Below are positions 1-64,000 of a DNA stretch of 64,000 nt, one piece after another. The stretch covers positions 4,240-68,239 of the forward strand of contig CBFCZO010000007.1 in assembly GCA_965602675.1 (NCBI GenBank). Direction: 5' to 3'. The position numbers and the translations under genes are program-made. Positions within the stretch are counted from its first letter, which is position 1, and every line of letters starts with the position of its first letter. Source of the stretch: an uncultured bacterium (GTDB lineage Bacteria; Acidobacteriota; DATKUA01). Under the pieces are notes generated by a model, which saw only the letters and a list, made by a program, of their open reading frames with translations, had not been told where the DNA came from and did not search any database.

Positions 1-542
1 ACAACGCATCGATCAAGGCGGCGCGCTTCGTCCGCTTCTGCAATGCCTTCAATCTCCCGATCGTCACCTTAGAGGACGTGCCGGGATTCATGCCGGGCAC
101 CTCACAGGAGTACGGCGGCATCATCCGCAACGGCGCCAAGCTGCTGTTCGCGTTCGCCGAGTGCACCGTGCCCAAGATCACCGTCGTTATCCGTAAGGCC
201 TACGGCGGCGCCTACTGCGTCATGAGCTCCAAGCACATCCGCGGCGACGTCAACTTCGCCTGGCCGACGGCCGAGATCGCCGTTATGGGCCCCGAGGGAG
301 CCGTGGAGATCATCTACAGCAAAGACCTCAAGGAGGCGGAGGATCCGGCGGCCAGGAAGGAGGAGCTGATGCAGCAGTACCTCGACCTCTTCGCCAACCC
401 CTACACGGCCGCCAAAAAGGGCTATATCGACGACGTCATCGAGCCCGCCAATACACGTTTCCGGATTGCAAAAGCGCTGGAGATGCTGGCGAGCAAACGG
501 GACTCCAATCCAGAAAAGAAAATCAGCAACATACCACTGTAA
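1..542 (+). CDS. mmdA: Acyl-CoA carboxyltransferase, C-terminal part (5'-truncated at window edge). Given the linked OadG-like/biotin-carrier/OadB genes, this is the methylmalonyl-CoA decarboxylase alpha subunit.
   Basis: In-frame translation from the window start carries the carboxyltransferase-domain signature (…[18 protein letters not shown]…[20 protein letters not shown]…), which matches the propionyl-CoA carboxylase beta / MmdA family. The stop is at 540-542. Confidence 0.85.
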
Positions 543-554
543 CAGGAGTCCGTC

Positions 555-857
555 GTGGAACTTGCAGATGCCCTGACAGTTGCCATCGCCGGCATGTCCG
601 TGGTTTTTTTCGGCCTGATACTGACCAGCCTGATCATTTCAGCTTTCAGCTTCGTACCGAACCTCCTCGAATCGATTAAAAACCGCGCCAAATTAAAATC
701 GGGTGAGAACCAGAGGAAGGTGGTTCTCGAAAACGTCGATCCGGATATCCTGGCCGTGATCGCGACCGTGCTCGAGGTGGAGCGGCGGCTCCAATACTCC
801 TACAGGGTCAGCAAGTTCACCTTCAAAGACAGGCAGCCGACATCCGGGCTTGTTTGA
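555..857 (+). CDS. Small membrane-anchored subunit, OadG/MmdD-like, of a Na+-translocating decarboxylase
   Basis: 100-aa protein with a GTG start 13 bp after mmdA. It has an N-terminal transmembrane helix (LTVAIAGMSVVFFGLILTSLII) and a charged tail, and sits between the carboxyltransferase and biotin-carrier genes as in mmd/oad operons. Confidence 0.6.
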   Translation: MELADALTVAIAGMSVVFFGLILTSLIISAFSFVPNLLESIKNRAKLKSGENQRKVVLENVDPDILAVIATVLEVERRLQYSYRVSKFTFKDRQPTSGLV

Positions 858-898
858 CCGGATTTGTCAGACAAATTCCTCAGCGGAGGATTCAATAA

Positions 899-1363
899 AT
901 GCGCGAATATGTTTTAGCCATAAGCGGCAAGGAGTACAAGGCCAGAGTGAAGGAGATCACCGCCGAGTACGCCCGGATCGTCGTCGATGATAAGGAGTAT
1001 CTCGTCGAGCTCGAGCAATTCGGCCAGAGCGAAATCTCCCCGCCGCCGGTCCGCAGAATCGAGCGGCAGCCCGCCGATACGGAGGCGCCCCTGAACGAGA
1101 CCCGGACGGTGACCACCTCCGCCGGACTCGCCGGCAGCGTCACCTCTCCCCTGCCCGGGACGATCCTGGAAATCCTGACGAACGAGGGCGATACGGTCAA
1201 GGCGGGCCAGAACCTGCTGGTGATGGAGTCGATGAAAATGGAAAACAAGATCCAGGCACCGCACGACGGCATGGTCAAGAAGATATTTGTCCGCAACGGC
1301 GACAACGTCTCCGAGGGCGACAAGCTCGTCGAGGTTACGCGCCCCATGATGACAACTCTGTGA
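899..1363 (+). CDS. Biotin carboxyl carrier protein (biotinyl domain), decarboxylase gamma subunit
   Basis: The C-terminal biotinyl-lysine motif ESMKMEN is embedded in a typical lipoyl/biotinyl domain (GQNLLVMESMKMENKIQAPHDGMV). A GGAGGA ribosome-binding site precedes the ATG. Confidence 0.85.
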   Translation: MREYVLAISGKEYKARVKEITAEYARIVVDDKEYLVELEQFGQSEISPPPVRRIERQPADTEAPLNETRTVTTSAGLAGSVTSPLPGTILEILTNEGDTVKAGQNLLVMESMKMENKIQAPHDGMVKKIFVRNGDNVSEGDKLVEVTRPMMTTL

Positions 1364-1417
1364 TAACTCTGCGCAACTGGAGCCGATTGTAAATGAAATA
1401 AAAGGATTCGGAACACC

Positions 1418-3100
1418 ATGAGAAAATGGTTGCTAATCCTGGTTGTGCTGCTGATTTCCCCGGCTGCGGAAGCCGGTGACAAGTTTATAGTCATTCATAC
1501 CGATGACCAGTACATCCGCCTCCTCAAAGGCACCGATGCGGGCATCGAGACCGGCACCACCGGCACGCTGCTCGACGCCAGGAAGGAAACCATCGGCGGC
1601 TTTGAAATCATAGAGGCGGAGGATGCCGTATCCATCGCGAGGGTCTCGCTGGCCGGCAATCACCTGCTCAAGGAACTGGACAGGGTCGACATCGAAACAC
1701 TCAACCTACTGGACATCGCCTTCAAATTCGAGAATTCCGATAGCTATTTCCTCGTCGACAAGGGCGAGAAGGACGGCGTCCGCAAGGGCACCAAGGGAAA
1801 GCTGCTCAAGGGCGGCAGGCTGATCGGATATTTCCGGATCATCTCTGCCGACGAATTGAATTCGACAGGACTTGCATACCAGCTCGATGTCGGCAGGGAT
1901 TATCGCGACGCCGAGACCGGCGAGTTCCAGGACTACTTCGAGCAGATAATCGGCAGCACCGGCCTAGTCAACCTCGATTACACAAACCTGATCATGATCG
2001 CCGTCGGCCTGCTCTTCATCTACCTGGCAATCGTGAAAGACTACGAGCCGCTGCTGCTGCTGCCGATCGGCTTCGGAATCCTGATCGGAAACATCCCGCT
2101 GCCGCTGCAACTGTTCAACAATATCTCGATCTATATGATCGACCCCATCACCCACCAATACGCCTTCAACACCACCGCCAACTCCGTTCTCGGTATCATC
2201 TATTCGCTTATAACCTCCGGCGTTCTACCGCCCCTGATCTTCCTCGGCATCGGGGCTATGACCGATTTCACAACCTTGCTCTCCAACCCAAAAACCGTCC
2301 TGCTGGGAGCGGCGGCACAGATCGGCGTGTTCGCGACTTTCCTCGGGGCGCTGTGGCTCGGCTTCAATCCGCAGTCCGCGGCTTCGATAGGAATTATCGG
2401 CGGGGCCGACGGCCCCACGGCTATCTTCCTCACCTCCAAGCTGGCGCCCTCGCTGATCGGCCCGATAGCCATAGCCGCCTACTCCTACATGGGCCTGATC
2501 CCCATCATCCAGCCCCCGATCATGAGGCTCCTGACTTCCACAAAGGAAAGGCTGATCCGGATGAAGCCCGGCCGCAAGGTCAGCAAGCGCGAGAAGATCA
2601 TCTTTCCCATCATCGCCTTTCTGGTGACCACGATGATCGCCCCCGGCGCCATCCCGCTGCTAGGTATGCTCTTCTTCGGCAACCTGCTCAAGGAATCCGG
2701 CGTCACCGCCCGCCTTGCCAAGACAGCAGCCAACGCGCTCATCGACATCGCAACCATTCTGCTCGGCTTGGGAGTGGGTGCCTCGACCACCGCGCAGGTG
2801 TTCCTCAACACAAAGTCTATCCTCATCTTTGTCCTCGGTTGCCTGGCGTTTATTGTCGCCAGCGCGTTCGGAATTCTCTTCGCCAAGTTCATGAACCTGT
2901 TCCTCGGCAAGGAAAACAAGATCAATCCGCTGATCGGCTCGGCTGGCGTCTCGGCTGTTCCCGACGCCGCCAGGGTCTCTGAGATGATCGGCCGCAGGTA
3001 TGATCCCAACAACCATCTGCTGATGCACGCCATGGGTCCAAATGTCGCCGGCGTCATCGGCTCAGGCATCGCCGCGGGGATCCTGCTGGGAATCTTTTAA
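1418..3100 (+). CDS. mmdB: Na+-transporting decarboxylase beta subunit (OadB/MmdB family) with an unusual ~180-aa N-terminal signal-anchored extension
   Basis: From residue ~185 onward the protein is a recognisable OadB: …IYLAIVKDYEPLLLLPIGFGILIGNIP… and C-terminal …SAGVSAVPDAA…MGPNVAGVIGS…. Upstream of that lies an N-terminal signal-like helix plus ~170 aa of Lys/Gly-rich, internally duplicated sequence, all in the same frame. Confidence 0.8.
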   Translation: MRKWLLILVVLLISPAAEAGDKFIVIHTDDQYIRLLKGTDAGIETGTTGTLLDARKETIGGFEIIEAEDAVSIARVSLAGNHLLKELDRVDIETLNLLDIAFKFENSDSYFLVDKGEKDGVRKGTKGKLLKGGRLIGYFRIISADELNSTGLAYQLDVGRDYRDAETGEFQDYFEQIIGSTGLVNLDYTNLIMIAVGLLFIYLAIVKDYEPLLLLPIGFGILIGNIPLPLQLFNNISIYMIDPITHQYAFNTTANSVLGIIYSLITSGVLPPLIFLGIGAMTDFTTLLSNPKTVLLGAAAQIGVFATFLGALWLGFNPQSAASIGIIGGADGPTAIFLTSKLAPSLIGPIAIAAYSYMGLIPIIQPPIMRLLTSTKERLIRMKPGRKVSKREKIIFPIIAFLVTTMIAPGAIPLLGMLFFGNLLKESGVTARLAKTAANALIDIATILLGLGVGASTTAQVFLNTKSILIFVLGCLAFIVASAFGILFAKFMNLFLGKENKINPLIGSAGVSAVPDAARVSEMIGRRYDPNNHLLMHAMGPNVAGVIGSGIAAGILLGIF

Positions 3101-3111
3101 GGAGTTCTAAT

Positions 3112-4029
3112 ATGTCCAAAATTCTTTCGGTTGTGCCAAATATATGCGAGGGCAGGGATCCCAAATTCATCGACTTCCTCGTGCAGAAGTTGCATGCCGT
3201 GAAGGGCCTGATCCTGCTCGACGTTTCCAGTGACACATCCCGCAACCGGACCGTTTTCTCCTTCACCGGCAAGCCCGAGGTGATCTTCCAGGGCGGCTTT
3301 GTACTGTATGAAGAAGCAATGAAACATATCGACATGCGCCGCCACGAGGGCTCATACCCGCGGATCGGCGCGGTGGACGTGTTTCCTTTCGTGCCGCTCA
3401 CGAACGTATCGATCGAAGAAGCCGTCGAGCTTTCTGTCGACTTCGCCAGGCAGGTGGCCGACCGATTCAAAGTGCCGGTCTATCTCTTCGCCGAGTCGGC
3501 ACAGGTGCCCAGCAGGAGGGACGTCGAAAGCATCCGCGAGGGCGAATTCGAGGGCCTGGAGCAAAAGCTGAAGGCACCCCGATGGAAACCGGACTTCGGA
3601 CCGATCGAGTTCAAGCCCGATTTCGGCGCGACGATCATCGGCGCCCGCTATCCGCTTATCAGCTTCAAGGTGCTGCTCAACACCTCGGATAAGGGTATCG
3701 CCCAGGTGATCAGCCAGGCCGTAGAGGATATCGTTCACGTCCATTCCTATTGCGGCATCGAGCCCGAGCGCAAGCTCATGCAGCTCACCGTCTCGATCTC
3801 CAACTACCGCAAGAAGCCGATGTACAAGGTGATCGAGGCGATCCGCATGGAGGCACGGCGCTACGGCGTTTGCATCGCCAATGTCGAAATGATAGGCCTC
3901 ATTCCGGAGGTGGCCTTCATCGAGTCTGCGCTTTACTACATGAACATTCACCAGTTTCCGATCGACCGCCTGCTCGAGCGCAGCGTGCAAAAGCACCTGT
4001 CGGAGCGCATCCAACTGGAAGAAGAATAA
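3112..4029 (+). CDS. Glutamate formimidoyltransferase (formiminotransferase domain)
   Basis: The N-terminal …VPNICEGRD… motif and 305-aa length match the FtcD formiminotransferase domain. An AAGGAG ribosome-binding site precedes the ATG. Confidence 0.75.
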   Translation: MSKILSVVPNICEGRDPKFIDFLVQKLHAVKGLILLDVSSDTSRNRTVFSFTGKPEVIFQGGFVLYEEAMKHIDMRRHEGSYPRIGAVDVFPFVPLTNVSIEEAVELSVDFARQVADRFKVPVYLFAESAQVPSRRDVESIREGEFEGLEQKLKAPRWKPDFGPIEFKPDFGATIIGARYPLISFKVLLNTSDKGIAQVISQAVEDIVHVHSYCGIEPERKLMQLTVSISNYRKKPMYKVIEAIRMEARRYGVCIANVEMIGLIPEVAFIESALYYMNIHQFPIDRLLERSVQKHLSERIQLEEE

Positions 4030-4049
4030 GTTTGCAGACAGTATAAACA

Positions 4050-4086
4050 CAACGGGGCCGCGTCTCACACGGTGGCCCCGTTTTGT
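4050..4086. terminator. Bidirectional intrinsic terminator between convergent genes
   Basis: ACGGGGCC…GGCCCCGT hairpin followed by TTTTG, located between the stop at 4029 (+) and the stop at 4093 (-). Confidence 0.6.
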
Positions 4087-4092
4087 CTCAAC

Positions 4093-5775
4093 TCAAACTG
4101 TAAGAATTTCTTGATGCTCGCCGAAGACGGCCCTCAGTGCGTCGGAGATCTCACCCAATGTCGTGTAGCAGCGGACGCACTCGAGGATGGGCGGCATCAC
4201 GTTCTCGCTCCCCGCAGCAGCCTCTCTCAAGCGCTTAAGCGATTGGCGAACCGCGCCGTTGTCGCGCGATGAACGCAGATCGGCCAGCTCCTTAATCTTG
4301 TCCTGCTCGACCGTTTCGTCAATGTGCAGGAGGTCCGCCTCATTCTCCGCTTTGCTGCTGCGGAACCGGTTGACGCCGACAACAACCTGGTCACCCTTCT
4401 CGATCGCCCGCTGATAACGGTAAGCCGCATCCTGGATCTCGCCTTGGACGAAGCCGTTCTCGATCGCCCTGATCGCGCCGCCGACCTCATCAATCCGCTC
4501 GATATACTCAGCCGCACGGCGTTCGATCTCGTCGGTCAAACTCTCGATCGCGTAGCTGCCGGCGAGCGGATCGATCGTATCGGCCACGCCGCTCTCATAA
4601 GCGATAACCTGTTGCGTGCGCAAGGCGATTTCCACCGTCCTCTCGCTAGGCAGCGCCATCGCTTCGTCGAGGCTGTTGGTGTGCAGGCTTTGCGTGCCTC
4701 CGAGAACGGCAGCGAGCGCCTGGAGCGCCACGCGCACCACGTTGTTCTCCGGCTGCTGTGCGGTCAGCGTCGAGCCGGCGGTCTGCGTGTGGAATCGCAG
4801 CAGCATCGACTTGGGGTCCTTCGCCCCGAAGCGTTCCTTGACGATCCGCGCCCACAGCCGGCGCGCAGCACGGAACTTGGCGATTTCCTCGAGGAAATTG
4901 TTGTGGCAGTTGAAGAAAAACGCGATCCGCGGTGCGATGTAGTCTACTTCCAGGCCGGCGCCCTTCGCTGCCTCAAGATAGGCGATTGCGTTGGCCAGCG
5001 TGAAGGCCACCTCCTGCACCGCCGTGCTGCCGGCCTCGCGGATGTGGTAGCCGCTGATGCTGATCGTGTTCCATTTCGGAACGTGGCTGTGGCAGAACTC
5101 GAAGATGTTGGTGATGATCCGCATCGACGCAGCCGGTGGGAAAATGTAGGTGCCGCGCGCGACGTACTCCTTGAGTATGTCGTTCTGGATCGTGCCGCGC
5201 AGGTTGTTAGCCGCCACGCCGGTCTGCTCCGCGCGGGCGATGTAGAGAGCCAGCAGAGTCGAGGCCGTGGCGTTGATTGTCATCGACGTCGACACCTTGT
5301 CGAGCGGGATACCGTCGAACAGCACCTCGAAATCGCGCAGGCTGTCGATGGCCACGCCGACCTTGCCGACCTCGCCGTGGCTCATCGGATGGTCGCTGTC
5401 GTAACCGATCTGCGTCGGCAGGTCGAACGCCACGCTCAGACCGGTTGTCCCCTGCTCCAGCAGATACTTGTAGCGCTGGTTGGATTCGGCCGCGGTGGCG
5501 AAACCGCTGTACTGGCGCATCGTCCAGAATCGCCCGCAGTACATCGTCGGCTGCACCCCGCGTGTGAACGGATATTCTCCCGGGAAACCGAGCTTCTTGA
5601 CGTAAGACCATCCATCGTCGTCCAGATCGGTGGGATCGAAACAGCGCTTCATCTCGATTCCGCTGCTCGTCTCGAACTTCGCCTTGCGCTCAGGATATTT
5701 ATCAAGGGCCTTTGATGTTTTGGCGGCCCATCGTTCCTTCTCGTTCAGCAACGTCTGCCGTTCTGAGTCGTCCAT
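4093..5775 (-). CDS. Methylmalonyl-CoA mutase, large catalytic (N-terminal) domain subunit; no fused B12-binding domain
   Basis: Strong mutase signatures (…[67 protein letters not shown]…). The chosen start is M22 of the ORF, at 5775, behind an AGGAGG site. The protein ends before any B12-binding (DxHxxG) domain. Confidence 0.9.
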
Positions 5776-5968
5776 AGGTTCCTCCTGGTGCGCAAAGCCA
5801 CGGAGCATTCTATGTGCGCGCCATCGCAATGGCAACAAATCGGCGAAACAAATCGACCCTGCAGGAACGATTTAAATGCTGCGCTCGCCGCGGCTGCCAC
5901 AAATCCCTTGTATGTACAATAAAAAGCCCCACGGGAAACCGCAGGGCTTTGGTTCGCTGATTCCCGGA

Positions 5969-8089
5969 CTATTGCGTGATACCGAGCAGGTCGAACATAA
6001 AGGCGTAGTAGAAGGCGTAGTCGCGGTAGCGCTTGAAGCGGCCGGAGGCGCCGCCGTGGCCGGCCTCCATGTTCGTCCTCAGCAGTAGACGGTTGTCGTC
6101 GGTCTTGAGCGCGCGTAGCTTGGCCACCCACTTGGCCGGCTCGAAGTACTGCACCTGTGAGTCGTGCAGGCTGGTTGTGACCAGCATGTTGGGGTAGGCC
6201 TTAGCCTCCACCTGGTCGTAGGGCGAGTAGGAAAGCATGTAGTCGTAGTACACCTTGTCGTTGGGGTTGCCCCACTCGTCGTACTCGCTGGTGGTCAGCG
6301 GGATGGAGGGATCGAGCATCGTGGTGATCACGTCGACCCACGGCACGTGCGCGAGGATGCCCTTGAACTGCTCGGGCGCCATGTTGGCGATCGCGCCCAT
6401 AAGCAGGCCGCCGGCGCTGCCGCCCTGCGCGAAGAGGCCGTCGGCGTAAGTGTAGTCCTCGTCGCAGAGGTACTTGGCGCAGTCGATGAAGTCGGTAAAG
6501 GTGTTCTTCTTCTTCAGCAGCTTGCCGTCGTCGTACCACCACCGGCCGAGCTCCTGACCGCCGCGCACGTGCGCGATGGCGTAGGAGACGCCGCGGTCGA
6601 CCAGCGTCAGGCGGATCGAGCTGAAGGTGGCGTCCGTGCTCGAGCCATACGAACCATAAGCATAGAGCAACAGCGGATTGGTACCGTCCTTCTTCATCAG
6701 CTCGGTCTTGTAGACGAGCGAGATCGGCACCTTGACGCCGTCGCGCGCGGTCGCCCACAGCCGCTCCGTGGTGTAGTTGGCGGGATCGAAGTCGCCCAGC
6801 ACCTCGTCGCGCTTCATCAACTCCTGCTCTCGCGAGGCCATATTGTAGTCGTAGGTCGACCAGGGCGTCGTCAGCGAGCTGTACCTGTAGCGCACCACGG
6901 GAGTGTCGAACTCCGGATTGGTGCTGACGTAGGCCATGTAAGCCGGCTCGCCGAAGTCGATGTAGTGCTCCTCGCCACCGTCCCAGGGCGCTATGCGGAT
7001 CTGGTTGAGGCCGTTCTTGCGCTCCTGCAGCACCAAGTAGTCCTTGAAGATCTCGATCCCTTCAAGCAACACGTCCTCGCGGTGCGGGATCACTTCCTCC
7101 CAGTTCTCCTGGGCGGTGGCCGTCACCGGGGTCTTCAGCAGGCGGAAGTTCTGCGCGTCCCAGTTGCTGACGATGTAGAAGTAGTCGCCGAAGTGGTCGA
7201 TCGAGTACTCGTGCTCGCGTTCGCGGGGCATAAAGAGTGTGAACTCGCCGGAGGGGTTGTCCGCGTCGAGGAAGCGGTACTCCGCGGCCAGCGTCTGTTG
7301 GCTGGCGATGATGATGTAGCGATCCGATTTCGTCTTCCATACGTAGGCTTCGAAAGTGTCATCGTCCTCCTGGTAAATCAGCGCGTCGCCGGCCGGGTCG
7401 CTGCCCAGCTCGTGGAGGTAGATCTGGAAGGAGCGCAGCGTCTCGGGGTCCTGCTTGCCGTAGAAAACCGTCTTGTTGTCGTTGGCCCAAGCCACGTTTC
7501 CCGTGACGTCGGGGATGACGTCGTCGTACATTTCGCCGCTCTCGATGTTCATAAAGGAGATGGTGTAGAAGCGCCGGCCGACAGTGTCCACGCCGTAGGC
7601 GAGGAGCTTGTTGTCGGTGCTGACGTTGAGGCCGCGGATGCTGAAGAACGGGTGGCCCTCGGCCAGCATGTTGGAGTCGACCATGATCTCCTCCTCGGCC
7701 TCGAGCGTGCCCGCCTTGCGGCAGTAGATCGCGTACTCCTTGCCCTCCTCGAAGCGGCTGTAGTACCAATAGCCGTTCTTGAAGTAGGGCACCGACTCGT
7801 CGGTCTGCTTGATGCGGCCCTTGATCTCCTCGAAGAGTTTCTCCTGGAAATCCTCTGTGTTGGCCATCATCTTCGCGGTGTAGTCGTTCTCGGCGGTCAG
7901 GTAGGCAATCACCTCGGGATTCTCGCGCTCCTTGAGCCAGTAATAGTTGTCGACGCGGACATCGCCATGTATTTCGAGTTCCTTCGCCTCAATCTTGGCG
8001 ACCGGGGGCTGAACTGCCTGTTCCGCCGGCTGGCAAGAAACCAGCATAAGAAGCAGAAACAGTGGTATTAATGCTTTGACTGAACGCAT
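5969..8089 (-). CDS. ptrB: Oligopeptidase B / prolyl oligopeptidase family (S9A) serine peptidase; lipoprotein signal
   Basis: N-terminal beta-propeller region and C-terminal catalytic region (…GGSAGGLLMGAIANMAPEQFKG…) match the S9A family. The signal peptide ends in LVSC. Confidence 0.85.
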   Translation of the reverse strand: MRSVKALIPLFLLLMLVSCQPAEQAVQPPVAKIEAKELEIHGDVRVDNYYWLKERENPEVIAYLTAENDYTAKMMANTEDFQEKLFEEIKGRIKQTDESVPYFKNGYWYYSRFEEGKEYAIYCRKAGTLEAEEEIMVDSNMLAEGHPFFSIRGLNVSTDNKLLAYGVDTVGRRFYTISFMNIESGEMYDDVIPDVTGNVAWANDNKTVFYGKQDPETLRSFQIYLHELGSDPAGDALIYQEDDDTFEAYVWKTKSDRYIIIASQQTLAAEYRFLDADNPSGEFTLFMPREREHEYSIDHFGDYFYIVSNWDAQNFRLLKTPVTATAQENWEEVIPHREDVLLEGIEIFKDYLVLQERKNGLNQIRIAPWDGGEEHYIDFGEPAYMAYVSTNPEFDTPVVRYRYSSLTTPWSTYDYNMASREQELMKRDEVLGDFDPANYTTERLWATARDGVKVPISLVYKTELMKKDGTNPLLLYAYGSYGSSTDATFSSIRLTLVDRGVSYAIAHVRGGQELGRWWYDDGKLLKKKNTFTDFIDCAKYLCDEDYTYADGLFAQGGSAGGLLMGAIANMAPEQFKGILAHVPWVDVITTMLDPSIPLTTSEYDEWGNPNDKVYYDYMLSYSPYDQVEAKAYPNMLVTTSLHDSQVQYFEPAKWVAKLRALKTDDNRLLLRTNMEAGHGGASGRFKRYRDYAFYYAFMFDLLGITQ

Positions 8090-8304
8090 TTGGCACCTCT
8101 CGGTTTCAGTAGACTTAACGGATTCCTTCCTGCATATCAGAGTAGCTGTTTCCAGTGAGGCTTTTGGTAAATGCTGATTATATTGGCGGGCATACCATTA
8201 CGCAAATATGGAACGCCGCCGGCCGGGCATTGTCTTGCGGCTCTCATATGAATTAATCTGGTGACCGCCCGCCGGACGCTGAATAAACCGTTTTGGTGAA
8301 GAAA

Positions 8305-9489
8305 ATGATCCCGGTAACAAAAGAGAATTCTTTTGATGTCTTGATCGTCGGCGGCGGCATCATGGGCTGCAGCACCGCCTATTATCTGCTTTCCACCGAT
8401 CCCGCCGTCTCGGTTGCCGTCATCGAGAAGGACCCCACGTATCAACTGGCATCCACCGCCCTCTCGATGGCCAACGTTCGTATCCAGTTCTCCCTCAAGG
8501 AAAACATCCTCATCTCCAAGTACGCGATGGAGGTGCTGGAACGGTTCGGCGAGGAGATGGAGATCGACGGCGAGATCCCCGATCCGGCCTTCCATCGGGA
8601 AGGCAATCTGTTTTTATTCAAGGAAGAGGAACTGGAGCCGGCACGGGCGGCCATGCAACTCCAACAAGACCTCGGCTGCAATGTTGAGTGGCTGGAACCG
8701 AACGAGATCATCAAACGCTTTCCGCTTTACAAAACAGACGGCTTCGCCGGCGCGACGTTCGGACCCGACGACGGCCATATCGACGCCCACTCGTTCCTTA
8801 TGGGCTATCGCTCTAAAGCTAAAAGCCTGGGCGCGGAATTTAGCAGAGGCGAAGTTGTTCGAGTTATCGTCGATAAAAACAGGGCATGCGGCATCGAACT
8901 GGCATCCGGCGACAAACTCAAATCGGAAGTCGTCGTCAACTGCGCGGGAGCGTGGGCGGCCGATCTTGCCAAAACGGTGGGCATCGAAATACCTGTGTTA
9001 CCGGTCAAGAGGCAGGTCTTTGCCCTCGACACCGAGGTCAAGCCTGAGGGGCAACTGCCGTTGACAAACCTGCCATCAGGGCTTTATTTCCGCACCGAAA
9101 CGGGCGACCTCATCCTCTGCGGAAAATCGCTGCCCGAAGATCAGGTAGGCTACGACACTTTATTGGACAACAGAAGATTCGAAGACATCTTGTGGCCGGA
9201 GCTGGCCGCATTCGTGCCCGCCTTCGACCGACTCAGGCTCGTCCGCGGGTGGGCGGGGCTCTACGCCGTCAACACCTTCGACGGCAACGCTTTCCTCGGA
9301 GAATGGCCGGAGCTGAAGGGCTTTTACCTCGCCAACGGATTCTCGGGACACGGCTTGCAGCAGGGCCCGGCGGTCGGCCGATATCTCTCGGAGCTGATCC
9401 TGAAAAAACGGCCCGCTCTGGACCTGAGCATTTTCTCGCCGGTGAGACTCCTGGAAGACAGGCAGGTGCTCGAAAGCGGCCTGGTTTGA
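8305..9489 (+). CDS. FAD-dependent oxidoreductase (DAO family; sarcosine/D-amino-acid oxidase-like)
   Basis: N-terminal Rossmann GxGxxG (DVLIVGGGIMGCSTAYYL) and 395-aa length. The ORF opens at a TTG at 8293; the ATG at 8305 is preferred. Confidence 0.75.
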   Translation: MIPVTKENSFDVLIVGGGIMGCSTAYYLLSTDPAVSVAVIEKDPTYQLASTALSMANVRIQFSLKENILISKYAMEVLERFGEEMEIDGEIPDPAFHREGNLFLFKEEELEPARAAMQLQQDLGCNVEWLEPNEIIKRFPLYKTDGFAGATFGPDDGHIDAHSFLMGYRSKAKSLGAEFSRGEVVRVIVDKNRACGIELASGDKLKSEVVVNCAGAWAADLAKTVGIEIPVLPVKRQVFALDTEVKPEGQLPLTNLPSGLYFRTETGDLILCGKSLPEDQVGYDTLLDNRRFEDILWPELAAFVPAFDRLRLVRGWAGLYAVNTFDGNAFLGEWPELKGFYLANGFSGHGLQQGPAVGRYLSELILKKRPALDLSIFSPVRLLEDRQVLESGLV

Positions 9490-9502
9490 CCACCAGGCTC
9501 CG

Positions 9503-10477
9503 CTAAAGGTCGAGTTGCCTGCCGATCCCTTTCACAAGAGCGCGCCGGTAAACCAGCGGTGCCGTCGCCATGTCGTCGAGGGCAAGGCCGAGGTTGACTG
9601 AGAATATCCGCTCGTCGTCTCTTTCCCTACCGGGAGATTTACCTGCAACCAGGTCGCCGAGATCCAGAATCCTTTCAGGAATGCCCTTGAAATAGCCGAC
9701 CTCGCGGTAGTAGAGCATCTGTTTCACATCGTCGGTGTAGAACTTGTCGGCGCGCTGGAACGGCTCGTGCTTCCAGTAGGAATCGAAATCGACCGGCGAG
9801 GCGAAAGCCCCCGGCTCGAACCACCCGTCTTCGATCACCGGATCCGGATTCTTTAAAATCGGACCGGCGGTGACGACGATATCGCTGCCCCTGACCGCCG
9901 CCTCGGGTGTTTCTACAATCTCGACCTCGATACCCAGTTCTTCACCAACCTTGTCACGGTAACGGCCGGCTGCTTCTTCGACGATATCGAAGGCTTTCAC
10001 CTTTTTAACGTCGAAGACGCATTTCAGCGCCTCGACATTGCTGAAGCCCTGAACTCCACAGCCCAGCACGCCGACAATCTCGGAATCCCGGCGGGCGAGG
10101 TACTTGGCCGCCACCGCAGTCGCCGCGCCGGTTCTCTTGGCCGTCACCCAGGCGCAATCCATCACGCAAACCGGCACGCCCGTCTCCGGATCGTTCAATA
10201 TCATTAGACCGTTGATATACGGCAAGCCGCGTCCGGGATTCTCGGGATACCCGGATACCCATTTCATTCCGGCCGAGTTGAGCGCGGGAATGAAAGCGGG
10301 CATGGCGTGAATAAATGCATCGGGCCTCGTATGAATTCCGGGTTTGGGGGGCATTTCCACCCTCCCTTCCCCCTTTTCCCTGAACATCATCTCGAGAGCA
10401 TCGATGATCTCCGCCATCGGCACGCCGACGCTCTCCACATCTTCTTGTGAAAGATAAAGAATCCTCTCTCCCGACAT
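9503..10477 (-). CDS. Ornithine cyclodeaminase / mu-crystallin family protein
   Basis: Family-typical central NAD-binding region (…SEIVGVLGCGVQGFSNVEALKCVFD…) and 324-aa size. A GAGGGTG ribosome-binding site precedes the ATG. Confidence 0.75.
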   Translation of the reverse strand: MSGERILYLSQEDVESVGVPMAEIIDALEMMFREKGEGRVEMPPKPGIHTRPDAFIHAMPAFIPALNSAGMKWVSGYPENPGRGLPYINGLMILNDPETGVPVCVMDCAWVTAKRTGAATAVAAKYLARRDSEIVGVLGCGVQGFSNVEALKCVFDVKKVKAFDIVEEAAGRYRDKVGEELGIEVEIVETPEAAVRGSDIVVTAGPILKNPDPVIEDGWFEPGAFASPVDFDSYWKHEPFQRADKFYTDDVKQMLYYREVGYFKGIPERILDLGDLVAGKSPGRERDDERIFSVNLGLALDDMATAPLVYRRALVKGIGRQLDL

Positions 10478-10644
10478 CGATTCACCCTCGTTTCAAACAA
10501 TTCGCCTGCAATAAATTCTCATGGTTCCGGGGGATAATGCAAGAACGCTTACTGCCGGCATGCCGTTGATTGCGAGATAGTCCCTCCTGGTGATATTAAT
10601 TGTCCCTCGAATTTGTTATAAACCACGAATAGTGTGATAACTCA

Positions 10645-12804
10645 GTGAAAAACAAGTCCATAGCGGCGCTCCTTTTCCTCTCGGCTGCAATCTCAGCCTT
10701 ATTGCTGGTCTCCGGATGCGGCGGCGGTGAGACTTCACCGCTTGCAGACAAACCCGAGCGAATCAATGTCCTGTTAGTCACAATCGACACCCTGCGCGCC
10801 GACTATCTCGGCTGCAGCGGCAACGAAGACGTCAGCACGCCGCAGATCGACAGGCTGGCTGCCGAAGGTGTGCGCTTCGCTTTCTGTGTCGCACACAATC
10901 CGATTACGCTCCCGAGCCACATCAATATCCTCACCGGAACTGACGCAAGGATACACGGCGTTCACGACAATCACGGCTTTAGGCTCGGTCCCGAAGCGAT
11001 AACGCTGGCGGAAACCTTGAAAACCGGAGGTTATCAGACAGCCGCCTTCATCGGAGCATTCGTCCTCGACAGGCAATTCGGCCTGGAACAGGGTTTCGAC
11101 CTATATGACGACAATCTCGAAACCGGCTCCCAGGTCCTCCTGCTTGGGCAGGAAAGGCGGGCGGAGGCAGTTGTGACCCCGGCAATTGAATGGATAGCAG
11201 GCCACGTGCAAAGACCGTGGTTTGTCTGGGTCCACCTCTATGATCCGCACGCTCCTTATACGCCACCAGCCCCCTTCGACGAGGAATTCGCATCGAATCC
11301 GTATGCCGGCGAAATAAGTTACACGGACGCAGCTCTGGGAAAACTGCTCGACTACCTGAGAAGCATAAACCTGCTCGACAACACCTTGCTGGTTCTCACC
11401 GGCGACCACGGCGAGGGTCTCGGCGATCACGGCGAGTTGACTCACGGAGTTTTCGCCTACAACACGACCATCCAGGTACCTCTGATTATTAGAGCGCCAT
11501 GGCTGGCCCGGCCGGGGATGGAGATCGAGCGCCGCGTCAGGCACATCGACTTGCTGCCGACTATCGTCGAATCCGTCGGTGGACAGATGCCCGGCGCTGC
11601 TCAGGGTGAATCCCTGCTTCCCCTGTTGCGTGGCAACGAAGAGCTGCCTGTTCCTGACAGCTACTTCGAGGCGCTCAGCTCTTCGTTCGCAAGAGGTTGG
11701 GCGCCGCTGCGGGGCATATACAGCGGAGAATGGAAGTACATCGAGTTACCCCTGCCCGAACTCTACGACATGGAAGCCGACCCCGATGAAACCCGGAATC
11801 TTCTGCAAAACCGGGCCGGAACATCTCAGAGATTGCGAACTACACTGCAAGGCATGACGGAAGATACAGAAACCGCTGTGGACGCACACGTGAGGGAGGA
11901 CGAGGAAACTAGGCGCAGGCTGATGGCGCTCGGCTATCTCTCCGGCTCCCCGCAATCCCTCAAAAACGAATATGGCCCCGACGACGACCCCAAGAATCTG
12001 ATCGAGGTTGATGCCCGCATTGAACGCGCGGCTGCGGCCGCCACCTCCGGCGATCTTGACCGATCCGTCGAAATCTTTGAGGAGCTCGTCGCAGAGCAGC
12101 CCGAGATGGCGATCTCGTATCAACTGCTTGCTAACCTGCTGGTGGAGCTGAACAGGGAAGACGAGGCGATTTCTTATCTGGAGCGGGCTGCCGACAAAGG
12201 CCTCGGCGGAGAGGCTGTCCTCAATCAACTCGCCAGAATGCTGTTACACGCAGGCGAGAGCGACCGCGCCGTGCCGATGCTCGAGGAGTTGATTAATCGC
12301 AACCCCGATGATCTTGACTCCGCAAATGCTCTCGCCTCATGGTATGCCAGGGAAGGAAACGCTGCCAAGGCCGAGTATTTATATGTCAGAATAATCGAGC
12401 GGGGTCCTGCCTACACAAATGCCCGTAGCGGATACGGGTGGATGCTGGCCAGGCAGGAGCGCTTCGAGGAAGCGATCGAACAGTTCAATGCAGCCCTGCA
12501 CTATCAGCCCAACAATCTGATGGCGCTGCACGGCTGCGGCGTGGTTTACGAACAGACCGGTATGCTCGAGAAAGCAGAGGAATCGTTCCGTAGAGTTTTA
12601 TCGCTCAACAATATGCATCATTTCGCCCGCCTGCGCCTGGGTCTCGTTCTGGAGCGCCTTGGAAATCTGCAGGAGGCAAGGGTTGAACTGTCGCGTTTCC
12701 TCGAGCTGGCGCAAGGACCTGAATTCGAGGATGCTCGCAGGCAAGCATCCATTGCGCTGGATAGAATTAATCGTGACGGCTCTGAAAACAGACATGATGA
12801 TTAG
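10645..12804 (+). CDS. Sulfatase-domain lipoprotein fused to C-terminal TPR repeats
   Basis: Alkaline-phosphatase-superfamily sulfatase motifs (…TIDTLRADYLGCSGN… with the CxxR active-site context, and LTGDHGEGLGDHGE…H). The C-terminal ~250 aa are TPR-like. The lipobox is LLVSGC. The only available start is a GTG. Confidence 0.8.
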   Translation: MKNKSIAALLFLSAAISALLLVSGCGGGETSPLADKPERINVLLVTIDTLRADYLGCSGNEDVSTPQIDRLAAEGVRFAFCVAHNPITLPSHINILTGTDARIHGVHDNHGFRLGPEAITLAETLKTGGYQTAAFIGAFVLDRQFGLEQGFDLYDDNLETGSQVLLLGQERRAEAVVTPAIEWIAGHVQRPWFVWVHLYDPHAPYTPPAPFDEEFASNPYAGEISYTDAALGKLLDYLRSINLLDNTLLVLTGDHGEGLGDHGELTHGVFAYNTTIQVPLIIRAPWLARPGMEIERRVRHIDLLPTIVESVGGQMPGAAQGESLLPLLRGNEELPVPDSYFEALSSSFARGWAPLRGIYSGEWKYIELPLPELYDMEADPDETRNLLQNRAGTSQRLRTTLQGMTEDTETAVDAHVREDEETRRRLMALGYLSGSPQSLKNEYGPDDDPKNLIEVDARIERAAAAATSGDLDRSVEIFEELVAEQPEMAISYQLLANLLVELNREDEAISYLERAADKGLGGEAVLNQLARMLLHAGESDRAVPMLEELINRNPDDLDSANALASWYAREGNAAKAEYLYVRIIERGPAYTNARSGYGWMLARQERFEEAIEQFNAALHYQPNNLMALHGCGVVYEQTGMLEKAEESFRRVLSLNNMHHFARLRLGLVLERLGNLQEARVELSRFLELAQGPEFEDARRQASIALDRINRDGSENRHDD

Positions 12805-12838
12805 ACATCAAACGAAAAAACAATCTAGTATAAACAGG

Positions 12839-15022
12839 ATGCGATATTCGAGGAGTACTGTTGTGAATTCGTTCTTGAGAACCGTTACGGCGGCCGTAGC
12901 CGTTTCCGCTGCTCTCGCACTGATTCTGACGGCCGGTGGTTGCAGCCGCGGAGAAGAAACCAAGCCGACCGCGGCTCTGGCCGCAAAGCCGGATAAGATA
13001 AATATCCTGCTGTTGACAATAGACACGTTGCGCACGGACCACCTCGGCTGCTATGGCAACGAGATAGTCGAAACCCCCGAGATCGACCGCATCGCGGCCG
13101 AAGGTGCGCGCTTCGATTTCTGCGTCGCCCACAACACGGTCACGTTGCCGAGCCACATCAATATTCTCACCGGGGAAGATCCCAGAACTCACGGCGTGCA
13201 CGACAACACCGGTTTCCGCCTGAAGCCGGAGACGGTCACGATCGCCGAGATTCTACACGACGCGGGTTACGGCACGGGTGCGTTCGTCGCCGCTTTTGTT
13301 CTCGACAGCCGCTACGGCATCGACCAGGGATTCGATCTCTACGATGACTACTACGGCATTAACCGTCCGGGCAACCCGCTGATCTCCGAACGTCCCGCCA
13401 ATGAGGTGGTCGATCCGGCCCTGCAGTGGATCAAGGGCCAGGGAGATAAACCCTGGTTCGCTTGGATCCATGTTTACGATCCCCACGCACCCCACCAGGT
13501 GGCGGAGCCGTTTGCCAGAAAATTCAAGGATAACCTCTACGCCGGTGAGGTCAGCTTCGTCGACCTCAATTTTGGAAAGGTGTTCGACTACCTGCGCAAC
13601 AGCGGCAAGATAGACAACACCCTGATTATAATCACCGCCGACCACGGGGAAGGTCTCGGCGACCACGGCGAAGACACCCACGGAATATTCGCCTATAACC
13701 CGACACTCTGGATTCCACTGATTATCCGGGCGCCGTGGTCCATACCCTCCGGAACCGTTGTCGAGCGCCGCGTTCGCCACATAGACATTTTACCGACGAT
13801 CCTGGACACCCTCGCAATCGAGGTACCTGAAAATAAGGGAGGCGAGTCCCTTCTTGCAGTGGCGAAGACGAGGGCTCCCGGCAATGCACCCGACAGCTAT
13901 TTCGAAGCCCTCAGCGCCTCCTTCAACAGAGGCTGGGCACCGCTGCGCGGAGTGCTGCACGACAACTGGAAATACATCGACCTGCCCCTGCCCGAGCTCT
14001 ACGACATGGCCGCTGATTTCCAAGAAAAATCGAACCTGATTGAATCCAGGGCGGGGACCGCCGCGTCGCTCCGTCGCATTCTGTCGCAGCTGCGGGAAGG
14101 CGAGGACGACGCATTCGAGTCGCGGATCACAGAAAGCGAGGAAACGCGCCAACGCCTGCGCAACCTCGGTTATCTGACCGGCACAAATGTGATCGATAAA
14201 AAGACGCACGGCCCCCATGACGACCCCAAGAATCTCATCGGACTCAGCAACCGGCTCGACAAGGGCGTCTCGCTGGCCACCGCCGGCAAATGGGATGAAG
14301 CCGAAGAAGTTCTCACTGCCCTGATCAATGAACAACCCGATATGGCGATCGCCTACAAGCATCTCGCGTGGGTTTATACCGATTCCGGGAGGCCTCAGCA
14401 GGCTGTGGAATTGATGGATGCCGCGGCGAAGAGAGGCATCGGCGGTAACGAGACCCTCACAGGCCTTGCGATGGCCCTCCAGGAAGCCGGCGAATCCAGG
14501 CGGTCTGTGGAAATACTCGAGGTGATCCGGCAGGACAATCCCGACGATATCGAGATCCTGCATTACCTCGCGATGGGCTTCGGAAATCTGGGCGAGGTGG
14601 CTAAATCGGAGGACCTGTTCATCCAGGTGCTTGAGCGCGATCCGAGTTTCCTGGAAGCCAGAGGTAACCTCGGCTGGCTACTCCTCGATGGCGGCCGCGA
14701 GCAGGAAGCCATGGAGCAGTTCAACATCGCCCTCAGGCAATTCCCTTATCACGCCAATTCGCTGCACGGAAAGGGATTGATCTATGAACGGTTCAAGAGG
14801 TGGGATGACGCAGTTGCCGCTTACCGTGAAGCCCTGAAAGCCGACCGCAAGCGCTACCCTGCGATGCTGCAACTGGCGATCGTGCTCACCCGTAGAGGCG
14901 ATTTCACAGAGGCGATTCCTCTGCTCGAACAATTCCTCAAAGAAGCTCCGGCAGGCAAGTATCCCGAAGAGCGAGCCGGAGCTCAGCGGCTGCTCAGCAG
15001 GTTGAAACAGCACGGTCAGTAG
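12839..15022 (+). CDS. Sulfatase-TPR lipoprotein, paralog of the preceding gene
   Basis: Roughly 60% identical to the preceding gene over its whole length (…TIDTLRTDHLGCYGN…ITADHGEGLGDHGE…). The six-frame ORF opens at 12659 but overlaps the upstream gene; the ATG at 12839 or the GTG at 12863 (behind GAGGAG) is more plausible. Confidence 0.75.
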   Translation: MRYSRSTVVNSFLRTVTAAVAVSAALALILTAGGCSRGEETKPTAALAAKPDKINILLLTIDTLRTDHLGCYGNEIVETPEIDRIAAEGARFDFCVAHNTVTLPSHINILTGEDPRTHGVHDNTGFRLKPETVTIAEILHDAGYGTGAFVAAFVLDSRYGIDQGFDLYDDYYGINRPGNPLISERPANEVVDPALQWIKGQGDKPWFAWIHVYDPHAPHQVAEPFARKFKDNLYAGEVSFVDLNFGKVFDYLRNSGKIDNTLIIITADHGEGLGDHGEDTHGIFAYNPTLWIPLIIRAPWSIPSGTVVERRVRHIDILPTILDTLAIEVPENKGGESLLAVAKTRAPGNAPDSYFEALSASFNRGWAPLRGVLHDNWKYIDLPLPELYDMAADFQEKSNLIESRAGTAASLRRILSQLREGEDDAFESRITESEETRQRLRNLGYLTGTNVIDKKTHGPHDDPKNLIGLSNRLDKGVSLATAGKWDEAEEVLTALINEQPDMAIAYKHLAWVYTDSGRPQQAVELMDAAAKRGIGGNETLTGLAMALQEAGESRRSVEILEVIRQDNPDDIEILHYLAMGFGNLGEVAKSEDLFIQVLERDPSFLEARGNLGWLLLDGGREQEAMEQFNIALRQFPYHANSLHGKGLIYERFKRWDDAVAAYREALKADRKRYPAMLQLAIVLTRRGDFTEAIPLLEQFLKEAPAGKYPEERAGAQRLLSRLKQHGQ

Positions 15023-15548
15023 ACACTGGATTTATCAACTTGAAGAGATAGATCAAACAACCCGCCGACACCTGCGCTCTCTACCCGCTGGTTTAACGGG
15101 ATTACATCTCGGCTCCTTCCTCCAACCGGACGGCATGTTGCCCCCCCCCTGATAAATCCGAAAAGCGGGCGACGGAATAAACCTCTTATTACCATCATGC
15201 CACAGGACTTGGAGGAAGGAACTCTCGCGCCGCGCTGTGGCCGCTCGCCCGCCAAACTCTGACCGACTCAATAAAACTCCCGAAGCTTAGACAAAACGCT
15301 GAACGCAATATACAAGTTCCCGAATCAATAATACGGTGTAACGTATTCAATATTATACATCGTAAATCATTTATTCTACACCACTTGTAACACTTAATAT
15401 TATAATCGCAATAGCAAATCCATTTATCTGTTGTGGCACTACAGAAATATGTATACACGTACTTGAAGTGTCGATTCATAATTATGTAACCCCATTGTTT
15501 GCAATGGAATAAAATCGCCTATTTGTGTCAACTTTCACCTGCCGCATT

Positions 15549-15564
15549 TGGCACACACATTGCT
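15549..15564 (+). promoter_or_regulatory. Sigma-54 (RpoN) -24/-12 promoter element, TGGCAC-N5-TTGCT, about 145 bp upstream of TBDR-like gene 1
   Basis: Exact match to the consensus TGGCAC-N5-TTGC in an AT-rich leader, correctly oriented. Confidence 0.65.
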
Positions 15565-15708
15565 TCGATATTCTGGTGTAGGGGAAGGGACTTTTTGACA
15601 CCTTTATAGTTATCCCGTCAGCGCGAGGAAAGGAGGGTGTGTGTATCTGGCGCTGTCCCCCGCGAGTAGGGTTTATATCTCATCAAATAGAATTTCTAAG
15701 GAGATGAC

Positions 15709-18495
15709 ATGAAAAAAATCCTCTTAACCGGTCTGTTACTTGCCGTGTGCGCAACGTTCGCGCTGGCGCAGACCACAACGGGTTCGATTTACGGAACCGT
15801 CAAGACTGCCGACGGGTTGGTGATACCTGACGTCAAGGTCTCACTCTCGGCCGAGCACGCTGCCACGATAACATCGATGACAAGCCAGCGTGGTGTTTTC
15901 CGCTTTGGCGAGCTGCCGATCGGCACCTTCACGCTCACCTTCGAAAAAGACGGTTACCAGAAGATTGTCCTGGAAGGTGTAGTGGTCAGAATTGCGGCGG
16001 CATCGCGCGTCGACATGACGCTCGAGGCCTCGGCAGCCGAGCAGGTAATCACGATCACCGGCGAGACCGCCGTTGTCGACCTCAAGAAGACCGGCACGGC
16101 AACCAACCTCTCGCAGGACTACCTCGCCAACATCCCCTCGGCGCGCGACCCCTGGGTCATCATGGATCAGGTGGCCGGCATCAACGTCGACCGCGTTAAC
16201 GTCGGCGGCTCCGAGTCGGGTCAGCAGAGCAACTTCGTCTCAAAGGGCGACGACGGCGACAACGCGATGTGGAACGTCGACGGCATCACCATCACCGACC
16301 AGTCGTCGATGTCCTCGCCCGGCTACTACGACTACGACTCTTTCGAAGAGATGCAGATCACCACGTCCGGCGCCGATGCCTCAATCCAGACCGCCGGCGT
16401 GGCACTGAACTTCATCACCAAGCAGGGCAGCGACACCTTACACGGCCAGGGCAGCGCCTACTATACCGGCGAGAGCCTGCAGGGCGAGAACGTTCCGTCC
16501 GACCTGGAAGCCCTCGGCTATGCCGGCAACCAGATCGACAGCATCAAGGACTACGGCTTCGACGTCGGCGGCCCGATCTGGAAGGGCAACCTCTGGTTCT
16601 GGGGCGCCTACCGCATGCAGAACATCTCGATGCTGGCGATCACCGGCATGGTCGACGCCACCGAGCTGAAAAACTACAACCTCAAGTTCACCGGCCAGGC
16701 AGGCGACCGCAACCGCTGGACCTTCTTCTACACCCGCGGCGAGAAAATCAAAACCGGCCGTAACGCGGCCTGGAACCGCCCGCCCGAGACCACCCACGAC
16801 CAGGGCGGCCCGACCATCCTCTACAAAGTCGAGGATACCTTCCTGGCGACCGACGACCTTATCCTGTCGGGTAAATTCGCCTACGTCGACAGCGGCTTCT
16901 TCCTGATGCCGCAAGGCGGCGACGCCATCCCCTTCCGCGAAGATTCCACCTACATGTACGGCGGCTCTTCGTGGTACTACGACACCAAGCGCCCCGAGTA
17001 CCAGCTCACAGTGACCGGCGAGCAGTATATCGAGGAAGCCTTCGGCGGCAGCCACGAGATCAAGGCCGGCTTCGAGTGGCGCAAGACCCCTGTGACCTCG
17101 CTCTCCGGCTACGGCGCCGACATGTTCCAGGTGCTGTGGGAGGGCGAGCCTTATGAGGTCTGGCTGACCGGAAAGGTCGACGCCAAAAAGGTGGCGATGC
17201 GCACCAGCTTCTACGCGATGGACATCTTCAACATCGACCGCTGGACCTTCAACATCGGCGTCCGCTACGACCGCCAGTGGGGCTACAACCAGGCCGCCAC
17301 GGTCGCCGGCAACCCGGTAATCCCAGACATCATTCCCGATCTCAACTACCAGGGTACCGACACCGTATTTGAGGTCTCCACTTTCGTGCCCCGCATTGGC
17401 GCGACCTACGATGTCTTCGGCGACGGCAAGACCGTTGTCCGTGCCAACTTCTCGATCTACGGCGACCAGATCATGGCCGGCACCGCCGAGCTGGTTAACC
17501 CGGCCGGCTGGCGCGAGGTCGACATGGAGTGGACCGACCTCAACGGCGACATGTACCCGCAGCGCAGCGAGCTGGGCGCGATCACCTGGTGGTACGGCCT
17601 CAACCCGTTCGATTCCACCGCCGACCCATACGACACCGGCATGAGGATCGAGACCAGCCAGCTGCCGCGCACAACCGAGTTCCTCCTCGGCGTGGAACGC
17701 GAAGTCATGCCGGAGCTCTCTGTCGCCGGCACCTTTATTTATCGCTACATAGACAAGTTCAACTGGCGTCCGGACGATGCATGGGTCAACGATCCCTACA
17801 CGCTGGCCGGCAGCGTCAGCCAGGGCGGCTTCACCCGCGAGTACTACGAGCCGACCGTGGACCCGGCGGGCACCTCGGCATTGCAGCCTCAGCCCGATTA
17901 CAACCGTAAGTACATGGGCGTCGAATTCCAGGTGACCAAGCGCCTCGCCGACAAGTGGATGGCCAACGCCTCCTTCTCCTATGGAGACACCAAGGTCTAC
18001 TACGGAAGCGATAAGGCTTATACCGACCCGACCAACATCCCGGTTCTCGACGGCTACTCCTACGCCCCGGAGACCAGCGGCAGCGGCAAGGCTTCCATCT
18101 TCATGAACTCCAAATGGGCCTTCAAGCTGACCGGACTCTACCAGCTGCCCTTCGACATCAACATCAGCGGCTACCTCAGCATGCGCGAAGGCTTCGCCTA
18201 CCCGATCCGCCTGCGCTCACCCTACCGCAATTTCTCGGCCGGCCGCGCCTACGCCCAGGCAGAGCCGATGGGCGAGAACCACCTGCCGTTACTGACGATG
18301 GTCGACTTCCGCGTCGAGAAGACCATTAATGTCAGTGATTTCGGTCGCCTCGGCATCATCATGGACGTCTTCAACCTGCTCAACACCGACACCACACTCG
18401 GCAAGAACCGCGACGGCTGGACCAGCTCATTCGGCCAGGTCACCGAGATCGTCAACCCGCGCATCTTCCGCCTCGGCGTGAGATTCCAGTTCTGA
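15709..18495 (+). CDS. TonB-dependent-receptor-like outer-membrane beta-barrel protein with N-terminal carboxypeptidase-regulatory-like domain (paralog 1)
   Basis: Signal peptide, CarboxypepD_reg-like beta-sandwich (GSIYGTVKTADGLVIPDVKVSL…), a plug-like segment, a long barrel region and the C-terminal …RFQF ending in aromatic Phe. An AAGGAG ribosome-binding site precedes the ATG. Confidence 0.8.
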   Translation: MKKILLTGLLLAVCATFALAQTTTGSIYGTVKTADGLVIPDVKVSLSAEHAATITSMTSQRGVFRFGELPIGTFTLTFEKDGYQKIVLEGVVVRIAAASRVDMTLEASAAEQVITITGETAVVDLKKTGTATNLSQDYLANIPSARDPWVIMDQVAGINVDRVNVGGSESGQQSNFVSKGDDGDNAMWNVDGITITDQSSMSSPGYYDYDSFEEMQITTSGADASIQTAGVALNFITKQGSDTLHGQGSAYYTGESLQGENVPSDLEALGYAGNQIDSIKDYGFDVGGPIWKGNLWFWGAYRMQNISMLAITGMVDATELKNYNLKFTGQAGDRNRWTFFYTRGEKIKTGRNAAWNRPPETTHDQGGPTILYKVEDTFLATDDLILSGKFAYVDSGFFLMPQGGDAIPFREDSTYMYGGSSWYYDTKRPEYQLTVTGEQYIEEAFGGSHEIKAGFEWRKTPVTSLSGYGADMFQVLWEGEPYEVWLTGKVDAKKVAMRTSFYAMDIFNIDRWTFNIGVRYDRQWGYNQAATVAGNPVIPDIIPDLNYQGTDTVFEVSTFVPRIGATYDVFGDGKTVVRANFSIYGDQIMAGTAELVNPAGWREVDMEWTDLNGDMYPQRSELGAITWWYGLNPFDSTADPYDTGMRIETSQLPRTTEFLLGVEREVMPELSVAGTFIYRYIDKFNWRPDDAWVNDPYTLAGSVSQGGFTREYYEPTVDPAGTSALQPQPDYNRKYMGVEFQVTKRLADKWMANASFSYGDTKVYYGSDKAYTDPTNIPVLDGYSYAPETSGSGKASIFMNSKWAFKLTGLYQLPFDINISGYLSMREGFAYPIRLRSPYRNFSAGRAYAQAEPMGENHLPLLTMVDFRVEKTINVSDFGRLGIIMDVFNLLNTDTTLGKNRDGWTSSFGQVTEIVNPRIFRLGVRFQF

Positions 18496-18517
18496 CATCG
18501 GTTGACGTAGAAGCTTC

Positions 18518-18548
18518 AAAGGCGGGGGGATCCACCCCCGCCTTTCTT
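18518..18548 (+). terminator. Intrinsic terminator after TBDR paralog 1
   Basis: GGCGGGGGG…ACCCCCGCC hairpin followed by TTTCTT. Confidence 0.6.
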
Positions 18549-18841
18549 ACACCCCGGGCAACTCGATATATTTGATCTACTCTACTGCTATTTCTACATA
18601 CACTACATTTCGATGGATTAACGATCCATAAAAATCATTGTGCATTTCACCACTTCTGAACCTGCCTCTCCATGACGCCGCTAATGACGGCACCACAGAC
18701 AGTAACGGAACAACCCAGCCCAAATAAATTCTAATTATCGAATACAATTTTTTGTATCAACAATACGAATTATTGAATCAGCGTCGATTGTGAAATCGAT
18801 TAAGTCATTGAATACGCTACATTTATTCATTGGCAACAATC

Positions 18842-18857
18842 GGGCACAATAGTTGCA
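18842..18857 (+). promoter_or_regulatory. Sigma-54 -24/-12 element, GGGCAC-N5-TTGCA, about 150 bp upstream of TBDR-like gene 2
   Basis: The GG-N10-GC core is conserved. Position and spacing are equivalent to those of paralog 1. Confidence 0.55.
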
Positions 18858-19005
18858 TTCTTAATTTGCCAGCGGAGGTTCAACTTTTTGTACAACACAT
18901 CCAACAAATCGTACGGCGCGAAAGGAGGTTGGTGAGGGGGTCCGTACAGTTGAGCCTCATTTATAGGGTGTTTGACTTTTCTAAACAAAAGTTACAGGAG
19001 ATGAC

Positions 19006-21789
19006 ATGAAAAAAATCCTCTTAACCAGTCTGTTGCTGGCGCTGTGTGCAACAGTCGCGCTGGCGCAGACCACAACGGGTTCGATTTACGGAACCGTCAA
19101 GACAGCCGAAGGATTGATTATTACGGAAGCTAAAGTCACGTTGTCTGCCGAGCACGCAGCAGGGAAGACAGTGATGACCAGCAACCGCGGCACTTTCCGC
19201 TTCGGTGAGCTGCCGATCGGCGCCTTCACGGTGACCTTCGAAAAAGAGGGCTACCAGACCCTAATCCTCGAAGGCGTGATTGTTCGCCTGGGCGCCGCAG
19301 CTCGCGTCGACGCCACCCTCGAGGTTTCGGCGGTCGAGCAGGTGATCACCATCACCGGCGAGACCGCGGTGGTTGACATGAAGAAAACGGGGACGGCCAC
19401 CAACATCTCACAGGACTACCTCGCCAATATCCCGTCGGCGCGCGACCCCTGGGTCATCATGGACCAGGTGGCCGGTATTAACGTCGACCGCGTCAACGTC
19501 GGCGGCTCCGAGTCGGGTCAGCAGAGTAACTTTGTCTCCAAGGGCGACGACGGCGACAACGCGATGTGGAACGTCGACGGCGTCACCATCACAGACCAGT
19601 CGTCAATGTCCTCACCGGGCTACTACGACTACGACTCCTTCGAAGAGATGCAGATCACCACATCCGGCGCCGACGCCTCGATTCAGACCGCCGGCGTTGC
19701 GCTGAACTTCATCACCAAGCAGGGCAGCGACACCTTCCACGGCCAGGGCAGCGCATACTACACCGGCGAGAGCCTGCAGGGCGAGAACATACCCTCCGAC
19801 TTGGAAGCCCTGGGCTACGCCGGCAACAAGATCGACAGCATCAAGGACTACGGCTTCGACGTCGGCGGCCCGATCTGGAAGGGCAACATCTGGTTCTGGG
19901 GCGCCTATCGCATGCAGGACATCTCGATGCTGACGATTACCGGCACAACGGACGCCACCGAGCTGAAGAACTACAACCTTAAGTTCACCGGTCAGGCCGG
20001 TGACCGCAACCGCTGGACCTTCTTCTACAACCGCGGCGAGAAGATCAAGACCGGCCGTAACGCGGCCTGGAACCGTCCGCCCGAGACCACCCACGACCAG
20101 GGCGGCCCGGGCATAATCTACAAGATCGAGGACACCTTCCTGGCGACCGACGACCTTATCCTGTCGGGTAAATTCGCCTATGTCGACAGCGGCTTCTTCA
20201 TGATGCCGCAAGGCGGCGACGCCATCCCCTTCCGCGAGGACTCCACCGGTATGTACGGCGGCTCTTCGTGGTACTACGACACCATGCGTCCGCAATACCA
20301 GTTTACCGTGACTGGCGAGCAGTACATCGACGAGGCCTTCGGCGGCAGCCACGAGATCAAGGCCGGCTTCGAGTGGCGCAAGACCCCGGTGACCTCGCTC
20401 TCCGGCTACGGCGCCGATATGTTCCAGGTGCTGTGGGAGGGCGAGCCTTATGAGGTCTGGCTGACCGGAAAGGTCGACGCCAAAAAGGTGGCGATGCGCA
20501 CCAGCTTCTACGCGATGGACATCTTCAACCGCGATCGCTGGACCTTCAACTTCGGCGTGCGCTACGACCACCAGTGGGGCTACAACGTAGCTTCGCAGGC
20601 AGGCGGCAATCCGGTCATCCCCGACCTGATCCCCGACCTCAACTACGGCGGCACCGACACAGTTTTCAAAACCACTGATTTCCTGCCGCGCTTCGGCTTG
20701 ACCTATGACATCTTCGGCGACGGCAAGACGATTTTCCGCGGTAACTTCTCGATCTACGGCGACCAGATCATGGCCGGCACCGCTGCAACGGTTAACCCGC
20801 TGACTTGGCGCGAGATCGATTACGAGTGGACCGACCTCAACGGCGACATGTACCCGCAGCGTAACGAACTTGGTGCGATCACCTGGTGGGGAGGCCTCAA
20901 CCCGTTCGACCCCGGAGATCCGCTCGACAACGGCCGCAGGATCGAGACCGACCAGCTGCCCACTACCTATGAGGTTATCTTCGGCGCCGAGCGTGAAGTT
21001 ATGCCGGAGCTGGCGGTTTCGGGAACCTTCATATACCGCTACTTCACCGACTACAACTGGCGTCCGGACGACGCATGGGTCAACGATCCTTACACGCTGG
21101 CCGGCAGCGTCACCCAGGGCGGCTTCACCCGCGAGTACTACGAGCCGACAATGCAGCCGAGAGGCACTTCGGCATTGCAGCCCCTGGCCGATTACCACCA
21201 AAAGTACATGGGCTTCGAGTTCACCGTGACCAAGCGCCTCGCCGACAAGTGGATGGCCAACGCCTCCTTCTCCTACGGCGACACCAAGGTCTACTACGAC
21301 AGCGACGCGGCCTACACCGATCCCACCAACATCTCGGTTCTCAACGGCTACTCCTACGCCCCGCAGACGAGCGGCAGCGGAAAGGCTTCCATCTTCATGA
21401 ACTCCAAGTGGGCCTTCAAGCTCACAGGACTCTACCAGTTGCCCCTCGACATCAACATCAGCGGCTACATCAGCATGCGCGAAGGCTTCGCCTACCCGAT
21501 CCGCCTGCGTTCGCCCTACCGCAACTTCTCGGCGGGCCGCGTCTACGCCCAGGCAGAGCCGATGGGCGAGAACCACCTGCCGTTGCTCACGATGGTGGAC
21601 TTCCGTGTTGAAAAGACCTTCAGGATCCAGGATTTCGGCCGCCTCGGCCTGATCATGGACGTCTTCAACCTGCTCAACACCAACACCACACTCGGCAAGA
21701 ACCGCGACGCCTGGACCAGCTCATTCGGCCAGGTCACAGAGATCGTCAACCCGCGCGTCTTCCGCCTCGGAGTGCGCTTCCAGTTCTAA
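19006..21789 (+). CDS. TonB-dependent-receptor-like OM protein with CarboxypepD_reg domain (paralog 2)
   Basis: About 85% identical to paralog 1, with the same architecture and the same terminal …RFQF. Confidence 0.8.
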   Translation: MKKILLTSLLLALCATVALAQTTTGSIYGTVKTAEGLIITEAKVTLSAEHAAGKTVMTSNRGTFRFGELPIGAFTVTFEKEGYQTLILEGVIVRLGAAARVDATLEVSAVEQVITITGETAVVDMKKTGTATNISQDYLANIPSARDPWVIMDQVAGINVDRVNVGGSESGQQSNFVSKGDDGDNAMWNVDGVTITDQSSMSSPGYYDYDSFEEMQITTSGADASIQTAGVALNFITKQGSDTFHGQGSAYYTGESLQGENIPSDLEALGYAGNKIDSIKDYGFDVGGPIWKGNIWFWGAYRMQDISMLTITGTTDATELKNYNLKFTGQAGDRNRWTFFYNRGEKIKTGRNAAWNRPPETTHDQGGPGIIYKIEDTFLATDDLILSGKFAYVDSGFFMMPQGGDAIPFREDSTGMYGGSSWYYDTMRPQYQFTVTGEQYIDEAFGGSHEIKAGFEWRKTPVTSLSGYGADMFQVLWEGEPYEVWLTGKVDAKKVAMRTSFYAMDIFNRDRWTFNFGVRYDHQWGYNVASQAGGNPVIPDLIPDLNYGGTDTVFKTTDFLPRFGLTYDIFGDGKTIFRGNFSIYGDQIMAGTAATVNPLTWREIDYEWTDLNGDMYPQRNELGAITWWGGLNPFDPGDPLDNGRRIETDQLPTTYEVIFGAEREVMPELAVSGTFIYRYFTDYNWRPDDAWVNDPYTLAGSVTQGGFTREYYEPTMQPRGTSALQPLADYHQKYMGFEFTVTKRLADKWMANASFSYGDTKVYYDSDAAYTDPTNISVLNGYSYAPQTSGSGKASIFMNSKWAFKLTGLYQLPLDINISGYISMREGFAYPIRLRSPYRNFSAGRVYAQAEPMGENHLPLLTMVDFRVEKTFRIQDFGRLGLIMDVFNLLNTNTTLGKNRDAWTSSFGQVTEIVNPRVFRLGVRFQF

Positions 21790-21810
21790 GCGGTTACTGA
21801 CCGACGTCAA

Positions 21811-21846
21811 AGGGCGGGGAGGATTATCCTTCCCGCCCTTTTCTTA
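21811..21846 (+). terminator. Intrinsic terminator after TBDR paralog 2
   Basis: GGGCGGGGAGG…CCTTCCCGCCC hairpin followed by TTTTCTT. Confidence 0.6.
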
Positions 21847-21872
21847 CAACCCGCCTTCCAAGTCCAAAACTC

Positions 21873-22475
21873 ATGAACCGCTGTTCTATCCCAGAAGGAC
21901 CTCAGACGATCGAGCAGTACGACGGCCACAGCTACACGCCGCAGACGGGTGGAAGCGGCAAGTCGGCGATCTTCATCAACTCGCGGTGGGCTTTCAAGGC
22001 CACCGCCTCGTACCAGTTCCCGCTTGATATCAATGTTTCCGGATACTTCAGCCTGCGCGAAGACTTCGTACACCCGATCCGCGTGCGTTCACCGTATAGG
22101 GACCACTTCGCGGGCAGGGTTTACCCGGTGGTCGAGCCGATCGGAGAGAACCACCTGCCTAACCTGTCGGTCTTCGACGTGCGCGTGGAAAAGGTCTTCC
22201 GGTTGCAGGATTTCGGCCGCTTGGGCCTGATCATGGACGTGTTCAACGTCTTCAACACCGATTCAACGCTCGGCAAGAACCGTAACGCCTACCAGAGCAC
22301 TTTCGATCAGATCACAGAGATCGTTAATCCGAGGCTGTTCCGTTTCGCCGTGCGTTTCCAGTTCTGGGACAATATCGGCTGTCTTGATGGCCTTTTGCGG
22401 GGAGGAATTCTTCCTCCCCGCGCTTTTTTTATAGATACTCCAGAGGATCCTGCCAGGAACCAATCCGCCCCCTGA
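21873..22475 (+). pseudogene. 3' remnant (last ~150 aa) of a fourth TBDR-like paralog, stop codon lost
   Basis: The translation aligns with the C-terminal barrel strands of the full copies (…YTPQTGGSGKSAIFINSRWAFK…FRFAVRFQF). The TGA that follows RFQF in the other copies is TGG here, so the frame runs on by 35 codons. No 5' 85% of the gene and no promoter are present. The remnant has its own terminator hairpin at 22396-22432. Confidence 0.6.
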
Positions 22476-22632
22476 GATAGAAGGTAATTATTCAAAAATT
22501 CGATTCATATTTTCCTGCTAGTATTCAATTTTGTGAATACAAATTTGTGGATTCCCAATACCACAATCTGTATCAGCAAGCCGACCGCCACCCTCAATTG
22601 ACCAATACTCCCGATAAATAAGCGCCGCGTGC

Positions 22633-22647
22633 GGCACAATAATTGCT
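22633..22647 (+). promoter_or_regulatory. Sigma-54 -24/-12 element, (C)GGCAC-N5-TTGCT, about 140 bp upstream of TBDR-like gene 3
   Basis: GGCACAATAATTGCT is nearly identical to the paralog-2 element GGCACAATAGTTGCA. Confidence 0.55.
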
Positions 22648-22785
22648 CTTATCCTTAAGAAGTCACAGAGACACAACTCTTTTTATTGCAGCAGTTATAA
22701 GAGAAAGGAGGTGAGGATTAGCGCGTAAGCATCACCTATCGGACAACAACCTTTTTTTCTCCAAGCTAAAAATCAGGGAGCTAAC

Positions 22786-25584
22786 ATGAAAAAAATTACA
22801 CTGACTCTGTTGCTGCTTGCGCTGTGCGCCACGCTGGCGACGGCACAGACGACAACGGGGTCGATCTACGGCACAGTCAAGACAGTCGACGGGCTTGTCA
22901 TTACCGATGTCAAGATAACGCTGACCGCTGAACACGCTGTAACCTTGACAATAACTACCGGCGAACGCGGCTCTTTCCGCTTCGGCGAACTGCCAATCGG
23001 CATGTTCAACATGACCTTCGAGAAAGAGGGTTATCAGACCCTGATTATCGAAGGAGTCATGGTACGCATTGCCGCCGCCTCGCGTGTCGACGCAACTCTG
23101 GAAGTTTCCGCGGTCGAGCAAACGATCACCATCACCGGCGAGACGGCGTTGGTCGACCTTAAGAAAACCGGCACGGCGACGAACCTGTCGCAGTCCTATC
23201 TGTCCAACATCCCCTCCGCCCGCGATCCCTGGGTTATCCTAGATCAGGTCGCAGGCATCAACGTCGACCGCGTCAACGTGGGCGGCTCGGAGTCGGGCCA
23301 GCAGAGCAACTTCATGTCACACGGTGATGATGGCGATAACGTGATGTGGAACATCGACGGCATTACCATCACCGACCAGTCATCGATGTCATCGCCCGGC
23401 TACTACGACTTCGACTCGTTCGAAGAGATGCAGATCACCACTTCCGGCGCGGACGCTTCGATTCAGACCGCCGGCGTGGCGCTGAACTTCATCACCAAGC
23501 AGGGCAGCGACACCTTCCACGGACAGGGCAGTGTCTACTACACCAACGATAGCCTGCAGGGTGAGAACATCCCGTCCGATCTGGAGGCGAGAGGATACTC
23601 GGGCAACCAGATCGACAGCATCAAGGACTACGGCTTCGACGCCGGCGGTCCTATCTGGAAGGGCAAACTCTGGTTCTGGGGCGCCTATCGCATGCAGGAC
23701 ATCACACTGCTGACGATCACCGGCCAGTCAGACGCCACCCAGCTGAAGAACTACAACCTCAAGTTCACCGGCCAGGCCGGCGACCGCAACCGCTGGACCT
23801 TCTTCTACACCCGCGGTGAAAAGATCAAGGACGGCCGCGGCGCTGCCTGGAACCGTCCGCCCGAAACAACCTTTGACCAGGGCGGACCGACCATCCTCTA
23901 CAAAGGCGAGGATACCTTCCTTGCTACCGACAACCTTATCCTCAGCGCCAAGTTCGCCTACGTCGACAGCGGCTTCTTCTTCCATCCGAAGGGCGGCGAC
24001 GCCATCCCGTACCGTGAAGACTCGACCGGTATTTGGGGTGGTTCCTTCTACTACTATGATACCACCCGTCCAGAGTACCAGTTCACTGGAACCGGTGAGT
24101 ATTACATCGAAGAGGCGTTCGGCGGCAGCCACGAGATCAAGGCCGGCTTCGAGTGGCGCAAGACCCCGGTGACCTCGCTCTCCGGTTACGGCGCCGACAT
24201 GGCGCAGATGTTATGGGAAGGCGAGCCCTACATGGTCTGGTTGACCGGCAAGGTCGACGCCAAGAAGGTGGCGATGCGCACCAGCTTCTACCTGATGGAT
24301 ATCTTCAACATGGACCGCTTCACCTTCAACTTCGGCCTGCGCTACGACCGCCAGTGGGGCTATAACAATGCTTCCAGGGCTGCCGGCAACCCGGTAATTC
24401 CCGATATCATCCCCGATCTCGACTACCAGGGCTCCGACACCGTCTTCAGCAGCACTGATATCGTGCCTCGCCTAGGCATGACCTACGACGTCTTCGGCGA
24501 CGGCAAGACGATCATCCGCGCCAACTTCTCAATGTACGCCGACCAGATCCAGGCCGGCACCGCCGAGTACGAAAATCCGCTCGGCTGGCGCGAAGTCGAC
24601 TACTACTGGACCGACCTCAACGGCGACATGTACCCGCAGAGTAACGAGTTGGGCGATATCGACTGGTGGTACGGCCTCAACCCGTTTGATCCCAACGCCG
24701 ATCCGTATATCACCAACGTGAATGTGACAGCCGAGAACGTAGCCCGCACGATGGAATTCCTCATCGGCGTCGAACGCGAGATCATGCCGCAGGTTGCCGT
24801 TTCCGGCACCTTCGTCTACCGCAAGTTCACCGACCTCTTCTGGCCGTGGAACGCCCTGCCCGACGATAACTGGCGGAGCGATCCTTGGACGGTCGCAGGC
24901 AGCGTGACCCAGGGCGGCTCCACGCGCGATTATTACGAGCCGACCATGGATGCGGCCGGAACGGTCACCTATGACAACCGTCCCGACTACTACCGCGTCT
25001 ACAAGGGACTGGAAGTTCAGGCTACCAAGCGCCTGGCCGACAAATGGATGGCTTCCGCGTCCTTCTCCTACGGCAGCACAACTCAGCACTTCGACAGCCC
25101 GGCTGCCTATGAAGACCCGACAAACATCCCGCAGACAAACGGCTTTGCCTACGCCCCTGAGTCCGGCGGCAGCGGCAAAACCGCCATCTTCATGAACTCG
25201 CGCTGGGCCTTCAAGCTGACCGGCCTCTACCAGCTCCCTTACGACATCAACGTCAGCGGCTACCTCAGCATGCGTGAGGGATTCGCCTACCCCGTTCGGC
25301 TCCGCTCGCCTTCGCGCGCATTCAGCGCCGGCAGGGCATACCCGCTGGCCGTTGGCATGGGTGAGGAGCACCTGGACAACGTGACGATGGTCGACCTGCG
25401 CGCCGAGAAGATTTTCAATCTTAAGGACTACGCGCGCGTCGGCCTCATCATGGACGTCTTTAACCTTCTTAACACAAATACCGAGCTGGGTCGCAACCGC
25501 GACGCCTGGCATAGCACTTTCGGCCAGGTTACCGAGATCGTGAACCCGAGGATCTTCCGCCTCGGCGTGAGACTCCAGTTCTGA
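22786..25584 (+). CDS. TonB-dependent-receptor-like OM protein with CarboxypepD_reg domain (paralog 3)
   Basis: About 75-80% identical to paralogs 1 and 2, with the same architecture and C-terminal …RLQF. The terminator (GCGGGGGGGG…CCTCCCCGC followed by TCTTTTCTT) is at about 25610-25650. Confidence 0.8.
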   Translation: MKKITLTLLLLALCATLATAQTTTGSIYGTVKTVDGLVITDVKITLTAEHAVTLTITTGERGSFRFGELPIGMFNMTFEKEGYQTLIIEGVMVRIAAASRVDATLEVSAVEQTITITGETALVDLKKTGTATNLSQSYLSNIPSARDPWVILDQVAGINVDRVNVGGSESGQQSNFMSHGDDGDNVMWNIDGITITDQSSMSSPGYYDFDSFEEMQITTSGADASIQTAGVALNFITKQGSDTFHGQGSVYYTNDSLQGENIPSDLEARGYSGNQIDSIKDYGFDAGGPIWKGKLWFWGAYRMQDITLLTITGQSDATQLKNYNLKFTGQAGDRNRWTFFYTRGEKIKDGRGAAWNRPPETTFDQGGPTILYKGEDTFLATDNLILSAKFAYVDSGFFFHPKGGDAIPYREDSTGIWGGSFYYYDTTRPEYQFTGTGEYYIEEAFGGSHEIKAGFEWRKTPVTSLSGYGADMAQMLWEGEPYMVWLTGKVDAKKVAMRTSFYLMDIFNMDRFTFNFGLRYDRQWGYNNASRAAGNPVIPDIIPDLDYQGSDTVFSSTDIVPRLGMTYDVFGDGKTIIRANFSMYADQIQAGTAEYENPLGWREVDYYWTDLNGDMYPQSNELGDIDWWYGLNPFDPNADPYITNVNVTAENVARTMEFLIGVEREIMPQVAVSGTFVYRKFTDLFWPWNALPDDNWRSDPWTVAGSVTQGGSTRDYYEPTMDAAGTVTYDNRPDYYRVYKGLEVQATKRLADKWMASASFSYGSTTQHFDSPAAYEDPTNIPQTNGFAYAPESGGSGKTAIFMNSRWAFKLTGLYQLPYDINVSGYLSMREGFAYPVRLRSPSRAFSAGRAYPLAVGMGEEHLDNVTMVDLRAEKIFNLKDYARVGLIMDVFNLLNTNTELGRNRDAWHSTFGQVTEIVNPRIFRLGVRLQF

Positions 25585-25758
25585 TCCGGCGACCTGAGCG
25601 ATAGCACAAAGCGGGGGGGGGTAAAAACCTCCCCGCTCTTTTCTTATTCTCTGCACTTCTGATATATTTAGCCACGCAAGTATCGGTGTCTTCTCGAGAG
25701 CCGGAACTGCGCAAATTAAGTATTGTCAATATTATGAATGATATTTCGCGTACGAGGT

Positions 25759-26727
25759 ATGGATATGCTTAGCAGACGGCCGGTTTATACGGTACTTTTC
25801 ACAGCTGTAATCTTCCTTGCAGCTTCCATCAGCCTCAGCGCCCAGGATTGGAGGGGACAGGGCCGGGTTATAGGCACGGTAAGCGCGCCCGACGGCACGC
25901 CGATCGCGGGCTGTCAGGTCAAGGGCACTCACCAGAGTTATCAGGACGGCCCCACGGTCGAGACTGACGAGAAGGGCAAATGGACAATCAGCGGAGTCAG
26001 AGGGGGAACCTGGATGATAGATTTTTATCATCCTGACTATCAGCCATACGGCATCAGCGTCCAGATCAGCAACGTCCGCCGCGGCAAGCCGATTGACATC
26101 GTGCTCCAGCCAGCCACGGGAGTCATCGGCGGCGTCGATGACGCGCTGGCCGAAGATGTTGCGGCGGCTGAAGAACTCTACGAAGCCGGCAACTACCAGG
26201 AAGCTCTGGACGCATTCAGCACCATTCTGGAGCAGAAGCCTGAGGTCAACGCGATACGCGTGCGCATCGGTGAGTGCCACCTGCAGCTCGGCAACAGCGA
26301 CGAGGCGAAGGCTCTCGGCGAGCAGGTGCTCTCGGCTGATCCCAACAACGCCGCAGCTCTCACGCTGATGGGCAACATAGCCTACAAACAGTCCGACTGG
26401 GAATCCGCGGAGAAATACTATTCCAGGATCGTCGAGCTCGCCCCGGGCGACGCAGGTGTCTGGGCCAACCTCGGCGAAATCACCATGAACCTGCGCAAAT
26501 ACGATAAAGCGCAGGAGGCCTACGAGAAGGCGATAGAGCTCAACCCGCAGTTCTTCGACCTTTACGTGCAACTGTCGGCAGTCCAGATGGTCGCGGAGGA
26601 ATACGATAAAGCCTTGGCAACACTTCAAAAGCTCAAGGAACTCGCCCCCCCCGACCACCAAATCTTCCAGATCTGGAACGTGGACGAGCTGATTGCAATT
26701 TGCCAAGCCGGGCTTGAGAACAAGTAA
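25759..26727 (+). CDS. Secreted carboxypeptidase-regulatory-like domain plus TPR repeat protein
   Basis: Signal peptide, then a CarboxypepD_reg-like segment (GRVIGTVSAPDGTPIAGCQVKG…DEKGKWTISGVRGGTWMIDF), then TPR-like helices. The start (25759 or 25765) is ambiguous. Confidence 0.65.
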   Translation: MDMLSRRPVYTVLFTAVIFLAASISLSAQDWRGQGRVIGTVSAPDGTPIAGCQVKGTHQSYQDGPTVETDEKGKWTISGVRGGTWMIDFYHPDYQPYGISVQISNVRRGKPIDIVLQPATGVIGGVDDALAEDVAAAEELYEAGNYQEALDAFSTILEQKPEVNAIRVRIGECHLQLGNSDEAKALGEQVLSADPNNAAALTLMGNIAYKQSDWESAEKYYSRIVELAPGDAGVWANLGEITMNLRKYDKAQEAYEKAIELNPQFFDLYVQLSAVQMVAEEYDKALATLQKLKELAPPDHQIFQIWNVDELIAICQAGLENK

Positions 26728-26775
26728 AAACAACCAGCCCGGCCGGGACGGCATTAAATTGCCGGGAGGATAGGC

Positions 26776-28977
26776 ATGCGCAAGTTTACCTTGTTTACGG
26801 CGGCTGCACTAGCAGTGGCGATCCTTGCACTGACCGCAGCCGGACAGGACGATCCTGTTCAGAAAAAACCCTTTTATTACAGAATCGAGGCTAACAGGGT
26901 CGCAATTCCTGTCTACGTTATCGATTCCGACGGCATGCCGGTCACCGGCCTGGGCATGGAAGACTTCGAAGTGCGGGAGGGGCGTAATCTCTGCCGCATC
27001 GAATCCGTGGAGTTCATCGACCACACCAAACCTGCCGCCCGCGTCTATGAAATCACACCACCGGAAAGCAGGCGGCAGTTTCTGCTGATCTTCGATCTCA
27101 GCTTCGCGAACATCCCCGGCATCAGGGCAGCCAGGTCCGCTGGTCTGAAATTTCTGCTCGAACAGACAACGCCGCTCGATCTGGTTGCCGTCGTGACCGT
27201 CTCTCAGCGCGGAGGGGTGGATCTGCTTTGCCCGTTCTCCACTCAGCGCAGCCAGGCTCTGCATTCCGTTTCCAGCCTCGGCCTGGGCGCATCACTGAAA
27301 TATCGTGATCCCGCGGGATTCGCCTTCGACAACGAGCTCGAGAGCATCGAGAACGAGATCTCCAGCTTGCAGGATGTCGAACAGAATCTGACCGGCGGAG
27401 GCAACGCCGCGGATGCGCTGCAGAATATGGGCGACATCATGAAACTAAACAAGTCGCTCGACCTACAGCGCTACACCGGTGTCGTCACTCGCTATATCGG
27501 CGTTTTCGAATCGCTGGCCACCGGGCTAAACAGCCTCCACGGCCGCAAGAACGTGATCCTCTTCTCCGAGGGCTTCGACCAGAAGGCGCTCACCGGCAAA
27601 ACGCTCTCAGAGCTGGAAGAAGACGCTGCACAGATGGCTACACTGACGACCGAAAATGTCGGCGCGATCGACTCCACGGGGCGCTACGGCTCAGTGGCCT
27701 TGCAGCGGGCGTTCGCGTCACTGCTCGATGAGTTCAGCCGCGGCAACTCTGTGTTCTACGTCGTCGACGTCGGCCGCCTCGATGCCGGTAGCACAGACGA
27801 GCATGAGACGCGCCAGCGCGGACAGAACACGCTCTTCCAGTTCGCCAACGAAACCAACGGTATTCTCTACAAGAACATCAACAGCATTGAGTCGATCCTG
27901 GACGATATCGCCCAGCGCACAAGTGCCAGCTACCTGGTGGTGTTCGAGCCGTCGAGACCGGGCAAGCCGGGAGAATTCAGGAAAGTGGATATTTCGGTTA
28001 GGAATCAGAAGCTCTCGGTTAACCATCAGGAGGGTTACTTCGTCGAGAAGGAGTATCGAGAATTCACTCCACAGGAAAAGATGATTCAGCTAAGCGAGTT
28101 TGTGAGCAAGGATCTGATAAGCCAGCGGATACCTTTCAACTTCGAGCCGCAGTTCTTCATGGGCAACGGCGTGCAGGTTCGCATACCTGTATTCCTGGAG
28201 GTGGAAGGCAGCAGCATCCTCGCCCTTAAAGGCGAACGCCGAAATGACAACATCGCGATCGAGATTTACGGTTATCTCGTTGACGATAAAAACAAACCAC
28301 TCGACTTCTTCTTCGATGTAATCAACTTCAGCACGCCCGAACAGAAAACACTCCTCCAAAGCAAGGGGATCAAGTATTACGGCCTGCTCATCTCCCAGCC
28401 GGGGCGTTACAAGATCAAGTGTATCGTCCGCGACCACGAACTCGGCGCCATCAGCTCCCAGATACAGACGGTTCAGGTTCCTCATTTCGACAAGCAAGTA
28501 TTGCGGATGAGCGGCCCGGTGTTCATAGAATCCCGCGATCACTGGCTCAACATGCTGAAAAAAACCAAACTGGAAGCCACCGGCCGCCGCGAAGGACAGC
28601 CTGTCGAATACCCATATGTATGGGGTGAGCGGGTGTGGACTCCCGCGCTCAATCCTACATTCGATCTCGCAAGGCCGGAGTTGTTTTACGTCCGCATGTA
28701 CAGCCTGCTGTTGCACCCGGAGCAGAATATTCCGCAAGTCTCGATGAAATTCGAAATTCTCGATTCCGAAGGCGGCAGTTTGTCTCTAACCCGCGTCGCC
28801 CTGGTCGATCGCAAGGATAATCCGGAGGAATCGACGTACGATCTGCTATTCCAGGTGAACTTGTCCGAGCTCGACCTGAAACCCGGCCAGCATTGGATAA
28901 GGTTCTCCATTACAGACAATCTCTCGGACAACGAAGTCTCCTCCGAGGTACCTTTCATTATCGCCGGAGCCGAGTAG
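26776..28977 (+). CDS. Large secreted hypothetical protein, possible VWA-like domain
   Basis: Signal peptide. A region (…FLLIFDLSFANIPGIRAARSAG…LDLVAVVTVSQRGGVD…) resembles a VWA fold but has an imperfect MIDAS motif. A GGGAGGA ribosome-binding site precedes the ATG. Confidence 0.5.
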   Translation: MRKFTLFTAAALAVAILALTAAGQDDPVQKKPFYYRIEANRVAIPVYVIDSDGMPVTGLGMEDFEVREGRNLCRIESVEFIDHTKPAARVYEITPPESRRQFLLIFDLSFANIPGIRAARSAGLKFLLEQTTPLDLVAVVTVSQRGGVDLLCPFSTQRSQALHSVSSLGLGASLKYRDPAGFAFDNELESIENEISSLQDVEQNLTGGGNAADALQNMGDIMKLNKSLDLQRYTGVVTRYIGVFESLATGLNSLHGRKNVILFSEGFDQKALTGKTLSELEEDAAQMATLTTENVGAIDSTGRYGSVALQRAFASLLDEFSRGNSVFYVVDVGRLDAGSTDEHETRQRGQNTLFQFANETNGILYKNINSIESILDDIAQRTSASYLVVFEPSRPGKPGEFRKVDISVRNQKLSVNHQEGYFVEKEYREFTPQEKMIQLSEFVSKDLISQRIPFNFEPQFFMGNGVQVRIPVFLEVEGSSILALKGERRNDNIAIEIYGYLVDDKNKPLDFFFDVINFSTPEQKTLLQSKGIKYYGLLISQPGRYKIKCIVRDHELGAISSQIQTVQVPHFDKQVLRMSGPVFIESRDHWLNMLKKTKLEATGRREGQPVEYPYVWGERVWTPALNPTFDLARPELFYVRMYSLLLHPEQNIPQVSMKFEILDSEGGSLSLTRVALVDRKDNPEESTYDLLFQVNLSELDLKPGQHWIRFSITDNLSDNEVSSEVPFIIAGAE

Positions 28978-28987
28978 GAAAAGAGTT

Positions 28988-31138
28988 ATGCGCAATCGAA
29001 TTCTAGGTTTGTTGCTGGCAATAACTTTTCTCAGCATGCTTCCGTTGACTGCGGTCGCACAGGAAGAGGTCGGCGAAGAAAAGGCTCCCGAGCCCCCGCC
29101 TTTGACGGAAAAGCATCGCAAGTGGCTCGAAGAGGATGTTGTCTACATCATCTCCGACGTGGAGAAAGAGGCTTTCCTTGAGCTGCTTACCAACGAGGAC
29201 CGCGACGATTTCATCGCCGCCTTCTGGTTGGTGCGCGACCCGACGCCCGGGACTGAGCTGAACGAGTTCAAGGACGAGCACTTCAAGCGCATTGAATTCG
29301 CAAACCACAAGTACGGCCGCGACACGGCGAAACCGGGGTGGAAAACCGACCGCGGAAAAATTCACGTGCTCCTCGGCGAGCCGCGCTTCAGATCGGAATA
29401 CCCCGAGGATATGCTGATTCAGCCGACAGTGCTGTGGCACTACATCTCCGTCGACAAATACGGCCTGCCGCCCAGCTTCTACCTCATCTTCTTCCGGAAT
29501 TACGGCGTCGGCGAAATGCGCCTCTACAGCCCAACTGCCGACGGCATTAACAAGCTCTTCCGCCCGCTGCCTTCCTTGCAGGGGATGGGCTCTGAAGCGC
29601 TGACCGAGCTGCTCTACACTTCTGTTGATTCCGAACTCGCACACGCGGTTTGGAGCCTCCTGCCGAGCGAGGGGGGACTTGCGACCGAACAATTCATGCC
29701 CAATCCGCTCAGCTCGGAGATGATGCTGGCGCGAGTGTACGACGCGCGCAACTATCCCAAGAATTACGAGTGGGTTGACACCTACCTGACCATGGGCACC
29801 ACCATCAAGGTGGACTACACCTTCCTGAAATCCTCGCCGGATTTTGTCTTCACCTGGATTCTTAATCCGCTAAGCCTACCTGAGATGCATTACGCCGTCT
29901 TCCTGCGGCCCGATCAGTTCTCTCTCGGGCGTTACCAGGACCGAGTATACGGTTCCGTTACCCTTGACGGCTTCATCACCACGGAAGAAGGCAAGCTGCT
30001 CTCCCCCATCAGGGAACACAGCGAGTTCGATGTGCCTCCGAGACAAGTTGAAGACGTGTCCAAGCGGCCGTTCGAGCTGGAGGGAATGTTGCCGATCATC
30101 CCCGGCTCCTATCAGTTCACGCTGATGTGGAAAAACGAGGTGTCACGGCGCAACATGCCCGTAATCGGGGACCTTGAGATTCCTGATATCGAGTCCCTGG
30201 AAAAACCGATTTTCTCTCCCCCAATCCTGATTCTTTCCGCCACTCCTCTTGATCAGCAGAAAACCACGCAGTCGGTGCGCCCGTTCCAGATCGGAAGTTA
30301 CCAATTCACGCCGAATATCAGCGGCGTCGTTCCCCCCGGCACGCCGGTGAATGTGTTCCTTCAGTTGGTTCTGCCTCCCGCGAAACCCATGGTGGTGGCC
30401 GACTACAACGTTGAATTCCGTTTCTATCAGGAAAACGAGGAAGTTCAAAAAGTGGTCGAGCCGCTCAGCAACTTCATCAAGAACGAGATGTTGTACATCT
30501 CGACAGGGATATTCAAGCCCGTTCCTTCCGAGAATCTAACCTCCGGAGATAACATCCTGAAGGTGGCTTTGGTCAGCGGCGAGGAAGATATTGCAGTCAG
30601 CAAAGAACTCAAGCTCAAGATCTGGAGCAGGGAGTTGAGGGATCCGTTCGTCATCAGGCGCGGCATGCCGCCCTATTCCAGGGGGGCACACTCCACCATC
30701 AGAGCCGAGCAGTGGATCCGCCGCGGCAACAACGCAAAGGCGATCGAAATGCTGCAGGAGGCCGTGCAGCGCGAGCCGGCCATGACCGACTCGAAAATGA
30801 CGCTGATGAGACTGCTGCTCAAGGAGCGAGAGTTTGAAAAAATAATCGTCCTCGGTGAGCCGCTCCTGATTGAAAAACCGCGTGATGTCCAGCTTCTCCT
30901 GCTGGTGGCTTCGGGCTACTTCGGCGCGGGCAAGGACAAAGACGCAGCAAGGCTGCTGGAGCGCACACTCAGCGAGCAGCCGAACAACCTCCACGCCCTC
31001 AACCTTCTGGCGCATGTGAAACTCGCCGGGGGAGACATTGCCGGGGCGCTCTCAGCGATTAACCGTTCACTCGAGGTCTATCCCGAGCAGCCCAACCTCA
31101 AGGAGCTCAAAGCCCAGATCGAGGCCGACGTGCAGTGA
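28988..31138 (+). CDS. GWxTD-domain protein with C-terminal TPR repeats, secreted
   Basis: The GWxTD motif is present (…KPGWKTDRGKIHVLLGEP…), with a signal peptide and C-terminal TPR-like helices. The gene starts 11 bp after the upstream gene. Confidence 0.7.
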   Translation: MRNRILGLLLAITFLSMLPLTAVAQEEVGEEKAPEPPPLTEKHRKWLEEDVVYIISDVEKEAFLELLTNEDRDDFIAAFWLVRDPTPGTELNEFKDEHFKRIEFANHKYGRDTAKPGWKTDRGKIHVLLGEPRFRSEYPEDMLIQPTVLWHYISVDKYGLPPSFYLIFFRNYGVGEMRLYSPTADGINKLFRPLPSLQGMGSEALTELLYTSVDSELAHAVWSLLPSEGGLATEQFMPNPLSSEMMLARVYDARNYPKNYEWVDTYLTMGTTIKVDYTFLKSSPDFVFTWILNPLSLPEMHYAVFLRPDQFSLGRYQDRVYGSVTLDGFITTEEGKLLSPIREHSEFDVPPRQVEDVSKRPFELEGMLPIIPGSYQFTLMWKNEVSRRNMPVIGDLEIPDIESLEKPIFSPPILILSATPLDQQKTTQSVRPFQIGSYQFTPNISGVVPPGTPVNVFLQLVLPPAKPMVVADYNVEFRFYQENEEVQKVVEPLSNFIKNEMLYISTGIFKPVPSENLTSGDNILKVALVSGEEDIAVSKELKLKIWSRELRDPFVIRRGMPPYSRGAHSTIRAEQWIRRGNNAKAIEMLQEAVQREPAMTDSKMTLMRLLLKEREFEKIIVLGEPLLIEKPRDVQLLLLVASGYFGAGKDKDAARLLERTLSEQPNNLHALNLLAHVKLAGGDIAGALSAINRSLEVYPEQPNLKELKAQIEADVQ

Positions 31139-31164
31139 ATGCGTAATCGCTCCGGAGATTTGCA

Positions 31165-31212
31165 CGGAAAAAATAACAAGCTCCACTCTTATTAAGAGTG
31201 GAGCTTTTGTTA
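31165..31212. terminator. Bidirectional intrinsic terminator between convergent genes
   Basis: Perfect 13-bp stem AAGCTCCACTCTT-atta-AAGAGTGGAGCTT, flanked by an A-run on the left and TTGTT on the right. Confidence 0.75.
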
Positions 31213-31237
31213 GCTAAAGATCCCGATTTAACGTTTT

Positions 31238-32995
31238 TCAGCGTTTCTTCTCGTAAGTTGCATCAGCCTTGGCGTCTTCCCCCGACTTCACACGCACCTG
31301 CAGGTCATCCGGCTTCTTCCAGCCCTCTGCGCTCTTGAACTCGACTGTCACCTGACCCGGCGTCACGCCATCGGCAGTCTCACCGCTTGCGAACCACTGG
31401 TTGGTGCCGGCAATTCGCCACATGGCGCCGTTGTCTACGGCCCCCTTTGGCTTCAGGATTATCGTCAGAGTCGCTGCTCTCTGCTTCTTGTATGCTCCCG
31501 TGACATTGGTCGTCTCGTTTGCTTTGACTGCCACACTGATGTTGTCGGGAGTCTTCCAGTCCGGGATGTCCTTGAACTCGATGATCCACTCGCCGGATTT
31601 GATACTCTCCCGCATCCGGCCGCTCTGACGCCAATTGGGCGTCCCCACAATGCGCCATTCAGCGCCTGCCTGCACCGCCGCTTCGGGCTGGATGTCGACC
31701 AGGATCCCTCCGTAGTCCGACGTATAGCTGGCGGTGATCGTCACCGTTTGGTCCTTGACTATCCTGACCTTTTGTTTCTCAGGCGTGCCCCAGCCTTCGA
31801 TCTCGCTGAACTCCACCGTGTGAGTGCCGGTTGGCAGATTGGTTTTCGTACTGCCGCTCACGCGCCAATCGTAGCCTTCTTCGGCGATTCGCCATTTGCC
31901 GCCTGCTTCGACTGCCTTGCTCGGCTCGATGTTGACGGTCAGTGCGCCCTTCTCCATTCCATACTTACCGGTAACCGTCGCAGGCCGTCGGGGATCGACG
32001 ATGACGGTTGCGTCATCCGGCTCTTTCCAGCCCGCAATCGACTTGAATTTGACGATGTTCTCGCCTGCGGGTGCGTTCTGAAGGGTTCGACCGCTGGGGT
32101 GCCAGTCGTCATCTCCTTTGAACCGCCATTGTGCGCCGTCGGTAACCGCCTCTTTCGGCTCGATGTTGACGGTCAGCACGCCCTTCTGCCTGCGATAAGT
32201 TCCCGTCATATTAGCCGTCTGCCCGGAGTCGATACGAACCTGCTTGACTGGAGACTTGTCCCAGTACTTCACATCTATGAACTCGATCGTATAAGTACCG
32301 CTGGGAACCTCGGTTTCCGTCGTACCAGAGTAAAACCACTGCGCGGTCCCCTGGCGCCGCCACAGCGCTCCTGCATTTCCGGCTTCGCCGGGGTCGATGG
32401 TAACAGTGAGTGAGCCCCACATCGGTTTGTATGCAACACGGACCGCAGCGGTCCGGCCGAGGGGAACCCTCACTGTCTGCCCTGTTGGTTGTTCCCAGTC
32501 TTTGATGCTGACGAACTCAATCGCCCAGTCGCCTTCCGGAACGTTGTCCTCCTGTTCGCCGCTTCGCAACCAGATCTCGGTGCCCTCGCGCCGCCACATC
32601 GCCCCCGCTCCAACCGCTTCCGGAGGTTCAATGGTAACAATCAGCGAGCCTGATAATGATCTGTATTCGACATCCAGCAGGGCTATCCTGCCTCTGGTTA
32701 TCGAGACTCGCTGAGAAACGGGAGCCTGCCAGCCGCGGATCTCGGTGAATTCCACAGTATAGTTTCCGGGCCGGATGTTGCTGAGCGTCGCGCCGCTGCG
32801 TTGCCAGTCGATTCCGGCAAAATTGGCGATGCGCCACATCGCTCCGGCGTCGACCGCTTCCGGCGGTGCGATGAATACTCGCAATGACCCCGTGGACTGG
32901 GCGGTAGGCGTCGTGGCGAAAGCAGCCGCAGAGATGACGACGAGCAGGATTGCCGCCAGGCCCAACCTCGATTTTCTATTCAAATTCGTTTTCAT
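31238..32995 (-). CDS. Secreted surface protein made of seven tandem ~78-aa PEGA-like repeats
   Basis: Signal peptide, then seven repeats of the pattern G-L-V-I-P-EAV-AGA-WR…W-SG…PG-YT-EF-I-GW-P-Q-V (about 35% pairwise identity). Confidence 0.6.
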   Translation of the reverse strand: MKTNLNRKSRLGLAAILLVVISAAAFATTPTAQSTGSLRVFIAPPEAVDAGAMWRIANFAGIDWQRSGATLSNIRPGNYTVEFTEIRGWQAPVSQRVSITRGRIALLDVEYRSLSGSLIVTIEPPEAVGAGAMWRREGTEIWLRSGEQEDNVPEGDWAIEFVSIKDWEQPTGQTVRVPLGRTAAVRVAYKPMWGSLTVTIDPGEAGNAGALWRRQGTAQWFYSGTTETEVPSGTYTIEFIDVKYWDKSPVKQVRIDSGQTANMTGTYRRQKGVLTVNIEPKEAVTDGAQWRFKGDDDWHPSGRTLQNAPAGENIVKFKSIAGWKEPDDATVIVDPRRPATVTGKYGMEKGALTVNIEPSKAVEAGGKWRIAEEGYDWRVSGSTKTNLPTGTHTVEFSEIEGWGTPEKQKVRIVKDQTVTITASYTSDYGGILVDIQPEAAVQAGAEWRIVGTPNWRQSGRMRESIKSGEWIIEFKDIPDWKTPDNISVAVKANETTNVTGAYKKQRAATLTIILKPKGAVDNGAMWRIAGTNQWFASGETADGVTPGQVTVEFKSAEGWKKPDDLQVRVKSGEDAKADATYEKKR

Positions 32996-33185
32996 TCTTT
33001 ACCCCCGTTGGTTAAATATAGTTGTGGCAACCGATTGTATTACCAGACCCCTCGCTCGCTGTTCACTTGAATGCTAAGCAATTCTAACCTCCAGACTCGT
33101 AGCGTTCAAGGAATTCGGTGGCTGAATACTTTCATCAAGTGTCGCACTCTGCTTTAATTGGACAAACAAATTGCGGGAGGGTGCC

Positions 33186-34922
33186 ATGGCAATTGAAAAC
33201 GGTGAACCGAAGCGCGGGAAAGCCGCGATCTCTGTCCACAGGCGTGATTTCTTGACGGCAGTCGGCGGCCTCGGCCTGGCCTCCACAGCATTCCCCTCCG
33301 CACTTTGGGCACGGGCGCAGGAGGAAGGCTCGATCACCAAGCAGACGATTGTCGAAGCCGAGAAACTCGCGGGGCTGGAGTTCACCGACGCCGAGCGGGA
33401 GTTGCTGCTTGAAGACATCGCAGACCTTCCGAAAAGCTATGAAGAAATCCGCGAGCTGAATATCGGTAACGAGGTTGCCCCGGCGCTCGAATTCAATCCC
33501 ATCCCTCCCGGAACAAAACTTCCCGAGCAGCCTATACCTTCCGGCCCGCTCGATGAAAACGTCGATCTACCGGCGAGCGAGGCCGACCTGGCCTTCATGC
33601 CGGTGACAAAGCTCTCGCAACTGGTCAGGGAGCGCAAGCTCACCTCCACCGAGCTGACCGCGATGTATCTCGCGCGCCTGCGCAAGCACGATCCCGCTCT
33701 CAAGTGTGTGATCAGCCTGACGACTGAGCGCGCGCTGGAAGAGGCCGACCGCGCCGACCGCGAAATCGCCGCCGGCAACTACCGCGGCCCGCTGCACGGC
33801 ATCCCCTGGGGCGCAAAGGATCTGCTCGCCGCCCGTAAATACCGCACCACATGGGGCGCGCGGCCTTACGAGGATCAGGTGATCAATGCCGACGCCACCG
33901 TGACCGATCGCCTTTCCGCTGCCGGAGCGGTGCTGGTCGCCAAGCTGACGCTCGGCGCGCTGGCCTGGGGCGATGTATGGTTCGGCGGCAAGACGCGCAA
34001 TCCATGGAATCCCGAGCAGGGCTCAAGCGGCTCGTCGGCGGGTCCGGCGTCATCAACGGCAGCGGGCCTCACCGGCTTCGCCATCGGCAGCGAAACCTGG
34101 GGCTCGATCGTTTCCCCCTGCTCCCGCTGCGGCTCCACCGGCCTGCGCCCCACATTCGGGCGCGTCAGCCGCCACGGCGCCATGGCTCTCTCATGGACGA
34201 TGGACAAGCTCGGTCCTATCTGCCGCAGCGTCGAGGATTGTGCCCTCGTGCTCGACGCGATTTACGGCCCCGACGGCTTGGACACCACCGTGATTGACCA
34301 CCCGTTTGCCTGGAACCGCGACCTCGACGTCACAAAGCTGCGTGTCGGCTACCTCAAGTCGGTCTTCGAGCGCGAGCCGGAGGAGGAGCAGGCGAAAGAG
34401 GCCCACGCGATCAACCTGCGCACGTTGGAAGAGCTGGAGAAGGCCGGCATCAGGCTGGTCCCCTTCGAGTTGCCCGACTTCCCCGTCGGCGCGCTCTCCT
34501 TCATCCTCAACGCGGAGGCCGCTGCCGCCTTCGACGAATTGACCCGCAGCAACCGCGACGACCTGCTGGTTCGCCAGATCAAAGATGCCTGGCCCAACAC
34601 CTTCCGCCAGAACCGCTTTGTCCCGGCCGTCGAATACATCCAGGCAAACCGTGCGCGCAGTATCCTGATGCGAAAGATGGCCGAGGTGATGGAGAAGGTC
34701 GACGTCTACGTCTGCCCTCCCTACGGCGGCAACAACCTCCTGCTCACCAACCTCACCGGACACCCCTGCGTCGTCCTGCCCAACGGCTTCCGCGAAAACG
34801 GCACTCCCACCAGCATCACCTTCAACGGCAAGCTCTTCGGCGAAGCGCAATTGCTGGCCGTCGCCAAAGCCTACCAAGACGCCACCGGTTACCATCTCAA
34901 GCACCCGCCGCTGTTTATTTGA
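33186..34922 (+). CDS. Amidase-signature family amidase, Tat-secreted
   Basis: Twin-arginine signal (HRRDFLTAVGGLGLA) and the amidase-signature Gly/Ser-rich region (…GSSGSSAGPASSTAAG…). The ATG at 33186 sits behind GGGAGG. The terminator hairpin is at 34935-34975. Confidence 0.8.
   Translation: MAIENGEPKRGKAAISVHRRDFLTAVGGLGLASTAFPSALWARAQEEGSITKQTIVEAEKLAGLEFTDAERELLLEDIADLPKSYEEIRELNIGNEVAPALEFNPIPPGTKLPEQPIPSGPLDENVDLPASEADLAFMPVTKLSQLVRERKLTSTELTAMYLARLRKHDPALKCVISLTTERALEEADRADREIAAGNYRGPLHGIPWGAKDLLAARKYRTTWGARPYEDQVINADATVTDRLSAAGAVLVAKLTLGALAWGDVWFGGKTRNPWNPEQGSSGSSAGPASSTAAGLTGFAIGSETWGSIVSPCSRCGSTGLRPTFGRVSRHGAMALSWTMDKLGPICRSVEDCALVLDAIYGPDGLDTTVIDHPFAWNRDLDVTKLRVGYLKSVFEREPEEEQAKEAHAINLRTLEELEKAGIRLVPFELPDFPVGALSFILNAEAAAAFDELTRSNRDDLLVRQIKDAWPNTFRQNRFVPAVEYIQANRARSILMRKMAEVMEKVDVYVCPPYGGNNLLLTNLTGHPCVVLPNGFRENGTPTSITFNGKLFGEAQLLAVAKAYQDATGYHLKHPPLFI
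34861..34907 (+). repeat. Direct repeat copy A, the authentic 3' end of the amidase CDS. Its partner is at 36131-36177.
   Basis: 47 bp, 39/47 identical to copy B. The differences are mostly at synonymous codon positions. Confidence 0.7.
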
Positions 34923-35209
34923 GCGTGAAAAAAATTACGCCGCGGATCGGGTCACACCGGTCCGCGGCGGTTTCTATAACAACGGAGGTTCGATTTACTT
35001 CACTTCGGCACTTCAAAGAACTTATCGTCCAAAGGCTCGTTGAACTTTAGTTCTTCAACAAGGATGGTGAGGCCCGCGGTGGTGTAAATCTTGAACGAAT
35101 CAACGAGGGTGTTGACTGATGCGGGCTATTCCACGATAACGACGAACCTCAGGCAGCAAATCACGCAGAGTATGTTTGGATAATAATCGTGATAATTATT
35201 TAAATCGCT

Positions 35210-35863
35210 TTATCTCATATTCAATCCTCTCTTCTTGATTCCATAATCATAAGTATCATCTTCACCGATCACATATACAGTGAAATAGTCTTCTCTATGT
35301 GGAAATGTATTCCATTCGAAATAACCTATCACACTTGATGATGTCACCTCGAATCCAAACGCATTAATGTACATGTGAGGAATAACTACAGTATCAATTG
35401 GTCTGATAGGATTGTCTAAATCGTTGTCTACAACAATGACAATGCCCAGTGCATGACGCTGATACAGGATGTAGCCTCCACTCATTTGGGGATAGGGTGC
35501 CCAGACCTCTACGGCCGCAACGTTCCTCGAGTACTTTTTGATATCATCCTCAGACAACTCAAAATCAGTAAATTTTTTTAACGCTCTCCTCTGAGCCAAG
35601 GCCACCTCTTTCGTAAGGGTTTGTATGGGTCCGAGAAAATAGAATCTGAAATCGGAATTAACAACACCATACTGAAACTCCGCATTCAATTTGTCGTATA
35701 TTTTGAAACGATTATGCAAAACTGCTTTTGAGTGTCCCAATAGTTTCCCTGCTTCAATTGCCTTCTCAACCTCTTCCTGCGGCGGGTAGACCTGAGAAAA
35801 TACTGATTGAGAGGCCACAGCAAAACAAACAATGAACGTCGCGATCACGAGTAATCTTTTCAT
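35210..35863 (-). CDS. Hypothetical secreted protein encoded in a low-GC insert
   Basis: Signal peptide (MKRLLVIATFIVCFAVASQSVFSQ). Base composition is markedly lower-GC than the flanks, and no family was recognised. Confidence 0.6.
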   Translation of the reverse strand: MKRLLVIATFIVCFAVASQSVFSQVYPPQEEVEKAIEAGKLLGHSKAVLHNRFKIYDKLNAEFQYGVVNSDFRFYFLGPIQTLTKEVALAQRRALKKFTDFELSEDDIKKYSRNVAAVEVWAPYPQMSGGYILYQRHALGIVIVVDNDLDNPIRPIDTVVIPHMYINAFGFEVTSSSVIGYFEWNTFPHREDYFTVYVIGEDDTYDYGIKKRGLNMR

Positions 35864-36130
35864 GACACACCCCCATCTAAAGACGATCTAGTATTATCAC
35901 ATCAGGCTAACAGTCACCGCACGCAACAGCAAGGGAATAAATATGCACTTTTAAATTTCTCAGAGTTTTATTATAAACGTCACATTCAATGTTTCTGATG
36001 GAAAATTCTTGTTAGTAACACACTATTCATTTCACAAGCTGATGTGATTAGATCGAACCTCTCGATAAACAAAAAGAGATGGTAGCTTTAACAATGGCAA
36101 AGTAGTAAGCAGTTGACTAGCTGTAGGCTG

Positions 36131-36177
36131 TAGCCAAGGCCTACTAGAACGCCACTGGCTACCACCTCAAGCACCCG
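36131..36177 (+). repeat. Direct repeat copy B, a diverged pseudo-copy of the amidase 3' end (encodes AKAY*NATGYHLKHP*)
   Basis: Same frame and peptide as the amidase C-terminus, but with an internal TAG. Weaker homology extends back to about 36108. Confidence 0.7.
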
Positions 36178-36236
36178 TAGACGCATTATTGCTCAATGGG
36201 CCTCCGGGCGCCTGCATGCAACACAAATCAAGAATG

Positions 36237-38006
36237 CTATTCCCCGTTTTTTTCAAACACCACCTTGCCGTCGACGATCGTCATCACAACGTTCATCTTG
36301 AGGATATCTTTCGGGTCGCACTTCATCAGGTTGAGATCGCAGACGGTGATGTCGGCCAGCTTGCCCTCCTTGATCGAGCCGCGCACTTCGTCCTCAAAAG
36401 CGGCGTAGGCGTTGTTGATCGTGTAGGCCTTGAGCGCCTCGTGAACGGAGATTTTCTGCTCGGGGAACCAGCCGCCCTCGGGCGTGCCGTTGAGCGTCGT
36501 GCGGTTGACGGCGGCGTTGATCAGGTACTTCGGGTGGACGTGGTACTCCGCCGCCGAGGTGCCGGGCCAGTCGGAACCGAAGGAAAGGATGGCGCCGTTG
36601 TCGAGCAGCGAATTGAACGCGTAGGCTCCCTTGCAGCGCTCGTGGCCGATGCGTTCCTTCATCCAGCGCATGTCGTCCGAGAGGTGGTAGGGGTTGACCT
36701 CGGCGATCACATTGAGGGTTCTGAAGCGTGAGAAATCGTCGGGGCGCAGCACCTGCGCGTGGATCACGCGGAAGCCGCGCAGATCCTGCCCCGTTTCGTC
36801 TCTGAGGCGTTCTATACAGTCGAGCAGCAGGGCGCAACCCCTGTCGCCGATGGCATGGACGTTGGCGACGAAGCCGGCGTTGTAGCCGACCTTCAGCAGC
36901 TCGTACATCTTCTCCATGTTACCGGTCACGAAATCAGGATCGTCGCTGGTGTGGCGGCGGTAGTGGCCGTAGTTGTCGGGCTGATCATCGTAAGGCTCGA
37001 AGAACAGGGCGCCGTGGGTGCCCATGATGCCGTCGACGTAGCCCTTGAGCGCGCCGTAACGCAGCCACGGATCGGGCTCCTTCGTCTCTGGGTGCAGGCC
37101 CATCGTCAGGCCCTTCTCTTGCAGCTCGGCACCGCGGGAAAGGTCGGGGCGCAGCCAGACGCGGCAGGTCAGCTCGCCGGCCTTCTGCAACTCCAGGAAG
37201 CGCGCGGTTTGTTCGGCAGTCGCGATATCCTGAACCTCGACGATGCCACACTCCGCCAGCTTTTTCAGGGCGGCGCGGTTTTCGTCGAGCAAACGCTTGC
37301 GCGACTTCGGCTTGACAACCTCACGGATTTGCTCCAACGCTGGAGAGGCGCGCTCGATCAACCCCGAGGGCCTGCCTTGCTCATCGAGCCGCATACCAGG
37401 CAGGCGCGACTCCTCCAGCCCCGCAGCCAGCAGCGCGGGCGTGTTGGCGAGATACAATTCATAGTCGAAACTGCAGAGCAGGCAGGGATTGCTAGCCGTG
37501 ATCTCATCTATCAGCCAACGGGTGGGTTGCCAGCGCTCCGTCTTCTTTTCCCCTGAAGTCTCGGCACCCAACGCCCACTCCTCGTAGGCTCCCCAGAGGC
37601 CGCCGGTAATCCATTCGCCGTCTTCGAGGATCCCGACCACGCGCTCCATCTCCGCGCGCAGGCCTTCATCATCGGCGACGGTCATCAGGTTGGCGTCGTT
37701 GATCAGCTCGCCCGCGCGGTTGAAATGCACGTGCCCGTCGATAAAACCGGGCACGACGAAGTCGCCGCCCAGGTCGACGACGCGCGTCCCCTCGCCAACA
37801 TATTTCCGCGCCTCGCCGTCGCTGTCGAGCACGGCCGAGATCTTATTGCCCGTAATCACGACAGCTCTAGCCCACTCGTGGCTCGTTTCCATCGTGTAGA
37901 CCTCGCCGTTGAGCAGCACGATGTCGGCCCTTTCAACACCCGGCGAGCAGGCCGCTAACAGAATGATCGCGGTAAAGAAGATCCCCAGCAAACAAGCGAA
38001 CCTCAT
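36237..38006 (-). CDS. Amidohydrolase-family metal-dependent hydrolase, lipoprotein
   Basis: Lipobox LLAAC. N-terminal metal-binding motif (…DLGGDFVVPGFIDGHVHF…). 589 aa. A GGAGGTGG ribosome-binding site precedes the ATG. Confidence 0.8.
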   Translation of the reverse strand: MRFACLLGIFFTAIILLAACSPGVERADIVLLNGEVYTMETSHEWARAVVITGNKISAVLDSDGEARKYVGEGTRVVDLGGDFVVPGFIDGHVHFNRAGELINDANLMTVADDEGLRAEMERVVGILEDGEWITGGLWGAYEEWALGAETSGEKKTERWQPTRWLIDEITASNPCLLCSFDYELYLANTPALLAAGLEESRLPGMRLDEQGRPSGLIERASPALEQIREVVKPKSRKRLLDENRAALKKLAECGIVEVQDIATAEQTARFLELQKAGELTCRVWLRPDLSRGAELQEKGLTMGLHPETKEPDPWLRYGALKGYVDGIMGTHGALFFEPYDDQPDNYGHYRRHTSDDPDFVTGNMEKMYELLKVGYNAGFVANVHAIGDRGCALLLDCIERLRDETGQDLRGFRVIHAQVLRPDDFSRFRTLNVIAEVNPYHLSDDMRWMKERIGHERCKGAYAFNSLLDNGAILSFGSDWPGTSAAEYHVHPKYLINAAVNRTTLNGTPEGGWFPEQKISVHEALKAYTINNAYAAFEDEVRGSIKEGKLADITVCDLNLMKCDPKDILKMNVVMTIVDGKVVFEKNGE

Positions 38007-38225
38007 GAGTCCACCTCCACCCGGTTTTTATAACGCTCTAGTTTTTGCGACCTCGAGCGTAATTGTCAATAGGACGGGCGGCCTGCCTGGTCTACCATTC
38101 AGGAACTGACGTGCCTGAGATGTAAGGATAGTTAATCAGAGGAGTTTAATAGCAAAAGCAAACCGGCCCGCGGTCGAATTGGGGGACCTCGGGCCGGAAT
38201 CTTTCACTGCCTGGAAAACAGGAAG

Positions 38226-38618
38226 TCAGACAGCTAAAGCCTGTTCCGGTTTATCCATGACTTCCTTGAACTGCTTGACGGCCTCGACGACATGCGTCGC
38301 ATAGATCATCGAGGGGCCGCCGCCCATCAGCATCGCCACGCCGAGGGCATCCATGATCTCCTCCTCGGTTGCGCCGGCGAGCAGGGCGTCATGGGTGTGA
38401 AAAGCGATGCAGCCGTCGCAGCGGACCGTGACGGCGATCGCCAGAGCGATCAGTTCCTTGGTCTTCGCATTGAGAGCGCCATCGGTGGCGTTGGCGTGAT
38501 GCAGCGAGCCGAAGGCCTTCATCGTCATGGGTTGGCCGTTGGCGAGCATCTGCTGGAAGGTTTTAATGTGATCAAGCTGATCGGGGTAATTCTTTGCTAC
38601 CGCTCTATCTTCAGCCAT
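38226..38618 (-). CDS. Carboxymuconolactone decarboxylase / AhpD-like family protein
   Basis: Catalytic CxxCxxxH motif (RCDGCIAFH). The start is the ATG at 38618 behind AGGAGG; the longer ORF in the six-frame track lacks a ribosome-binding site. A downstream terminator hairpin lies at about 38150-38197. Confidence 0.75.
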   Translation of the reverse strand: MAEDRAVAKNYPDQLDHIKTFQQMLANGQPMTMKAFGSLHHANATDGALNAKTKELIALAIAVTVRCDGCIAFHTHDALLAGATEEEIMDALGVAMLMGGGPSMIYATHVVEAVKQFKEVMDKPEQALAV

Positions 38619-39004
38619 TGTTTCCTCCTGTATGATAAAACCGTCATTTATCAAAATCGTCGACGCAGACGGAAAAGTTCTTGAGCCGACGGCAATATAG
38701 CGTTGCAGGATGATGAATCTATGGAATTCAAACGATCTATATGTCACGACCGGGATAAGGGCTCAATCACAACCGATCGCCTTCATCACGTATTATCAAG
38801 AATCGCCGCTTCCTTCTTCCAATTACAGTATACTGCCACTAGGCGGTCAATATCAACCCTGTGCGAAGTTTATATCGCGTATATTGGGAATATATTCTCT
38901 ATTTAGCGTGCCAGGCTCGCCCGCCTCGTTGTGTTGGATAGGCCCGTAGGCTTGCGGCTGTCTGCGCCGATGATTCCGCAAGCGTTATCTTCAGGCGCTA
39001 ATCC

Positions 39005-39328
39005 TTACCTCTCTCTGTTCTGGCTTATGATCGCCCGGCGTGCCCAGCGCAGCAGCTCGTCGCTATCCTCGAGAATCTCAGCCGGGACCTCGTAATAGCT
39101 CTTAATCGTCTGCTTCGCGTTAGGGCGGAAGGGCTCCATGCCCTTAGCTTCGTATGCTTTTCTGCTGTCGGCGTCAGTCTTGAAGAAAAGCGTGTCCTTG
39201 TTAATGATCGCAAAAAAAACATCCCTGGCGTAGAGGCCGTAACCGCCGAACATGCGTTTACAAACCAGTCCCTCGAGGCCGCCCAGCTGATCGAGCACGT
39301 AGTCCCGAAACTCTTCATTTTTAGTCAT
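39005..39328 (-). CDS. TfoX N-terminal domain protein (standalone)
   Basis: TfoX_N signature (…LVCKRMFGGYGLYARDVFFAII…) in a 107-aa protein. Confidence 0.7.
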   Translation of the reverse strand: MTKNEEFRDYVLDQLGGLEGLVCKRMFGGYGLYARDVFFAIINKDTLFFKTDADSRKAYEAKGMEPFRPNAKQTIKSYYEVPAEILEDSDELLRWARRAIISQNRER

Positions 39329-39355
39329 GAGGATATTCTATCTCGGGAGAAGTAC

Positions 39356-39395
39356 AAAAAAAACGGCGCGCGTTACGGATCGGCAATCGCGCGCC
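39356..39395 (-). terminator. Minus-strand intrinsic terminator with no annotated upstream gene
   Basis: On the minus strand, GGCGCGCG-15 nt loop-CGCGCGCC is followed by T8. It sits about 30 bp upstream of the tfoX start, inside a 660-bp ORF-free region. Confidence 0.55.
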
Positions 39396-39993
39396 TGCTT
39401 GGCAGTTAAGGCATGCGAGTAACTACTTTGGAAACCGTTCATGGTGAACGGATTAATTTCGCAAACTCGCAAAGTGGGTAGCTTCATTGACATAAGAAAA
39501 GACCGCTAACCAATAACTAAACTCGGTAGATATCTTTCAGATTCAAACGGGAGGCCGGAGTGAACCATGCTTAACAAATTCAACCGCCGGTGGCTTTTCT
39601 CTTTTCAACGAGCATCCACGCGCTTCACATTATAATAATAACGCCACCACATGATCAATTGCAAGTTTTTTTATCTCGCGGCCCAAGAAAAAATACACTT
39701 CAAGGAGCCGAGATGTCAGCTACCATGTTACGCAGTTACTAAATAACATCCTTGTAATACAACAATTATAGCAATAACCGGGCACGCCTTGCCTGACACC
39801 GCCTCAGAGCTGTTGTTGTGGCGATTGGATTAATTGGTATTTAATTCACAACTTAGGCGCTGAGAAAAGGAGAGTTCCCGTCACCGTCAAACAGATACAA
39901 AGCAATAAAATCAACAGCTGCTATAATCCTGTGAACAACTGCAGCATGGATTCCGTAACATTTTCAGCCGGCATCCAAAACAGGGGTAGTCAG

Positions 39994-41094
39994 ATGAAGA
40001 TAAACAATTTCGAACTGGAACGCTTTTTCGCAAAATACGAATTCAGCTCGCCATATCTTTTGTGCTGCTCCGACTGCGAGACGATGAGCATCGCCGAGCT
40101 GCTGGCGTTCGGGGAGGATTACAGCGAGGAAATGGCCGGCTTGCGGCTGGGCTATACGGAGTCGAAAGGCCACCCGGCCCTGCGCGATGCCGTTTCGGAC
40201 ATGTATATAAAAACCACTGCCGACGACGTGCTTGCGTTCAGCGGCGCCGAGGAAGGCATCTTCGTATTGATGAACGCACTGCTGGAACGCGACGACCACA
40301 TTATCGTGCAGTTCCCGGCCTACCAGTCGCTGTTCGAGGTGGCGCAGGCAATCGGCTGCGACGTCACTCGCTGGACACTCGACGAGGAGCGCGGCTGGCG
40401 GCCCGATCTCGATTTGTTGCGGGACTCGATTCGTCCTGAGACGAAACTCATCGTCATCAATTTCCCGCATAATCCCACAGGATCGCTCGCCACGCACGGG
40501 GAGTATCTGGATATAATCGAAATCGCAAGCGACCGTGGGATTCACTTACTTTCCGACGAGGTTTACCGGCTCTCTGAATACTCTCCCGCGGATCGCCTCG
40601 GAGCAATGTGCGACCTCTACGACAAAGGAATCTCGCTGGGAGTGATGTCAAAGAGCCTCGGACTGGCGGGCTTGAGGATCGGGTGGCTGGCGACGCGCGA
40701 TCGGGAAGCCATGCGTAAACTTGCCGCCTACAAGGACTACACTACTATCTGCAACAGTGCTCCCAGTGAACTGCTGGCCACTTTTGCATTGAAGCACAGC
40801 GAAAGGATCCTGCAACGCAACCTGGGGATAATCCAGAAAAACCTGGATTTGCTCGACCGATTCTTCGCAGAGCACGAGGATGGATTCGAGTGGATACGCC
40901 CCAAGGCCGGGCCGATCGCCTTTCCTCGATTACGTGAGGGAAGCGTGAAGGAATTCTCCCGTGATCTGCTCGAGAAAGCCGGAGTGCTATTGTTACCGAG
41001 TAAGGTATTCGATTACGGCGACAGCCACTTCCGCATCGGCTTCGGCCGGGCGGATATGCCGGAAGCCCTTGAGAAGCTGTCAGAGGCGGTCTGA
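39994..41094 (+). CDS. Class I/II PLP-dependent aminotransferase
   Basis: PLP-lysine region (…GVMSKSLGLAGLRIGWLA…) and about 365-aa size. The start at 39994 (M22 of the ORF) sits behind AGGGGTAG. Confidence 0.8.
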   Translation: MKINNFELERFFAKYEFSSPYLLCCSDCETMSIAELLAFGEDYSEEMAGLRLGYTESKGHPALRDAVSDMYIKTTADDVLAFSGAEEGIFVLMNALLERDDHIIVQFPAYQSLFEVAQAIGCDVTRWTLDEERGWRPDLDLLRDSIRPETKLIVINFPHNPTGSLATHGEYLDIIEIASDRGIHLLSDEVYRLSEYSPADRLGAMCDLYDKGISLGVMSKSLGLAGLRIGWLATRDREAMRKLAAYKDYTTICNSAPSELLATFALKHSERILQRNLGIIQKNLDLLDRFFAEHEDGFEWIRPKAGPIAFPRLREGSVKEFSRDLLEKAGVLLLPSKVFDYGDSHFRIGFGRADMPEALEKLSEAV

Positions 41095-41144
41095 CAAAGC
41101 CCGGGCGGCAGAATCCCGGACGGCCCGCTGGTATCTCAAAAGTC

Positions 41145-41417
41145 CTAATCCTTGTGGTTCCACCACTTGAGAAGCTCGGGATCGGTAGTGTCATTCGACG
41201 CATAGTAAACGGCGCAACGCATGGTGTAGAGCACGCAGCGGCAGGTCATCTGCCCCTGGTGGGAGTTGATCTTCATCCAGAGGTCCTCGGGATCGGCGCC
41301 CTTGAGATCCCCGATGCGACGGATGCCAATATCCCACAGATCGCCCGCGATGCTCGGTCCTACACTGGGAATCGTCGTCAATTCCCGTATGGCGGCTTCC
41401 CTGATTGTTTCGCTCAT
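41145..41417 (-). CDS. Cdd1-like helix-hairpin-helix small protein
   Basis: The 90-aa protein has …IPSVGPSIAGDLWDIGIRRIGDL…, an HhH, and a C-terminal Cys cluster. Its start codon overlaps the stop of the upstream gene (ATGA). Confidence 0.55.
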   Translation of the reverse strand: MSETIREAAIRELTTIPSVGPSIAGDLWDIGIRRIGDLKGADPEDLWMKINSHQGQMTCRCVLYTMRCAVYYASNDTTDPELLKWWNHKD

Positions 41418-42343
41418 TGTTCAAGTTCCTCGGCGAAGGTTAGGACGTAGCCGTTGTTATCCTCGATCGCGAATTCCCTCATACCATAAAAAGTGTCGTG
41501 GAGATCGACCACTATCTTTGCCTTGTCTTTGATGCTCTCATGGAACTCGTCAATGCCTTCCAACACAATGAAGAGCACTAGCGAGCCTCCCACCGCTGAA
41601 TCACTGAACGCCGGATACTCTTCAACAAGGCTGTCAAGCGCCTGGAACATGATCTCGGCGCCCCCGTTGCTCATCATCGCCCAATCGTAGTTCCCGCCTT
41701 CAGGCACACTCATCACCAGCTGGAAGCCGAGTGCGTCGCGGTAAAAATCGACTGTTTCATTCACATCGGCAACCATCAGGTTCGCGGTCAGGCTTTTCAT
41801 TTCAGTTCCTCCGATCGCCGAGCGTTCCATCCGATTCTGCGAGTAGCATTTGAAACCACTCTCTCCGGTGGAAAGGTGGAAACCGACCAGCAATGCGCCT
41901 TCACCATCCAACTCGTACGTCACCTTGGCCTGCCAGCCGGGCGGGGCGTTCTCCAGATCCTCTGATACGAATGCCAATACACCGCCCTCAGCGGTGGGCG
42001 CTTCCAGCACGTAGCGATTGATGAAACCCTCTACATGGAACTGCCGGAAAACGTGCTTCTTGCGTGCTTTGTCGTAGCTGATGAAACCGACGTCCTCGTG
42101 AACTTCGCCGTCAGGATTCTTCTCCTGCGGAGCGAAAACCGCAGTCGTACTCAGCTTGATGAACTGCCCACCCAACGCGAATTCAATACGGGTCGTGACC
42201 TCGGAGCGGCCCGACATCCCTTCGCCGGCTCCACGCCACTCACCGATTAGCGGGCGGAACGGCTGCCAGACATCCACATCGGTGGTTTGCCCCGCCGCCG
42301 ACGTCATAAAAACTGTTAAAGCAACCAGTGCAAATCGACGCAT
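41414..42343 (-). CDS. Secreted protein with C-terminal VOC (glyoxalase/bleomycin-resistance) domain
   Basis: Signal peptide. The C-terminal ~120 aa (…LMVADVNETVDFYRDALGFQL…) show the VOC pattern. Confidence 0.6.
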   Translation of the reverse strand: MRRFALVALTVFMTSAAGQTTDVDVWQPFRPLIGEWRGAGEGMSGRSEVTTRIEFALGGQFIKLSTTAVFAPQEKNPDGEVHEDVGFISYDKARKKHVFRQFHVEGFINRYVLEAPTAEGGVLAFVSEDLENAPPGWQAKVTYELDGEGALLVGFHLSTGESGFKCYSQNRMERSAIGGTEMKSLTANLMVADVNETVDFYRDALGFQLVMSVPEGGNYDWAMMSNGGAEIMFQALDSLVEEYPAFSDSAVGGSLVLFIVLEGIDEFHESIKDKAKIVVDLHDTFYGMREFAIEDNNGYVLTFAEELEQ

Positions 42344-42434
42344 GGGAAACCTCGTGATTACGCTGTATCACCATAGCTTAGTGGCGCCCCATTGAATATG
42401 TCAAGACAAATGTTCAGTCTTTTGTTCAGTTGTG

Positions 42435-43946
42435 TTATTGCTTCATCCCGGCCGCTTGCTTCAGCGCGATCGCGTCCTTCATATCCTGTAGATTCTTGGT
42501 GAGGTAATACCAACCATTCTTGAAGGCAGAATAATCGGGGCCGCCCATCGCAGAACCGTAGCGCACGGAGTTGGCGAAGAAGAGCCACTGGTCGATCCAC
42601 TTGCGCTCCAGCCCCTCGTCGAATGGATTGTCGTCGGCCTTGGCGAGGCCCGCCTGCCAGGCTGAAACCATCAGCTTGGTCGTCGTTTCGACCATCTTAT
42701 CGGTCTCGGCAATCGTCATCTCCAGCTGCTCGAAATGGCCGTCGGACCACGAGCCTCCGTGGCATGCCGTGCAGACTTTCCTGAGGACGGCCTTTCTGCG
42801 AGCCTGCTCCCCGGCGTCGATAAGGAATTCCGATGCGGGGACGCCGGTGAAGGTGGTCGGCAACGGCAGGCCATCGGAGTTCTTGATGACCGAGGTCTCG
42901 CCGCTCTTGGGTTGTGGGTGGGAATAGATCAAGCCGAAGATGCGGACATAGAGACGCGCTCCGAAGTTGTGGCTCCGTTCCGCTACGACCTCGCCTTCGG
43001 AATTGACCAATAATGCACTATGGCAGGCTGCGCAGGTGGGGGCGCGAAAATCGTCACCGACAGCCCATGGCACGGCGTTCCACTCCCATTCATCCGCCTT
43101 TGAGAGGAAGATGTTGCCGTGCTTGCTCTCGCGCCACGTCTCCCAGCCGGGCACATCGGGATTGAGGTGGCATTGCAGGCAGGTGTAAGGCTTGCGTGCA
43201 GTCTCGATCGAGAAACCATGGCGGGGGTGGCATGCAGCGCATGAGCCGCGACTGCCGTCGGGATTGACACGGCCGACGCCCTGGTTCGGCCAGTTGCTGA
43301 GATTCGGCACCTCCAGCTCGCCGTAGTCGCTCTCGACGGTCTTCTTGCCGTCGACCTCGATCACCGTCCCGTGGCAGGAGAAACAAGTCTCGCCGCGGCC
43401 CACTGCCGAGGCCGGCTTCTGCTGCAAAGCCCCGTCCACCACCTCGGCGACTCCGACCGACGTGTTCACCAACGCCATAAAGACGGGATTTTCGAGGAGG
43501 TTGCCTACGGCGTGGCCCTTCTTGCTTCCCGAATACTCGTCTCGCTCGACCGGATGGCAGGTAGCGCAGTCGTCCGGAGAAACAACGACATTGATCTCGT
43601 AGCCCTCGTGCTCGAAGGAGTCCGCGTGCTTGCCCGTGTTGCGGCCGTGGCATTCATAGCAGCCGACGGCGACGCCCTGCAGTTCCTCCGGCACGTACTC
43701 CGCCGATATCCGCCGCTCAAGCTTTTCAGCCTGCATTGCTTCGGCCGGAGTTGCGGCGGAATGACGGCTGTCCCGCCAGTCGGCGACGATGCCGGGAGTG
43801 TAATACTGGTGGCACTCGATGCACTCAGCACTCTCGTCGCTTAGCTTTCCCTCCTGGCGAGCGTTAACGATATCAACTGGCAAAATCGCAGCGAAAAAAG
43901 CCGTGCCCGCGCAAACAAGGATTAATAAGAAACCCAGTTTCTTCAT
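42435..43946 (-). CDS. Octahaem c-type cytochrome, HAO-like multihaem family
   Basis: Signal peptide plus eight CxxCH motifs (CIECH, CYECH, CATCH, CFSCH, CAACH, CLQCH, CAACH, CTACH) in 503 aa. Confidence 0.8.
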   Translation of the reverse strand: MKKLGFLLILVCAGTAFFAAILPVDIVNARQEGKLSDESAECIECHQYYTPGIVADWRDSRHSAATPAEAMQAEKLERRISAEYVPEELQGVAVGCYECHGRNTGKHADSFEHEGYEINVVVSPDDCATCHPVERDEYSGSKKGHAVGNLLENPVFMALVNTSVGVAEVVDGALQQKPASAVGRGETCFSCHGTVIEVDGKKTVESDYGELEVPNLSNWPNQGVGRVNPDGSRGSCAACHPRHGFSIETARKPYTCLQCHLNPDVPGWETWRESKHGNIFLSKADEWEWNAVPWAVGDDFRAPTCAACHSALLVNSEGEVVAERSHNFGARLYVRIFGLIYSHPQPKSGETSVIKNSDGLPLPTTFTGVPASEFLIDAGEQARRKAVLRKVCTACHGGSWSDGHFEQLEMTIAETDKMVETTTKLMVSAWQAGLAKADDNPFDEGLERKWIDQWLFFANSVRYGSAMGGPDYSAFKNGWYYLTKNLQDMKDAIALKQAAGMKQ

Positions 43947-44156
43947 AGCTGTCCCCCGAAAGTTTGGCTGGTCCGATTACCCTTGCTAATAATATGTCCG
44001 CCAATTCCTCAAATATCAATCCCCGAATGTTTGTAACTCGGATAAAGATGGACTTCGTAGAGGATTTGCAAAGCAGACAAATCAAAATACGCTATTTGCA
44101 TTCGGTTTTTGACTAACATATTATCTCATACACATCACTTCACATCGGGGGTAACC

Positions 44157-45521
44157 ATGTTTAATAAACCAAATGCCGGATGTACCCTGATCGGCAAGCC
44201 TTTATCAATTCTTCTAATCACCATTTTGCTGACCTTATGCTTCTCATTCGTGTCATATTCCCAAGATTACGAGTGGCGGAAAGTCAGCAGTTCGGGCCCT
44301 GAACCCAGAATCAACCATGCGATGGCCTACGACATCAGCCGAGATAGAGTCGTCCTCTTCGGCGGAGAAACCCGAACCAATCAAGCTGTTGCTTTCGGGG
44401 ATACCTGGGAGTGGGACGGCAGCGCCTGGACGCTGGTCAGTACAAGCGGTCCGATACCTCGATGTGGCCACGCGATGGCCTATGATGATTCGCGAAATAG
44501 AGTTGTTCTTTTCGGCGGAGAAGCCCCCCCAGGCTTTCCAATATACGATGACACCTGGGAATGGGACGGATCAAGCTGGACACAACGCGCGCAGATGAGC
44601 GCAGCCCCTCCGCCGGCTCGGTGTGCCCATGCCATGGTATACGACAGCAAACGCAAAGTTGTCGTCATGTTCGGCGGAATGGGCTGGAATCGTTATAAGG
44701 ATACGTGGTTCTGGAACGGGACGAACTGGTCTCTCGTCACAACAAAAGGTATTCATGAGCTCCAGGATCATGGCATGGCCTACCACATCCAGCGAGACAA
44801 AGTTGTACTATACGGTGGGCACAGAGGTCTCGGCTTGCCGGAATCAACCACCTATCACTGGGACGGCAGCGCCTGGGGCATGGTCTCCACACAAGGCCCG
44901 GGAGAGCTATGGCAACACTCGATGGTTTATGACAGCCAGCGCAAGCTGGTCGTCCTCTTCGGTGGGAATAACGACGAGGGGCTACAGGGATTTGTCAACA
45001 CCTGGACATGGAACTGTAATTCGTGGAACTTGGAGAACACACAAGGTCCCGAGGTGACCTACGGCCAGGATATGGTCCACGACTCCACGCGAAATCACAT
45101 TGTCCTCTTCGGCGGCGGTATCGGCGGAATCAAAAGGGGCGACACCTGGATCTACGGCCCGCCCATCCTCTACGACCTTTCTCCCAAATTCGCCAAATCC
45201 GCCCCCAAGCTTGTGGCGGCTGGCGAAAGTACGCGACTTATCACCCGCATCAAGAACACCGGTAAGGGCGTATCCATGGCGTGCACGCTGAGCTTCTACC
45301 TGACCAAGAAGCCCAAGATGACGAAGAAAGCGATACTGTTGGGATCTGCCGGCGTCCCCGCGATCAATAACGGTAAAAGCAAGAAAATCAAGGTCACTGC
45401 CAAAGTGCCGACGAACATCAAGATCGGCAAATACTATGTAGTCGTAAAGCTTTGTGTCGAAGACAAGAACACTAACAATAACGTCAAGGCAAGCAACGGG
45501 AAGATCCTGGAGATCTACTGA
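44157..45521 (+). CDS. Kelch-repeat (beta-propeller) secreted protein
   Basis: Six repeats of the pattern DTWEWDGSAWT…R.GHAMAYD…VVLFGG. A C-terminal Lys-rich domain follows. Confidence 0.75.
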   Translation: MFNKPNAGCTLIGKPLSILLITILLTLCFSFVSYSQDYEWRKVSSSGPEPRINHAMAYDISRDRVVLFGGETRTNQAVAFGDTWEWDGSAWTLVSTSGPIPRCGHAMAYDDSRNRVVLFGGEAPPGFPIYDDTWEWDGSSWTQRAQMSAAPPPARCAHAMVYDSKRKVVVMFGGMGWNRYKDTWFWNGTNWSLVTTKGIHELQDHGMAYHIQRDKVVLYGGHRGLGLPESTTYHWDGSAWGMVSTQGPGELWQHSMVYDSQRKLVVLFGGNNDEGLQGFVNTWTWNCNSWNLENTQGPEVTYGQDMVHDSTRNHIVLFGGGIGGIKRGDTWIYGPPILYDLSPKFAKSAPKLVAAGESTRLITRIKNTGKGVSMACTLSFYLTKKPKMTKKAILLGSAGVPAINNGKSKKIKVTAKVPTNIKIGKYYVVVKLCVEDKNTNNNVKASNGKILEIY

Positions 45522-45638
45522 GATTCACTCTGCACCGATCGTTTAAGCCGATCCGGAGTGTCTGAGACACAAACAGAGACTAAAAGAACAAGGGCGGGTT
45601 GTTTCCCGCCCCTGTTTGTTCGATCCGTGTGCGGCCGG

Positions 45639-47282
45639 TTACTTGCCGAGGCCCTTCATTCTGATTGCAGGAATGTAAGGATTATCCGGCAGAAGCTCGG
45701 GACGCTCCGCGCCGTCGGCCCAATGGCGGCCGATGGCGTAATAAAGGTTCATCGCTTGGATCGTGCCGTCGTAGCGCCAGCGCGGATCCATCTCGTCGCT
45801 CGGCTGATGGTAGCGACCGGCAAAAAGCTCTCCGAACATCTTGCTCGCATCTTCCTCGCTCATCCCGCGGACTTTACGGCCTGTGCCCGTTGAGAGAGCG
45901 ACCACCCCGCGGGCGCAGAGCGGGAAATGGTCGGAACGGAAAGTGCCGCCGCCCCTGTCGGCCCCACCGATGTTGAGCGTCAGGCCGAGACGCTCGCCAA
46001 TCGCCCTGACCGCATCCAGAGCGTTGGTGAATTTGACAATCCCTGCGCCGAAATCCTCGGTCGGGCCATAAACGTTGACGACATCGATGTTGACCGCAAT
46101 TGCGGTTTTCTCAAGCGGGAAGATGGGATTTGTCGCATAGTACTCGGCTCCCAGCAGGCCGGTCTCTTCCGCAGTGGTAGCCATGAAGACTATCGAGCGC
46201 TCAGGCGGCGTCATCTCGCTGTAAGCCCGCGCCAGGCAGATGATGGCGGCGATGCCGGAAGCGTTATCCCGAGCGCCGTTGTAGATATTGTCGCCGTCTA
46301 TCGCCCGGCCAACGCCGAAATGATCCCAATGGCCGCAGTAAACCACCGCCTCGTCGCCCTTGGTTGTGCCGGGCAGGATGCCGATGACGTTGGGCGTTTC
46401 AAACTCGCGGTGCTCCTGCTTGAACTCGGCTACGACGCTGATGCCGAGCGGCACAGGCTGGAAATCGCGGCCGTCGGCCTTTTCCTTCAGCTCGGCGTAT
46501 GTTGTGCCGACAAAGGCAAGTGCCTTGTCGAACGCAGGCTGGGCAACCCAGGAGTTGATCAGGAGTTGATTCGGGATGGTGCCCCTGATCTGGATGCGCT
46601 CGATCGCCCAGGAGTTCTGCACGACGCTGAAGTTGTAAGTCGCCGTCTCGTCGGTGTGGATAAGGATGATACCCTTCGCACCCTTTGCCCGCGCGATCTC
46701 CTCCTTGTAGGTCCAGCGGCCGTAGTAGCTGAGCGATTCATTATAGAATCCGGTCTTCTCCAGGTCGGGATCGTTGACCAGCATTACCAGGATCTTGTCC
46801 TTGACGTCCACTCCCTTGTAATCATCCCAATCGTACTCCGGCGCTTCAATCCCATAGCCGACGAACAGCAAGTCACCCTCTGCGCCGACCGAGTCAAGCG
46901 GCAGCTCGCTGTTGACCACAACCTCGTCCACCGGCGCGAAGCTGACGCTCTGCCCACCGGCGGAAAGCGTGAAATTGACGGAATCCTGAATCGTTTCGAT
47001 GCCGAGCATCGGCACCTGCTGGAAATAACCCCGCTCCTCGGAGATCGGCTGAAGCCCGATCGCTTCGAACTGAGCAGCGATGTAGGCCGCGGCCAACTCG
47101 CCGCCGCGAGTGCCGGGAGCCCGGCCTTCGCAGATATCGCTCGCGAGGAACTTCAGGTGCGCGACAAACTCCGATTCGGAGAATCTCGGCTGATCAGCGG
47201 TCCCCTGCTTTTCCGCTCCGCCGAGACAAAGACCGGTCGTTAAAAACATCGCGGCTAATAATAAGATTACTCTTTCCCTCAT
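45639..47282 (-). CDS. M28-family aminopeptidase with PA domain
   Basis: Zn-ligand region …NGARDNASGIAAIICLARAY… and …HTDETATYNF…. The start is M17, behind GGGGAGGAG. Confidence 0.8.
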   Translation of the reverse strand: MRERVILLLAAMFLTTGLCLGGAEKQGTADQPRFSESEFVAHLKFLASDICEGRAPGTRGGELAAAYIAAQFEAIGLQPISEERGYFQQVPMLGIETIQDSVNFTLSAGGQSVSFAPVDEVVVNSELPLDSVGAEGDLLFVGYGIEAPEYDWDDYKGVDVKDKILVMLVNDPDLEKTGFYNESLSYYGRWTYKEEIARAKGAKGIILIHTDETATYNFSVVQNSWAIERIQIRGTIPNQLLINSWVAQPAFDKALAFVGTTYAELKEKADGRDFQPVPLGISVVAEFKQEHREFETPNVIGILPGTTKGDEAVVYCGHWDHFGVGRAIDGDNIYNGARDNASGIAAIICLARAYSEMTPPERSIVFMATTAEETGLLGAEYYATNPIFPLEKTAIAVNIDVVNVYGPTEDFGAGIVKFTNALDAVRAIGERLGLTLNIGGADRGGGTFRSDHFPLCARGVVALSTGTGRKVRGMSEEDASKMFGELFAGRYHQPSDEMDPRWRYDGTIQAMNLYYAIGRHWADGAERPELLPDNPYIPAIRMKGLGK

Positions 47283-47531
47283 TTTACTCCTCCCCGTAGG
47301 TTTGCGGCTGACAGAAAGCTGGTAACCCATAAATGCACGGATTAAACCGATTTAACAGCCGGTAAAGCAAATCTCCCGACTAACTGGTATCACCGACTCA
47401 GCATTACATTTTGTCAAAAAGTTCGCGGTTTTCACAGAGTAAATGTTGCGCCCGGCTCACAACAAATTGATGAAAACCGGCCTCGGGGGTATCATCCAAT
47501 CGGAATCGCTGCAAAAGCAGGGAGGAGAGAC

Positions 47532-48290
47532 ATGCCGCCGACACACGAAGCAATTGATCGCGTGATGAAGAAACTCCGACTGGAAACACCACTGGTTGCC
47601 ATCTACGACGCTTCCCCGTCGGATGAGTTCGCTCCCATGCTGAAGGCCAAGGGACACGCGTGCTGTTTCGCCTTCTATAAGAGCTGGCTGGACGGCGAAA
47701 CAGTCGCTTTCGTCAAAGCCCCTGAGGAGAGTAATGATTTTGCCGAGCCGACCCACGGCTGCCCCGGCGCACAGCGGGCGCTCGGCCTGACGAAGGATTA
47801 CCCTCCCTTCATGGCTCATTTCCTTACAGACGGTGTGGGCGCACCCATGGGAGAGGGCCTGATGGCCACCCCTGAGCTGGCGCAGGAATTCCTCGACCGG
47901 GCGGTTGCGCCGGAGGTTTCCGGCGATTCAGTTTTGATCGGCCCGCTAAAGCTTGACCAGTGGGACAAAGTCAGGAGTGTGACATTCCTCGTCGACGCCG
48001 ACCGCCTCTCAGCCGTGATGCGCCTGGCCGGATTCTGGTCGTCAGATCCGGATCTCGTCTCTGCGCCCTTCTCATCGGGTTGCGGGCTCCTCTGGCGCGA
48101 CCTGATAAACCAGGAACGCGACAGGCCGCTGATCGGCTGCACAGATATGGCAATGCGCAAATACCTGCCGCCGGAGATCCTTTGCCTGACCGTCACGCCA
48201 CAGCGCTTCGAGCAGATGATGACAATCCCGGATGGCTCATTCCTCGACAAAACGTGGTGGAACGAGCTGATGGACAGCCGCGGCCTCTGA
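47532..48290 (+). CDS. Hypothetical protein (possibly DUF169-like)
   Basis: 252 aa. A GGGAGGAG ribosome-binding site precedes the ATG. No confident family was recognised. Confidence 0.5.
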   Translation: MPPTHEAIDRVMKKLRLETPLVAIYDASPSDEFAPMLKAKGHACCFAFYKSWLDGETVAFVKAPEESNDFAEPTHGCPGAQRALGLTKDYPPFMAHFLTDGVGAPMGEGLMATPELAQEFLDRAVAPEVSGDSVLIGPLKLDQWDKVRSVTFLVDADRLSAVMRLAGFWSSDPDLVSAPFSSGCGLLWRDLINQERDRPLIGCTDMAMRKYLPPEILCLTVTPQRFEQMMTIPDGSFLDKTWWNELMDSRGL

Positions 48291-48454
48291 GCCACCGACC
48301 GGCTTAGAAGCGGCTGCAGAGCTCCCCCGTGGAAGCAGTAACTCGTTCCCTTACAGAGACGAAATCACGTAAGCACTCTGCAGTACAAAGGTTAGGATGA
48401 TGAGAGAGAAGTAGGAAAAGGAGCAGGCCAGTCTTACTCCCCGTTCCAGTCGCG

Positions 48455-49225
48455 CTATTTCGTCCCTGCCTTCGTATGGTCTTCGTGGCAGCCGACGCAG
48501 TTCATCTTGCCGACTTGCGTCGGGCCTTCGCCGTCCCTGCCATGGCACTCGAGGCAGTACGCCGTCTCCGGCATAATGGTAAGAGGTGATTCGAACGTAC
48601 CTTCGAGCCGGGCATTGAGGCTTGCCGCCGCTCTAGCTGAAATCTCCGCAGCCAACCACCCGCAGCGCTCGCTATGCTCTTTTGAACCCAATTTGTAGCC
48701 GGAATTCGAAATTGAAACATGGCACAAGGGCGAGCCGGCCTTTGCTGGCACCAACTCAACATCGTTTCTCGGATTCTTCGGCGCGAAAGAGGGTAGCTCG
48801 GTCTGAACGTAATAACGGAACAGATCATCGATGATCGCCGTCCTCTCGCTGCCGCTGGCGAACAACGCCACCACCGCGGAAGCGCCGTTGAGCGCCCCGC
48901 AGACCGTGCCCCAGTTCGCTACGCCCCCGGCGCCGTATGACATCATTGCACTGGGGAATCCGCTGTAAGGCTCCCCGAATTTGTCGGCCAGCAGGCCGAT
49001 TATACCGTTGAATCCCGCAAACATGCAGCCCCCCTGCCGGAAGTCCCTGTACGCCCTCTCGGCGACTTCTGCGGGATCGAGTTTCTTGTAAGGCCAGGGG
49101 AACTCGGCCGCATGCGCCGAGGCCGCGCATGAAACTGCGCTCCCTAGAACGCTCCCGCCTAATAGAGATACGCCGGCAATCCCCCCCGCGCCGAACAACT
49201 CCCTCCTCGTCACTCGATATGCCAT
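48455..49225 (-). CDS. Tat-secreted C_GCAxxG_C_C-family redox protein with C-terminal di-haem tail
   Basis: Twin-arginine signal (RRELFGAGGIAG). A …GAGGVANWGTVCGALNGASAVVALF… segment matches the C_GCAxxG_C_C family. Two C-terminal CxxCH motifs are present (CLECH, CVGCH). The start at 49225 sits behind AAGGAG. Confidence 0.6.
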   Translation of the reverse strand: MAYRVTRRELFGAGGIAGVSLLGGSVLGSAVSCAASAHAAEFPWPYKKLDPAEVAERAYRDFRQGGCMFAGFNGIIGLLADKFGEPYSGFPSAMMSYGAGGVANWGTVCGALNGASAVVALFASGSERTAIIDDLFRYYVQTELPSFAPKNPRNDVELVPAKAGSPLCHVSISNSGYKLGSKEHSERCGWLAAEISARAAASLNARLEGTFESPLTIMPETAYCLECHGRDGEGPTQVGKMNCVGCHEDHTKAGTK

Positions 49226-49487
49226 CGCCTCCACTCCTTTGCCACACTGGTTTTATCAACCCAGTGTTTAACGTGATTCCGTCCAACCCCGCTGTAGCCT
49301 ACATCACAACACTCAAGCCGAACCCGGCGGCCCTGAATCCGCCGCTGGATGAAATTGCCCAACACGGCACAATCCTGTAGTGGAGCCTTCTCGGCCCCGG
49401 TCTTCATCCATGTATATTTGCGTCAGACCTCTTTATTACGCGGCCAACCTGAAGGATCGCCCTACAGCACGAATCCCGCTGCCACGT

Positions 49488-52400
49488 TCAATTCAATTCG
49501 AACACGTAGCGCTCGACCGGGTGGTAACCCCGGCGCACGATCTCCTCGCCCTTGTAAACCGCCCAAGAGGGCACGCCGCGCTCATAGCGCCGGGTCATGT
49601 GGTAGAGCTGCATCGTGCTGTTGGAGAGCATCAGGTAGAGGACCTTGTCGCGGTTCCACGGGTTGGGCAACACAATTACCAAGCCGTCGTCGGGCCGCGC
49701 GAACAGCTCGCCGCGCCAGCGGAACCAGTTGCGGCCGACCTCAAGCTCATCCAGCTTCCCGGCAATCTCGGTTATCAGAGTGTTGTCATGCGGTGCGCCC
49801 ACGACGATCAGGTCGTGCGAGGCCAGCTCATCGCGCGTGATTTCACAGTCCTTGCGCAGCGGCGGTAGGATCTCGCTGTATGCGTCGGCCAAGGTCTCCT
49901 GCCACTGCAACGCCAACGAGTGGTTGGCTTCGATCTGCCGCGCCGTGCCGTAGACGATTTTCGTGTGATGGAAGTCGTCGACGAAATTAGCGAAGATATA
50001 GAAATTGTCGCGCTCGACGGGGAAATCGTTGCCCGAATTGAAGACAACCTTTGTGGGCTTGGCCGGAACGCTCACCATGAACGATGAAACGGCGCCGCTG
50101 ATCTCCATCGGCATGCGGTGAACGGTCACGCCACAAAACACATCGACTGTCCCGAACAGGTGGTAAGGCTCCCCGCGCTGGGTAACCTCGAAGTTCACTT
50201 GCCAGGATTCACCGCCGGCCCGTTCAGCAGTCACTTTCACCTCCGGCGCAGGCAGGCCCTTGCGGCCGATCCATTGCTCGATGAAGCCGCGCAGCGGCTT
50301 ACCCGAAATCTGCTCTGCCGCGGAAATAAACTGCCCGGTGCTGATTTCTTTATCGGTGAAAACGCTGTAAACCTCGTCCATCATCTTGAGGAACAGGTCG
50401 TTGCCGAGCAGCAGCCGCAACTGATGAAGGACATACGTTCCCTTGATACGCGGAACCTGGTAGAAGCGGTATGCGTCGAAGCGCTCTTCGGTCTCCAGCG
50501 GCACGAGGTCCTCCTCGCGCGAGACGGTGTAGAGGAAGGCGTTGTTCAGCCCGGCCAGTTCGTCGCTGAGCCGGCCGGCAGCCTCGCCGGGATTGCCGGG
50601 CATGCCGTCCAATAGACGCCAGTAGGCCGGGGAACCGCTGATCAGCCAGCTCTCGGCCTGGGTGGCGGGGTAGATGGAGTTGCGCCACAGGCTGCGCTTG
50701 TCGATTCGGTAAATATCCGCTGCCGCCGAAACGTCGAGCCTCGTGAGGTAGATCGGCTCGGGAGCAGGCATCCTTGCTTTTCCACCAAGAGCATGCAGCT
50801 TGTCGGTGACGAAAATCGGGCTGGGCGTGGAATAGCCGAGGCTGAGATGCGGCTCGGCGCCGGGAAGATCAGCGACGAAGCGGTCGCCGACGAACTTGTG
50901 CCGCAGCGTCAGCTTCCCGTAGTGGGCCAGGAAAACGAGCTGGTCGGCCATGTCGCCGGTGGTTATCTTGCCGTCGCAGGCGTGAGCCCGGTTGATCGGG
51001 GAGGAAGCCCACAACTCCGATACGGCGATCGAGTCAATCTCGCCCTTTTTACGGTGATAGAACTCATTGAAGGCCAGGTCGCGGTTCCACGGGCGGAACA
51101 TCAGGTCGTAGGGAGCGTTGTCGGCGTTGACGATATACTCCTTGCGGACCTCCAGATCCTTGTTGTTGTTATTGCACCAGTAGTAGTCGGTTAGCCCCGC
51201 GGGGAAATCGCCCTCGCTGCTGCGCCACAGACGCCACTTGTAAGTTCCCAGCAGGAAGATGCCGACTTCGTCGTTCTTGGCGTCGGCGAAGGGCCACTCG
51301 TTGGTGTACTGCCCGTTGTTGCGATCGGTTAGGATCTCGACAACATCGTCGATCGAGTCGCCGTACTGCATCGCTTTGCGGATGCGGTTGCTCTGCGGTG
51401 TCCCCTCGTCGTTATAGGGCGTCTGGCTGACGGTGGTCTCGCCGATGACGATGCCGGCGTCGTTGATGTAAAAGTCGGAGCCCGAATGGAGGCCGCCGGG
51501 GAAGGTGTGGTAGACAATGCGGTGCCCCTTGGAGGGTACGACGTCGCAGATCACGTCCCAATGTACCCCGGTGTAGCCGTTCCACATAAAGATCTGACCG
51601 AAGACGAAACGCCCGTCCTCCGTGGCCGACCCGGTTGCGGTAATGGCCGAGCACTTGTGATGCTCATCGCTGATTAACAGCTCATCTTCATGCTTGAGAA
51701 AGTTGATCCCGGACGTAGCGTTGGCTGTTCGTTGTAATGCGCCGCGCATTTGGCCGAAGTCGATGATCGAGTTGATCCCGGCGATGTCGACTACATCAAG
51801 CGGCCTGCCGTCGAATCTCGCTCCCGCGTAGGAAGCGCCGTCGGCGATCCCCTTCATCTCGACCTGATACTCCTCATCGTAGCGGTTGAGCATAAAGGCC
51901 TGGGTCATGAAGCGGATGGTGTTCCAGCCGTCTCCGGGATTGGCTCTGTTCTGGCGGATTGCGAGTTTGTTTATATACTCGACGATCTCATCCGACACCA
52001 GGTAGCCGTACTGATATCCGCGGTCGTAAGGCTCGCCCTCGATATGGACGAAGATCCAGCCGCGGTCGTCGTAACGGTAGGCGGGTCCGAACCAGCTTAC
52101 CGTCTCCAGCGGGATGTAACGGCTGATGTTGTCGATCTTCTCGAGCTTGACGTCGTCGAACCAGGCCTTGCCCGTCGCCGTTCCGTTGAAACCAAAATTC
52201 ACTTTCACCCGGTCTTTCTTCTTGGTGGCGATGAACAACACCTCGATCTCGCGCCATCCCGACGTAGCACCCACGGCGGGAGAGTGATTGGTGAAGGGAA
52301 ACGAGAGCATCGTCAGGCACGCAGGAACCGCTGTGGGAAAATGTGAGGTCGGATCGGAAAAGGCGTCCTCGGTCTTTACCCAGCCACTCAGCCGGTAGAG

Positions 52401-52694
52401 GTGGCCGATTACTAAATCTACAGGTTGCGAGCTTAGAGTGATGCTGCCGGGCGCAGAGTGGCTGATTATCAGGCTCGAGCCGCCGCTGTGCCTGACTGCC
52501 GAGTCAACCATGACAGCATTTCCGCCGGGAACATCCGTTTCGAGTTCCCAACCGGCAGGCGATCCTTCCCCGTCGCGCTCTTCGAAACCGGGATTCGTCA
52601 GCGGGATATCTTCGTCGGCAAGCGCCGATAGTCCGACGAAAAGCGGCAAGATCAGAGCGGTTAGCAGAATTCTATAAGACTTCTTCTCAGGCAT
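49488..52694 (-). CDS. Large secreted multidomain protein: CBM-like N-terminal domain, Ntn-hydrolase (C45-like) domain, degenerate M1-peptidase-like C-terminal domain
   Basis: Signal peptide. An N-terminal galactose-binding-like module (…GWVKTEDAF…GKAWFDDVKLEKI) is followed by a …HHKCSAITATG…YINDAGIVIGETT… segment resembling C45 acyltransferase/hydrolases. The C-terminal …KGTYVLHQLRLLLGNDLFLKMM… segment resembles the M1 post-catalytic domain but has no HEXXH. The start at 52694 sits behind GGAGGAG. Confidence 0.55.
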   Translation of the reverse strand: MPEKKSYRILLTALILPLFVGLSALADEDIPLTNPGFEERDGEGSPAGWELETDVPGGNAVMVDSAVRHSGGSSLIISHSAPGSITLSSQPVDLVIGHLYRLSGWVKTEDAFSDPTSHFPTAVPACLTMLSFPFTNHSPAVGATSGWREIEVLFIATKKKDRVKVNFGFNGTATGKAWFDDVKLEKIDNISRYIPLETVSWFGPAYRYDDRGWIFVHIEGEPYDRGYQYGYLVSDEIVEYINKLAIRQNRANPGDGWNTIRFMTQAFMLNRYDEEYQVEMKGIADGASYAGARFDGRPLDVVDIAGINSIIDFGQMRGALQRTANATSGINFLKHEDELLISDEHHKCSAITATGSATEDGRFVFGQIFMWNGYTGVHWDVICDVVPSKGHRIVYHTFPGGLHSGSDFYINDAGIVIGETTVSQTPYNDEGTPQSNRIRKAMQYGDSIDDVVEILTDRNNGQYTNEWPFADAKNDEVGIFLLGTYKWRLWRSSEGDFPAGLTDYYWCNNNNKDLEVRKEYIVNADNAPYDLMFRPWNRDLAFNEFYHRKKGEIDSIAVSELWASSPINRAHACDGKITTGDMADQLVFLAHYGKLTLRHKFVGDRFVADLPGAEPHLSLGYSTPSPIFVTDKLHALGGKARMPAPEPIYLTRLDVSAAADIYRIDKRSLWRNSIYPATQAESWLISGSPAYWRLLDGMPGNPGEAAGRLSDELAGLNNAFLYTVSREEDLVPLETEERFDAYRFYQVPRIKGTYVLHQLRLLLGNDLFLKMMDEVYSVFTDKEISTGQFISAAEQISGKPLRGFIEQWIGRKGLPAPEVKVTAERAGGESWQVNFEVTQRGEPYHLFGTVDVFCGVTVHRMPMEISGAVSSFMVSVPAKPTKVVFNSGNDFPVERDNFYIFANFVDDFHHTKIVYGTARQIEANHSLALQWQETLADAYSEILPPLRKDCEITRDELASHDLIVVGAPHDNTLITEIAGKLDELEVGRNWFRWRGELFARPDDGLVIVLPNPWNRDKVLYLMLSNSTMQLYHMTRRYERGVPSWAVYKGEEIVRRGYHPVERYVFELN

Positions 52695-52961
52695 TATTCT
52701 CCTCCCCTGATGCGGCATGTGGAAAAACAACCTCAGTAACCCGAAACCTATTCTAGCCGCTTTCTTACCTAAGCGTAAAGAAGATGAAATTATAATGGAA
52801 ACGCCATTATTTCATTTTATGGAGGCGCTTTATTTACCTGGGAACGCCGATCAAGTCTTCCATAACCGAGAAAAATATTGCGTCGAAGTTTTTTTTATGC
52901 GATACATGAATCCTAACCAACATATACACTCTCGGGCAGAGTGCGTTACTAGGAGGGGAAA

Positions 52962-53159
52962 ATGAAGGTATTGGAGTGGCTTGCTTTGATCATCGTATTT
53001 ATCGGGGCAATCAACTGGGGGCTCGTCGGGCTGTTTGATTTCAACCTCGTAACATACCTGTTTGCCTCAATGGAATGGTTAGTGAAGACAATCTACGTCA
53101 TCGTGGGGCTTGCCGGTATTGTACTCCTCATCTGCAAGTTTGCTACTGCGAAGGAATAA
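52962..53159 (+). CDS. DUF378 small membrane protein
   Basis: INWGLVGLF motif, two transmembrane helices, 65 aa. An AGGAGGGG ribosome-binding site precedes the ATG. The terminator at 53183-53213 is CCTCCCC…GGGGAGG followed by T6. Confidence 0.75.
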   Translation: MKVLEWLALIIVFIGAINWGLVGLFDFNLVTYLFASMEWLVKTIYVIVGLAGIVLLICKFATAKE

Positions 53160-53301
53160 CGCCCGTGATTATTTCACCAAACCTCCCCGGGGGCCCACTG
53201 GGGAGGGTTTTTTGTTATCTTTAAACAAGAACCGTTCTCTTTCTCTATCAAAAATTTGTTTGATTAAGGTGCCCTGGGTGTGCTACAAGGCAATAACTCG
53301 T

Positions 53302-54001
53302 AACTGTCCCTATTTAAATAGAAAATGCCACGCAGACCAAGAATAGTGATACAAGGCGTTGCCCACCTCTTGACGCAGAGGGGCAACAACAGTCAGGACG
53401 TCTTCCTAGCCGATAAGGACAAGATTGCCTACCTGGAAAAGCTCACAAAAAAGGCGGAGAAATACTCGCTGGAGATCCTGGGGTACTGCCTGATGAGCAA
53501 CAACGTCCACCTGATCGGCACACCCCGGAAACCGGAATCACTGGCGAAGGCCTTCGGACGCACGAATCTCTCTTACACCCAATACTTCAACGAAAAGTAC
53601 AGTTTCAGCGGGCACCTCTGGCAGAATCGTTACTATTCCTGCCCGCTCGACGAGGAACACTTCTGGCGAGCGCTCTGCTACATCGAGAGAATTCCCGTGA
53701 GGGCCGGCCTCGTCGAGAACGCCTGGTCATACAGCTGGTCCAGCGCGGCTGCGCATATCGGCAATGACTCGCTCGATAAACTGATCGATCTGCGTAAATG
53801 GGAATCCATGGCAGCCGGCATCGGCTGGGAATCCCAGCTCAAACGCCCCGATGACAAGAAGACAATCTCGAGGATAAACCGCAGTCTGAAATCCGGCCGC
53901 CCCCTGGGCAATGACGATTTCATCGACGCTCTGGAGCTGAAAACAAGCCGCCGCCTCCGCCCGCTGCCCGTCGGCCGCCCGCCCAATAAATAGGGACAGT
54001 T
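53302..54001 (+). mobile_element. REP-associated / IS200-like tyrosine transposase unit bounded by 14-bp perfect inverted repeats
   Basis: AACTGTCCCTATTT at 53302-53315 and its reverse complement AAATAGGGACAGTT at 53988-54001 bracket the transposase ORF. A third partial copy, TAACTGTCCTTA, lies at 54055-54066. Confidence 0.65.
53325..53993 (+). CDS. IS200/IS605-family Y1 (HUH) transposase, RAYT-like
   Basis: …HLLTQRGNN… and the HuH-type motif …NNVHLIG…, plus a Tyr-containing C-terminal region (SYTQYFNEKY). Confidence 0.7.
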   Translation: MPRRPRIVIQGVAHLLTQRGNNSQDVFLADKDKIAYLEKLTKKAEKYSLEILGYCLMSNNVHLIGTPRKPESLAKAFGRTNLSYTQYFNEKYSFSGHLWQNRYYSCPLDEEHFWRALCYIERIPVRAGLVENAWSYSWSSAAAHIGNDSLDKLIDLRKWESMAAGIGWESQLKRPDDKKTISRINRSLKSGRPLGNDDFIDALELKTSRRLRPLPVGRPPNK

Positions 54002-54063
54002 CCTTGTTAAGCTCACGCAATTATCAGCCTTCCGCAACTCACAGGATAATATGATAACTGTCC

Positions 54064-54576
54064 TTATCTGAGCACAAACTCCCACGCACAATGGTATTCC
54101 GGCGGGTGAGGATCGGGCGGGCACGTGAGACAGCGCGTCCGGAAGCGCGGATCGATTGTCGATGCAAAGGTAGTGTACTCGACTATGCCCACCTCCTTGC
54201 ACGGAAACGGCTCCAGGCCCTTGCGCTCACGGGCTGACTGCACCCGGCAATTGTTCATCGTCAGAATCACGGTTTTGTCGTCGACGACCTCTATTGTCTG
54301 TACGTTGATGAATGAATAAAGGCGACGGTCGAGAGCCTTAGCAAGAGCGTCAACTCCACCGCCTTCCGGTATCTCGTGACGCTTCATGATTCTCCCGGCT
54401 TCAATCGGCGAAAACCGCCCCCACGCTTCCTTGTCGAGATCGATGGCATCCCTTATTCCAAAGCGGCCTTCAACAGCCTGAAACCAAAGGCCGTCGTGCG
54501 CGAGCCACAGCTTCGCGGCATCGGCAAGCATGTCGATGATTAGTTCCTTATCATATTTATCTATATCCCTGGCCAT
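54064..54576 (-). CDS. Hypothetical protein
   Basis: 170 aa counted from the internal ATG at 54576. No family was recognised. Confidence 0.5.
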   Translation of the reverse strand: MARDIDKYDKELIIDMLADAAKLWLAHDGLWFQAVEGRFGIRDAIDLDKEAWGRFSPIEAGRIMKRHEIPEGGGVDALAKALDRRLYSFINVQTIEVVDDKTVILTMNNCRVQSARERKGLEPFPCKEVGIVEYTTFASTIDPRFRTRCLTCPPDPHPPEYHCAWEFVLR

Positions 54577-54730
54577 GAATCCCCCCGTTAAAAAGGCGTG
54601 TTGGTTCTTCTCCCTGCCAATATTAGCGGAACCGGGTAGGGATATGAAGTGCGATCCGACTCGACGTTGACAGCAATGCATGTTTCTGCGTACTTTGCAC
54701 TCAATCCAACATCAACAGTGAGGGGGCACG

Positions 54731-55960
54731 ATGGCGCGATCCTACGAATATCTCATAATCGGAGCAGGCCTGGCAGGGCACAATGCCGCTGTTGAAATTC
54801 GGGAGCGGGATAGCGGCTCAACCCTGGCGATAGTCGGCGCCGAACCCCACCGTCCTTATAACCGCCCCCCCCTCAGCAAGGCCCTACTAACCGGACAAGC
54901 GCCGGAGGACAGCGTTTATATCGAAAAGAGCGAATTCTATCAGAGCAAGGGCATCGAGCTGATTCCCGGCACCACAGCATCTGCTCTCGACGCAGCAATA
55001 AAGACGGTTTTTCTTTCAGACGGCCGGGAACTGGAATATGGCAAATTGCTGGTTGCGACGGGCGGTAACGCCCGGCAACTAAATATTCCGGGGTGGGAAC
55101 TAACAGGCGTATTCACTCTTCGGAACCTGGAAGACTCACTGGCGATCAAAGCAGCAGCGGTGAATGCGGAGGGCGTCGTGGTAATCGGGGGAGGCTTTGT
55201 GGGAGCGGAGACCGCGTCCTCATTAACGGAGAGCGGCCGCAGAGTCAGCATGATCTTTCCGGAACAAGCTGTTCTTGGGAGGCTGTTGCCCCAGGATTTC
55301 GGCCTGTTCCTCAATGAAGTCTATCGAGATCGAGGTGTCGAAATTCTCGCCGCCGATTCAGTTGTTGCTTTCGAGGGAGACGATAGGGTGAAACGCGTGA
55401 GAACCGAAAGCGGGAAAGTCGTCGACTGCGATCTGGTGGTGGTCGGAGCCGGAATAGAGTTACAAACCGCCTTCACACGAGATGCGCTGGCTACCGATCG
55501 ACGCGGCGCCGTGATAACCGACGACCACCTGCGCAGCAGCGCAGAGAGTGTCTGGGCTGCCGGCGATATCGCCTCATACTACGATAGGCTATACCAGCGG
55601 CAAATGCGATTCGAGCACTGGAGCACTGCGATGAATCAGGGCAAGAACGCCGGCGCAGCGATGGCGGGCGATCCGCAGCCCTTCACCTCACCGGCCTACT
55701 TCTTCTCCGTCCTCTTCGGGATGTTTATCCAAATCGGCGGAAATTTCGAGCCGGAAGATATCTCAAGGCGAGGAAATCCGGATGAAAAAACTGTGGGCTA
55801 TTACTCTTTCCACGAGGGCGTAATCGAGGGCTACACCGTTCTGGGAAGACCCCAAGAGGAGGAAAAGGTTATTCAACGGTTGATCCTGGACAGGCGAAGA
55901 AAAGAGGAATTGGCTGAAGCGCTGGCCGATGAAAACCGTGATCTCAGTACTCTGATTTGA
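54731..55960 (+). CDS. FAD/NAD(P)-binding pyridine nucleotide-disulfide oxidoreductase (ferredoxin-reductase / AIF-like)
   Basis: N-terminal YEYLIIGAGLAGHNAA and a second Rossmann fold (VVIGGGFVGAE). Confidence 0.8.
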   Translation: MARSYEYLIIGAGLAGHNAAVEIRERDSGSTLAIVGAEPHRPYNRPPLSKALLTGQAPEDSVYIEKSEFYQSKGIELIPGTTASALDAAIKTVFLSDGRELEYGKLLVATGGNARQLNIPGWELTGVFTLRNLEDSLAIKAAAVNAEGVVVIGGGFVGAETASSLTESGRRVSMIFPEQAVLGRLLPQDFGLFLNEVYRDRGVEILAADSVVAFEGDDRVKRVRTESGKVVDCDLVVVGAGIELQTAFTRDALATDRRGAVITDDHLRSSAESVWAAGDIASYYDRLYQRQMRFEHWSTAMNQGKNAGAAMAGDPQPFTSPAYFFSVLFGMFIQIGGNFEPEDISRRGNPDEKTVGYYSFHEGVIEGYTVLGRPQEEEKVIQRLILDRRRKEELAEALADENRDLSTLI

Positions 55961-56026
55961 TTTGTCACTCCCGGAATTGTACTTGGATCAATAGACGTTA
56001 TCGGTATCCACCAAAACAACAACGAC

Positions 56027-56635
56027 TCAAGGCTTAGTCCATATATTTTTCAGAAGTGTATCGCTGGCACTTTTCAGAAGCTCGTTTTCATCCTGCTCCG
56101 GGTTGATCCGTATCTTCATAACCGCCCCGATCATGAACACCAGGATATGGAGCGCGATCAGTTTTCGATCAACATCGCTCCTGATCTCGCCGGCCTTCTG
56201 GCCTTTCTCAATGATCGTCTCAAAAACTTCAAGGAATCTGGCATGGGACTTCTTATAGACATCTCGTATCCTTTCGTCTCGCAGGCTTTCAACATAGAGT
56301 TCCAGATCGATATGACCGTAGTACTTGGCCGCCCAAACCGAATAAATCGAAAGGAAATAATTGATAACCTTTAATAAAGCCTCCCGTGCGCTCTCGATCC
56401 TCTCCACTAGGCTAAACAGCTCTTCTTTCTCTTTGTTGATCCACCTGCTCAGGGCCAGCATAATGTCGTTCTTTCCCTTGAAGTAGTTGTAGACTGCGCC
56501 TGTGCTCAGCCCTGCTTCACCGCTGATGTCGGCAATCGTAGTGTTGAAGAAACCGTTTCTAAGGAAGCATACGTCGGCCGCTCGAAGGATTTGTTCTTTC
56601 CTGTTTTGGATATGCGAATCCGAAACTTTGGGCAC
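56027..56635 (-). CDS. TetR/AcrR family transcriptional regulator
   Basis: N-terminal helix-turn-helix (…FNTTIADISGEAGLSTGAVYNYFKGK…). Confidence 0.85.
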   Translation of the reverse strand: MPKVSDSHIQNRKEQILRAADVCFLRNGFFNTTIADISGEAGLSTGAVYNYFKGKNDIMLALSRWINKEKEELFSLVERIESAREALLKVINYFLSIYSVWAAKYYGHIDLELYVESLRDERIRDVYKKSHARFLEVFETIIEKGQKAGEIRSDVDRKLIALHILVFMIGAVMKIRINPEQDENELLKSASDTLLKNIWTKP

Positions 56636-56829
56636 CCCACTCCTCCTCTGCGGCAGCTAATAGACACCATCCGGGATTATTTCTGCGAGTTAAGCTACCC
56701 GACAACTACCGTATTAACAAATATAGCACCCGAGAAGGACAAATCGTAATAAGTGAGATTACACTTCACACTGGCTTGGCATTATCTGGAAGCGCGCTGG
56801 ATATAAACTGCAGTGAGAGTCACCTTCAC

Positions 56830-57861
56830 TCAACCCGAATGGATCTCGACAATATCCTCGTCGACCAACTCGTAATCCTTGTTTACCAGCTGCCCGTCGA
56901 ACTTGCCGGAGCCCCACACCTTCGCCGTCTTCAAAGAGCCGGCGATATCCTTGTGAATTGCCTCGGCCAGGTCGAAGAGTGTGTCACCCCGGTGCAGCAC
57001 GAACGGATTTTCCTTATCGGGAGCCTTGCCGGGAGCCTTTGTGTAGACCCGCAGCAGAGAGAGCATTTCGAACACTGAGCGCTTAAGACGGTCGAGGCTG
57101 TCCTCGTCCACACTGGAGACTTTCTGAATCTCGAATAAATCTCCGTAAAACTCCTTGAAAATCTCAAGATTATCCTCAGCGTTGGGTAAATCCATCTTGT
57201 TGGCGACTATTATTGCCTTGAGGGGTTCAACCCCCACCGCCAGATTCTCGGGCTCGTCATGCCCGAAGAGCACTACTTTGTGCTCTTTCAGTATTCTCAG
57301 TGTCTCTTCGTACTGGCTGAGAATATCGTCGTTACGGGCCGAAAGCACGAGCAACGCCGCATCCGCCACCCTGACGATCTGCGGCAGCCAGCTCTCGATA
57401 TAACCTTTGGCAACCGGCGGAAGGTCGATAAGCTGGATCTGCACGTTCTCGTACAGCATCATACCCGGGAGCGGCAAGCGCGTGGTGAAGGGATAATCCG
57501 CTACCTGGGGTTCCGCATTGGTGAGACAGGCCAGCAACTCCGACTTACCGGAGTTCGGCGGGCCGACGAGTACCACCTGCCCCTCCCCGCATTTCTTGAC
57601 GTAAATCCCGCCGCTTTTCCGGGGACTGCCCTTGCGGGCCTGTTCCTTGCGCATTCTGGAAATGCGGCGCTTGATGTCGGCCTGCATCTTCTCCGTTCCC
57701 TTGTGCTTGGGAATCGAACGGAGCATTTCCTGCAAGGCCGCCATCTTCTCGGCAGAGGACGTTGCGGACTTGAATTGCTTTTCCGCCGCGAAGAACTCAG
57801 GTGTAAGATTCGCCGGCAACCCAAACCTCCGGGAGGGACGTTCGAGAATGTAGATCAACAA
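56830..57861 (-). CDS. DRG/Obg-like GTPase with C-terminal TGS domain (COG1163-like)
   Basis: G1 motif VVLVGPPNSGKSELL and G2/G3 region …YPFTTRLP…IQLIDLPP…. The C-terminal TGS-like end is …KVWGSGKFDGQLVNKDYELVDEDIVEI. Confidence 0.7.
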   Translation of the reverse strand: MLIYILERPSRRFGLPANLTPEFFAAEKQFKSATSSAEKMAALQEMLRSIPKHKGTEKMQADIKRRISRMRKEQARKGSPRKSGGIYVKKCGEGQVVLVGPPNSGKSELLACLTNAEPQVADYPFTTRLPLPGMMLYENVQIQLIDLPPVAKGYIESWLPQIVRVADAALLVLSARNDDILSQYEETLRILKEHKVVLFGHDEPENLAVGVEPLKAIIVANKMDLPNAEDNLEIFKEFYGDLFEIQKVSSVDEDSLDRLKRSVFEMLSLLRVYTKAPGKAPDKENPFVLHRGDTLFDLAEAIHKDIAGSLKTAKVWGSGKFDGQLVNKDYELVDEDIVEIHSG

Positions 57862-57927
57862 GTGTACACGACTCTAACGGAATTATAGCACCTTCGGCGA
57901 GGACTTACCCAGAGGCTTGATTACTAT

Positions 57928-60468
57928 TCAGTCCAACAAATCTAGCAGGTCGGGTACGAATTGCTTCAACATCTTTCTCGTGCGGCTGCTGAGGTAGTGG
58001 CGTAAAGCAAGGAATACGCTTTCATCCTCGAGGCCGAGTAATTCGCTCCATCGATCGGCAAACGACGGCACTGGAGGCAGCGAGATAAGATGGGCCAGGC
58101 GAATGGCTGCCGGCTGCAAGTTATCGTAGATGAAGGCCTTCATTTCATCGAGTATGTCGTCGAATCCATGCGCCGCGGCACCAGAGGTTACCAGTGCGAC
58201 CATTTCGAGATAATCGCCTGCGCACTCACGTGTAATGGTAACCGCCAGAGATTTTCTCAGCTCCTCCCAGGCGCTTCGCGTCTCATCTTGAGGAGGAGGA
58301 GAGTCGGATACGCGTGGAGGCTCATGCATCAACTCTATCACAAACGAATCGAACACTTGCCTGGCCCTCTCATCGCGCGATTCAAGCAGATGCTTGTGCA
58401 ATAACATTGCAGCCTCGATGATCGTCTTGCTGGCAGCGGGGTAGCGAATAGAAAGCATCGCAGGGTCGAGTTTTCCGCTCTTTCGAGCCCCTTCGCGCAA
58501 GTTCTTATCGCGCTGGATCATCCTCGAGGCTCCAAGCGAGAAAACGCTCCGAAGCGCCCTGTCCAGCTGTATCTTCTCCAACCGTCCGGGCTTGTCCGTC
58601 GAATACGTATTCTTCAGTGCCTTGACCAGCCCTCGCAGCTCGCGTTCCTCATCAGGCCTTCGGTTCCGAACCTTTTGGAGAGCCCCCCTGGTGCCGCGAA
58701 GTTCCGTGAGCAAATCCGCCAGTGCTTTCTTCTCCTTACCTGCAAGCGATTTCAGCCTGAAACCGCTGCGTTCGATTTCCAGGCAGAGCTCCTCCAGCAT
58801 TACGTCCAGGCGCTGATCGGAAACGTTGTTGAGGCGGCCGATCAAGGAAGCCGCCGATTTTTTACCTCTTTCGGAAAAGGTCGCGCGGCTTCCAAATGCG
58901 ACGGATAACATCGCTCGCGCAAGCCTGTGCTGCGCCAGCTCGCTGGTGCCATGAAAGATATTTCGCTTGAAATGGTTTGCAAAGCGTCCGAAGGCGCCGT
59001 CGTAGACTGCTTCCTCATAAGGCAGGTTAAAGGATGTTGCTTCATCAGGCATCCGGTCCCCGCCGCCGAACGCCTTTGCCAGTGATGCCACCGCTCCACC
59101 GCTGACGAGGTAAATGCCCTCTTGAATCATTTCGAGGGCGTGCGCGGGCATCTTTGTTTTTCGCCACCCGTAACGTTCGGTTAAAAGCTTGCCAAGCAGT
59201 TCCGAAGCTCCCGGGCTCTTGATTTCGGATAGATTCTGGATAATGCGGGTAAAGACGTACTCGTCCATGGTTCCGCGCTCGAGCAGAAGACGGATGTGCT
59301 TCAACTTCACCGCTTGCGCCAACTCCGATTTCTCCAGCGCACGCAAACCCAGGAGCAGAGCGCCTGGATTGAACGAGAGCAGAAGGAACTCGAACACCTT
59401 ATCCGATGGACTGCGGGCGATCACGTCGGAGGCGGTTTCATAGAGGTCGAAGTTCTGCATCTCGTCCAGGGCCACCTTCTGATACCGGAACGCAGTTTCA
59501 CCCGCTTCGCGCCGCTCCATCTTCTCAATCGTCCTGGCCTTGATCGAATATGCAGCCTCCGCCGCGATGTCGCCGAAGCTCACGTTCTCCATCTTGAGAA
59601 GCGCACTGAGCACAAAGCGTTTCGTGCCGTCCCCATGAGACGCCCGAAAGTCCTGGGAGACTTTCTCGAGGAACTCCTCGTCTACCTGCACAATGTCAGA
59701 ACCTTGATTAATAAGTGCTTCCAGCAGGCAGTAATAGACGGAAATCAGCCGGTTGGGCCTGATTTTATCCCCGCCTTTACGGCTCTTGAGTTGCTCCAGT
59801 CGGCGCTCAATAACAGCGACAACTCTATCGACGGCGTCTCTGAGGACGGACTCGATGTTGCCCTTTTTGAGCTTGCCGTTGCGCCGCAGGAACAGGAGTC
59901 CCTTGTAGACGGATGCCAGCTCCGGAAACTTCTCCACTTTCTTGAGGTTGAAGTGCGCCTCGAAGAAGTTGTCGAGCGTTTGAAGGTATCGATCCACAGC
60001 AACTTGTAAGGAGCTCAATTCCTTCGCTCGTCGCAGGACATTCTCGAGCACGAAGCGGTTGCTCTCGTAATATCTAAGCTCGTCGAATTCCCGCCAAATG
60101 TCTTTGAGATTGCTGAAGTGATTCTCGAGAGCAGTAACTAAGCGGCGGTCTCGAAGGTAGCCGCTGATTCGAATCAGATCGAAATCCTGAGCGTGTGCCG
60201 GACCGACAAGATTCTCCAGCACTATTCGGACGACCTGTTCGCTCGGCTCGATTGAACCAAAATCAGCCAGGTGGTTCTCGGCATCAAGCAGACAAAAGCC
60301 GTCCTTTTCGCTCAGGCCCTTGTGGATGAGCTTGAGGATTAATTGCCGCTTGAGCCGCCGAAATTCGTCTTCTTCAGATTCGGGACCGTCAGCGTCAGTG
60401 CTTAATAATTCCTCTTCGGAACTGCCTGGGGACTCATCCTGGCTGAGATTACTATTGTCTTTTTCCAT
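57928..60468 (-). CDS. Large (846 aa) all-alpha hypothetical protein with acidic N-terminus
   Basis: No recognisable motifs. The gene lies 66 bp upstream of, and co-oriented with, the GTPase gene. Confidence 0.55.
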   Translation of the reverse strand: MEKDNSNLSQDESPGSSEEELLSTDADGPESEEDEFRRLKRQLILKLIHKGLSEKDGFCLLDAENHLADFGSIEPSEQVVRIVLENLVGPAHAQDFDLIRISGYLRDRRLVTALENHFSNLKDIWREFDELRYYESNRFVLENVLRRAKELSSLQVAVDRYLQTLDNFFEAHFNLKKVEKFPELASVYKGLLFLRRNGKLKKGNIESVLRDAVDRVVAVIERRLEQLKSRKGGDKIRPNRLISVYYCLLEALINQGSDIVQVDEEFLEKVSQDFRASHGDGTKRFVLSALLKMENVSFGDIAAEAAYSIKARTIEKMERREAGETAFRYQKVALDEMQNFDLYETASDVIARSPSDKVFEFLLLSFNPGALLLGLRALEKSELAQAVKLKHIRLLLERGTMDEYVFTRIIQNLSEIKSPGASELLGKLLTERYGWRKTKMPAHALEMIQEGIYLVSGGAVASLAKAFGGGDRMPDEATSFNLPYEEAVYDGAFGRFANHFKRNIFHGTSELAQHRLARAMLSVAFGSRATFSERGKKSAASLIGRLNNVSDQRLDVMLEELCLEIERSGFRLKSLAGKEKKALADLLTELRGTRGALQKVRNRRPDEERELRGLVKALKNTYSTDKPGRLEKIQLDRALRSVFSLGASRMIQRDKNLREGARKSGKLDPAMLSIRYPAASKTIIEAAMLLHKHLLESRDERARQVFDSFVIELMHEPPRVSDSPPPQDETRSAWEELRKSLAVTITRECAGDYLEMVALVTSGAAAHGFDDILDEMKAFIYDNLQPAAIRLAHLISLPPVPSFADRWSELLGLEDESVFLALRHYLSSRTRKMLKQFVPDLLDLLD

Positions 60469-60632
60469 TCCTGCGCCCGGTGAAACACAGCATACAAAGC
60501 ACGTTATCAGGTCTTAATGGCCCTCGCTGAGTGAAAAAACGCTCAGCTAAACCCAATCATCACTTCTCCCCTAACCTTACTCAATGGCGATACTACCCCT
60601 CAACGGAATATATTTTAATCTTTATTTGCTAA

Positions 60633-60673
60633 TACTCTATAGTTTGTGGACAAATTGATGTAGTACTATAGAG
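60633..60673. promoter_or_regulatory. Perfect 10-bp inverted repeat (ACTCTATAGT-N21-ACTATAGAGT) in a divergent promoter region
   Basis: Located in the AT-rich intergenic region between the 846-aa gene (-) and the deacetylase gene (+). Confidence 0.4.
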
Positions 60674-60845
60674 TCCGATGGCAAGTAGTGGATAGAAAGA
60701 CACTGCCTCATATGACCAATTAATCCGTACTGTGTAATAGAATTGCTCTGTGGCGAAACAATACTTGAACAGTTCCGTATTTGGGCGTAGGTTCAACTCT
60801 GGAAGTAGTTCTCAACTCATCCCGCACGGGAGCAGCCAAAGGATA

Positions 60846-62570
60846 ATGATCTTGAGACAGAGAAAAACAGAGCTGATAAAAAGAACCATCTTCGCGTTCG
60901 TCGCGACCTGTTTACTATTCTGCACCGGTGTGATCGTTGCTCAGGACGATCCCGTGAATGCAGATTCCGGGGAAGTGATAGATATAGTCGGCCCTCAGCC
61001 TGTCGCTCCGGGCGATTACGCTTCTTTCCGGGCTCTGGTTCGAAACACCGGCAGTTTCCCCTGGAGCGCGGGCACGAAGATCAGGTACCGGCTTAAATTT
61101 CACAAAAAAACTGTGTGGCAGCACACCGAAAACGCGACCGGCACTCCCACCGGCGAACAAAGATGGGTGGAATTGCTGGCTCAGATGCCTGCAAAACTCG
61201 AGGACGGAATATATCGCTTCAGAGCGGATATCGTTAACGGGGATGTTCAGATAGCGCACTCTCCGAAAGCAGTGCCTGTTTATCTCGATCCCTTCGCTTT
61301 TTACGACGGCTTCGAACGCAGCAAGGCCGATCAAGGCGGATGGGGCTTCAAGCGAGCTGAGGGCGATAACAGGATCCGCACCACCAAGACGATGCCCTAT
61401 TCTGGAAGTCGAGGCCTAGAACTGACATTAAACGGCGGCGGCACCTCTTACCTGGAGTACGAATACCACGAAAGCGCCCCCGACAGAATCACCATCAGCA
61501 TGCGCCTACGCTTCGACCAGGCTGCGATGGATTCCGGCGGACCGATCAATTTCTTCACGATATTCGGCGCCGACCAGTACACATCCGCCTACTTCTATTA
61601 CTATCTCGAGAAAAAATGGTTCCAGTTGGCCTATCTCAAACCCGGTGGTGAATGGGAGCACTGCTGCATTGCCTACAGCACACTCGCGCCGGATACTTGG
61701 TATCACTTAAGAGCCACCGTCGTTCTCGGGAGCGAAGGCCGGTTCGTGCTTGCTTTAGACGGCGTCGAGATCATGCGCCGAAAAGCAGTTTTGGATTACG
61801 GCATAATCTCAAACCTGGCTGTCGGCCATTATCCCAGCGACACACGCCTGAGAGGCACGGTGAACATCGATGATGTCCGCTGGGCTAGGGAAGGCGTCGA
61901 TGCGATCGGCCTCGGCCGTGTTTCAATCACCTTCGACGATGGAGCCATCTCGCAGTGGATAAACGCAAGGCCGTTGCTTGACAAGTATGGTTACAAGGCT
62001 TCTTTCTATATAATTACCGAAAACTCGAGCGACCCGATCGATTCCCAAACGGGTGGTATTTATGCGATGGACAGGAATCAACTCCTGGCCTTGCAACAGC
62101 AAGGGCACGTGATCGGATCCCATTCCCACACTCACAAACACATGACTAAGTTGAGTGCCGAGGAGATCGAGCAGGAGTTGAGCATCTCAAGAACCACGCT
62201 CGCATCCTGGGGCCTACAGGTCAATTCATTCAGCCTTCCCTATGGGGACTTCAACGATGATGTCCTGACCCGCGTCGCTAAAAGCTATCAGTTTTGCCTC
62301 ACGACCCAGGAGGGGATCAATCCATTCGATGCCTTCAAGTCCAAGCGCAACCTGCTGCGCGTGGATCCGGCGACTAAATCCTTCAAGGAACTCAGGCGCC
62401 TTATTGACGAAACCGAGCGCACGGGAGGCTGGCTGGTTCTCTACTATCACTCAATCGGACCCGGGCACTCGGGCGATGCTTATTGGGTGAGTTCCAATAC
62501 TTTTGGCAGAACACTGAAATACCTTAGCGAGAAAAACATCAAGGTGATCCCCATCGAGCTGGCGCCCTGA
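60846..62570 (+). CDS. Secreted protein with C-terminal polysaccharide deacetylase (NodB-homology) domain
   Basis: …VSITFDDGAISQWINARPLLDKYGYKASFYI…GHVIGSHSHTHKHMT… matches the NodB motifs. Signal peptide. The ATG at 60846 is preferred over the GTG at 60750. Confidence 0.75.
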   Translation: MILRQRKTELIKRTIFAFVATCLLFCTGVIVAQDDPVNADSGEVIDIVGPQPVAPGDYASFRALVRNTGSFPWSAGTKIRYRLKFHKKTVWQHTENATGTPTGEQRWVELLAQMPAKLEDGIYRFRADIVNGDVQIAHSPKAVPVYLDPFAFYDGFERSKADQGGWGFKRAEGDNRIRTTKTMPYSGSRGLELTLNGGGTSYLEYEYHESAPDRITISMRLRFDQAAMDSGGPINFFTIFGADQYTSAYFYYYLEKKWFQLAYLKPGGEWEHCCIAYSTLAPDTWYHLRATVVLGSEGRFVLALDGVEIMRRKAVLDYGIISNLAVGHYPSDTRLRGTVNIDDVRWAREGVDAIGLGRVSITFDDGAISQWINARPLLDKYGYKASFYIITENSSDPIDSQTGGIYAMDRNQLLALQQQGHVIGSHSHTHKHMTKLSAEEIEQELSISRTTLASWGLQVNSFSLPYGDFNDDVLTRVAKSYQFCLTTQEGINPFDAFKSKRNLLRVDPATKSFKELRRLIDETERTGGWLVLYYHSIGPGHSGDAYWVSSNTFGRTLKYLSEKNIKVIPIELAP

Positions 62571-62627
62571 CCGCATCAGGATAAAGGCCTACTGACGAGC
62601 CGGTGAAATTACCTGCGATACAACAAC

Positions 62628-64000
62628 ATGAAGAGGGTTTCGAAATATGAAATAGCGCTCCCCCGCGAGGGGAAGATGCTGGTCGAGGCCTCGATTTTTG
62701 CATCCGACAGAATCAGGCTCGAGGAGACGGCGGTCCGCCAGCTCGCTGACGGCGCTTCGATCCCCACCGTCAACCGCGCCCTGGCCACGCCGGACATCCA
62801 CCAGGGCTACGGCGTGCCGATCGGCAGCGTGCTCGGCATGGAAGAGGTTGTCGTGCCGGCGGCTGTCGGGTTCGACATCAACTGCGGCATGCGCGTCCTC
62901 ACGACCAGTCTGCGGGCGACAGACTCCGGGCTTCGCCAACTTGCCACCTCGACTCGCCGAGACATTCCACTGGGCGAGGGCAAGTCAAACATCACAATGG
63001 CGAGGAAAGACCTCGAGAAGGTGCTGGCGCGGGGAGTCAGCGGCCTGCTCGATGTCAAGCACACGGGCCACAAAGTCTGGGACAGCTGGAACAGCGATGA
63101 GGAAAGATCGAACATTTTCCGCATCGAAGACGGCGGCTCCCTCGACGGCGAACCGGGCGCAGTCAGCGAGATTGCTTTCAGGCGCGGCGCCAACCAGCTG
63201 GGCACCCTGGGCGGCGGCAATCATTTCGTCGAGTTCCAGATCGTCGAGGAGGTGTTCGAGCCCTCGATCGCTGCGCGCTTCGGGCTTTTCCAGAACCAGC
63301 TTGTGGTGATGATCCACTCCGGCTCCCGCGGGCTCGGCCACCAGGTAGGCGGGGACTACATGAAGCTGGCTACCAAACTTACCGGCGGCAGGAGCCAGGT
63401 CCCCTATCTTGGGCTCGACACCAAGGAAGGGCGCCGCTATCTAGGCGCCATGCGCGCGGCCGCCAATTTCGCCTTCGCCAACCGCCACCTGATGGGCCTG
63501 CTCGTCGCCCGAAACATACGCTATTTCTACCCGGACGCCTCGATCCAACTCCTCTATGATGTTCCGCACAACATCGCCAAGTTCGAGCGCCACTCCAGCA
63601 AAATGCTCCTGATACACCGCAAGGGGGCAACCAGGGCATTCGGCCCAAGGCGGATGGCTGGCACAAGCTATGCCGATACGGGGCAGCCGGTGCTCATCCC
63701 CGGGTCCATGGGCACGAGCAGCTACGTTCTCGCGGGAGTCGACGACAACAGCCGCAGCCTCGACAGCGTCAACCACGGCGCCGGCCGCGCGATGAGCCGC
63801 ACGCAGGCGGGCGGCAAGTGGCGCAAAGGCAAGATGATAAAGCCGCCGGCGGTAAGCGACGAGGACTTTGAGCGAGCGATGGAAGGCGTCGTGCTCATTG
63901 CAGAGAGCATGCGTGGCATTAAGGAAGAAGCCCCGCAGGCATATAAGGACATCGACCTGGTGATGGAGACCGTCCTCGGAGCACGCCTGGCCAAGGCGGT
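62628..64000 (+). CDS. rtcB: RNA ligase RtcB (3'-truncated at window edge)
   Basis: An open frame from the ATG at 62628 to the window end. RtcB signatures are present (…DIHQGYGVPIGSV…GFDINCGMR…GGNHFVEF…HSGSRGLGHQV…NHGAGRAM…). The ORF is absent from the supplied track because it has no stop codon within the window. Confidence 0.85.
   Translation, partial: MKRVSKYEIALPREGKMLVEASIFASDRIRLEETAVRQLADGASIPTVNRALATPDIHQGYGVPIGSVLGMEEVVVPAAVGFDINCGMRVLTTSLRATDSGLRQLATSTRRDIPLGEGKSNITMARKDLEKVLARGVSGLLDVKHTGHKVWDSWNSDEERSNIFRIEDGGSLDGEPGAVSEIAFRRGANQLGTLGGGNHFVEFQIVEEVFEPSIAARFGLFQNQLVVMIHSGSRGLGHQVGGDYMKLATKLTGGRSQVPYLGLDTKEGRRYLGAMRAAANFAFANRHLMGLLVARNIRYFYPDASIQLLYDVPHNIAKFERHSSKMLLIHRKGATRAFGPRRMAGTSYADTGQPVLIPGSMGTSSYVLAGVDDNSRSLDSVNHGAGRAMSRTQAGGKWRKGKMIKPPAVSDEDFERAMEGVVLIAESMRGIKEEAPQAYKDIDLVMETVLGARLAKA

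Follow-up and report, generated by a model that had tools for sequence, protein, structure and literature searches.

The beta-subunit gene and its operon

The window, the whole 64,000-nucleotide stretch of DNA analyzed here, opens on the genes of a decarboxylase Na+ pump, a member of a textbook group of primary pumps. The genes and features read in this region were as follows:

1..542, + strand: carboxyltransferase (alpha, MmdA-like), 3' part, cut at the window start (Carboxyl_trans 338-492 of 493, E 1e-54)
555..857, + strand: OadG/MmdD-like small membrane subunit, 100 aa (Pfam OAD_gamma, 49.7 bits against a cutoff of 27)
899..1363, + strand: biotin carboxyl carrier subunit, 154 aa (Pfam Biotin_lipoyl, E 3e-20; weak NCBIfam BCCP and MmdC matches)
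1402..1406, + strand: Shine-Dalgarno-like AAGGA, 11 nt 5' of the ATG (sequence reading and start-codon scan)
1418..3100, + strand: long-form beta subunit open reading frame, 560 aa, ATG start, one intact frame
1928..1984, + strand: pre-T1 segment, residues 171-189 (FQDYFEQIIGSTGLVNLDYT), conserved and equivalent to the canonical OadB N-terminus
1985..3100, + strand: OAD_beta domain (carboxybiotin decarboxylase / Na+ channel), residues 190-560 plus the stop codon (PF03977, TIGR01109, PDB 6iva/6iww)
3112..4029, + strand: FTCD_N/FTCD-like gene, directly 3' of the beta gene (Pfam FTCD_N, E 5e-57)

The order carboxyltransferase, OadG-like subunit, biotin carboxyl carrier and beta subunit is identical in relatives, in which a whole carboxyltransferase gene of 516 aa occupies the position of the gene that is cut here. 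The FTCD-like gene likewise keeps its place in relatives, at 61-93% identity. A methylmalonyl-CoA mutase gene adjoins the operon, and Pfam MM_CoA_mutase matched the homologous neighbor in relatives. Judging from this gene context and from the MmdA-like carboxyltransferase, the pump is probably a methylmalonyl-CoA decarboxylase. A scan of positions 1-4300 for promoters and terminators returned nothing above chance, and no terminator was found between the operon genes.

By its profile matches and alignable key residues, the gene encodes the beta subunit of a biotin-dependent decarboxylase pump for Na+, the subunit that decarboxylates carboxybiotin and contains the Na+ path. PF03977 matched residues 190-559 with 495 bits (cutoff, 31.6; profile positions 2-348 of 349), TIGR01109 matched residues 190-555 with 489 bits (cutoff, 190.6; profile positions 2-354 of 354), and Salmonella OadB (PDB 6iva/6iww) was matched at E 3e-112. 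The cutoffs of NF012019-21 for OadB proper (820-824) were not reached, the match being split, at approximately 411 bits, with the domain E region absent. In a hand-counted alignment, Salmonella E40, T148/D149, D203 and Y227/Y229 corresponded to E210, T282/D283, D331 and Y355/Y357, and N373, G377, S382, R389, N412 and S419 corresponded to N503, G507, S512, R519, N542 and S549, respectively; the sole differing key residue was Salmonella N392, which is E522 in the window protein. The initial annotation had placed the canonical N-terminus near residue 185. This position has to be moved upstream to approximately residues 171-177, as window residues 177-228 pair with Salmonella OadB residues 7-58 (phmmer alignment to 6iva_A). 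The pre-T1 segment itself is well conserved, with Y173 and Q176 at 97%, G182 at 100% and N185 at 94%.

The N-terminal extension

Upstream of the pre-T1 segment, the same frame encodes three further predicted features:

1418..1474, + strand: predicted signal peptide, residues 1-19 (MRKWLLILVVLLISPAAEA then GDK; heuristic rules and alignment)
1478..1702, + strand: predicted beta-barrel repeat 1, residues 21-95 approximately (AlphaFold2 [AF2] model and repeat homology)
1703..1927, + strand: predicted beta-barrel repeat 2, residues 96-170 approximately (AF2 model; site of a sub-threshold match to the Pfam MreC barrel core)

Residues 1-19 are laid out as MRK / WLLILVVLLISP / AEA, followed by G, with RK in the n-region, a 14-residue uncharged core and a proline before A-E-A. 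The hydrophobic core recurred in all 51 aligned sequences (the window and 50 relatives) and a K- or R-bearing n-region in 48 of them, including 47 of the 50 relatives, in keeping with the signal-like N-terminal helix of the initial annotation. Most aligned sequences also carry a small-x-small motif ahead of the mature part; a heuristic scan flagged a lipobox-like L-x-x-C in two relatives but not in the window protein. Residues 1-19 are thus predicted to be a Sec-type (type I) signal peptide that would be cleaved, leaving an exported part of approximately 150 aa (residues 20-170).

In the AF2 models, this exported part consists of two tandem homologous small six-stranded beta-barrels. Strands were modeled at residues 22-26, 31-35, 48-52, 58-67, 72-78 and 89-92 in repeat 1 and at residues 97-100, 102-104, 110-113, 126-131, 134-144, 149-154 and 167-170 in repeat 2. 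The model of the extension by itself had a mean pLDDT of 92, and 10-residue blocks within both barrels scored 93-98. In the full-length model the pump part was poor (pTM, 0.41), and that model is therefore unusable for placing the barrels relative to the pump. Residues 171-189 link the barrels directly to helix T1, and the tether amounts to only a few residues (AF2). The two similar halves pointed out in the initial annotation proved to be homologous: within the single sequence, residues 29-68 aligned to residues 108-146 with a local score of 62, compared with 25 +/- 5 for shuffled sequences, none of which reached 62 in 500 trials, and family profiles of the two halves aligned over 62 columns (hhalign probability, 98.4%; E 4.3e-15). 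G38 and G49 in repeat 1 and K126 and G127 in repeat 2 were invariant in the alignment. Two other parts of the earlier description need amendment. An N-terminal extension is indeed present, but the size of about 180 aa given for it resolves into the exported domain and the 19-aa signal peptide. Likewise, the description as Lys/Gly-rich holds for glycine (19 of 165 residues) but not for lysine overall (11 of 165); these residues cluster locally, within the KGxxxGxxxGxxGxLL motif that each repeat carries.

Residues 1-189 had no match above threshold in Pfam and NCBIfam. PF04085 matched the extension of the window protein below threshold (13.8 bits against a cutoff of 28; E 0.052), as it did in 6 of 37 family members, with a best E of 0.0016. 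Word-indexed searches with the extension only, either as a single sequence or as a 37-sequence profile, returned nothing, which is a false negative, as that database contains an identical protein, P0001. An exhaustive HMMER search gave 11 matches, mostly fragments of the same family, in a database clustered at 50% identity, where the family collapses to few representatives. One of them, P0127 (1376 aa, matched in five stretches), looks like an unrelated repeat protein. Another, P0129, matched at E 2e-4; with 192 aa and two repeats, it could be a remote relative that occurs on its own. The extension profile had no significant match among PDB sequences. The extension is not described in the literature searched, the coverage of which was limited, so that this is weak evidence of novelty.

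Public annotation of this gene is inconsistent: entries of 366-401 aa stand beside others that run the full length (560-583 aa), and NCBI lists one N-terminal piece as a 202-aa hypothetical protein. The several short entries, which belong to close relatives, and the separately annotated piece would fit an annotation or assembly artifact in which the beta subunit starts internally at canonical length, the 170 codons before it being either untranslated or a small gene of their own. The initial annotation had itself allowed for an unrecognized separate gene, translation beginning at an internal start. However, a scan of in-frame start codons found no usable internal start in the window. TTG at codon 147 is the sole in-frame start codon between codons 10 and 193 and lacks a Shine-Dalgarno motif, and ATG193 lies within transmembrane helix T1; an internal ribosome-binding site and start, for which a check near position 1950 had been suggested, have no in-frame counterpart near codon 171. 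The internal ATG annotated by NCBI in a close relative (93% identity over the full-length open reading frame, 97% over the 401 aa that are annotated) corresponds to an Arg codon in the window; the ATG is thus not conserved, while the 560-aa frame of that relative is intact. Upstream of the full-length start, relative L087 has AAGGG where the window has AAGGA. The frame runs on upstream of the pump domain as initially described, no frameshift splits it, and indels within the extension are multiples of three. A dN/dS ratio of 0.21 in the extension, the confident fold and the signal peptide kept in 51 sequences also argue against an artifact, which we consider very improbable. The result thus tells which public annotation of the long form is right.

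Even less credible, to the point of being negligible, is the scenario of a fusion, with an OadG/MmdD-type or another known small pump subunit making up the extension. In its favor, OadG is a one-helix protein whose N-terminus is also periplasmic, and pump subunits do occur as fusions. However, the OAD_gamma profile had no match in residues 1-189, and the operon already has its own OadG-like gene (555-857), as do all relatives examined. Moreover, the extension is modeled as all-beta, whereas OadG is a single long helix (PMC7274780). The proposal of a domain fused to the pump subunit has, in contrast, gained support, as the extension is in frame, occurs in more than 100 relatives, is under purifying selection and is confidently folded in a placement that fits export.

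Conservation, origin and topology

The alignment to homologs suggested at the outset placed the extension in more than 100 relatives. Among the best 120 full-length matches, all but one were approximately 543-593 aa long, with 58-100% identity and 94-100% coverage; the exception was a short-annotated NCBI entry, and P0067 is an 853-aa fusion of beta subunit and FTCD. Both repeats, like the signal peptide, were found in every sequence of the 51-sequence alignment. Identity was 36% in the extension and 79% in the pump, where dN/dS was only 0.02. By these measures the add-on evolves approximately 10 times faster than the pump and is still under purifying selection. Conserved columns of the barrels hold only G, F, Y and L, with no conserved polar patch. 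An electrostatic funnel was considered and rejected, as the net charge of the extension swings from -19 to +8 across relatives.

In a tree of 131 pump domains, the 52 long forms made up one exclusive clade, and the named long-form members were all Acidobacteriota, including Thermoanaerobaculaceae, Vicinamibacterales and Holophagales. According to this tree, the add-on has a single origin, in a pump clade of the Acidobacteriota. What emerges is a long form of the subunit that extends through this whole clade and bears a predicted exported double barrel, a domain for which neither Pfam nor NCBIfam has a model. To our knowledge, only one beta-subunit structure exists, and we know of no periplasmic domain described in these pumps besides the small helical domain E.

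In Salmonella OadB, the T1-T2 loop has its Glu40 on the cytoplasmic face, and helices T1 and T2 are located at the trimer interface; CitS has one additional N-terminal helix (PMC7274780). As the T1-T2 loop is cytoplasmic, the N-terminus of the beta subunit should be periplasmic, and as the outer end of T1 is then periplasmic, the double barrel would sit on the periplasmic face of the pump. Signal sequence rules and the homologous structure thus both point to a periplasmic double barrel, and the extension in turn lends independent sequence-level support to a periplasmic N-terminus of the beta subunit.

Possible role of the barrels and comparison with known systems

We propose that the long-form beta subunit carries its periplasmic double barrel most likely as a structural collar on the beta3 trimer, a reading to which we give about an even chance. 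Three beta copies would bring together six barrels in a periplasmic collar stabilizing or shielding the trimer. Attached to the static scaffold helix T1, the collar would leave the elevator movement of the core unhindered. A structural role is favored because only fold-determining residues (Gly, aromatic and hydrophobic) are kept, because the short tether ends at T1, which belongs to the scaffold and lies at the interface of the trimer, and because domain E, the periplasmic helical part of enterobacterial OadB, is absent from the window protein. As most family members do without the barrels, they are presumably dispensable for catalysis.

As to the regulatory or partner-binding role raised in the initial annotation, MreC/FlgT/TsaP-like barrel folds are compatible with protein-protein contacts, and a docking module for an external partner fits a fast-evolving surface and such a fold equally well. 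The barrels might accordingly bind an envelope component (penicillin-binding protein, peptidoglycan, or an outer-membrane or periplasmic complex) and so localize or couple the pump. This is possible but rather less likely than a collar: conserved polar surface residues were not found, and no conserved neighbor gene for a periplasmic partner was seen in relatives, the only conserved extra gene being the cytoplasmic-type FTCD-like gene. In addition, the tether to T1 is a few residues, whereas MreC extends on a long coiled coil, and the fold matches span one barrel only, with Foldseek E values of 0.016 or worse. A regulatory lid over the Na+ exit or central cavity, gating ion release, proton uptake or back-leak, would suit a domain on the periplasmic face beside T1, and in Salmonella OadB a large cavity at the trimer center opens to the periplasm. 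However, that cavity is hydrophobic and is thought not to conduct Na+ (PMC7274780). As charged or ligand-binding residues and net charge are not conserved in the extension and most pumps of the family work without such a domain, we regard a lid as improbable. Somewhat less doubtful than the lid, though still unlikely, is the broader notion that a six-barrel periplasmic ring is functional and not merely structural, for example by physically coupling the pump to envelope machinery, in the way that MreC couples to PBP2, or by gating Na+ release and H+ entry. If true, such a ring would be a new way to regulate or localize a decarboxylase-driven ion pump, and one case of a wider, unrecognized habit of this pump family of gaining lineage-specific periplasmic modules on beta and gamma N-termini. 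Whether as a collar or otherwise, the role of the domain is directly testable, as it is small, confidently modeled and easily deleted.

Compared with OadB, MmdB and GcdB (6IWW/6IVA), residues 171-560 form a full-length member of the family, with the Na+-site and catalytic residues, the pre-T1 segment and the operon partners. The difference lies in 170 extra N-terminal residues, which occur in no described member. Furthermore, domain E, which in the enterobacterial protein forms a helical insertion between T2 and T3', is missing from the window protein, where loop 229-255 is short.

Among proteins of similar fold, the periplasmic domain of MreC (PF04085; 6zlv, 7eft and 2j5u) has a barrel of similar fold, with only one barrel superposing at a time and sequence similarity below every threshold (at best the 13.8 bits reported above). 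MreC, which couples to PBP2, is bitopic, with a coiled coil and an mreB/mreD context, whereas the barrels of the window protein sit on a 10-helix transporter in a decarboxylase operon and have no coiled coil. Single-barrel likeness was also seen to a flagellar LPHT-ring basal-body protein (8z5n chain 5; FlgT-like) and to TsaP on the PilQ secretin (6ve2), which are separate proteins that bind flagellar and secretin rings, respectively. No sequence relationship to either was detectable, and the matches covered approximately 70 residues or were weak (E 0.016). The N-terminal "crown" barrels in the alpha/beta (A/B) subunits of F1/V1-ATPase and the HerA HAS barrel may offer an analogy, which would be structural only. 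Those barrels are cytoplasmic, one per subunit and part of a different machine.

Other lineages have add-ons of their own. Signal-peptide-led N-terminal additions were found on the beta subunit of Maribellus sp. CM-23 (546 aa) and at approximately 10 Bacteroidota loci, and a Bacteroidales MAG encodes a 305-aa OadG-like subunit with a periplasmic part of approximately 190 aa. One Bacteroidota sequence (L030; coverage 27-557) was set aside as a second phylum with the extension, as its N-terminal addition is no more than a signal peptide or anchor plus a linker of approximately 50 aa. Together with the double barrel, these add-ons suggest that lineage-specific decoration of decarboxylase pumps is concentrated on their periplasmic face. 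They are likewise consistent with periplasmic N-termini, but they are unrelated to the double barrel (hhalign probability, 0.1%), consisting of a short linker only or of a different, possibly lipocalin-like, domain.

Reading frame and gene context

The long β subunit is encoded by one uninterrupted open reading frame of 560 amino acids with an ATG start. An AAGGA motif lies 11 nt 5′ of this ATG, and the frame is open only from position 1397. Residues 190 to 559 matched Pfam OAD_beta (495 bits) and residues 190 to 555 matched TIGR01109 (489 bits), while residues 1 to 189 had no match in Pfam or NCBIfam. In a phmmer comparison with PDB sequences, residues 7 to 58 and 121 to 427 of Salmonella OadB (6iva/6iww) aligned with residues 177 to 228 and 256 to 557, respectively. 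Based on this alignment, canonical OadB corresponds to approximately residue 171 onward, leaving an extension of about 170 residues. The initial annotation had described an extension of ~180 residues with a canonical start near 185; the fused extension stands, but its boundary moves to ~171.

Other explanations offered for the extension were rejected. Between codons 10 and 193 no usable ribosome-binding site or start was found near position 1950: TTG147 is the sole in-frame candidate and lacks a Shine-Dalgarno motif, and ATG193 lies within the first transmembrane helix (T1). The extension is therefore not a separate gene with an internal start. A frameshift splitting the gene in two is ruled out by the intact frame. 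A fused OadG was also rejected, as residues 1 to 189 match no domain model and an OadG-like gene is present separately. The genes occur in this order:

before 555, truncated by the window start: carboxyltransferase
555-857: OadG-like subunit
899-1363: biotin carrier
1418-3100, + strand: long β subunit
3112-4029, + strand: FTCD_N/FTCD-like (glutamate-formiminotransferase-like) protein, 305 aa, 11 nt after the long β gene
4093-5838, − strand (opposite to the operon): methylmalonyl-CoA mutase large subunit
5969-8089, − strand: S9 prolyl-oligopeptidase/oligopeptidase B-like protein

The five-gene order is kept in relatives at 61 to 93% identity. The FTCD-like gene, an unusual fifth member for a decarboxylase Na+ pump operon, directly follows the long β gene in relatives down to 61% identity (loci L082, 7744-8670; L085, 4696-5613; L086, 4723-5643; L087, 4219-5136). 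The mutase and S9 peptidase-like neighbors are common to the window and its relative L085 (93% identity). In the alignment to Salmonella OadB, the established essential residues of the pump are conserved, so it is most likely working. Its gene context suggests that it is probably a methylmalonyl-CoA decarboxylase.

Signal peptide, duplication and predicted fold

Residues 1 to 19 (MRKWLLILVVLLISPAAEA, followed by GDK) comprise a basic n-region, an uncharged core of 14 residues and A-x-A before the mature part. A heuristic scan of 51 sequences found the hydrophobic core in all 51, Lys or Arg in the n-region of 48 and a small-x-small site ahead of the mature part in most, bearing out the signal-like helix noted initially; lipobox-like matches occurred in two relatives and not in the window. 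The two similar halves noted initially are also real. Residues 29 to 68 and 108 to 146 aligned with a score of 62 (25 ± 5 in 500 shuffles), family profiles of the halves matched over 62 columns (hhalign probability 98.4%, E = 4.3e-15), and each half carries a KGxxxGxxxGxxGxLL motif. The extension was correctly called Gly-rich but is not Lys-rich overall.

AlphaFold2 modeled the extension alone, using a 37-sequence alignment, with a mean pLDDT of 92.2 and a pTM of 0.82 (pLDDT of 85 to 91 for this region in the full-length model). The predicted structure is all-beta; its strands fall into two groups, each of six or seven. Fold matches scored 9.5, 8.9, 8.4 and 7.1 for MreC, 9.1 for a flagellar basal-body protein of the LPHT ring, 7.9 for HerA and 7.1 to 7.7 for the N-terminal barrels of V/F-type ATPases. 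Foldseek matches were weak: TsaP and MreC ranked first, and no E value was better than 0.016. The MreC barrel core in Pfam was matched below threshold by 6 of the 37 extension sequences, with E = 0.0016 at best. Together, these results identify the extension as a predicted tandem pair of small MreC/FlgT/TsaP-type beta-barrels; the likeness to MreC is one of fold, without family membership. In an exhaustive protein search, P0129, a stand-alone protein of 192 residues in which a similar barrel motif ('V.LSKG..DG....G') occurs twice, matched the extension (E = 2e-4) and may be a free-standing relative.

Conservation, origin and annotation

Relatives share the extension. The best 120 listed matches of a full-length protein search (58 to 100% identity) were 543 to 593 residues long with 94 to 100% query coverage, except a 401-residue NCBI entry and P0067 (853 residues, 96% coverage), a read-through fusion with the FTCD-like gene that is probably a frameshift. 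A word-indexed search with the extension alone or a 37-sequence profile returned no matches, even though the database contains the identical protein at full length; this search can evidently overlook a domain at the N terminus of a longer protein. Every member of the 51-sequence alignment has the signal peptide and both repeats, with G38, G49, K126 and G127 invariant. On average, identity to the window is 36% for the extension, compared with 79% for the pump. A comparison with one relative (93% identity) gave a dN/dS of 0.21 for residues 20 to 170 and 0.02 for residues 171 to 560, with similar dS. Thus, the extension is coding and under purifying selection, approximately 10-fold more relaxed than that on the pump.

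All long-form members with names are Acidobacteriota (Thermoanaerobaculaceae/-ales, Vicinamibacterales, Holophagales). Among 80 species representatives taken from the first 600 pattern matches of a genome scan, only the Thermoanaerobaculales locus had the double barrel, and most other representatives had 38 to 50 residues ahead of the YEP motif. In a neighbor-joining tree of 131 pump domains alone, the 52 long forms grouped as one clade containing no canonical form, which argues for a single acquisition.

The 401-residue entry is L087 (GCA_035530855.1, DATKUA010000021.1), whose DNA holds an intact 560-residue frame with its own ribosome-binding site (2524-4206 of the locus). Its annotation begins at an internal ATG, an Arg codon in the window, leaving 530 nt unannotated. 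The same kind of inconsistency affects further entries of the clade (366 to 389 residues) and P0156 (Holophagales), a 202-residue N-terminal piece annotated as 'hypothetical protein'.

Topology and possible function

In Salmonella OadB, Glu40 is among the conserved residues at the cytoplasmic face, and the trimer interface contains T1 and the second helix (T2), with a slight contribution from domain E; CitS has one additional N-terminal helix (eLife 2020, PMC7274780). Glu40, in the T1-T2 loop (KKFEP), corresponds to E210 in the window (KDYEP), placing the N-terminal end of T1 in the periplasm. A predicted order of signal peptide, exported domain and a T1 that runs inward across the membrane fits this placement fully, as does the strongly basic loop at 370 to 395, cytoplasmic after five crossings. 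The pre-T1 segment (Y173, 97% conserved; Q176, 97%; G182, 100%) begins within a few residues of the last strand of barrel 2 (167 to 170), so the barrels would lie close to the membrane face with no long tether. We consider the anatomy of the subunit near certain.

Other pumps of the family also carry add-ons. At about 10 Bacteroidota loci (L002, L007, L008, L017, L030, L037, L039, L044, L060 and L080), a signal-peptide-like helix and a low-complexity linker of 20 to 50 residues precede the canonical β N terminus, which is consistent with a periplasmic N terminus family-wide. The 546-residue β subunit of a cultured Bacteroidota isolate, Maribellus sp. CM-23 (L031, 4557-6197; NZ_JADWYJ010000006.1), has a signal peptide and a different domain of ~140 residues with weak DUF5640/DUF4923 lipocalin-like matches; this domain is unrelated to the double barrel (hhalign probability, 0.1%) and is an independent periplasmic add-on. 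In the Bacteroidales MAG RGIG5007 (L048, 3730-4647), an OadG-like subunit of 305 residues has a signal peptide and an exported part of ~190 residues ahead of its OAD_gamma helix (Pfam match at 193 to 269), just upstream of genes for a biotin carrier and a canonical β subunit. Periplasmic decoration of the pump is therefore recurrent, with the acidobacterial double barrel as one form.

Conserved barrel columns are Gly, aromatic or hydrophobic only, and the net charge of the domain ranges from −19 to +8 among relatives, making it unlikely that the domain acts as an enzyme, binds ions or has a conserved role in ligand binding. From this pattern of conservation, the short connection to a scaffold helix of the trimer interface and the lack of domain E in the long β subunit, we favor, with modest confidence, a structural periplasmic collar to which each β3 trimer would contribute six barrels. 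The leading alternative is that the barrels would serve to dock an envelope partner, by analogy with MreC, FlgT or TsaP; we consider a gating lid less likely. We found no mention of the extension in the limited library searched. The double barrel is of moderate interest, both for the structure and evolution of the pump and for annotation correction. It marks a new variant of a pump subunit that is already well known and does not amount to a new kind of system, and the proposed collar would be analogous to the six-barrel crowns of F1/V1-ATPases and HerA, both of which are among the fold matches.

Follow-up and report, generated by a model that had tools for sequence, protein, structure and literature searches.

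Within the 64-kb stretch of Acidobacteriota DNA analysed here (hereafter the window), three paralogous genes lie head-to-tail on the + strand: g1 (15709-18495, encoding 928 aa), g2 (19006-21789, 927 aa, 87% identical to g1) and g3 (22786-25584, 932 aa, 77% identical to g1). The 3′ part of a fourth paralog is located between g2 and g3 on the same strand (ORF 21873-22475), with a homologous region (21900-22364) that corresponds to the C-terminal ~155 aa of the paralogs and is 59-67% identical to them. This confirms the preliminary description of three genes and one remnant; it gave 75-85% identity for the three genes, and the pairwise amino-acid identities computed for them are 86.9, 77.4 and 76.4%. 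In the remnant, the stop codon has changed from TGA to TGG, and ORF 21873-22475 thus reads through its own terminator. No promoter, Shine-Dalgarno (SD) sequence or leader box (described below) of its own was found for this ORF, and it is probably a pseudogene. The spacers at ~15300-15600, ~18600-18900 and ~22400-22700 have a GC content of 0.31-0.45 compared to ~0.60 in the genes, in keeping with the AT-rich leaders reported earlier. The first non-transporter genes downstream of the array encode TPR, VWA and GWxTD proteins, and no tonB or exbBD genes were found in the 64-kb window.

A hairpin followed by a T-run is present on the + strand after each gene, located at 18518-18549 for g1 (AAAGGCGGGGGG / CCCCCGCCTTT, then a T-rich tail), 21810-21846 for g2 (AAGGGCGGGGAGG / CCTTCCCGCCCTT, then TTTCTT) and 25610-25646 for g3 (AGCGGGGGGGGG / CCTCCCCGCT, then CTTTTCTT). 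The individual terminators noted previously are hence recovered, and the remnant also has one (22396-22431, TGCGGGGAGGAA / TTCCTCCCCGCG, then a T-run), which with a stem of 12 pairs is the best terminator match in the region. The proposal that the genes are transcribed independently is supported by the fact that each paralog carries its own promoter-like element as well as its own terminator.

On the basis of the predicted structure, the proteins are Oar-subclass TonB-dependent transporters. The g1 product consists of a signal peptide, a CarboxypepD_reg N-terminal domain, a probable plug and a barrel, and the N-terminus of the transporter reads MKKILLTGLLLAVCATFALAQ. In the paralogs, PF13620 is matched at residues 26-106, after the signal peptide (E=5e-14 to 2e-11), and the barrel matches PF25183 (E=9e-20). 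The Pfam Plug model scores 21.1 bits in g3 against a threshold of 23.9, is absent in g1 and g2, and is above threshold in many homologs. A TonB-box-like strand (EQVITIT) is located at residues 111-117, and the C-terminus (...RFQF) has an aromatic end. An AlphaFold model of g1 (pLDDT 87.2, pTM 0.85) contains a beta-sandwich at residues 24-100 and aligns whole-chain to plug-plus-barrel TonB-dependent transporters over 840-920 columns. The top Foldseek matches all belong to this class, i.e. FusA (E=2e-42), YddB, PfeA, FecA and SusC, with a probability of 1.0 and target-normalised TM-scores of 0.66-0.77 for the first four. The barrel is predicted to be a 22-strand outer-membrane beta-barrel.

The likeness to Oar of Myxococcus xanthus and its subclass extends to the signal peptide, the PF13620 extension, a probable plug with a TonB-box-like strand, the predicted 22-strand barrel, the PF25183 match and the lack of a SusD partner (PMC6434023). 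In contrast, identity is only ~23% to the single Myxococcota homolog recovered, which may or may not be Oar itself, and the genes described here are arranged in tandem, with 3 and up to at least 10 paralogs per array. The preliminary description considered the proteins to be outer-membrane importers. The fold is that of a TonB-dependent transporter, but import is not established: Oar, the namesake of the subclass, is needed for secretion of the protease PopC (PMC6434023). In the SusC/SusD loci of Bacteroidota, too, the TonB-dependent transporter has a CarboxypepD_reg-like domain at its N-terminus, and SusC chains are found among the Foldseek matches (ranks 24, 35 and others). Unlike in those loci, no SusD-like gene was found adjacent to the transporter genes: the genes are monocistronic, each followed by its individual terminator and then the next transporter gene, and the regulation proposed below does not involve ECF sigma/anti-sigma or hybrid two-component systems.

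Each gene is preceded on the + strand by a sigma-54-type -24/-12 element, as had been reported. The g1 element spans 15548-15564 (TTGGCACACACATTGCT; TGGCAC-ACACA-TTGCT from 15549, with GG at 15550-15551 and GC at 15562-15563), the g2 element 18841-18857 (CGGGCACAATAGTTGCA; GGGCAC-AATAG-TTGCA from 18842, GC at 18855-18856) and the g3 element 22631-22647 (GCGGCACAATAATTGCT; GGCAC-AATAA-TTGCT from 22633, GC at 22645-22646). The distance from GG to ATG is 159, 163 and 153 nt for g1, g2 and g3 respectively, and the GG at -24 and GC at -12 are exactly 10 nt apart in all three window sites as well as in ~45 homologous sites from related loci. The canonical GC-to-+1 distance would place the g1 transcription start near 15575; those of g2 and g3 are predicted near 18868 and 22658.

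To assess how unusual these elements are, both strands of the window were searched for GGCAC-N5-TTGC. Exactly three matches were found in 64 kb, all at the leaders and on the gene strand, against a shuffle expectation of 0.65 (three matches were reached in 2 of 100 shuffles); the strict core of 9 bases is hence enriched. When one mismatch is allowed the motif is not enriched, with 13 matches observed and 17 expected. The sites agree at 10-12 of the 13 core positions with the sigma-54 consensus mrNrYTGGCACG-N4-TTGCWNNw as quoted in PMC2725144, where primer-extension-verified Geobacter promoters match 9-11 of 13. A weight-matrix scan had been suggested in the preliminary description; an equal-weight consensus score over 13 positions (YTGGCACG-N4-TTGCW) ranks g1 as the top site in the window (12/13, 0.29 expected), but g2 (11/13) and g3 (10/13) do not exceed background. 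As the score singles out only g1, the support for sigma-54 is comparative rather than score-based. Furthermore, the three window sites are paralogous and therefore do not represent independent observations.

The comparison set comprises 944 kb, made up of the window and related loci. Of the GGCAC-N5-TTGC matches in it, 34 are on the gene strand and 1 is on the opposite strand; for TGGCAC-N5-TTGC these counts are 19 and 0. Approximately 31 of 39 GGCA[CT]-N5-TTGC matches sit 120-260 nt upstream of a homolog of 900-1050 aa with a signal peptide. At least four sequence groups carry the motif (window-type, Aminicenantes, where it takes the form TTGGCACG-N4-TTGCA, and two soil groups); they share 27-35% protein identity and range from 37 to 70% GC, and GG-N10-GC with full TGGCAC/TTGC flanks is conserved across all of them. 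As for other arrays, 5 of the 6 spacers in a stretch of 7 genes contain it, as do 10 out of 11 additional copies. At the level of individual orthologs, a related locus (L017) retains the g1 site in orthologous position and has a -24/-12 core identical to that of g2, and an orthologous g3 element (GGCACAACAATTGC) occurs twice in a second locus (L018). The element has been retained in spacers that have otherwise diverged to a mean column identity of 53-65%. The earlier reading of these genes as controlled by RpoN and an enhancer-binding protein (EBP) hence gains comparative support, from the 34 to 1 strand bias and the dyads described below, although the consensus score lifts g1 only.

A comparison of the leaders for shared upstream activator sites had also been suggested earlier; upstream of the -24/-12 element, they carry a dyad of the form AT-N-CA-N6-TG-N-AT. 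The candidate enhancer of g1 (15439-15489, + strand) contains three overlapping or adjacent dyads at 15439-15454, 15453-15468 and 15474-15489, each matching 7 of 8 positions and located at -111, -97 and -76 from the -24 GG. That of g2 (18742-18778, + strand) has two dyads 21 bp apart, ATACAATTTTTTGTAT at 18742-18757 (8/8, -101) and ATACGAATTATTGAAT at 18763-18778 (7/8, -80), and both positions are kept in the L017 ortholog (ATCCAGAAAAATGTAT and ATACGATATATTGGAT). Three dyads make up that of g3 (22523-22573, + strand): ATTCAATTTTGTGAAT at 22523-22538 (8/8, -110), ATACAAATTTGTGGAT at 22537-22552 (8/8, -96) and ATACCACAATCTGTAT at 22558-22573 (7/8, -75). These positions recur in both L018 orthologs, and 22521-22540 in the g3 leader forms a perfect inverted repeat, GTATTCA-N6-TGAATAC.

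Promoters carry one to three such dyads 75-135 bp upstream of the -24 GG; those of the window span -75 to -111, and some in relatives lie as far out as -147. Neighbouring dyads are typically 14-23 bp apart. Within the region -150 to -60, a dyad of at least 7/8 is present in all 29 promoters (14 perfect), compared to 5.1% of shuffle trials (0.2% perfect) and to 0/28 and 1/28 control regions. In each of the four groups, the density of TGRAT/ATYCA half-sites peaks at -120 to -80, reaching 30-81 per kb where 2-7 would be expected. Judged from their sequence and placement, the dyads look like an enhancer where an EBP would bind. AT-N-CA-N6-TG-N-AT is not known to match the site of an EBP (NtrC, NifA, XylR, NorR, FhlA, TyrR).

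A second conserved block is located downstream of the -24/-12 element. Each leader contains the sequence GAAAGGAGG once, on the + strand, and these are its only three copies in the window: in g1 at 15628-15636 (80 nt after GG, with 79-80 nt remaining to the ATG), in g2 at 18920-18928, and in g3 as part of a longer box, GAAAGGAGGTGAG at 22703-22715, in which GAAAGGAGGTGA could pair with the 16S rRNA 3′ tail over 12 uninterrupted bases and includes one G flanking them. In the window the extended form, GAAAGGAGG(TGA), is complementary to the 16S 3′ tail, lying 79-85 nt before the ATG; the window contains no rRNA gene, and the tail sequence is an assumed one. The box is distinct from the true SD, which in g1 reads AAGGAG (15698-15703, + strand), 5 nt before the ATG at 15709; overall, GAAAGGAGG(TG) precedes the real SD by 72-150 nt. 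In the 944 kb, AAAGGAGGTG is found 18 times on the gene strand and never on the other. The GG-to-box distance is 79.3 ± 3.2 nt in window-type loci (n=18) and 80.4 ± 5.1 nt in the soil group (n=8), and the box-to-ATG distance varies (89 ± 13 nt and 121 ± 14 nt, respectively). Of 48 homolog loci that do not have the promoter, 47 also do not have the box. As a weak hint that the box might lengthen mRNA half-life, 12 of 13 gene-sized, possibly transcript-derived contigs fall in a cluster bearing the module.

Downstream of the box, neither a start codon nor an ORF length or an encoded peptide is conserved, the candidate ORFs being 0-41 codons long and mutually unrelated. By analogy, the box most likely acts like the STAB-SD of Bacillus thuringiensis cry3A (Agaisse & Lereclus 1996, cited in PMC12970973), in which case a docked 30S subunit would protect or stabilise the mRNA; it could also act as a standby site. 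STAB-SD is likewise a GAAAGGAGG-type sequence that perfectly complements the 16S 3′ end; it is placed in the 5′ UTR, with ~80-125 nt separating it from the start codon, and is not used for translation start. It differs in belonging to Firmicutes rather than a diderm phylum, and in lying at a processed 5′ end rather than at a fixed ~55 nt from a predicted sigma-54 start; the box described here is, unlike that of cry3A, coupled all-or-none to a sigma-54-type promoter. Folding of single sequences often predicts base pairs for the box, with partners that differ between leaders, and such pairing would make it less accessible to the 30S subunit.

For the array as a whole, we consider it likely from the sequence that each paralog is a self-contained transcription unit duplicated as a cassette. 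Such a cassette would begin at the terminator of the preceding gene, followed by an AT-rich spacer with one to three dyads, a sigma-54 (RpoN) -24/-12 promoter and a 5′ UTR of ~135 nt with the GAAAGGAGG(TG) box at ~+55, and would end with the real SD and ATG, the Oar-subclass transporter gene and its own intrinsic terminator. RpoN holoenzyme would wait on the promoter as a closed complex, until an unlinked, ATP-hydrolysing bacterial EBP (bEBP) bound at the dyads makes contact by looping of the AT-rich DNA and the promoter fires. In the resulting transcript, the leader box would pair with the 16S rRNA 3′ end without starting translation. As all copies share the dyad type, the array and related genes elsewhere would answer one signal, as a regulon.

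The earlier statement that the window encodes no EBP holds: Pfam scans of its ~38 ORFs found no Sigma54_activat or sigma-54 domain, and its six-frame translation contains no GAFTGA or Walker-A signature. Nor was an EBP gene found next to any of the ~100 loci in the flanks fetched, and the activator is therefore entirely hypothetical. We assume that rpoN and an EBP are present in the source genome, given that sigma-54 is almost universal in diderm, LPS-bearing bacteria (Francke et al. 2011). The proposed architecture resembles that of established sigma-54/bEBP promoters (glnAp2-NtrC, Pu-XylR, nifH-NifA) in the exact 10-nt GG/GC distance within TGGCAC-N5-TTGC, in the dyad-symmetric sites, usually two, ~80-130 bp upstream, in the AT-rich, bendable DNA in between and in having one promoter per gene. 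It differs in the lack of linkage between the activator gene and the targets, and in that these are Acidobacteriota outer-membrane TonB-dependent transporters. No description of a sigma-54 link to TonB-dependent transporters in Acidobacteriota was found in the literature searched or the comparative sigma-54 survey, and the presence of the cassette in distant relatives points to an undescribed, phylum-wide Acidobacteriota regulon.

Transcription might instead depend on sigma-70-type promoters in the AT-rich spacers, with GGCAC-N5-TTGC serving as the operator of another protein or as part of an extended sigma-70 promoter. Sigma-70-like hexamers do occur in the spacers (e.g. TCTACA-17-TATTAT at 15375-15403), and the g2 and g3 consensus scores at background level fit this reading; however, such matches are no commoner in the array than in shuffles (3 found, 4.3 expected) and are not conserved among the paralogous leaders. 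All groups instead conserve the GG-N10-GC signature of sigma-54 with its flanks, and EBP-dependent promoters typically have a dyad enhancer ~100 bp upstream. Hence, we regard sigma-70 control of the array as unlikely. One soil subgroup has a conserved TTGACC-N17-TAGAGT directly after the -12 TTGC, and sigma-54 may not be the sole promoter there; the hexamer pair is confined to this subgroup. Gene-sized contigs from a related subgroup, which could be transcripts or the product of assembly breakpoints, begin ~11 nt downstream of the predicted start. Several begin at or before TAGAGT, which, should they be transcripts, rules out that transcription starts downstream of the hexamer.

It is less probable still that the conserved blocks form a cis-acting leader RNA, akin to a riboswitch or attenuator, with the promoter located further upstream and both the '-24/-12' and the box acting as RNA elements. 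Such an RNA would account for the length of the leaders (135-250 nt), for the fixed spacing between GG and box and for the pairing of the box often seen when single sequences are folded. In contrast, RNAalifold gave no structure with the box in it that is conserved or shows covariation, and Rfam searches of the window at the gathering threshold, and of the array at E<=5, matched no family apart from one chance match inside a gene. The upstream block is furthermore invariant exactly at the positions read by sigma-54, and the terminator of the preceding gene lies 200-600 nt upstream with no conserved promoter in between. Finally, that the shared motifs have no function and merely persist from a recent tandem duplication or from gene conversion is strongly disfavoured and highly improbable: the three units are indeed paralogs, and g1 and g2 are nearly identical in the first ~40 nt of coding sequence and in their SD regions, yet the -24/-12, box and dyad positions are invariant in spacers of 53-65% column identity, the same elements and geometry recur in lineages at ~30% protein identity with very different GC content, and the strand bias is 34 to 1.

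The three transporter genes, g1 (15709-18495), g2 (19006-21789) and g3 (22786-25584), lie head-to-tail and encode proteins sharing 86.9, 77.4 and 76.4% identity. A remnant (21900-22364) that aligns with the C-terminal ~155 residues of the paralogs at 59-67% identity is located between g2 and g3. Its stop codon now reads TGG, so that the remnant ORF passes through its own terminator and extends to 22475. The GC content of the spacer before each gene is reduced to 0.31-0.45, from about 0.60, and a hairpin with a T-run is found downstream of g1, g2, g3 and the remnant. The preliminary description of three tandem paralogs plus a remnant, each gene with an AT-rich leader and its own hairpin terminator, is hence borne out, and the three -24/-12 strings it reported were recovered exactly where it had placed them (15549, 18842 and 22633). 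In a related organism, at least 10 tandem transporter paralogs run up to the contig end (loci L096 and L100; ENA ERZ21869602 ctg93875l, 137260-169181), and another contig of that sample carries 5. Array size is thus highly variable between relatives. The tandem arrays, from 3 to at least 10 copies, show an organisation in autonomous, separately terminated units rather than operons. A run of ~9 G is present in the left arm of the g3 terminator (25613-25621) and one of ~9 C in the spacer 5' of the first promoter (15143-15151); homopolymer runs of this kind are prone to slippage and sequencing error.

The strict sigma-54-type motif GGCAC-N5-TTGC (GG corresponding to -24, GC to -12) has 3 matches on both strands of the window, compared to 0.65 expected from shuffles. 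They correspond to the three leaders, each in the orientation of its gene and 153-163 nt 5' of the ATG. With one mismatch allowed, no enrichment was seen in the window. As a stand-in for the position weight matrix scan proposed in the preliminary description, every window position was scored with equal weights on the 13 specified positions of YTGGCACG-N4-TTGCW, the consensus quoted for 186 promoters in PMC2725144. The g1 site (12/13) is the best consensus score in the window, with 0.29 expected by chance, whereas the g2 (11/13) and g3 (10/13) sites do not rise above the window background. Experimentally verified Geobacter promoters match this consensus at 9-11/13 (PMC2725144). Given the one-mismatch result, the background scores of g2 and g3, and the fact that the three sites are paralogous and hence not independent observations, the weight of the argument had to rest on other genomes.

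Loci of relatives were fetched from reference genomes (15) and metagenomes (80), with larger arrays obtained via exact-protein look-ups. The closest genomes are Acidobacteriota MAGs, with more distant homologs from Aminicenantes and soil Acidobacteriota. Across 944 kb of window and relatives, 34 matches to the strict motif lie on the gene strand versus a single one on the opposite strand; for TGGCAC-N5-TTGC, the corresponding counts are 19 and 0. About 31 of the 39 matches to GGCA[CT]-N5-TTGC lie 120-260 nt 5' of a 900-1050 aa homolog with an N-terminal signal peptide. The motif is also found in lineages only 27-35% identical to the window proteins, and the GC content of these lineages ranges from 37% (ATTGGCACGNNTTTTGCA) to 70% (TGGCACCCCGCTTGCTT). 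Among close orthologs, spacers have diverged down to 53% column identity with the GGCAC and TTGC blocks unchanged. One related contig has at least 10 copies in tandem. The element is present in 5/6 spacers of one stretch and for 10/11 further copies, with GGCAT, GGTAC and GGTAT among the natural variants. Strand bias and recurrence at such low protein identity support, at the level of sequence comparison, the reading of the leaders as sigma-54-type promoters. The promoter element is accompanied by upstream dyads and a downstream leader box, which together form one module per gene.

Ordinary sigma-70 promoters could instead drive the array genes. One soil subgroup indeed contains a conserved near-consensus TTGACC-N17-TAGAGT that begins right after the -12 TTGC (soil subfamily loci L037 (20-48), L041, L058, L067, L069, L074, L081, L083 and L087), hence dual promoters are possible in that subgroup. 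This element is absent from the window leaders, and sigma-70-like matches in the array region are neither enriched nor conserved among the paralogs, so we hold sigma-70 control of the array to be quite improbable. Among the metagenome contigs, about 20 are 3.0-3.4 kb in length and hold just a single transporter gene each (including L023, L029, L044, L050, L060, L065, L068, L080, L085, L093 and L094); gene-sized contigs in JGI data include Ga0314817, Ga0314818, Ga0314826, Ga0314827, Ga0308178, Ga0308183 and Ga0308189. They start 32-49 nt 5' of the leader box, several at the same aligned base and several at or before the TAGAGT hexamer, ~11 nt 3' of the predicted sigma-54 start. The L080 contig end consists of a terminator followed by AAAA, and 12/13 gene-sized contigs fall in a module-bearing protein cluster. 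These contigs look like assembled monocistronic transcripts, in which case their starts favour sigma-54 over sigma-70; breaks in the assembly at a shared repeat would account for them equally well.

To locate a candidate enhancer for the putative sigma-54 promoters, 29 of these in four sequence groups were aligned at the -24 GG. In all four groups, the pentamers TGRAT and ATYCA are densest at -120 to -80 (30-81 per kb versus 2-7 expected by composition), and they are arranged as dyads AT-N-CA-N6-TG-N-AT. Between -150 and -60, a dyad matching at least 7/8 specified positions is present in 29/29 promoters, and a perfect dyad in 14/29. Shuffled segments yielded these in 5.1% and 0.2% of trials, respectively, and two control regions from the same loci contained dyads in 0/28 and 1/28 cases. 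In the majority of promoters, there are two or three dyads with a spacing of 14-23 bp. The window dyads are located at 15439-15489 (g1), 18742-18778 (g2) and 22523-22573 (g3), and GTATTCA-N6-TGAATAC at 22521-22540 was reported independently by a repeat finder. Position, symmetry and multiplicity are as expected of an enhancer to which a bacterial enhancer-binding protein (EBP) would bind. Inspection by eye revealed no convincing WATCAA-N4-TTR match for an IHF site between enhancer and promoter. Two Aminicenantes loci, L012 (5580-6013) and L015 (3061-3628), have unusually long leaders (>400 nt) with a second ATCCA/TGGAT repeat block 3' of the first -24/-12 element and 5' of the leader box, suggestive of a control region that is duplicated or more complex.

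Every promoter-bearing leader contains (G)AAAGGAGGTG(A), a box type that is taken to be complementary to the 3' tail generally conserved in 16S rRNA (the window contains no rRNA gene of its own). GAAAGGAGG has exactly 3 matches in the window, one in each leader, while AAAGGAGGTG shows an 18 versus 0 strand distribution in all fetched DNA; a random stretch of 130 nt would have such a box with a probability of 2.2%. The distance from the -24 GG to the box is nearly constant, at 79.3 ± 3.2 nt (n=18) for the window-type subfamily and 80.4 ± 5.1 nt (n=8) for one soil subfamily. In contrast, the box-to-ATG distance is 89 ± 13 nt versus 121 ± 14 nt, respectively. The ordinary Shine-Dalgarno sequence of the genes is separate from the box, 5-7 nt 5' of the ATG. 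Neither a start codon, an ORF length nor a peptide after the box is conserved across leaders, and a uORF was rejected on these grounds. A leader RNA as the source of the conserved blocks is disfavoured by the lack of covariation. No conserved structure involving the box was found, the partners in single-sequence folds being inconsistent and RNAalifold returning just a small hairpin near the true Shine-Dalgarno sequence, and Rfam gave nothing relevant, either for the whole window at the gathering threshold or for the array at E<=5.

The box is absent in 47/48 homolog loci without the strict promoter motif, and the lone exception has a variant -24/-12 element (GTGGCAAGCCACTTGCT) 86 nt 5' of the box. 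Box and promoter are either both present or both absent. The nearest precedent is the STAB-SD of Bacillus thuringiensis cry3A, a GAAAGGAGG-type sequence ~125 nt 5' of the start codon that is proposed (PMC12970973) to bind the 30S subunit and so protect the mRNA. By analogy, a STAB-SD-like role may be considered the most likely for the leader box, an assignment we make tentatively and at less than an even chance.

Clustering of 86 homologs was used to place the module within the family. It is present in 11/14 members of the window-type cluster, in essentially all resolvable members of one soil cluster and in three AT-rich lineages; it was found in 0/31 members of the sister soil cluster, and overall on about 40% of sampled genes. 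Complete genomes with the module also exist, CP070825.1 among them. By this cluster-wise distribution, the module is old and subfamily-specific. That the shared motifs are relics of duplication is disfavoured, as the elements are kept across distant lineages. In one fetched locus (L102, 7372-9333), a module-bearing singleton paralog adjoins a divergent LytTR-type two-component system (histidine kinase and response regulator); this system includes no EBP and may be unrelated to the paralog.

Pfam assigns CarboxypepD_reg (residues 26-106) and the PF25183 barrel to the transporters, with Plug below threshold. No sequence-level matches were found in PDB or NCBIfam, hence structure prediction was needed. 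A confident AlphaFold model built from 36 homologs (pLDDT 87.2, pTM 0.85) has as best Foldseek matches exclusively TonB-dependent transporters (FusA, E=2e-42, followed by YddB, PfeA, FecA and SusC), and the architecture agrees with that described for the Oar subclass of Myxococcus xanthus. A SusC/SusD system was rejected, as there is no SusD partner gene. Secretion of the PopC protease depends on Oar (PMC6434023). Thus, of the 'outer-membrane importers' in the preliminary description, the predicted TonB-dependent transporter fold agrees with the outer-membrane assignment, while import should not be assumed.

Pfam scans revealed no EBP, rpoN, tonB or exbBD genes in the window, in keeping with the earlier statement that no EBP is encoded there. 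EBP signatures (GAFTGA/Walker-A) were likewise not detected in ~0.92 Mb of fetched flanks, nor an EBP gene in the neighbour Pfam lists of three contigs with further arrays. A literature search found nothing relevant linking sigma-54 to TonB receptors in Acidobacteria, and Francke et al. 2011 mention neither. Each cassette component taken singly is of a known kind; the combination of dyads, sigma-54 promoter and leader box points to a previously undescribed Oar-type transporter regulon in Acidobacteriota. Overall, the initial observation is confirmed and its interpretation supported.

A more far-reaching joint reading, which we regard as rather doubtful, is an ancient dedicated regulon across Acidobacteriota including Aminicenantes, with the box as obligatory partner of this promoter type. 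A single unlinked EBP would recognise the AT-N-CA-N6-TG-N-AT dyads across the regulon and drive sigma-54 transcription of whole Oar-type outer-membrane transporter families. With its constant place at about +55 of the transcript, the box complementary to 16S rRNA would dock the ribosome in a manner coupled to sigma-54 transcription, leading to mRNA protection or anti-termination in the long untranslated leader. If true, the box is more than a STAB-SD look-alike.

The Acidobacteriota rank among the most abundant bacteria in soil and carry very large genomic families of CarboxypepD_reg-type TonB-dependent transporters; to our knowledge, almost nothing is known of the control and cargo of these. 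The cassette offers a concrete, testable regulon definition that is searchable in any genome or metagenome. The dyad provides a DNA site for tracing the missing activator and, via the activator, the inducing signal, while the box may by analogy represent a non-Firmicutes case of an untranslated Shine-Dalgarno element affecting mRNA fate.

Directly past the array (25738-31138) are genes for a CarboxypepD_reg-TPR protein (329 aa), an acidobact_VWFA-type VWA protein (733 aa) and a GWxTD-TPR protein (716 aa). This trio has no sigma-54 module of its own and is also found 3' of arrays in two other organisms (L018, a locus with close orthologs, 6937-12362; L101, 16674-22061), and the conserved synteny in three organisms points to a functional connection with the transporters. 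Directly 5' of the array, adjacent paralogous genes (10645-12804 and 12659-15022) encode sulfatase-TPR fusion proteins; the ORFs overlap by ~145 nt as listed, thus the second, listed with a TTG start, probably begins further downstream. An IS200-like Y1 transposase gene (PF01797; 53325-53993) occupies the same position in two other contigs, L098 and L099. Elsewhere in the window, a multi-haem c-type cytochrome (503 aa; 42435-43946, reverse strand) has MtrC/MtrF-like and cytochrome c7 signatures, and a methylmalonyl-CoA/oxaloacetate decarboxylase-type cluster (78-5838) comprises a carboxyl transferase, a Na+-pumping OAD beta subunit, a formiminotransferase and a methylmalonyl-CoA mutase.

Follow-up and report, generated by a model that had tools for sequence, protein, structure and literature searches.

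A decaying copy of an amidase gene end borders lineage-specific low-GC DNA between two convergent genes of an uncultured bacterium

The DNA that separates the convergent amidase and amidohydrolase genes in the window (the whole 64-kb stretch of DNA that was analysed, from an uncultured Acidobacteriota genome) is best explained as a layered insertion scar that is no longer mobile. Alignment with the closest relative, the locus L003, established a ~1.1-kb block at 35087-36188 that consists of ~1.0 kb of foreign DNA with one orphan gene and ends in a dead 52-nt copy of the amidase gene end. This comparison resolved at least two layers in the structure, whose history involves more steps than the single insertion proposed in the initial annotation. 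The features of the locus are as follows.

33171-34922, plus strand: amidase gene, 583 aa, live and intact (Pfam PF01425, E 2e-75)
34856-34907, plus strand: repeat copy 1 (W1), amidase codons 563-579, within the live gene
34938-34969, plus strand: terminator-like hairpin 3′ of the amidase, 13-bp stem with 11 G-C pairs
34985-35125, minus strand: truncated C-terminal fragment of an unassigned gene, no start codon (from its translation)
35087-36188, no strand: block specific to this lineage; the closest relative has 36 nt in its place (blastn boundaries against L003 and L166)
35126-36125, no strand: low-GC foreign segment of ~1.0 kb (GC of its three parts 0.38, 0.41 and 0.37; flanks 0.50-0.62)
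35210-35863, minus strand: gene for a 217-aa protein of an orphan family
36126-36177, plus strand: repeat copy 2 (W2), derived from the amidase end but non-coding and decaying, with two stops in frame
36178-36236, no strand: spacer common to L003, from copy 2 to the amidohydrolase stop (the L003 alignment restarts at 36189)
36237-38006, minus strand: convergent amidohydrolase gene, 589 aa (Pfam PF07969, E 2e-74)

The direct repeat formed by 34856-34907 and 36126-36177 is ungapped over 52 nt, with 43/52 positions identical; the 47-bp repeat of the amidase end reported earlier at 83% identity is real, and extends 5 nt more on the 5′ side. Blastn of 34923-36236 against the whole 64-kb window returned the repeat as its sole non-self match (E 6e-9), and no further copies were found in the window with up to 3 mismatches allowed (shuffle expectation 0). 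The E-value and the single copy indicate, in line with the initial annotation, that the repeat is no chance match; nor is it REP-like. The match is also in frame and collinear with a conserved amidase motif, and a dispersed element was rejected on finding just 2 copies in 64 kb, one of them within the amidase gene; the probability of chance or of a REP-like family is negligible.

Copy 2 reads AVAKAY*NATGYHLKHP*, confirming the translation with two stops given before. Codon position 3 holds 7 of the 9 mismatches (binomial p 0.008), in line with the synonymous bias described previously. This bias became weaker when the differences were polarised with relatives, with 3 of the 7 third-position differences being changes in the live gene and 4 of the 6 copy-2-specific changes lying at position 3 (p 0.10). 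The weaker homology proposed for ~25 bp further 5′ was not significant, the best upstream local alignment being equalled by 36% of shuffles. At its other end, copy 2 stops 15 nt short of the amidase stop and misses the last 5 codons. All of the ~80 homologues checked run at least 2 residues past “HP”, which argues that “HP*” is not a natural gene end; what had been called a displaced, decaying gene-end is a real decaying copy, truncated in this way. Among 172 loci, its closest matches were amidase ends of its own clade (45/52 for the relative L164, 43/52 for both W1 and L003). Copy 2 also carries a clade-specific Tyr, and we conclude from its sequence that it derives from the amidase of its own clade and not from a distant homologue. 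Its GC content of 0.615 is host-like. A distance of 59 nt separates it from the stop codon of the amidohydrolase, the next native gene; this is where the gene end would be expected before an integration.

The live amidase is 90% identical to its L003 orthologue, with conserved gene order, and the amidohydrolase is 88% identical to its own. The amidase C-terminus, HLKHPPLFI*, has the same ending in relatives. Throughout the copy 1 stretch, the identity profile against L003 stayed at 0.88-0.96 with no break, and a search for a foreign origin of the live end, of low power over 70 nt, found no identity drop and no phylogenetic oddity at the repeat. This end closely matches L164, in a segment so short and conserved that a donor from the same clade might escape notice. 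Since L003 keeps the amidase end and is without only 35087-36188, the live end does not appear to be a replacement supplied by this insert, and the element-borne “replacement end” proposed earlier is unsupported.

In L003, the amidase end is likewise followed by the terminator and then by the ORF remnant, at 62-96% identity. Both L003 and L166 are without only 35087-36188, that is, the low-GC DNA plus copy 2, and no other large indel interrupts the 13.7 kb over which the sequences are collinear. The comparison places the insertion point 164 bp beyond the amidase stop codon; contrary to the initial proposal, the repeats do not bracket a single insert that relatives lack. The right edge of the block would be 36177 if TAGACG (36178-36183) is orthologous to TAGATG of L003. 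The hairpin, which confirms the amidase terminator previously placed between the two copies, is conserved at the same position in L003. The gene fragment at 34985-35125 is also found there (64% identity over 25 aa, E 7e-6), and nucleotide homology to L003 stops inside it, at 35086. This minus-strand remnant translates as described before; the frameshift ascribed to it was not seen, its upstream bound being a stop with no start codon. It had no Pfam match even at E 10, and no full-length parent was found among the 172 fetched loci or in the window. The strong hairpin, the startless fragment and a gene ~4 sd below the ORF mean in GC together indicate that the intervening DNA is not ordinary spacer.

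The next two relatives have unrelated DNA 3′ of the amidase stop: the L164 sequence (83%) runs for 72 bp past the stop, and in L165 (82%) the downstream DNA differs. On the other side, an amidohydrolase contig (L174, 80%) has an unrelated 125-bp flank. Gene order is not shared by relatives at or below 72%, and a metagenome scan for closer relatives yielded none nearer than 65%.

Within the lineage-specific block, GC shifts sharply at ~35126 and ~36125. The 217-aa ORF is a real gene with a GC content of 0.407 versus a window ORF mean of 0.573 (sd 0.042) and a GC3 of 0.417 versus 0.60-0.89, and the AT-rich single gene noted between the copies is thereby confirmed as a strong compositional outlier. 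The protein has a hydrophobic N-terminus, a helical region and a C-terminal Ig-like beta-sandwich, and is probably secreted; the sandwich hints at a function in binding. A first structure model, built from 2 sequences, had a pLDDT of 32; for the family, modelling predicts the fold confidently, and it has no known function. Only five members were present among 1.84 billion representatives, and the context of the others consisted of 1-kb contigs with unrelated flanks. There was no Pfam match for this only ORF between the repeats. In searches for phage kinship the best PHROGs E-value was only 0.06, tblastn against phages and plasmids gave no match, and viral contigs held no relative; the cargo role proposed for it earlier is not supported. 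Deviant GC and GC3, absence from L003 and L166, a tiny, patchy family and the lack of mobility genes are shared with horizontally acquired orphan-gene islets; unlike here, a border copy of the neighbouring gene's end is not usual in such islets. Nothing ties the gene to the event that produced the repeat, and the two may be unrelated.

A domain scan of long ORFs at 22.8-49.2 kb, covering the insert and ~12 kb on either side, detected no integrase, excisionase or transposase, in agreement with the earlier statement that no integrase remains. No att core was definable, and terminal inverted repeats of the IS, MITE or transposon kind were not found. Strict scoring gave no significant direct or inverted repeats flanking the low-GC block. 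Under permissive scoring the block ends were alike (35077-35127 versus 36072-36129, p 0.002, in windows picked post hoc), and in a systematic scan the junction window came out slightly ahead; because the windows were chosen after alignment and the margin was small, this likeness was not relied on. The imperfect 7-mers GGTGTAA (35080) and GCTGTAG (36120), set against a single GGTGTAG in L003, could on sequence grounds represent a duplicated target site or microhomology that served in a deletion. An integron cassette was considered and rejected, the 136 nt 3′ of the ORF showing no attC-like structure and folding no better than shuffles (z +0.8), with no integrase and no significant inverted repeat. 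No Rfam families were found in 34700-36500.

The age of the duplication was addressed by the L003 spacer. Its positions 9933-10002 match the final 70 nt of the amidase at 34/70 in an ungapped alignment (dinucleotide-shuffle p 0.007), which starts at amidase position 34857, as copy 2 does, and runs to the stop codon. It includes a 19-mer resembling the amidase tail at 15/19 in register with the stop, a score equalled by one other match in 128 kb (the window, both strands). No such likeness was detectable in the window's own spacer at 36178-36236. On moderate but not decisive evidence (p ~0.01), the L003 stretch may be regarded as a far more decayed copy of the same amidase segment. This likeness suggests that the amidase end had probably already been duplicated here before the two lineages separated. 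Copy 2 and its L003 counterpart are 45% identical by an ungapped hand count, or align with ~7 gaps at p 0.03-0.05; the spacer flanking copy 2 is 62-78% identical to that of L003.

We give somewhat less than an even chance to the reading that the locus preserves the eroded scar of an old e14/icd-type integration, in which the low-GC gene either survives as cargo or came in later. A circular element would have recombined with the amidase 3′ end before the split from the nearest relative, thereby duplicating the gene end, either by site-specific recombination, like e14 or phage 21 in icd, or by a Campbell-type single crossover. It would later have eroded, leaving a terminator and a truncated gene fragment. 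As for the low-GC gene, it may be the last surviving cargo, deleted in the relative, or may have arrived later at the same junction; copy 2 may be the displaced end in a better state of preservation, or the live end may have been copied again, at a later time, onto the old relic. The old eroded island with leftover cargo envisaged in the initial annotation thus remains plausible as to the old duplication, and the cargo part is left without a tie to the repeat event. Several observations count against the scar reading: no recombinase gene or att core was found, no flanking repeats were significant under strict scoring, the live end showed no foreign sign, and L003 has no clean orthologue of copy 2. 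In addition, copy 2 keeps 83% identity over 52 nt, yet the next 15 nt are unrecognisable, which is odd for a single displaced end under neutral decay.

The sharp edges of copy 2 and its missing gene tail are what would be expected if ~1 kb of foreign DNA and a 52-nt patch of the amidase end, then ~180 bp away, had entered in one illegitimate step after the L003 split. Such an insertion, by end-joining or replication-associated illegitimate recombination, for example upon uptake of naked DNA, with the patch made by filler or template-switch synthesis or by ectopic single-strand annealing, appears unlikely to us, if far from fanciful. Copy 2 falls exactly on the right-hand boundary of the lineage-specific block; the live amidase end, terminator and remnant are plainly native; the insert holds no recombinase; and copy 2 and the live gene have in common a His (KHP) where L003, L164, L165 and three outgroups have Arg. 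Against it, the likeness in the L003 spacer would have to arise in the same register by chance (p about 0.007-0.017), and there is no convincing microhomology at the junctions. Nor did parsimony on the 52-nt block favour a post-split origin, several placements of copy 2 requiring 53 steps with pre-split and post-split origins tied. To our knowledge, a 52-nt templated patch joined to a 1-kb foreign insert is an undocumented outcome in bacteria. Ectopic single-strand integration at microhomologies is a described bacterial mechanism, and in short-patch double illegitimate recombination a short ectopic stretch of the same genome is copied at microhomologies (bioRxiv 10.1101/2023.11.22.568220). This process could yield an isolated, sharply bounded 52-nt copy of nearby sequence; the described events, unlike the structure here, are microindels with no known capture of 1 kb of foreign DNA, and clear microhomologies are missing at this locus.

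The 52-nt block is also the family's best-conserved C-terminal motif, AVAKAYQDATG(Y/F)HLKHP, matched by distant homologues at 38-41/52. It might be all that is left of another amidase gene, whether a tandem paralogue or an acquired homologue, whose body was deleted or replaced. The third-position bias fits two genes diverging under selection, and tandem amidase pairs are known elsewhere (for example L055). Nevertheless, no relative with conserved gene order has a second amidase, the left edge is abrupt although the neighbouring GEAQLL codons are well conserved in the clade, the clade-specific Tyr argues against a distant paralogue, and the relic in L003 matches the live gene's tail, which is unexpected of a diverged paralogue; we regard this origin as quite unlikely. 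An improbable variant of the scar reading treats the amidase 3′ end as a repeatedly used attachment site for tiny integrase-less cassettes served by a recombinase encoded elsewhere, so that nested displaced ends result: the old relic common to L003 would have been joined by a younger 52-nt copy fused out of register, with the orphan secreted protein as typical cargo. Retention of copy 2 for a function, as a hairpin or antisense segment within the 3′ UTR of the amidohydrolase transcript that pairs with the amidase mRNA end, or as a recombination site in use, is highly improbable. Copy 2 is free of indels, whereas its L003 counterpart is badly decayed; two of its private substitutions make a perfect 7-bp inverted repeat (GTAGCCA/TGGCTAC), and on the minus strand it follows the amidohydrolase stop without an intervening terminator-like site. 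However, it is not conserved in the nearest relative, has no Rfam match and no recombinase to act on it, and its 6 private substitutions within 52 nt are near the neutral expectation.

Among known systems, genomic islands at the 3′ ends of tRNA and tmRNA genes are flanked by partial gene duplications. The preferred integration scar resembles them in integration into a gene 3′ end and in the duplicated end forming a direct repeat, and differs in its protein-coding target, its ~1-kb “island” with a single gene and its lack of a recombinase. In Escherichia coli, e14 has icd on one side, reaching into the prophage, and the C-terminal pseudogene icdC on the other (PMC13626634). As with e14 and phage 21 at icd, direct copies of a protein-gene 3′ end surround non-native DNA, a pseudogene fragment makes up the distal copy, and the copies differ mostly at synonymous positions (PMC13626634). 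In contrast to e14, the amidase locus has no integrase or other element genes, its distal copy is only 52 nt long without the stop-proximal 15 nt, and nothing indicates an element-supplied live end. Moreover, the relative without the low-GC gene retains the DNA beside the live end, leaving no clean empty site.

A repeated gene end beside low-GC DNA is thus insufficient to call one integration event. Reads linking 34855/36126-type hybrids to TAGACGCATTA would imply deletion via recombination between the copies. The five-member orphan family of the 217-aa protein is a minor lead. If the scar reading is true, the locus would add another protein-coding gene 3′ end used as an attachment site, in a phylum that has been little studied and is known from metagenomes alone, and would show the erosion of a scar down to one foreign gene and a 52-nt pseudo-end.

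The amidase and amidohydrolase genes were found to be convergent and separated by a 1314-bp spacer, within which five features were recognised:

33171–34922, plus strand: amidase gene (Pfam PF01425, E 2e-75)
34938–34969: terminator-like hairpin, the first spacer feature
35125 to 34985, minus strand: truncated ORF of 46 open codons, with no start codon and a stop bounding its upstream side
35210–35863, minus strand: 217-aa ORF, the third spacer feature
Between the 217-aa ORF and copy 2: 262 bp of AT-rich DNA, the fourth
36126–36177: copy 2 of the repeat, the last
36237–38006, minus strand: amidohydrolase gene (PF07969, E 2e-74)

A repeat search aligned 34856–34907 inside the amidase gene (copy 1, the live copy) with 36126–36177 (copy 2) as a direct repeat of 52 nt at 83% identity without gaps. 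Comparison of the whole spacer with the 64-kb window returned this repeat as the sole non-self match (E 6e-9), which upheld the duplication described in the initial annotation and, given its uniqueness, excluded a chance match as its source; no additional copies appeared when up to 3 mismatches were allowed. Differences between the copies fell at codon position 3 in 7 of 9 cases (p 0.008), and copy 2 translates as AVAKAY*NATGYHLKHP*. Likeness of the two flanks 5′ of the 52-nt block was at the level of shuffled sequence (p 0.36), leaving the weaker homology proposed further upstream unsupported. The right edge of homology was abrupt, 15 nt short of the amidase stop. The TAG following copy 2 is thus not a natural gene end, because all ~80 homologues examined extend at least two residues past ‘HP’; the four closest terminate in HPPLFx. 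A perfect tandem, GCTGTAG GCTGTAG, occupies 36120–36133, spanning the start of copy 2 and the preceding bases. Copy 2 also carries a perfect 7-bp inverted repeat, GTAGCCA (36130–36136)/TGGCTAC (36156–36162), which arises from two substitutions private to it and which the live copy is unable to form.

Two other assemblies (L001 and L002) represented the same strain and showed the same structure with zero spacer differences. The nearest different genome was the Acidobacteriota MAG L003 (same species as L166), with amidase and amidohydrolase 90% and 88% identical to those of the window. The two were collinear across 13.7 kb, the sole large indel being window 35087–36188 against 36 nt in L003. To the left of this indel, L003 shares with the window the amidase end (...HLKRPPLFV*) and the hairpin, and its truncated ORF is still recognisable (64% over 25 aa, E 7e-6); identity was 0.88–0.96 across the amidase 3′ end and fell to 0.62–0.78 only in non-coding DNA. 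It follows that live amidase end, hairpin and fragment are common to both genomes by descent, that the lineage-specific DNA starts 164 bp past the stop of the amidase, and that copy 1 and copy 2 do not enclose a unit absent from L003. This contradicts the initial proposal in its simple form, with one element bracketed by the copies, since L003 lacks 35087–36188 only. In the two next-closest relatives, L164 and L165 (83% and 82% identical), DNA directly 3′ of the amidase stop was unrelated, and the downstream side of the amidase is therefore variable in the clade; more distant homologues did not share the gene order. The DNA that follows the stop in L165 (7747–8403) contains a different hairpin and, on the same strand, a gene for another secreted-looking protein; in L164 it is AT-rich (4189–4260), and the contig runs out 72 bp past the stop.

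Of 172 fetched loci, those closest to copy 2 were amidase ends from within its clade: L164 agreed at 45/52 positions, the live copy and L003 at 43/52 each. Copy 2 also contained the clade-specific Tyr of GYH. With an amidase tree of ((window, L003), L164), L165, copy 2 and the live gene had in common a His (KHP) that is Arg in all relatives; the three private synonymous changes of the live gene were absent from copy 2, which has CAC in common with L164. Parsimony tied at 53 steps for an origin before or after the split from L003, and the 52-nt block alone therefore cannot date copy 2. Per-copy assignment left six changes private to copy 2 (four at position 3, one nonsense and one D-to-N), a pattern compatible with neutral decay (p 0.10).

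A trace of a second copy was sought in L003 at 9933–10002, between the gene fragment and a region shortly before the amidohydrolase stop. These 70 nt matched the final 70 nt of the amidase at 34/70 without gaps, the best of 337 registers (dinucleotide-shuffle p 0.007; p 0.016–0.017 when the amidases of L003 and L164 were used). This register begins at amidase position 34857, one base off the copy 2 start, and finishes at the stop codon. The main share of the signal came from CCGCCGCCGCTTGTATGAG against the amidase tail CCGCCGCTGTTTATTTGAG (15/19), and the window (128 kb on both strands) held only one other equally good match. The first 36 nt, tested alone in this register, were not significant; in gapped alignment they resembled copy 2 (p 0.03–0.045; 0.014 against random genomic windows) and showed no likeness to the left end of the lineage-specific block (p 0.93–0.97). 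This is moderate evidence that an amidase-end copy at the site predates the split of the window from L003. Copy 2 has no clean L003 orthologue (~45% in the ungapped register by hand count; a gapped alignment needs many gaps), the spacer around it is 62–78% identical to L003, and the window has 22–27 additional bases measured from the shared flank TAGACG/TAGATG. Because of this missing orthologue and extra length, either L003 underwent several small deletions or copy 2 would be a younger re-copy that was joined, in a shifted register, to a relic of greater age.

The 217-aa ORF had a GC of 0.407 and GC3 of 0.417, against a mean GC of 0.573 (sd 0.042) over the window's 38 long ORFs and GC3 of 0.60–0.89 in the others. 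The edges of the low-GC tract were sharp (~35126 and ~36125), and copy 2 had a GC of 0.615. The ORF is a real gene: comparison with the sole close homologue (contig L163, 58% identity) gave pN 0.30 and pS 0.77 (saturated). When 1.84 billion representative proteins were searched exhaustively with a profile, only five family members were recovered; the protein had no match in Pfam or in phage and plasmid collections, nothing significant in PHROGs and no relative in viral contigs. AlphaFold2 with the five sequences (pLDDT 80, pTM 0.76) predicted a hydrophobic helix at the N-terminus, followed by a helical region and then a beta-sandwich at the C-terminus; the N-terminus alone suggests a putatively secreted protein. 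Elsewhere, a 202-aa ORF (56027–56635, minus strand) had the second-lowest GC of the window (0.473; GC3 0.596) and is possibly another acquired gene. Intergenic stretches at 38600–38900 and 39300–39950 were also low (GC 0.42–0.45) and keep their position in L166, so low GC alone is no marker of foreign DNA here.

No integrase or transposase domain was detected in ORFs scanned across 22.8–49.2 kb, in agreement with the initial annotation. Searches likewise revealed no Rfam match in 34700–36500, no attC-like structure downstream of the 217-aa ORF (z +0.8), no terminal inverted repeats and, under strict scoring, no significant direct repeat at the tract borders. Under permissive scoring the block ends were alike (p 0.002), for windows picked after the fact and with only a small lead of the junction window in a systematic scan. 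The 7-mers GGTGTAA (35080) and GCTGTAG (36120), against a lone GGTGTAG in L003, would fit either target duplication or deletion by microhomology. A 16-nt inverted repeat (15/16 complementary), GAGCGTGAAAAAAATT (34921–34936)/AATTTTTTTAACGCTC (35571–35586), links the amidase stop codon with the inside of the 217-aa gene and may be due to chance because of the A/T run within it. Another of 13 nt (12/13), GAGGTTCGATTTA (34985–34997)/TAGATCGAACCTC (36049–36061), joins the truncated ORF end to the AT-rich stretch upstream of the 217-aa gene; chance alone would yield ~0.5 pairs of this kind in the region.

The 585-aa protein adjoining the amidase (31238–32995, minus strand) has no Pfam family, is internally repetitive (self-match 39% over ~480 aa in shifted register) and is only 68% identical to its L003 orthologue, against 82–90% for its neighbours. 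A TfoX N-terminal domain protein (39005–39328, minus strand; PF04993, E 5e-29) is encoded 3 kb away from the insert. As some bacteria control natural competence through proteins of the TfoX family, arrival of the foreign gene by naked DNA uptake is conceivable.

We tentatively favour a scenario in which a circular element recombined long ago with the 3′ end of the amidase gene. This event would have duplicated the gene end, and the inserted element would since have eroded; the low-GC gene would be either cargo that survived or a later arrival at that junction. The e14 prophage sits between icd and an icdC fragment (PMC13626634), and the likeness would lie in recombination at a gene 3′ end that leaves a duplicated end, there the icdC fragment and here copy 2. 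The main rival, which we regard as less likely, is one young illegitimate insertion with a 52-nt patch templated on the amidase close by (compare bioRxiv 10.1101/2023.11.22.568220). It would account for the sharp edges and for copy 2 sitting at the block border, but the L003 relic would then have to be chance. The second rival, that copy 2 is the leftover of a second amidase gene, appears less likely still, and a functional role for copy 2 is unlikely. Taken together, the initial interpretation was partly borne out, in that this is a DNA-acquisition scar involving the amidase end; the data did not support the more specific scenario of a single element that entered the gene, brought a substitute end with it and left the 217-aa gene behind as cargo. 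The structure is a further instance of an already known kind.

Follow-up and report, generated by a model that had tools for sequence, protein, structure and literature searches.

A Y1 transposase-like gene of an uncultured acidobacterium as a very probable fixed TIRtron-type unit with eroded repeats and metal site

A stretch of 64,000 nucleotides from an uncultured member of the Acidobacteriota (hereafter the window) carries a Y1 transposase-like gene between short inverted repeats, which raises the question of what kind of unit this is and what has become of it in this genome. An earlier note on the same DNA had read the arrangement as a REP/RAYT system. The features of the locus are listed in Table 1.

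Table 1. Features of the transposase-like locus, in window coordinates.
Feature	Position	Strand	Remarks
DUF378 gene, upstream neighbour	52962..53159	+	In conserved synteny; outside the element
Strong terminator-like hairpin	53182-53206		3' of the DUF378 gene
Left repeat copy c1	53294..53316	-	Exact core 53302-53315; minus-strand reading AAATAGGGACAGTTACGAGTTA
TIRYT-type Y1 (HUH-fold) transposase-like gene	53325..53993	+	222 aa; core domain and conserved C-terminal extension
Degenerate HUH motif	53502..53510	+	Codons 60-62, Asn-Val-His (NVH)
Tyr motif YIERI	53679..53693	+	Codons 119-123; catalytic Tyr119 kept, Y+4 Asn changed to Ile123
Right repeat copy c2, AAATAGGGACAGTTCCTTGTTA	53987..54009	+	Exact core 53988-54001; holds the TAG stop codon 53991-53993
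Third repeat copy c3, degenerate, TAACTGTCCTTATCT	54055..54069	+	Canonical right-end orientation
DUF6125 gene, convergent neighbour	54064..54576	-	170 aa as in orthologues; in conserved synteny
DUF6125 stop codon	54064-54066		Inside repeat copy c3

The repeats were described correctly in the earlier note: AACTGTCCCTATTT (53302-53315) and AAATAGGGACAGTT (53988-54001) are exact reverse complements, i.e. 14-bp perfect inverted repeats around the 222-aa ORF, the right one does overlap the stop codon, and TAACTGTCCTTA is present at 54055-54066. The inverted repeat formed by c1 and c2 extends to 23 nt with 87% complementarity (53294-53316 vs 53987-54009). The gene flanks share an exact inverted match of 15 nt, and none exceeded 10 nt when the flanks were shuffled 50 times, so that the repeat is not a product of chance. 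The third, partial copy, read as a 14-mer, is AACTGTCCTTATCT (54056-54069) and has 2 mismatches; about 2.7 matches per 64 kb are expected by chance at up to 3 mismatches, so that c3 taken alone is marginal, but it is supported by an orthologous copy in the related locus L007 with the same overlap of the DUF6125 stop codon. Together, c2 and c3 make up a REPIN-like inverted doublet with 54 nt between the arms, of which an intact counterpart was found in L113. Folded as single-stranded DNA, the doublet is no better than shuffled sequence (z = -0.2), and no stable REPIN hairpin or terminator is claimed for it. At up to 3 mismatches, the 64-kb window contains no further copies beyond the three local ones, and beyond the gene flanks the 20-kb orthologous loci yielded none. 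A LexA box (CTGT...ACAG) was also considered and dropped, since the motif is not a CTGT-N8-ACAG palindrome and is explained by the family-wide repeat described below.

The surroundings of the gene were described in the earlier note as a low-GC patch with a DUF378 gene and strong terminators. The patch (GC 0.42-0.50, approximately 52550-53450) does hold the DUF378 gene, with intergenic DNA, but the body of the transposase gene has a GC content of 0.50-0.58, and one strong terminator-like hairpin was seen rather than several. Because the DUF378 gene is syntenic in relatives, the patch is not a mark of recent import; recent horizontal import was rejected on this ground, the patch being centred on that gene and the transposase gene diverging at the pace of its neighbours. 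A search for sigma-70-like promoters 5' of the window transposase gene found none, an Rfam scan of 52600-54800 gave no match, and an exact-protein look-up of the 222-aa protein returned no record.

The same repeat motif was found around homologous genes in dozens of unrelated genomes, where it flanks relatives approximately 50% identical to the window gene in Planctomycetota, Hydrogenedentota, Acidobacteriota and other phyla. Its consensus, aaAnTaGGGACAGYCACCTATTT, is a 22-nt near-palindromic terminal inverted repeat (TIR) with a nearly invariant core of 17 nt, GGGACAGYCACCTATTT. Within 400 bp of the genes, 128 TIR copies were counted, at stereotyped sites, one over the stop codon and the other some 55-60 nt 5' of the ATG, and distal copies numbered 29, against 6 in a reversed-sequence control (1.07 Mb). 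These figures come from a scan of genome collections made on protein-guided loci, as a 15-mer motif is too short for scanning whole databases and gave 98 single chance matches in viral contigs alone. Of 54 left TIRs, 46 are followed by TTGACA (1 mismatch allowed), in nearly all cases 0-5 nt from the TIR end, and in 47 of 54 the -10 box has its end 6-9 nt 5' of the ATG. The intact unit runs from a TIR through the TTGACA/TAnnnT promoter boxes and the ORF, which is probably leaderless, to a second TIR that holds the stop codon. Canonical units are carried, among others, by the complete chromosomes CP070666.1 (Gemmatimonadota bin75) and OY970194.1 (Sedimentisphaerales). In all five repeat copies of L007 a G of the GGG, invariant elsewhere, has become T, a change specific to that lineage that points to concerted evolution and links the repeats with the protein. 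The inverted repeats picked out in the earlier note are a real feature, and one that looks functional.

Measured against this consensus, the window copies are degraded and turned around. In its minus-strand reading c1 has 17 of 22 matches (hand count), and its AAATAGG end points to the gene, so that it is flipped with respect to a canonical left TIR, as is the inner doublet copy in L113; followed by AAATAG, it creates a 12-bp palindrome, CTATTTAAATAG (53310-53321), 3 nt 5' of the ATG. For c2, the hand count gave 17 of 22 matches in the + orientation and 13 of 22 in the other, which indicates that this copy, too, is turned around with respect to the canonical right TIR.

The protein encoded between the repeats matches Pfam Y1_Tnp ('Transposase IS200 like'). 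Its relatives align over 99-100% of the query at 50-57% identity, with S139, S140, G191-R192-P193 and G217-R218-P219 among the family-invariant residues, and its C-terminal extension ends SGRPLG..F...LE....RRLRPLPVGRP. The best orthologue among GTDB representatives (78% identity) is in L106, a metagenome-assembled genome labelled Acidobacteriota, the source genome itself not being a GTDB representative. An AF2 model of the window protein (pLDDT 90) has E. coli TnpAREP (4ER8) as the closest solved structure, with E 7.5e-9 and a TM score of 0.70 on the target, while the structures of the IS608, ISDra2 and IS200 transposases were found at E 1.5e-5 or worse. A phmmer search of PDB sequences with the single window protein gave no match, whereas the profile and structure searches did. 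Comparing the protein with RAYT and IS200 models, as had been proposed, gave a divided answer: the IS200 model NF033573 (NCBIfam) does not match it at E 0.01 or better and the RAYT model is the closer one, but its score against the RAYT equivalog NF047646 (NCBIfam), 56.3 bits, is below the cut-off of 80. Over the family, NF033573 finds no more than 16 of 36 relatives, the best E being 1.3e-4, and REP_Tyr_transpos outscores transpos_IS200 (NCBIfam) in 36 of 36 members. This preference, along with TnpAREP as the best structure, bears out the view that the protein is RAYT-like and no ordinary IS200 TnpA.

A better fit than either of these classes is provided by the TIRYT genes and the units that they form, the TIRtrons, described by Di Nocera, De Gregorio and Rocco (2013, BMC Genomics 14:522, PMC3733652). 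With the published TIRYT aba 2776 from Koribacter versatilis, the sequence of which was taken from Additional file 5 of PMC3733652, the window protein shares 43% identity over residues 1-222 (BLASTP, E 2e-63). Like the TIRYTs, it is RAYT-like, of the Y1 type and extended at the C-terminus by a long stretch, the end of which reads GRPLG...F...LE....L.P.K.GRP in those proteins. As in TIRtrons, the inverted repeats are unrelated to GTAG REPs (the GTAG foot is absent from both the window copies and the family consensus), the 3' repeat lies over the ORF end, and dimers are possible. The TIR motif of TIRYTs, GGGGWSAS (PMC3733652), is approached by AGGGACAG in the window (7 of 8 positions) and by aGGGACAG in the family consensus, relatives having AGGGACAG or, at several loci, GGGGACAG. 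There are also differences: HUH and the catalytic Tyr are reported as conserved in all TIRYTs (PMC3733652), while the window protein has NVH and Ile in place of the Y+4 Asn, and unlike in TIRtrons, the gene-proximal repeats are flipped and half-decayed, the family promoter is absent and the gene has a fixed, syntenic place. We therefore take the window gene to be a TIRYT by ancestry that has degenerated, rather than a working transposase. Taken together, the family-wide TIR, the identity to aba 2776, TnpAREP as the best structure, the RAYT cut-off that is not reached and the missing IS200 match lead us to class the locus, on its sequence, as a TIRtron, which is neither a classical GTAG-REP/RAYT system nor IS200.

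According to Quentin et al. (2018, BMC Genomics 19:475, PMC6006769), 20 of 26 TIRYTs belong to TnpA(Y1) subclass 2.1 (RAYT Group 1 in Bertels et al. 2017, PMC5581495), and it is by way of that statement that the window gene would be a member. It shares with this subclass the class 2 architecture, a C-terminal domain that is conserved, the Ser motif WSS that follows the Tyr helix and a broad but patchy distribution among taxa, as well as the signature Y---NP at the level of the family, although in the window copy the signature is lost (Asn to Ile123). Quentin et al. describe no REP-like sequence adjoining subclass 2.1 genes (PMC6006769); in contrast, most of the loci examined here have a conserved, near-palindromic TIR of 22 nt. 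With E. coli TnpAREP (Ton-Hoang 2012; Messing 2012, PDB 4ER8, PMC3479197), the protein shares homologous HUH, Tyr and Y+4 Asn positions, but only about 16-18% sequence identity, and it has an extra C-terminal domain of about 90 aa. The gene lies between inverted repeats as in a REPtron, but without a GTAG-tagged REP and, in the sequence at hand, without a high-copy REP population; moreover, REPtrons are not thought to be mobile as units, while in other genomes the whole unit of this family duplicates. IS200/IS605 transposases (IS608, ISDra2, IS200) have in common with it the HUH/Y1 fold and the Pfam Y1_Tnp domain. They differ in having Y---Q instead of the family's Y---N and same-strand subterminal hairpins instead of inverted terminal repeats, whereas the window protein is longer and has no tnpB partner, its gene being a single syntenic copy.

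The active site of the window protein departs from that of its family. In an hhalign comparison, family positions 60, 62 and 123 correspond to H59, H61 and N119 of TnpAREP, the residues that bind the metal in its crystal structure (PMC3479197). In the other family members His60 and His62 are both found in 117 of 117 sequences and Asn123 in 116 of 117, while the window protein has N60 and I123, its Tyr region reading Y119-I-E-R-I123-P124 where the family signature is Y---NP. It keeps 55 of the 60 family-invariant positions; the conserved polar residues that it has lost include those changed by H60N, N123I, H15L and R94F. A sister lineage has D62 and I123, and the outgroup L007 is intact. The window protein is without two of the three predicted metal ligands, and this copy is probably impaired as a nuclease. 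Asn and Asp side chains are able to coordinate metals, and HUQ-type variants are active among other HUH enzymes, so that the loss of activity is something that we infer. Neither the broken HUH motif nor the conserved synteny was remarked on in the earlier note. To our knowledge, no member of the TIRYTs has been studied biochemically, and we know of none with an established host function.

Elsewhere in the family, the unit moves. Copies within one genome share 99.4% (L176/L179), 97% (L155/L158) and 93% (L157/L165) nucleotide identity, and in these pairs the flanks are unrelated and the identity stops at the TIRs, indicating that the unit has been copied recently to new sites in several other genomes. 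The history of the window copy, a single one within the 64 kb, is different. The gene order PLB-like / DUF378 / (SnoaL) / Y1 / DUF6125 / Pyr_redox_2 is constant in L001-L005, L106 and L007, a synteny that spans three species. In two comparisons, the amino-acid identity of the Y1 protein (78% and 65%) is matched by that of Pyr_redox_2 (76% and 64%). The dN/dS of the Y1 gene is 0.10-0.13, and that of the neighbouring genes 0.09-0.14 in most comparisons and 0.07-0.24 overall; with dS at 1.3-2.8 and saturated, these ratios are approximate, yet clearly far below 1. Conserved position and a divergence equal to that of the neighbours argue that the window copy is fixed and vertically inherited. When metagenomes were searched with DUF6125 for an empty site, none was recovered, only same-species L186 or the already known syntenic L187, the DUF6125 matches at 53-67% identity being in unrelated contexts. 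JGI contig Ga0114922_10007767 and Logan run SRR26215686 also come from this species.

Several other explanations have to be weighed against a fixed TIRtron. That the gene belongs to a recent, currently mobile insertion sequence of the IS200/IS605 type is suggested by the Pfam match and by the recent duplication of related units in other genomes, but it is contradicted by the synteny across three species with a divergence equal to that of the neighbours, by inverted repeats in the place of same-strand subterminal hairpins, by the single copy in the window and by the protein itself, which has no IS200 HMM match at E 0.01 or better and whose family has Y---NP and not Y---Q (PMC6006769); we consider this hardly credible. 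The reading of the earlier note, a classical single-copy RAYT the enzyme of which spreads flanking REPs or REPINs genome-wide, has more to recommend it: the protein is nearer to the RAYT model and structure than to IS200, c2 and c3 form an inverted doublet, other members have solo or doublet TIR copies away from the gene in excess of the control, and moderately abundant TIR families occur in some species (PMC3733652). Nevertheless, it was not sustained and appears improbable, as the protein falls short of the equivalog cut-off (56 vs 80 bits), the repeats have no GTAG-tagged REP hairpin, no extra copy was found in the 64-kb window (up to 3 mismatches) or, gene flanks apart, in the 20-kb orthologous loci, and the window repeats are degenerate with two metal ligands gone.

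The two remaining alternatives concern the state of the protein. If it still acted as a nuclease or transposase by means of a non-canonical metal site (Asn-Val-His and water), selected for the maintenance or rearrangement of the local repeats, this would agree with the retention of Tyr119 and of most invariant positions at a dN/dS of about 0.1, with the metal-binding capacity of Asn and Asp and a QVH variant (mlo 6832) in the published TIRYT alignment (PMC3733652), and with the flipped inner copies, which could come from local cleavage and rejoining. However, Ile123 is unable to bind metal, leaving at most two protein ligands; the sister lineages have lost different HUH histidines (H60N, H62D) after N123I, as expected of a site that is no longer needed; and the repeats are decayed (17 of 22), with no recent copying seen. 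An active enzyme is on these grounds unlikely, though of the alternatives considered it is the one that we would dismiss last. At the other extreme, the gene could be a functionless, decaying remnant that is intact by chance, considering that active-site residues, repeats and promoter are all eroded and that clear pseudogenes exist in the family, such as L183 with its in-frame stop codon. This is very improbable: the full-length ORF is intact in three lineages separated by dS above 1.3, with a dN/dS like that of the adjacent genes, where stop codons or frameshifts would be expected under neutrality.

That the locus is a fixed TIRtron-type unit is, as a classification, very probable. The fuller reading, an old fixed TIRtron with eroded repeats and metal site, the transposase function of which is lost and the protein of which is kept by the host, is the one that we favour and hold to be reasonably likely; for loss of transposase activity and co-option by the host, regarded on their own, we see about an even chance. 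By analogy with TnpAREP and IS608 TnpA, binding of a TIRYT enzyme to the TIR would go with DNA cleavage and rejoining through the catalytic Tyr and a metal held by HUH and the Y+4 Asn. The window copy would be an ancient insertion that became fixed and was then inherited vertically in at least three species, while its repeats half decayed, the inner copies being flipped in the manner of REPIN-like doublets, and its canonical promoter disappeared. The protein would no longer be a transposase and, under purifying selection as strong as that on the neighbouring genes, would be kept by the host for some role in which fold, Tyr and DNA-binding surface are required and canonical metal-dependent cleavage is dispensable, most plausibly the sequence-specific binding of the repeat copies that remain. 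More tentatively, and with some doubt on our part, this may be a TIRYT in the midst of domestication, first fixed in an Acidobacteriota-like lineage, then losing its metal-binding residues step by step while purifying selection persisted, and exapted as a non-catalytic, sequence-specific DNA-binding protein for the remaining TIR half-sites. R94 would have been lost first, then N123 and H15, and finally H60 in one branch and H62 in the other; the targets would be the TIR half-sites that lie beside the start codon of the gene itself and where two convergent genes have their 3' ends.

TIRtrons are an already known but little studied kind of element, of which the window locus is an additional member. 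Few Y1 HUH proteins are as widespread as the TIRYTs (RAYT group 1, subclass 2.1), and the label 'IS200-like transposase' under which such genes are annotated is wrong for them. The family survey supplies a concrete candidate DNA partner, the nearly invariant 17-nt TIR core, and a compact unit in which the promoter abuts the TIR, the ORF is probably leaderless and the stop codon lies in the TIR. It also yields a comparative series that comprises mobile units (99% identical copies in one genome), an intact fixed orthologue (L007) and two sister lineages with different HUH losses, all fixed lineages being under purifying selection. If the domestication proposed here is true, the locus would represent a rare and datable bacterial case of an HUH transposase turning into a host factor.

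The protein encoded at the locus, a RAYT-like Y1 HUH transposase-like protein (hereafter Y1), matches Pfam Y1_Tnp (39 bits) and, under the cut-off of 80, the NCBIfam RAYT equivalog (56 bits), with no match to the IS200 model; among the aligned relatives, the RAYT model was matched by 36 of 36 and the IS200 model weakly, by 16 only. The AlphaFold model, for which 36 relatives were used (pLDDT 90, pTM 0.87), has E. coli TnpAREP (PDB ID: 4ER8) as its closest solved structure (E = 7.5e-9, TM 0.70 on the target), while the IS608, ISDra2 and IS200 transposases rank behind it (E = 1.5e-5 or worse). The family is very large, with at least 3,850 database clusters of ~225-240 aa at 50-57% identity over the full length, those that are named being mostly from Planctomycetota. 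Y1 is 43% identical over all 222 residues (E = 2e-63) to aba 2776, the TIRYT (TIR-associated tyrosine transposase) of Koribacter versatilis, whose sequence was taken from the supplementary alignment of PMC3733652. TIRYT genes were described by Di Nocera et al. 2013 in "TIRtrons" as RAYT-like genes with terminal inverted repeats (TIRs) that bear no relation to GTAG REPs; GGGGWSAS is common to many of these TIRs, some reach over the gene's 3' end, and some make up repeat families of moderate abundance, often as dimers (PMC3733652). Quentin et al. 2018 assigned TIRYTs, with their Y---NP signature and C-terminal extension, to TnpA(Y1) subclass 2.1, which is RAYT group 1 of Bertels et al. 2017, and did not find REP-like structures adjoining subclass 2.1 genes (PMC6006769). 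Within the literature searched, the term TIRYT was found only in these two papers (PMC3733652 and PMC6006769), and no biochemical study of TIRYTs was found. The class is already known, and the window copy is a newly found, degenerate member, with a degenerate HUH/Asn site and repeats. The profile of the C-terminal tail, sGRPLGsd.Fl.klE..lGrrLrPlpvGRPkk, shows a weak likeness to the C-terminal HTH helices of eukaryotic and archaeal MBF1/EDF1 (PDB sequences, E = 0.013-0.03), which could reflect chance or a common DNA/RNA-binding helix.

The exact positions of the three repeat sequences that had been read from the DNA alone were borne out, as was the overlap of the right repeat with the stop codon. 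The two 260-nt flanks share an exact inverted match of 15 nt, compared with a maximum of 10 in shuffles, and the inverted repeat extends further at lower complementarity (see the table).

Coordinates of the features at the Y1 locus of the window.
Feature	Position	Remark
Terminator-like hairpin	53182-53206	3' of the DUF378 gene
Extended inverted repeat	53294-53316 and 53987-54009	23 nt, 87% complementarity
Left repeat, core AACTGTCCCTATTT	53302-53315	
Y1 ORF	53325-53993 (+)	222 aa
C-terminal tail of Y1	53868-53990	residues 182-222
Right repeat, perfect reverse complement of AACTGTCCCTATTT	53988-54001	holds the TAG stop of Y1 (53991-53993)
Third copy, AACTGTCCTTATCT	54056-54069	direct, weaker
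DUF6125 gene	54064-54681 (-)	mechanical ORF, 205 aa

The repeats are a feature of the whole family. At least 528 loci of relatives are present in GTDB species genomes (Planctomycetota, Hydrogenedentota, Acidobacteriota, Gemmatimonadota, Zixibacteria and others), of which 80 were taken. Of the 59 loci with both flanks available, ~45 have the gene between inverted repeats (≥12 nt) with a single common motif (consensus aaAnTaGGGACAGYCACCTATTT); its core of 17 nt hardly varies at either end, compared with only ~50% identity between the proteins. The TIR is nearly palindromic: its arms, AAATAGG and CCTATTT, enclose GACAGTCA. Scanning 1.07 Mb with a 16-nt core (≤3 mismatches) gave 128 copies less than 400 bp from the genes, in a stereotyped placement (one on the plus strand ~55-60 nt 5' of the ATG and one on the minus strand across the stop codon), and 29 distal copies, part of them inverted doublets with 32-43 nt separation; the reversed-sequence control gave 6. 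Four distal copies from different genomes (L117:1892, L139:2928, L150:1692 and L174:2681) have in common a variant, TAGGGACAGTCACGAATGGC, with an inner arm other than CCTATTT; this variant may mark the terminus of another, related family of elements. Of 54 left TIRs, 46 have TTGACA (≤1 mismatch) after them, 0-5 nt from the TIR end in nearly all; a TAnnnT box occurs in 40, and in 47 the distance from the end of the -10 box to the ATG is 6-9 nt, which would imply a leaderless mRNA. The stop codon, TAG or TGA, falls within the right TIR (loci L107-L185, e.g. L179:9940-10700, L119, L145 and L169). From these promoter counts and spacings, the canonical unit is a compact one: TIR, promoter, probably leaderless ORF, and stop codon within the right TIR. 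Since the TIR abuts the -35 box, the arrangement suggests that the protein autoregulates its own gene.

REPtrons are not known to move as whole units. In Holophagales UBA2201, L176:9930-10690 and L179:9930-10690 are 99.4% identical across the gene, with similarity starting and stopping at the TIRs; the within-genome copies L155/L158 and L157/L165 are 97% and 93% identical. In all three pairs the flanks are unrelated and identity stops at the TIRs, and the whole TIR-gene-TIR unit has moved recently in these genomes. Decayed members also occur: in a Zixibacteria MAG, WQNRFFS is followed by an in-frame TGA, beyond which homology continues in the same frame (L183:3390-3707), and in L175 a duplicated N-terminal fragment (residues 1-46; 1534-1671) lies upstream of the full gene.

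At the window locus the repeats and promoter are eroded. The left and right copies each agree with the 22-nt family consensus at 17 of 22 positions (hand count), and their orientation is reversed relative to canonical ends, resembling the inner members of the palindromic doublets flanking the relative L113; the third copy has the orientation of a canonical right end. The canonical left TIR, TTGACA promoter and spacer are missing, the left copy lies just 9 nt 5' of the ATG, and no promoter-like site was found upstream of the gene. The stop codons of Y1 and the convergent DUF6125 gene both lie inside repeat copies, as they do in L007, the 66% orthologue; that of DUF6125 falls in the third copy, also in L001. 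The true DUF6125 start is probably at 54576, because its orthologues are 170 aa and begin MARDIDKYDKE. The strong terminators and low-GC patch reported in the earlier note reduce to one strong hairpin and a patch made up mostly of DUF378 and intergenic DNA, not of the transposase gene.

The gene order PLB-like (1068 aa), DUF378, (SnoaL), Y1, DUF6125 (convergent), Pyr_redox_2 is also found in the same-species contigs L006 and L186, at the 78% orthologue (L001-L005 and the Acidobacteriota-labelled MAG L106) and at L007. Y1 has diverged equally with its neighbours (78% and 65% amino-acid identity, versus 76% and 64% for Pyr_redox_2), and its dN/dS is 0.10-0.13, with flanking genes at 0.09-0.14 in most comparisons and 0.07-0.24 overall; with dS saturated, these ratios are approximate but far below 1. 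The window copy is fixed, vertically inherited and under purifying selection. An active IS200-like element is contradicted by the conserved synteny and by divergence in step with the neighbours, and a functionless pseudogene by the dN/dS values. By descent, this is a TIRtron-type locus, and its gene is the only one of the kind in the window. The REP/RAYT reading of the earlier note holds as far as the RAYT-like protein is concerned, but the system is the TIR-associated variant, not a classical REP system, with no dispersal seen in 64 kb. The repeats might still be dispersed as a family through other parts of the source genome; in the 64-kb window no further copy was found at ≤3 mismatches.

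Sixty positions are conserved to at least 95% among 117 other members of the family; the window protein departs from them at five: H15L, F28L, H60N, R94F and N123I. In the profile alignment, N60, H62, Y119 and I123 correspond to H59, H61, Y115 and N119 of TnpAREP. Because H59, H61 and N119 are the metal ligands in the TnpAREP crystal structure (PMC3479197), two of the three homologous ligands are lost, with the Tyr retained. The sister lineage (L001 and L106) has I123 in common with the window but H62D in place of H60N, while HVH and Asn are both preserved in the outgroup L007. Independent HUH losses after a shared N123I would be the pattern expected once metal binding had become dispensable. 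The protein of L007, with its intact HUH/Tyr/Asn site, is accompanied by five local repeat copies (9850-10000; 10800-10870), and in all five the GGG that is invariant elsewhere has undergone the same G-to-T change (AAATAGTGACAG). This shared change indicates concerted evolution and ties the repeats to the local protein. A ~50-nt unit is common to the upstream and downstream sides of L007, and the pattern points to amplification or homogenisation of repeats locally in that lineage.

In the published TIRYT alignment (PMC3733652, Additional file 5), mlo 6832 has QVH for HVH, although the text states that all have a conserved HUH; TIRYTs with a degenerate HUH motif may be commoner than recognised. 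We infer that the window unit no longer transposes and that its protein is kept for a host function that can do without metal-dependent cleavage of the canonical kind; binding to DNA at the repeats that are left is the most plausible such function. Less probably, the protein may keep some nuclease activity through a non-canonical metal site: Asn and Asp side chains are able to bind metals, and the QVH variant is in favour of this.

The syntenic series with stepwise loss of the active site is useful for asking what the abundant TIRYT proteins do, and the anatomy of the family, with its invariant TIR core, TIR-adjacent promoter, stop codon in the TIR and whole-unit movement, bears on the same question.
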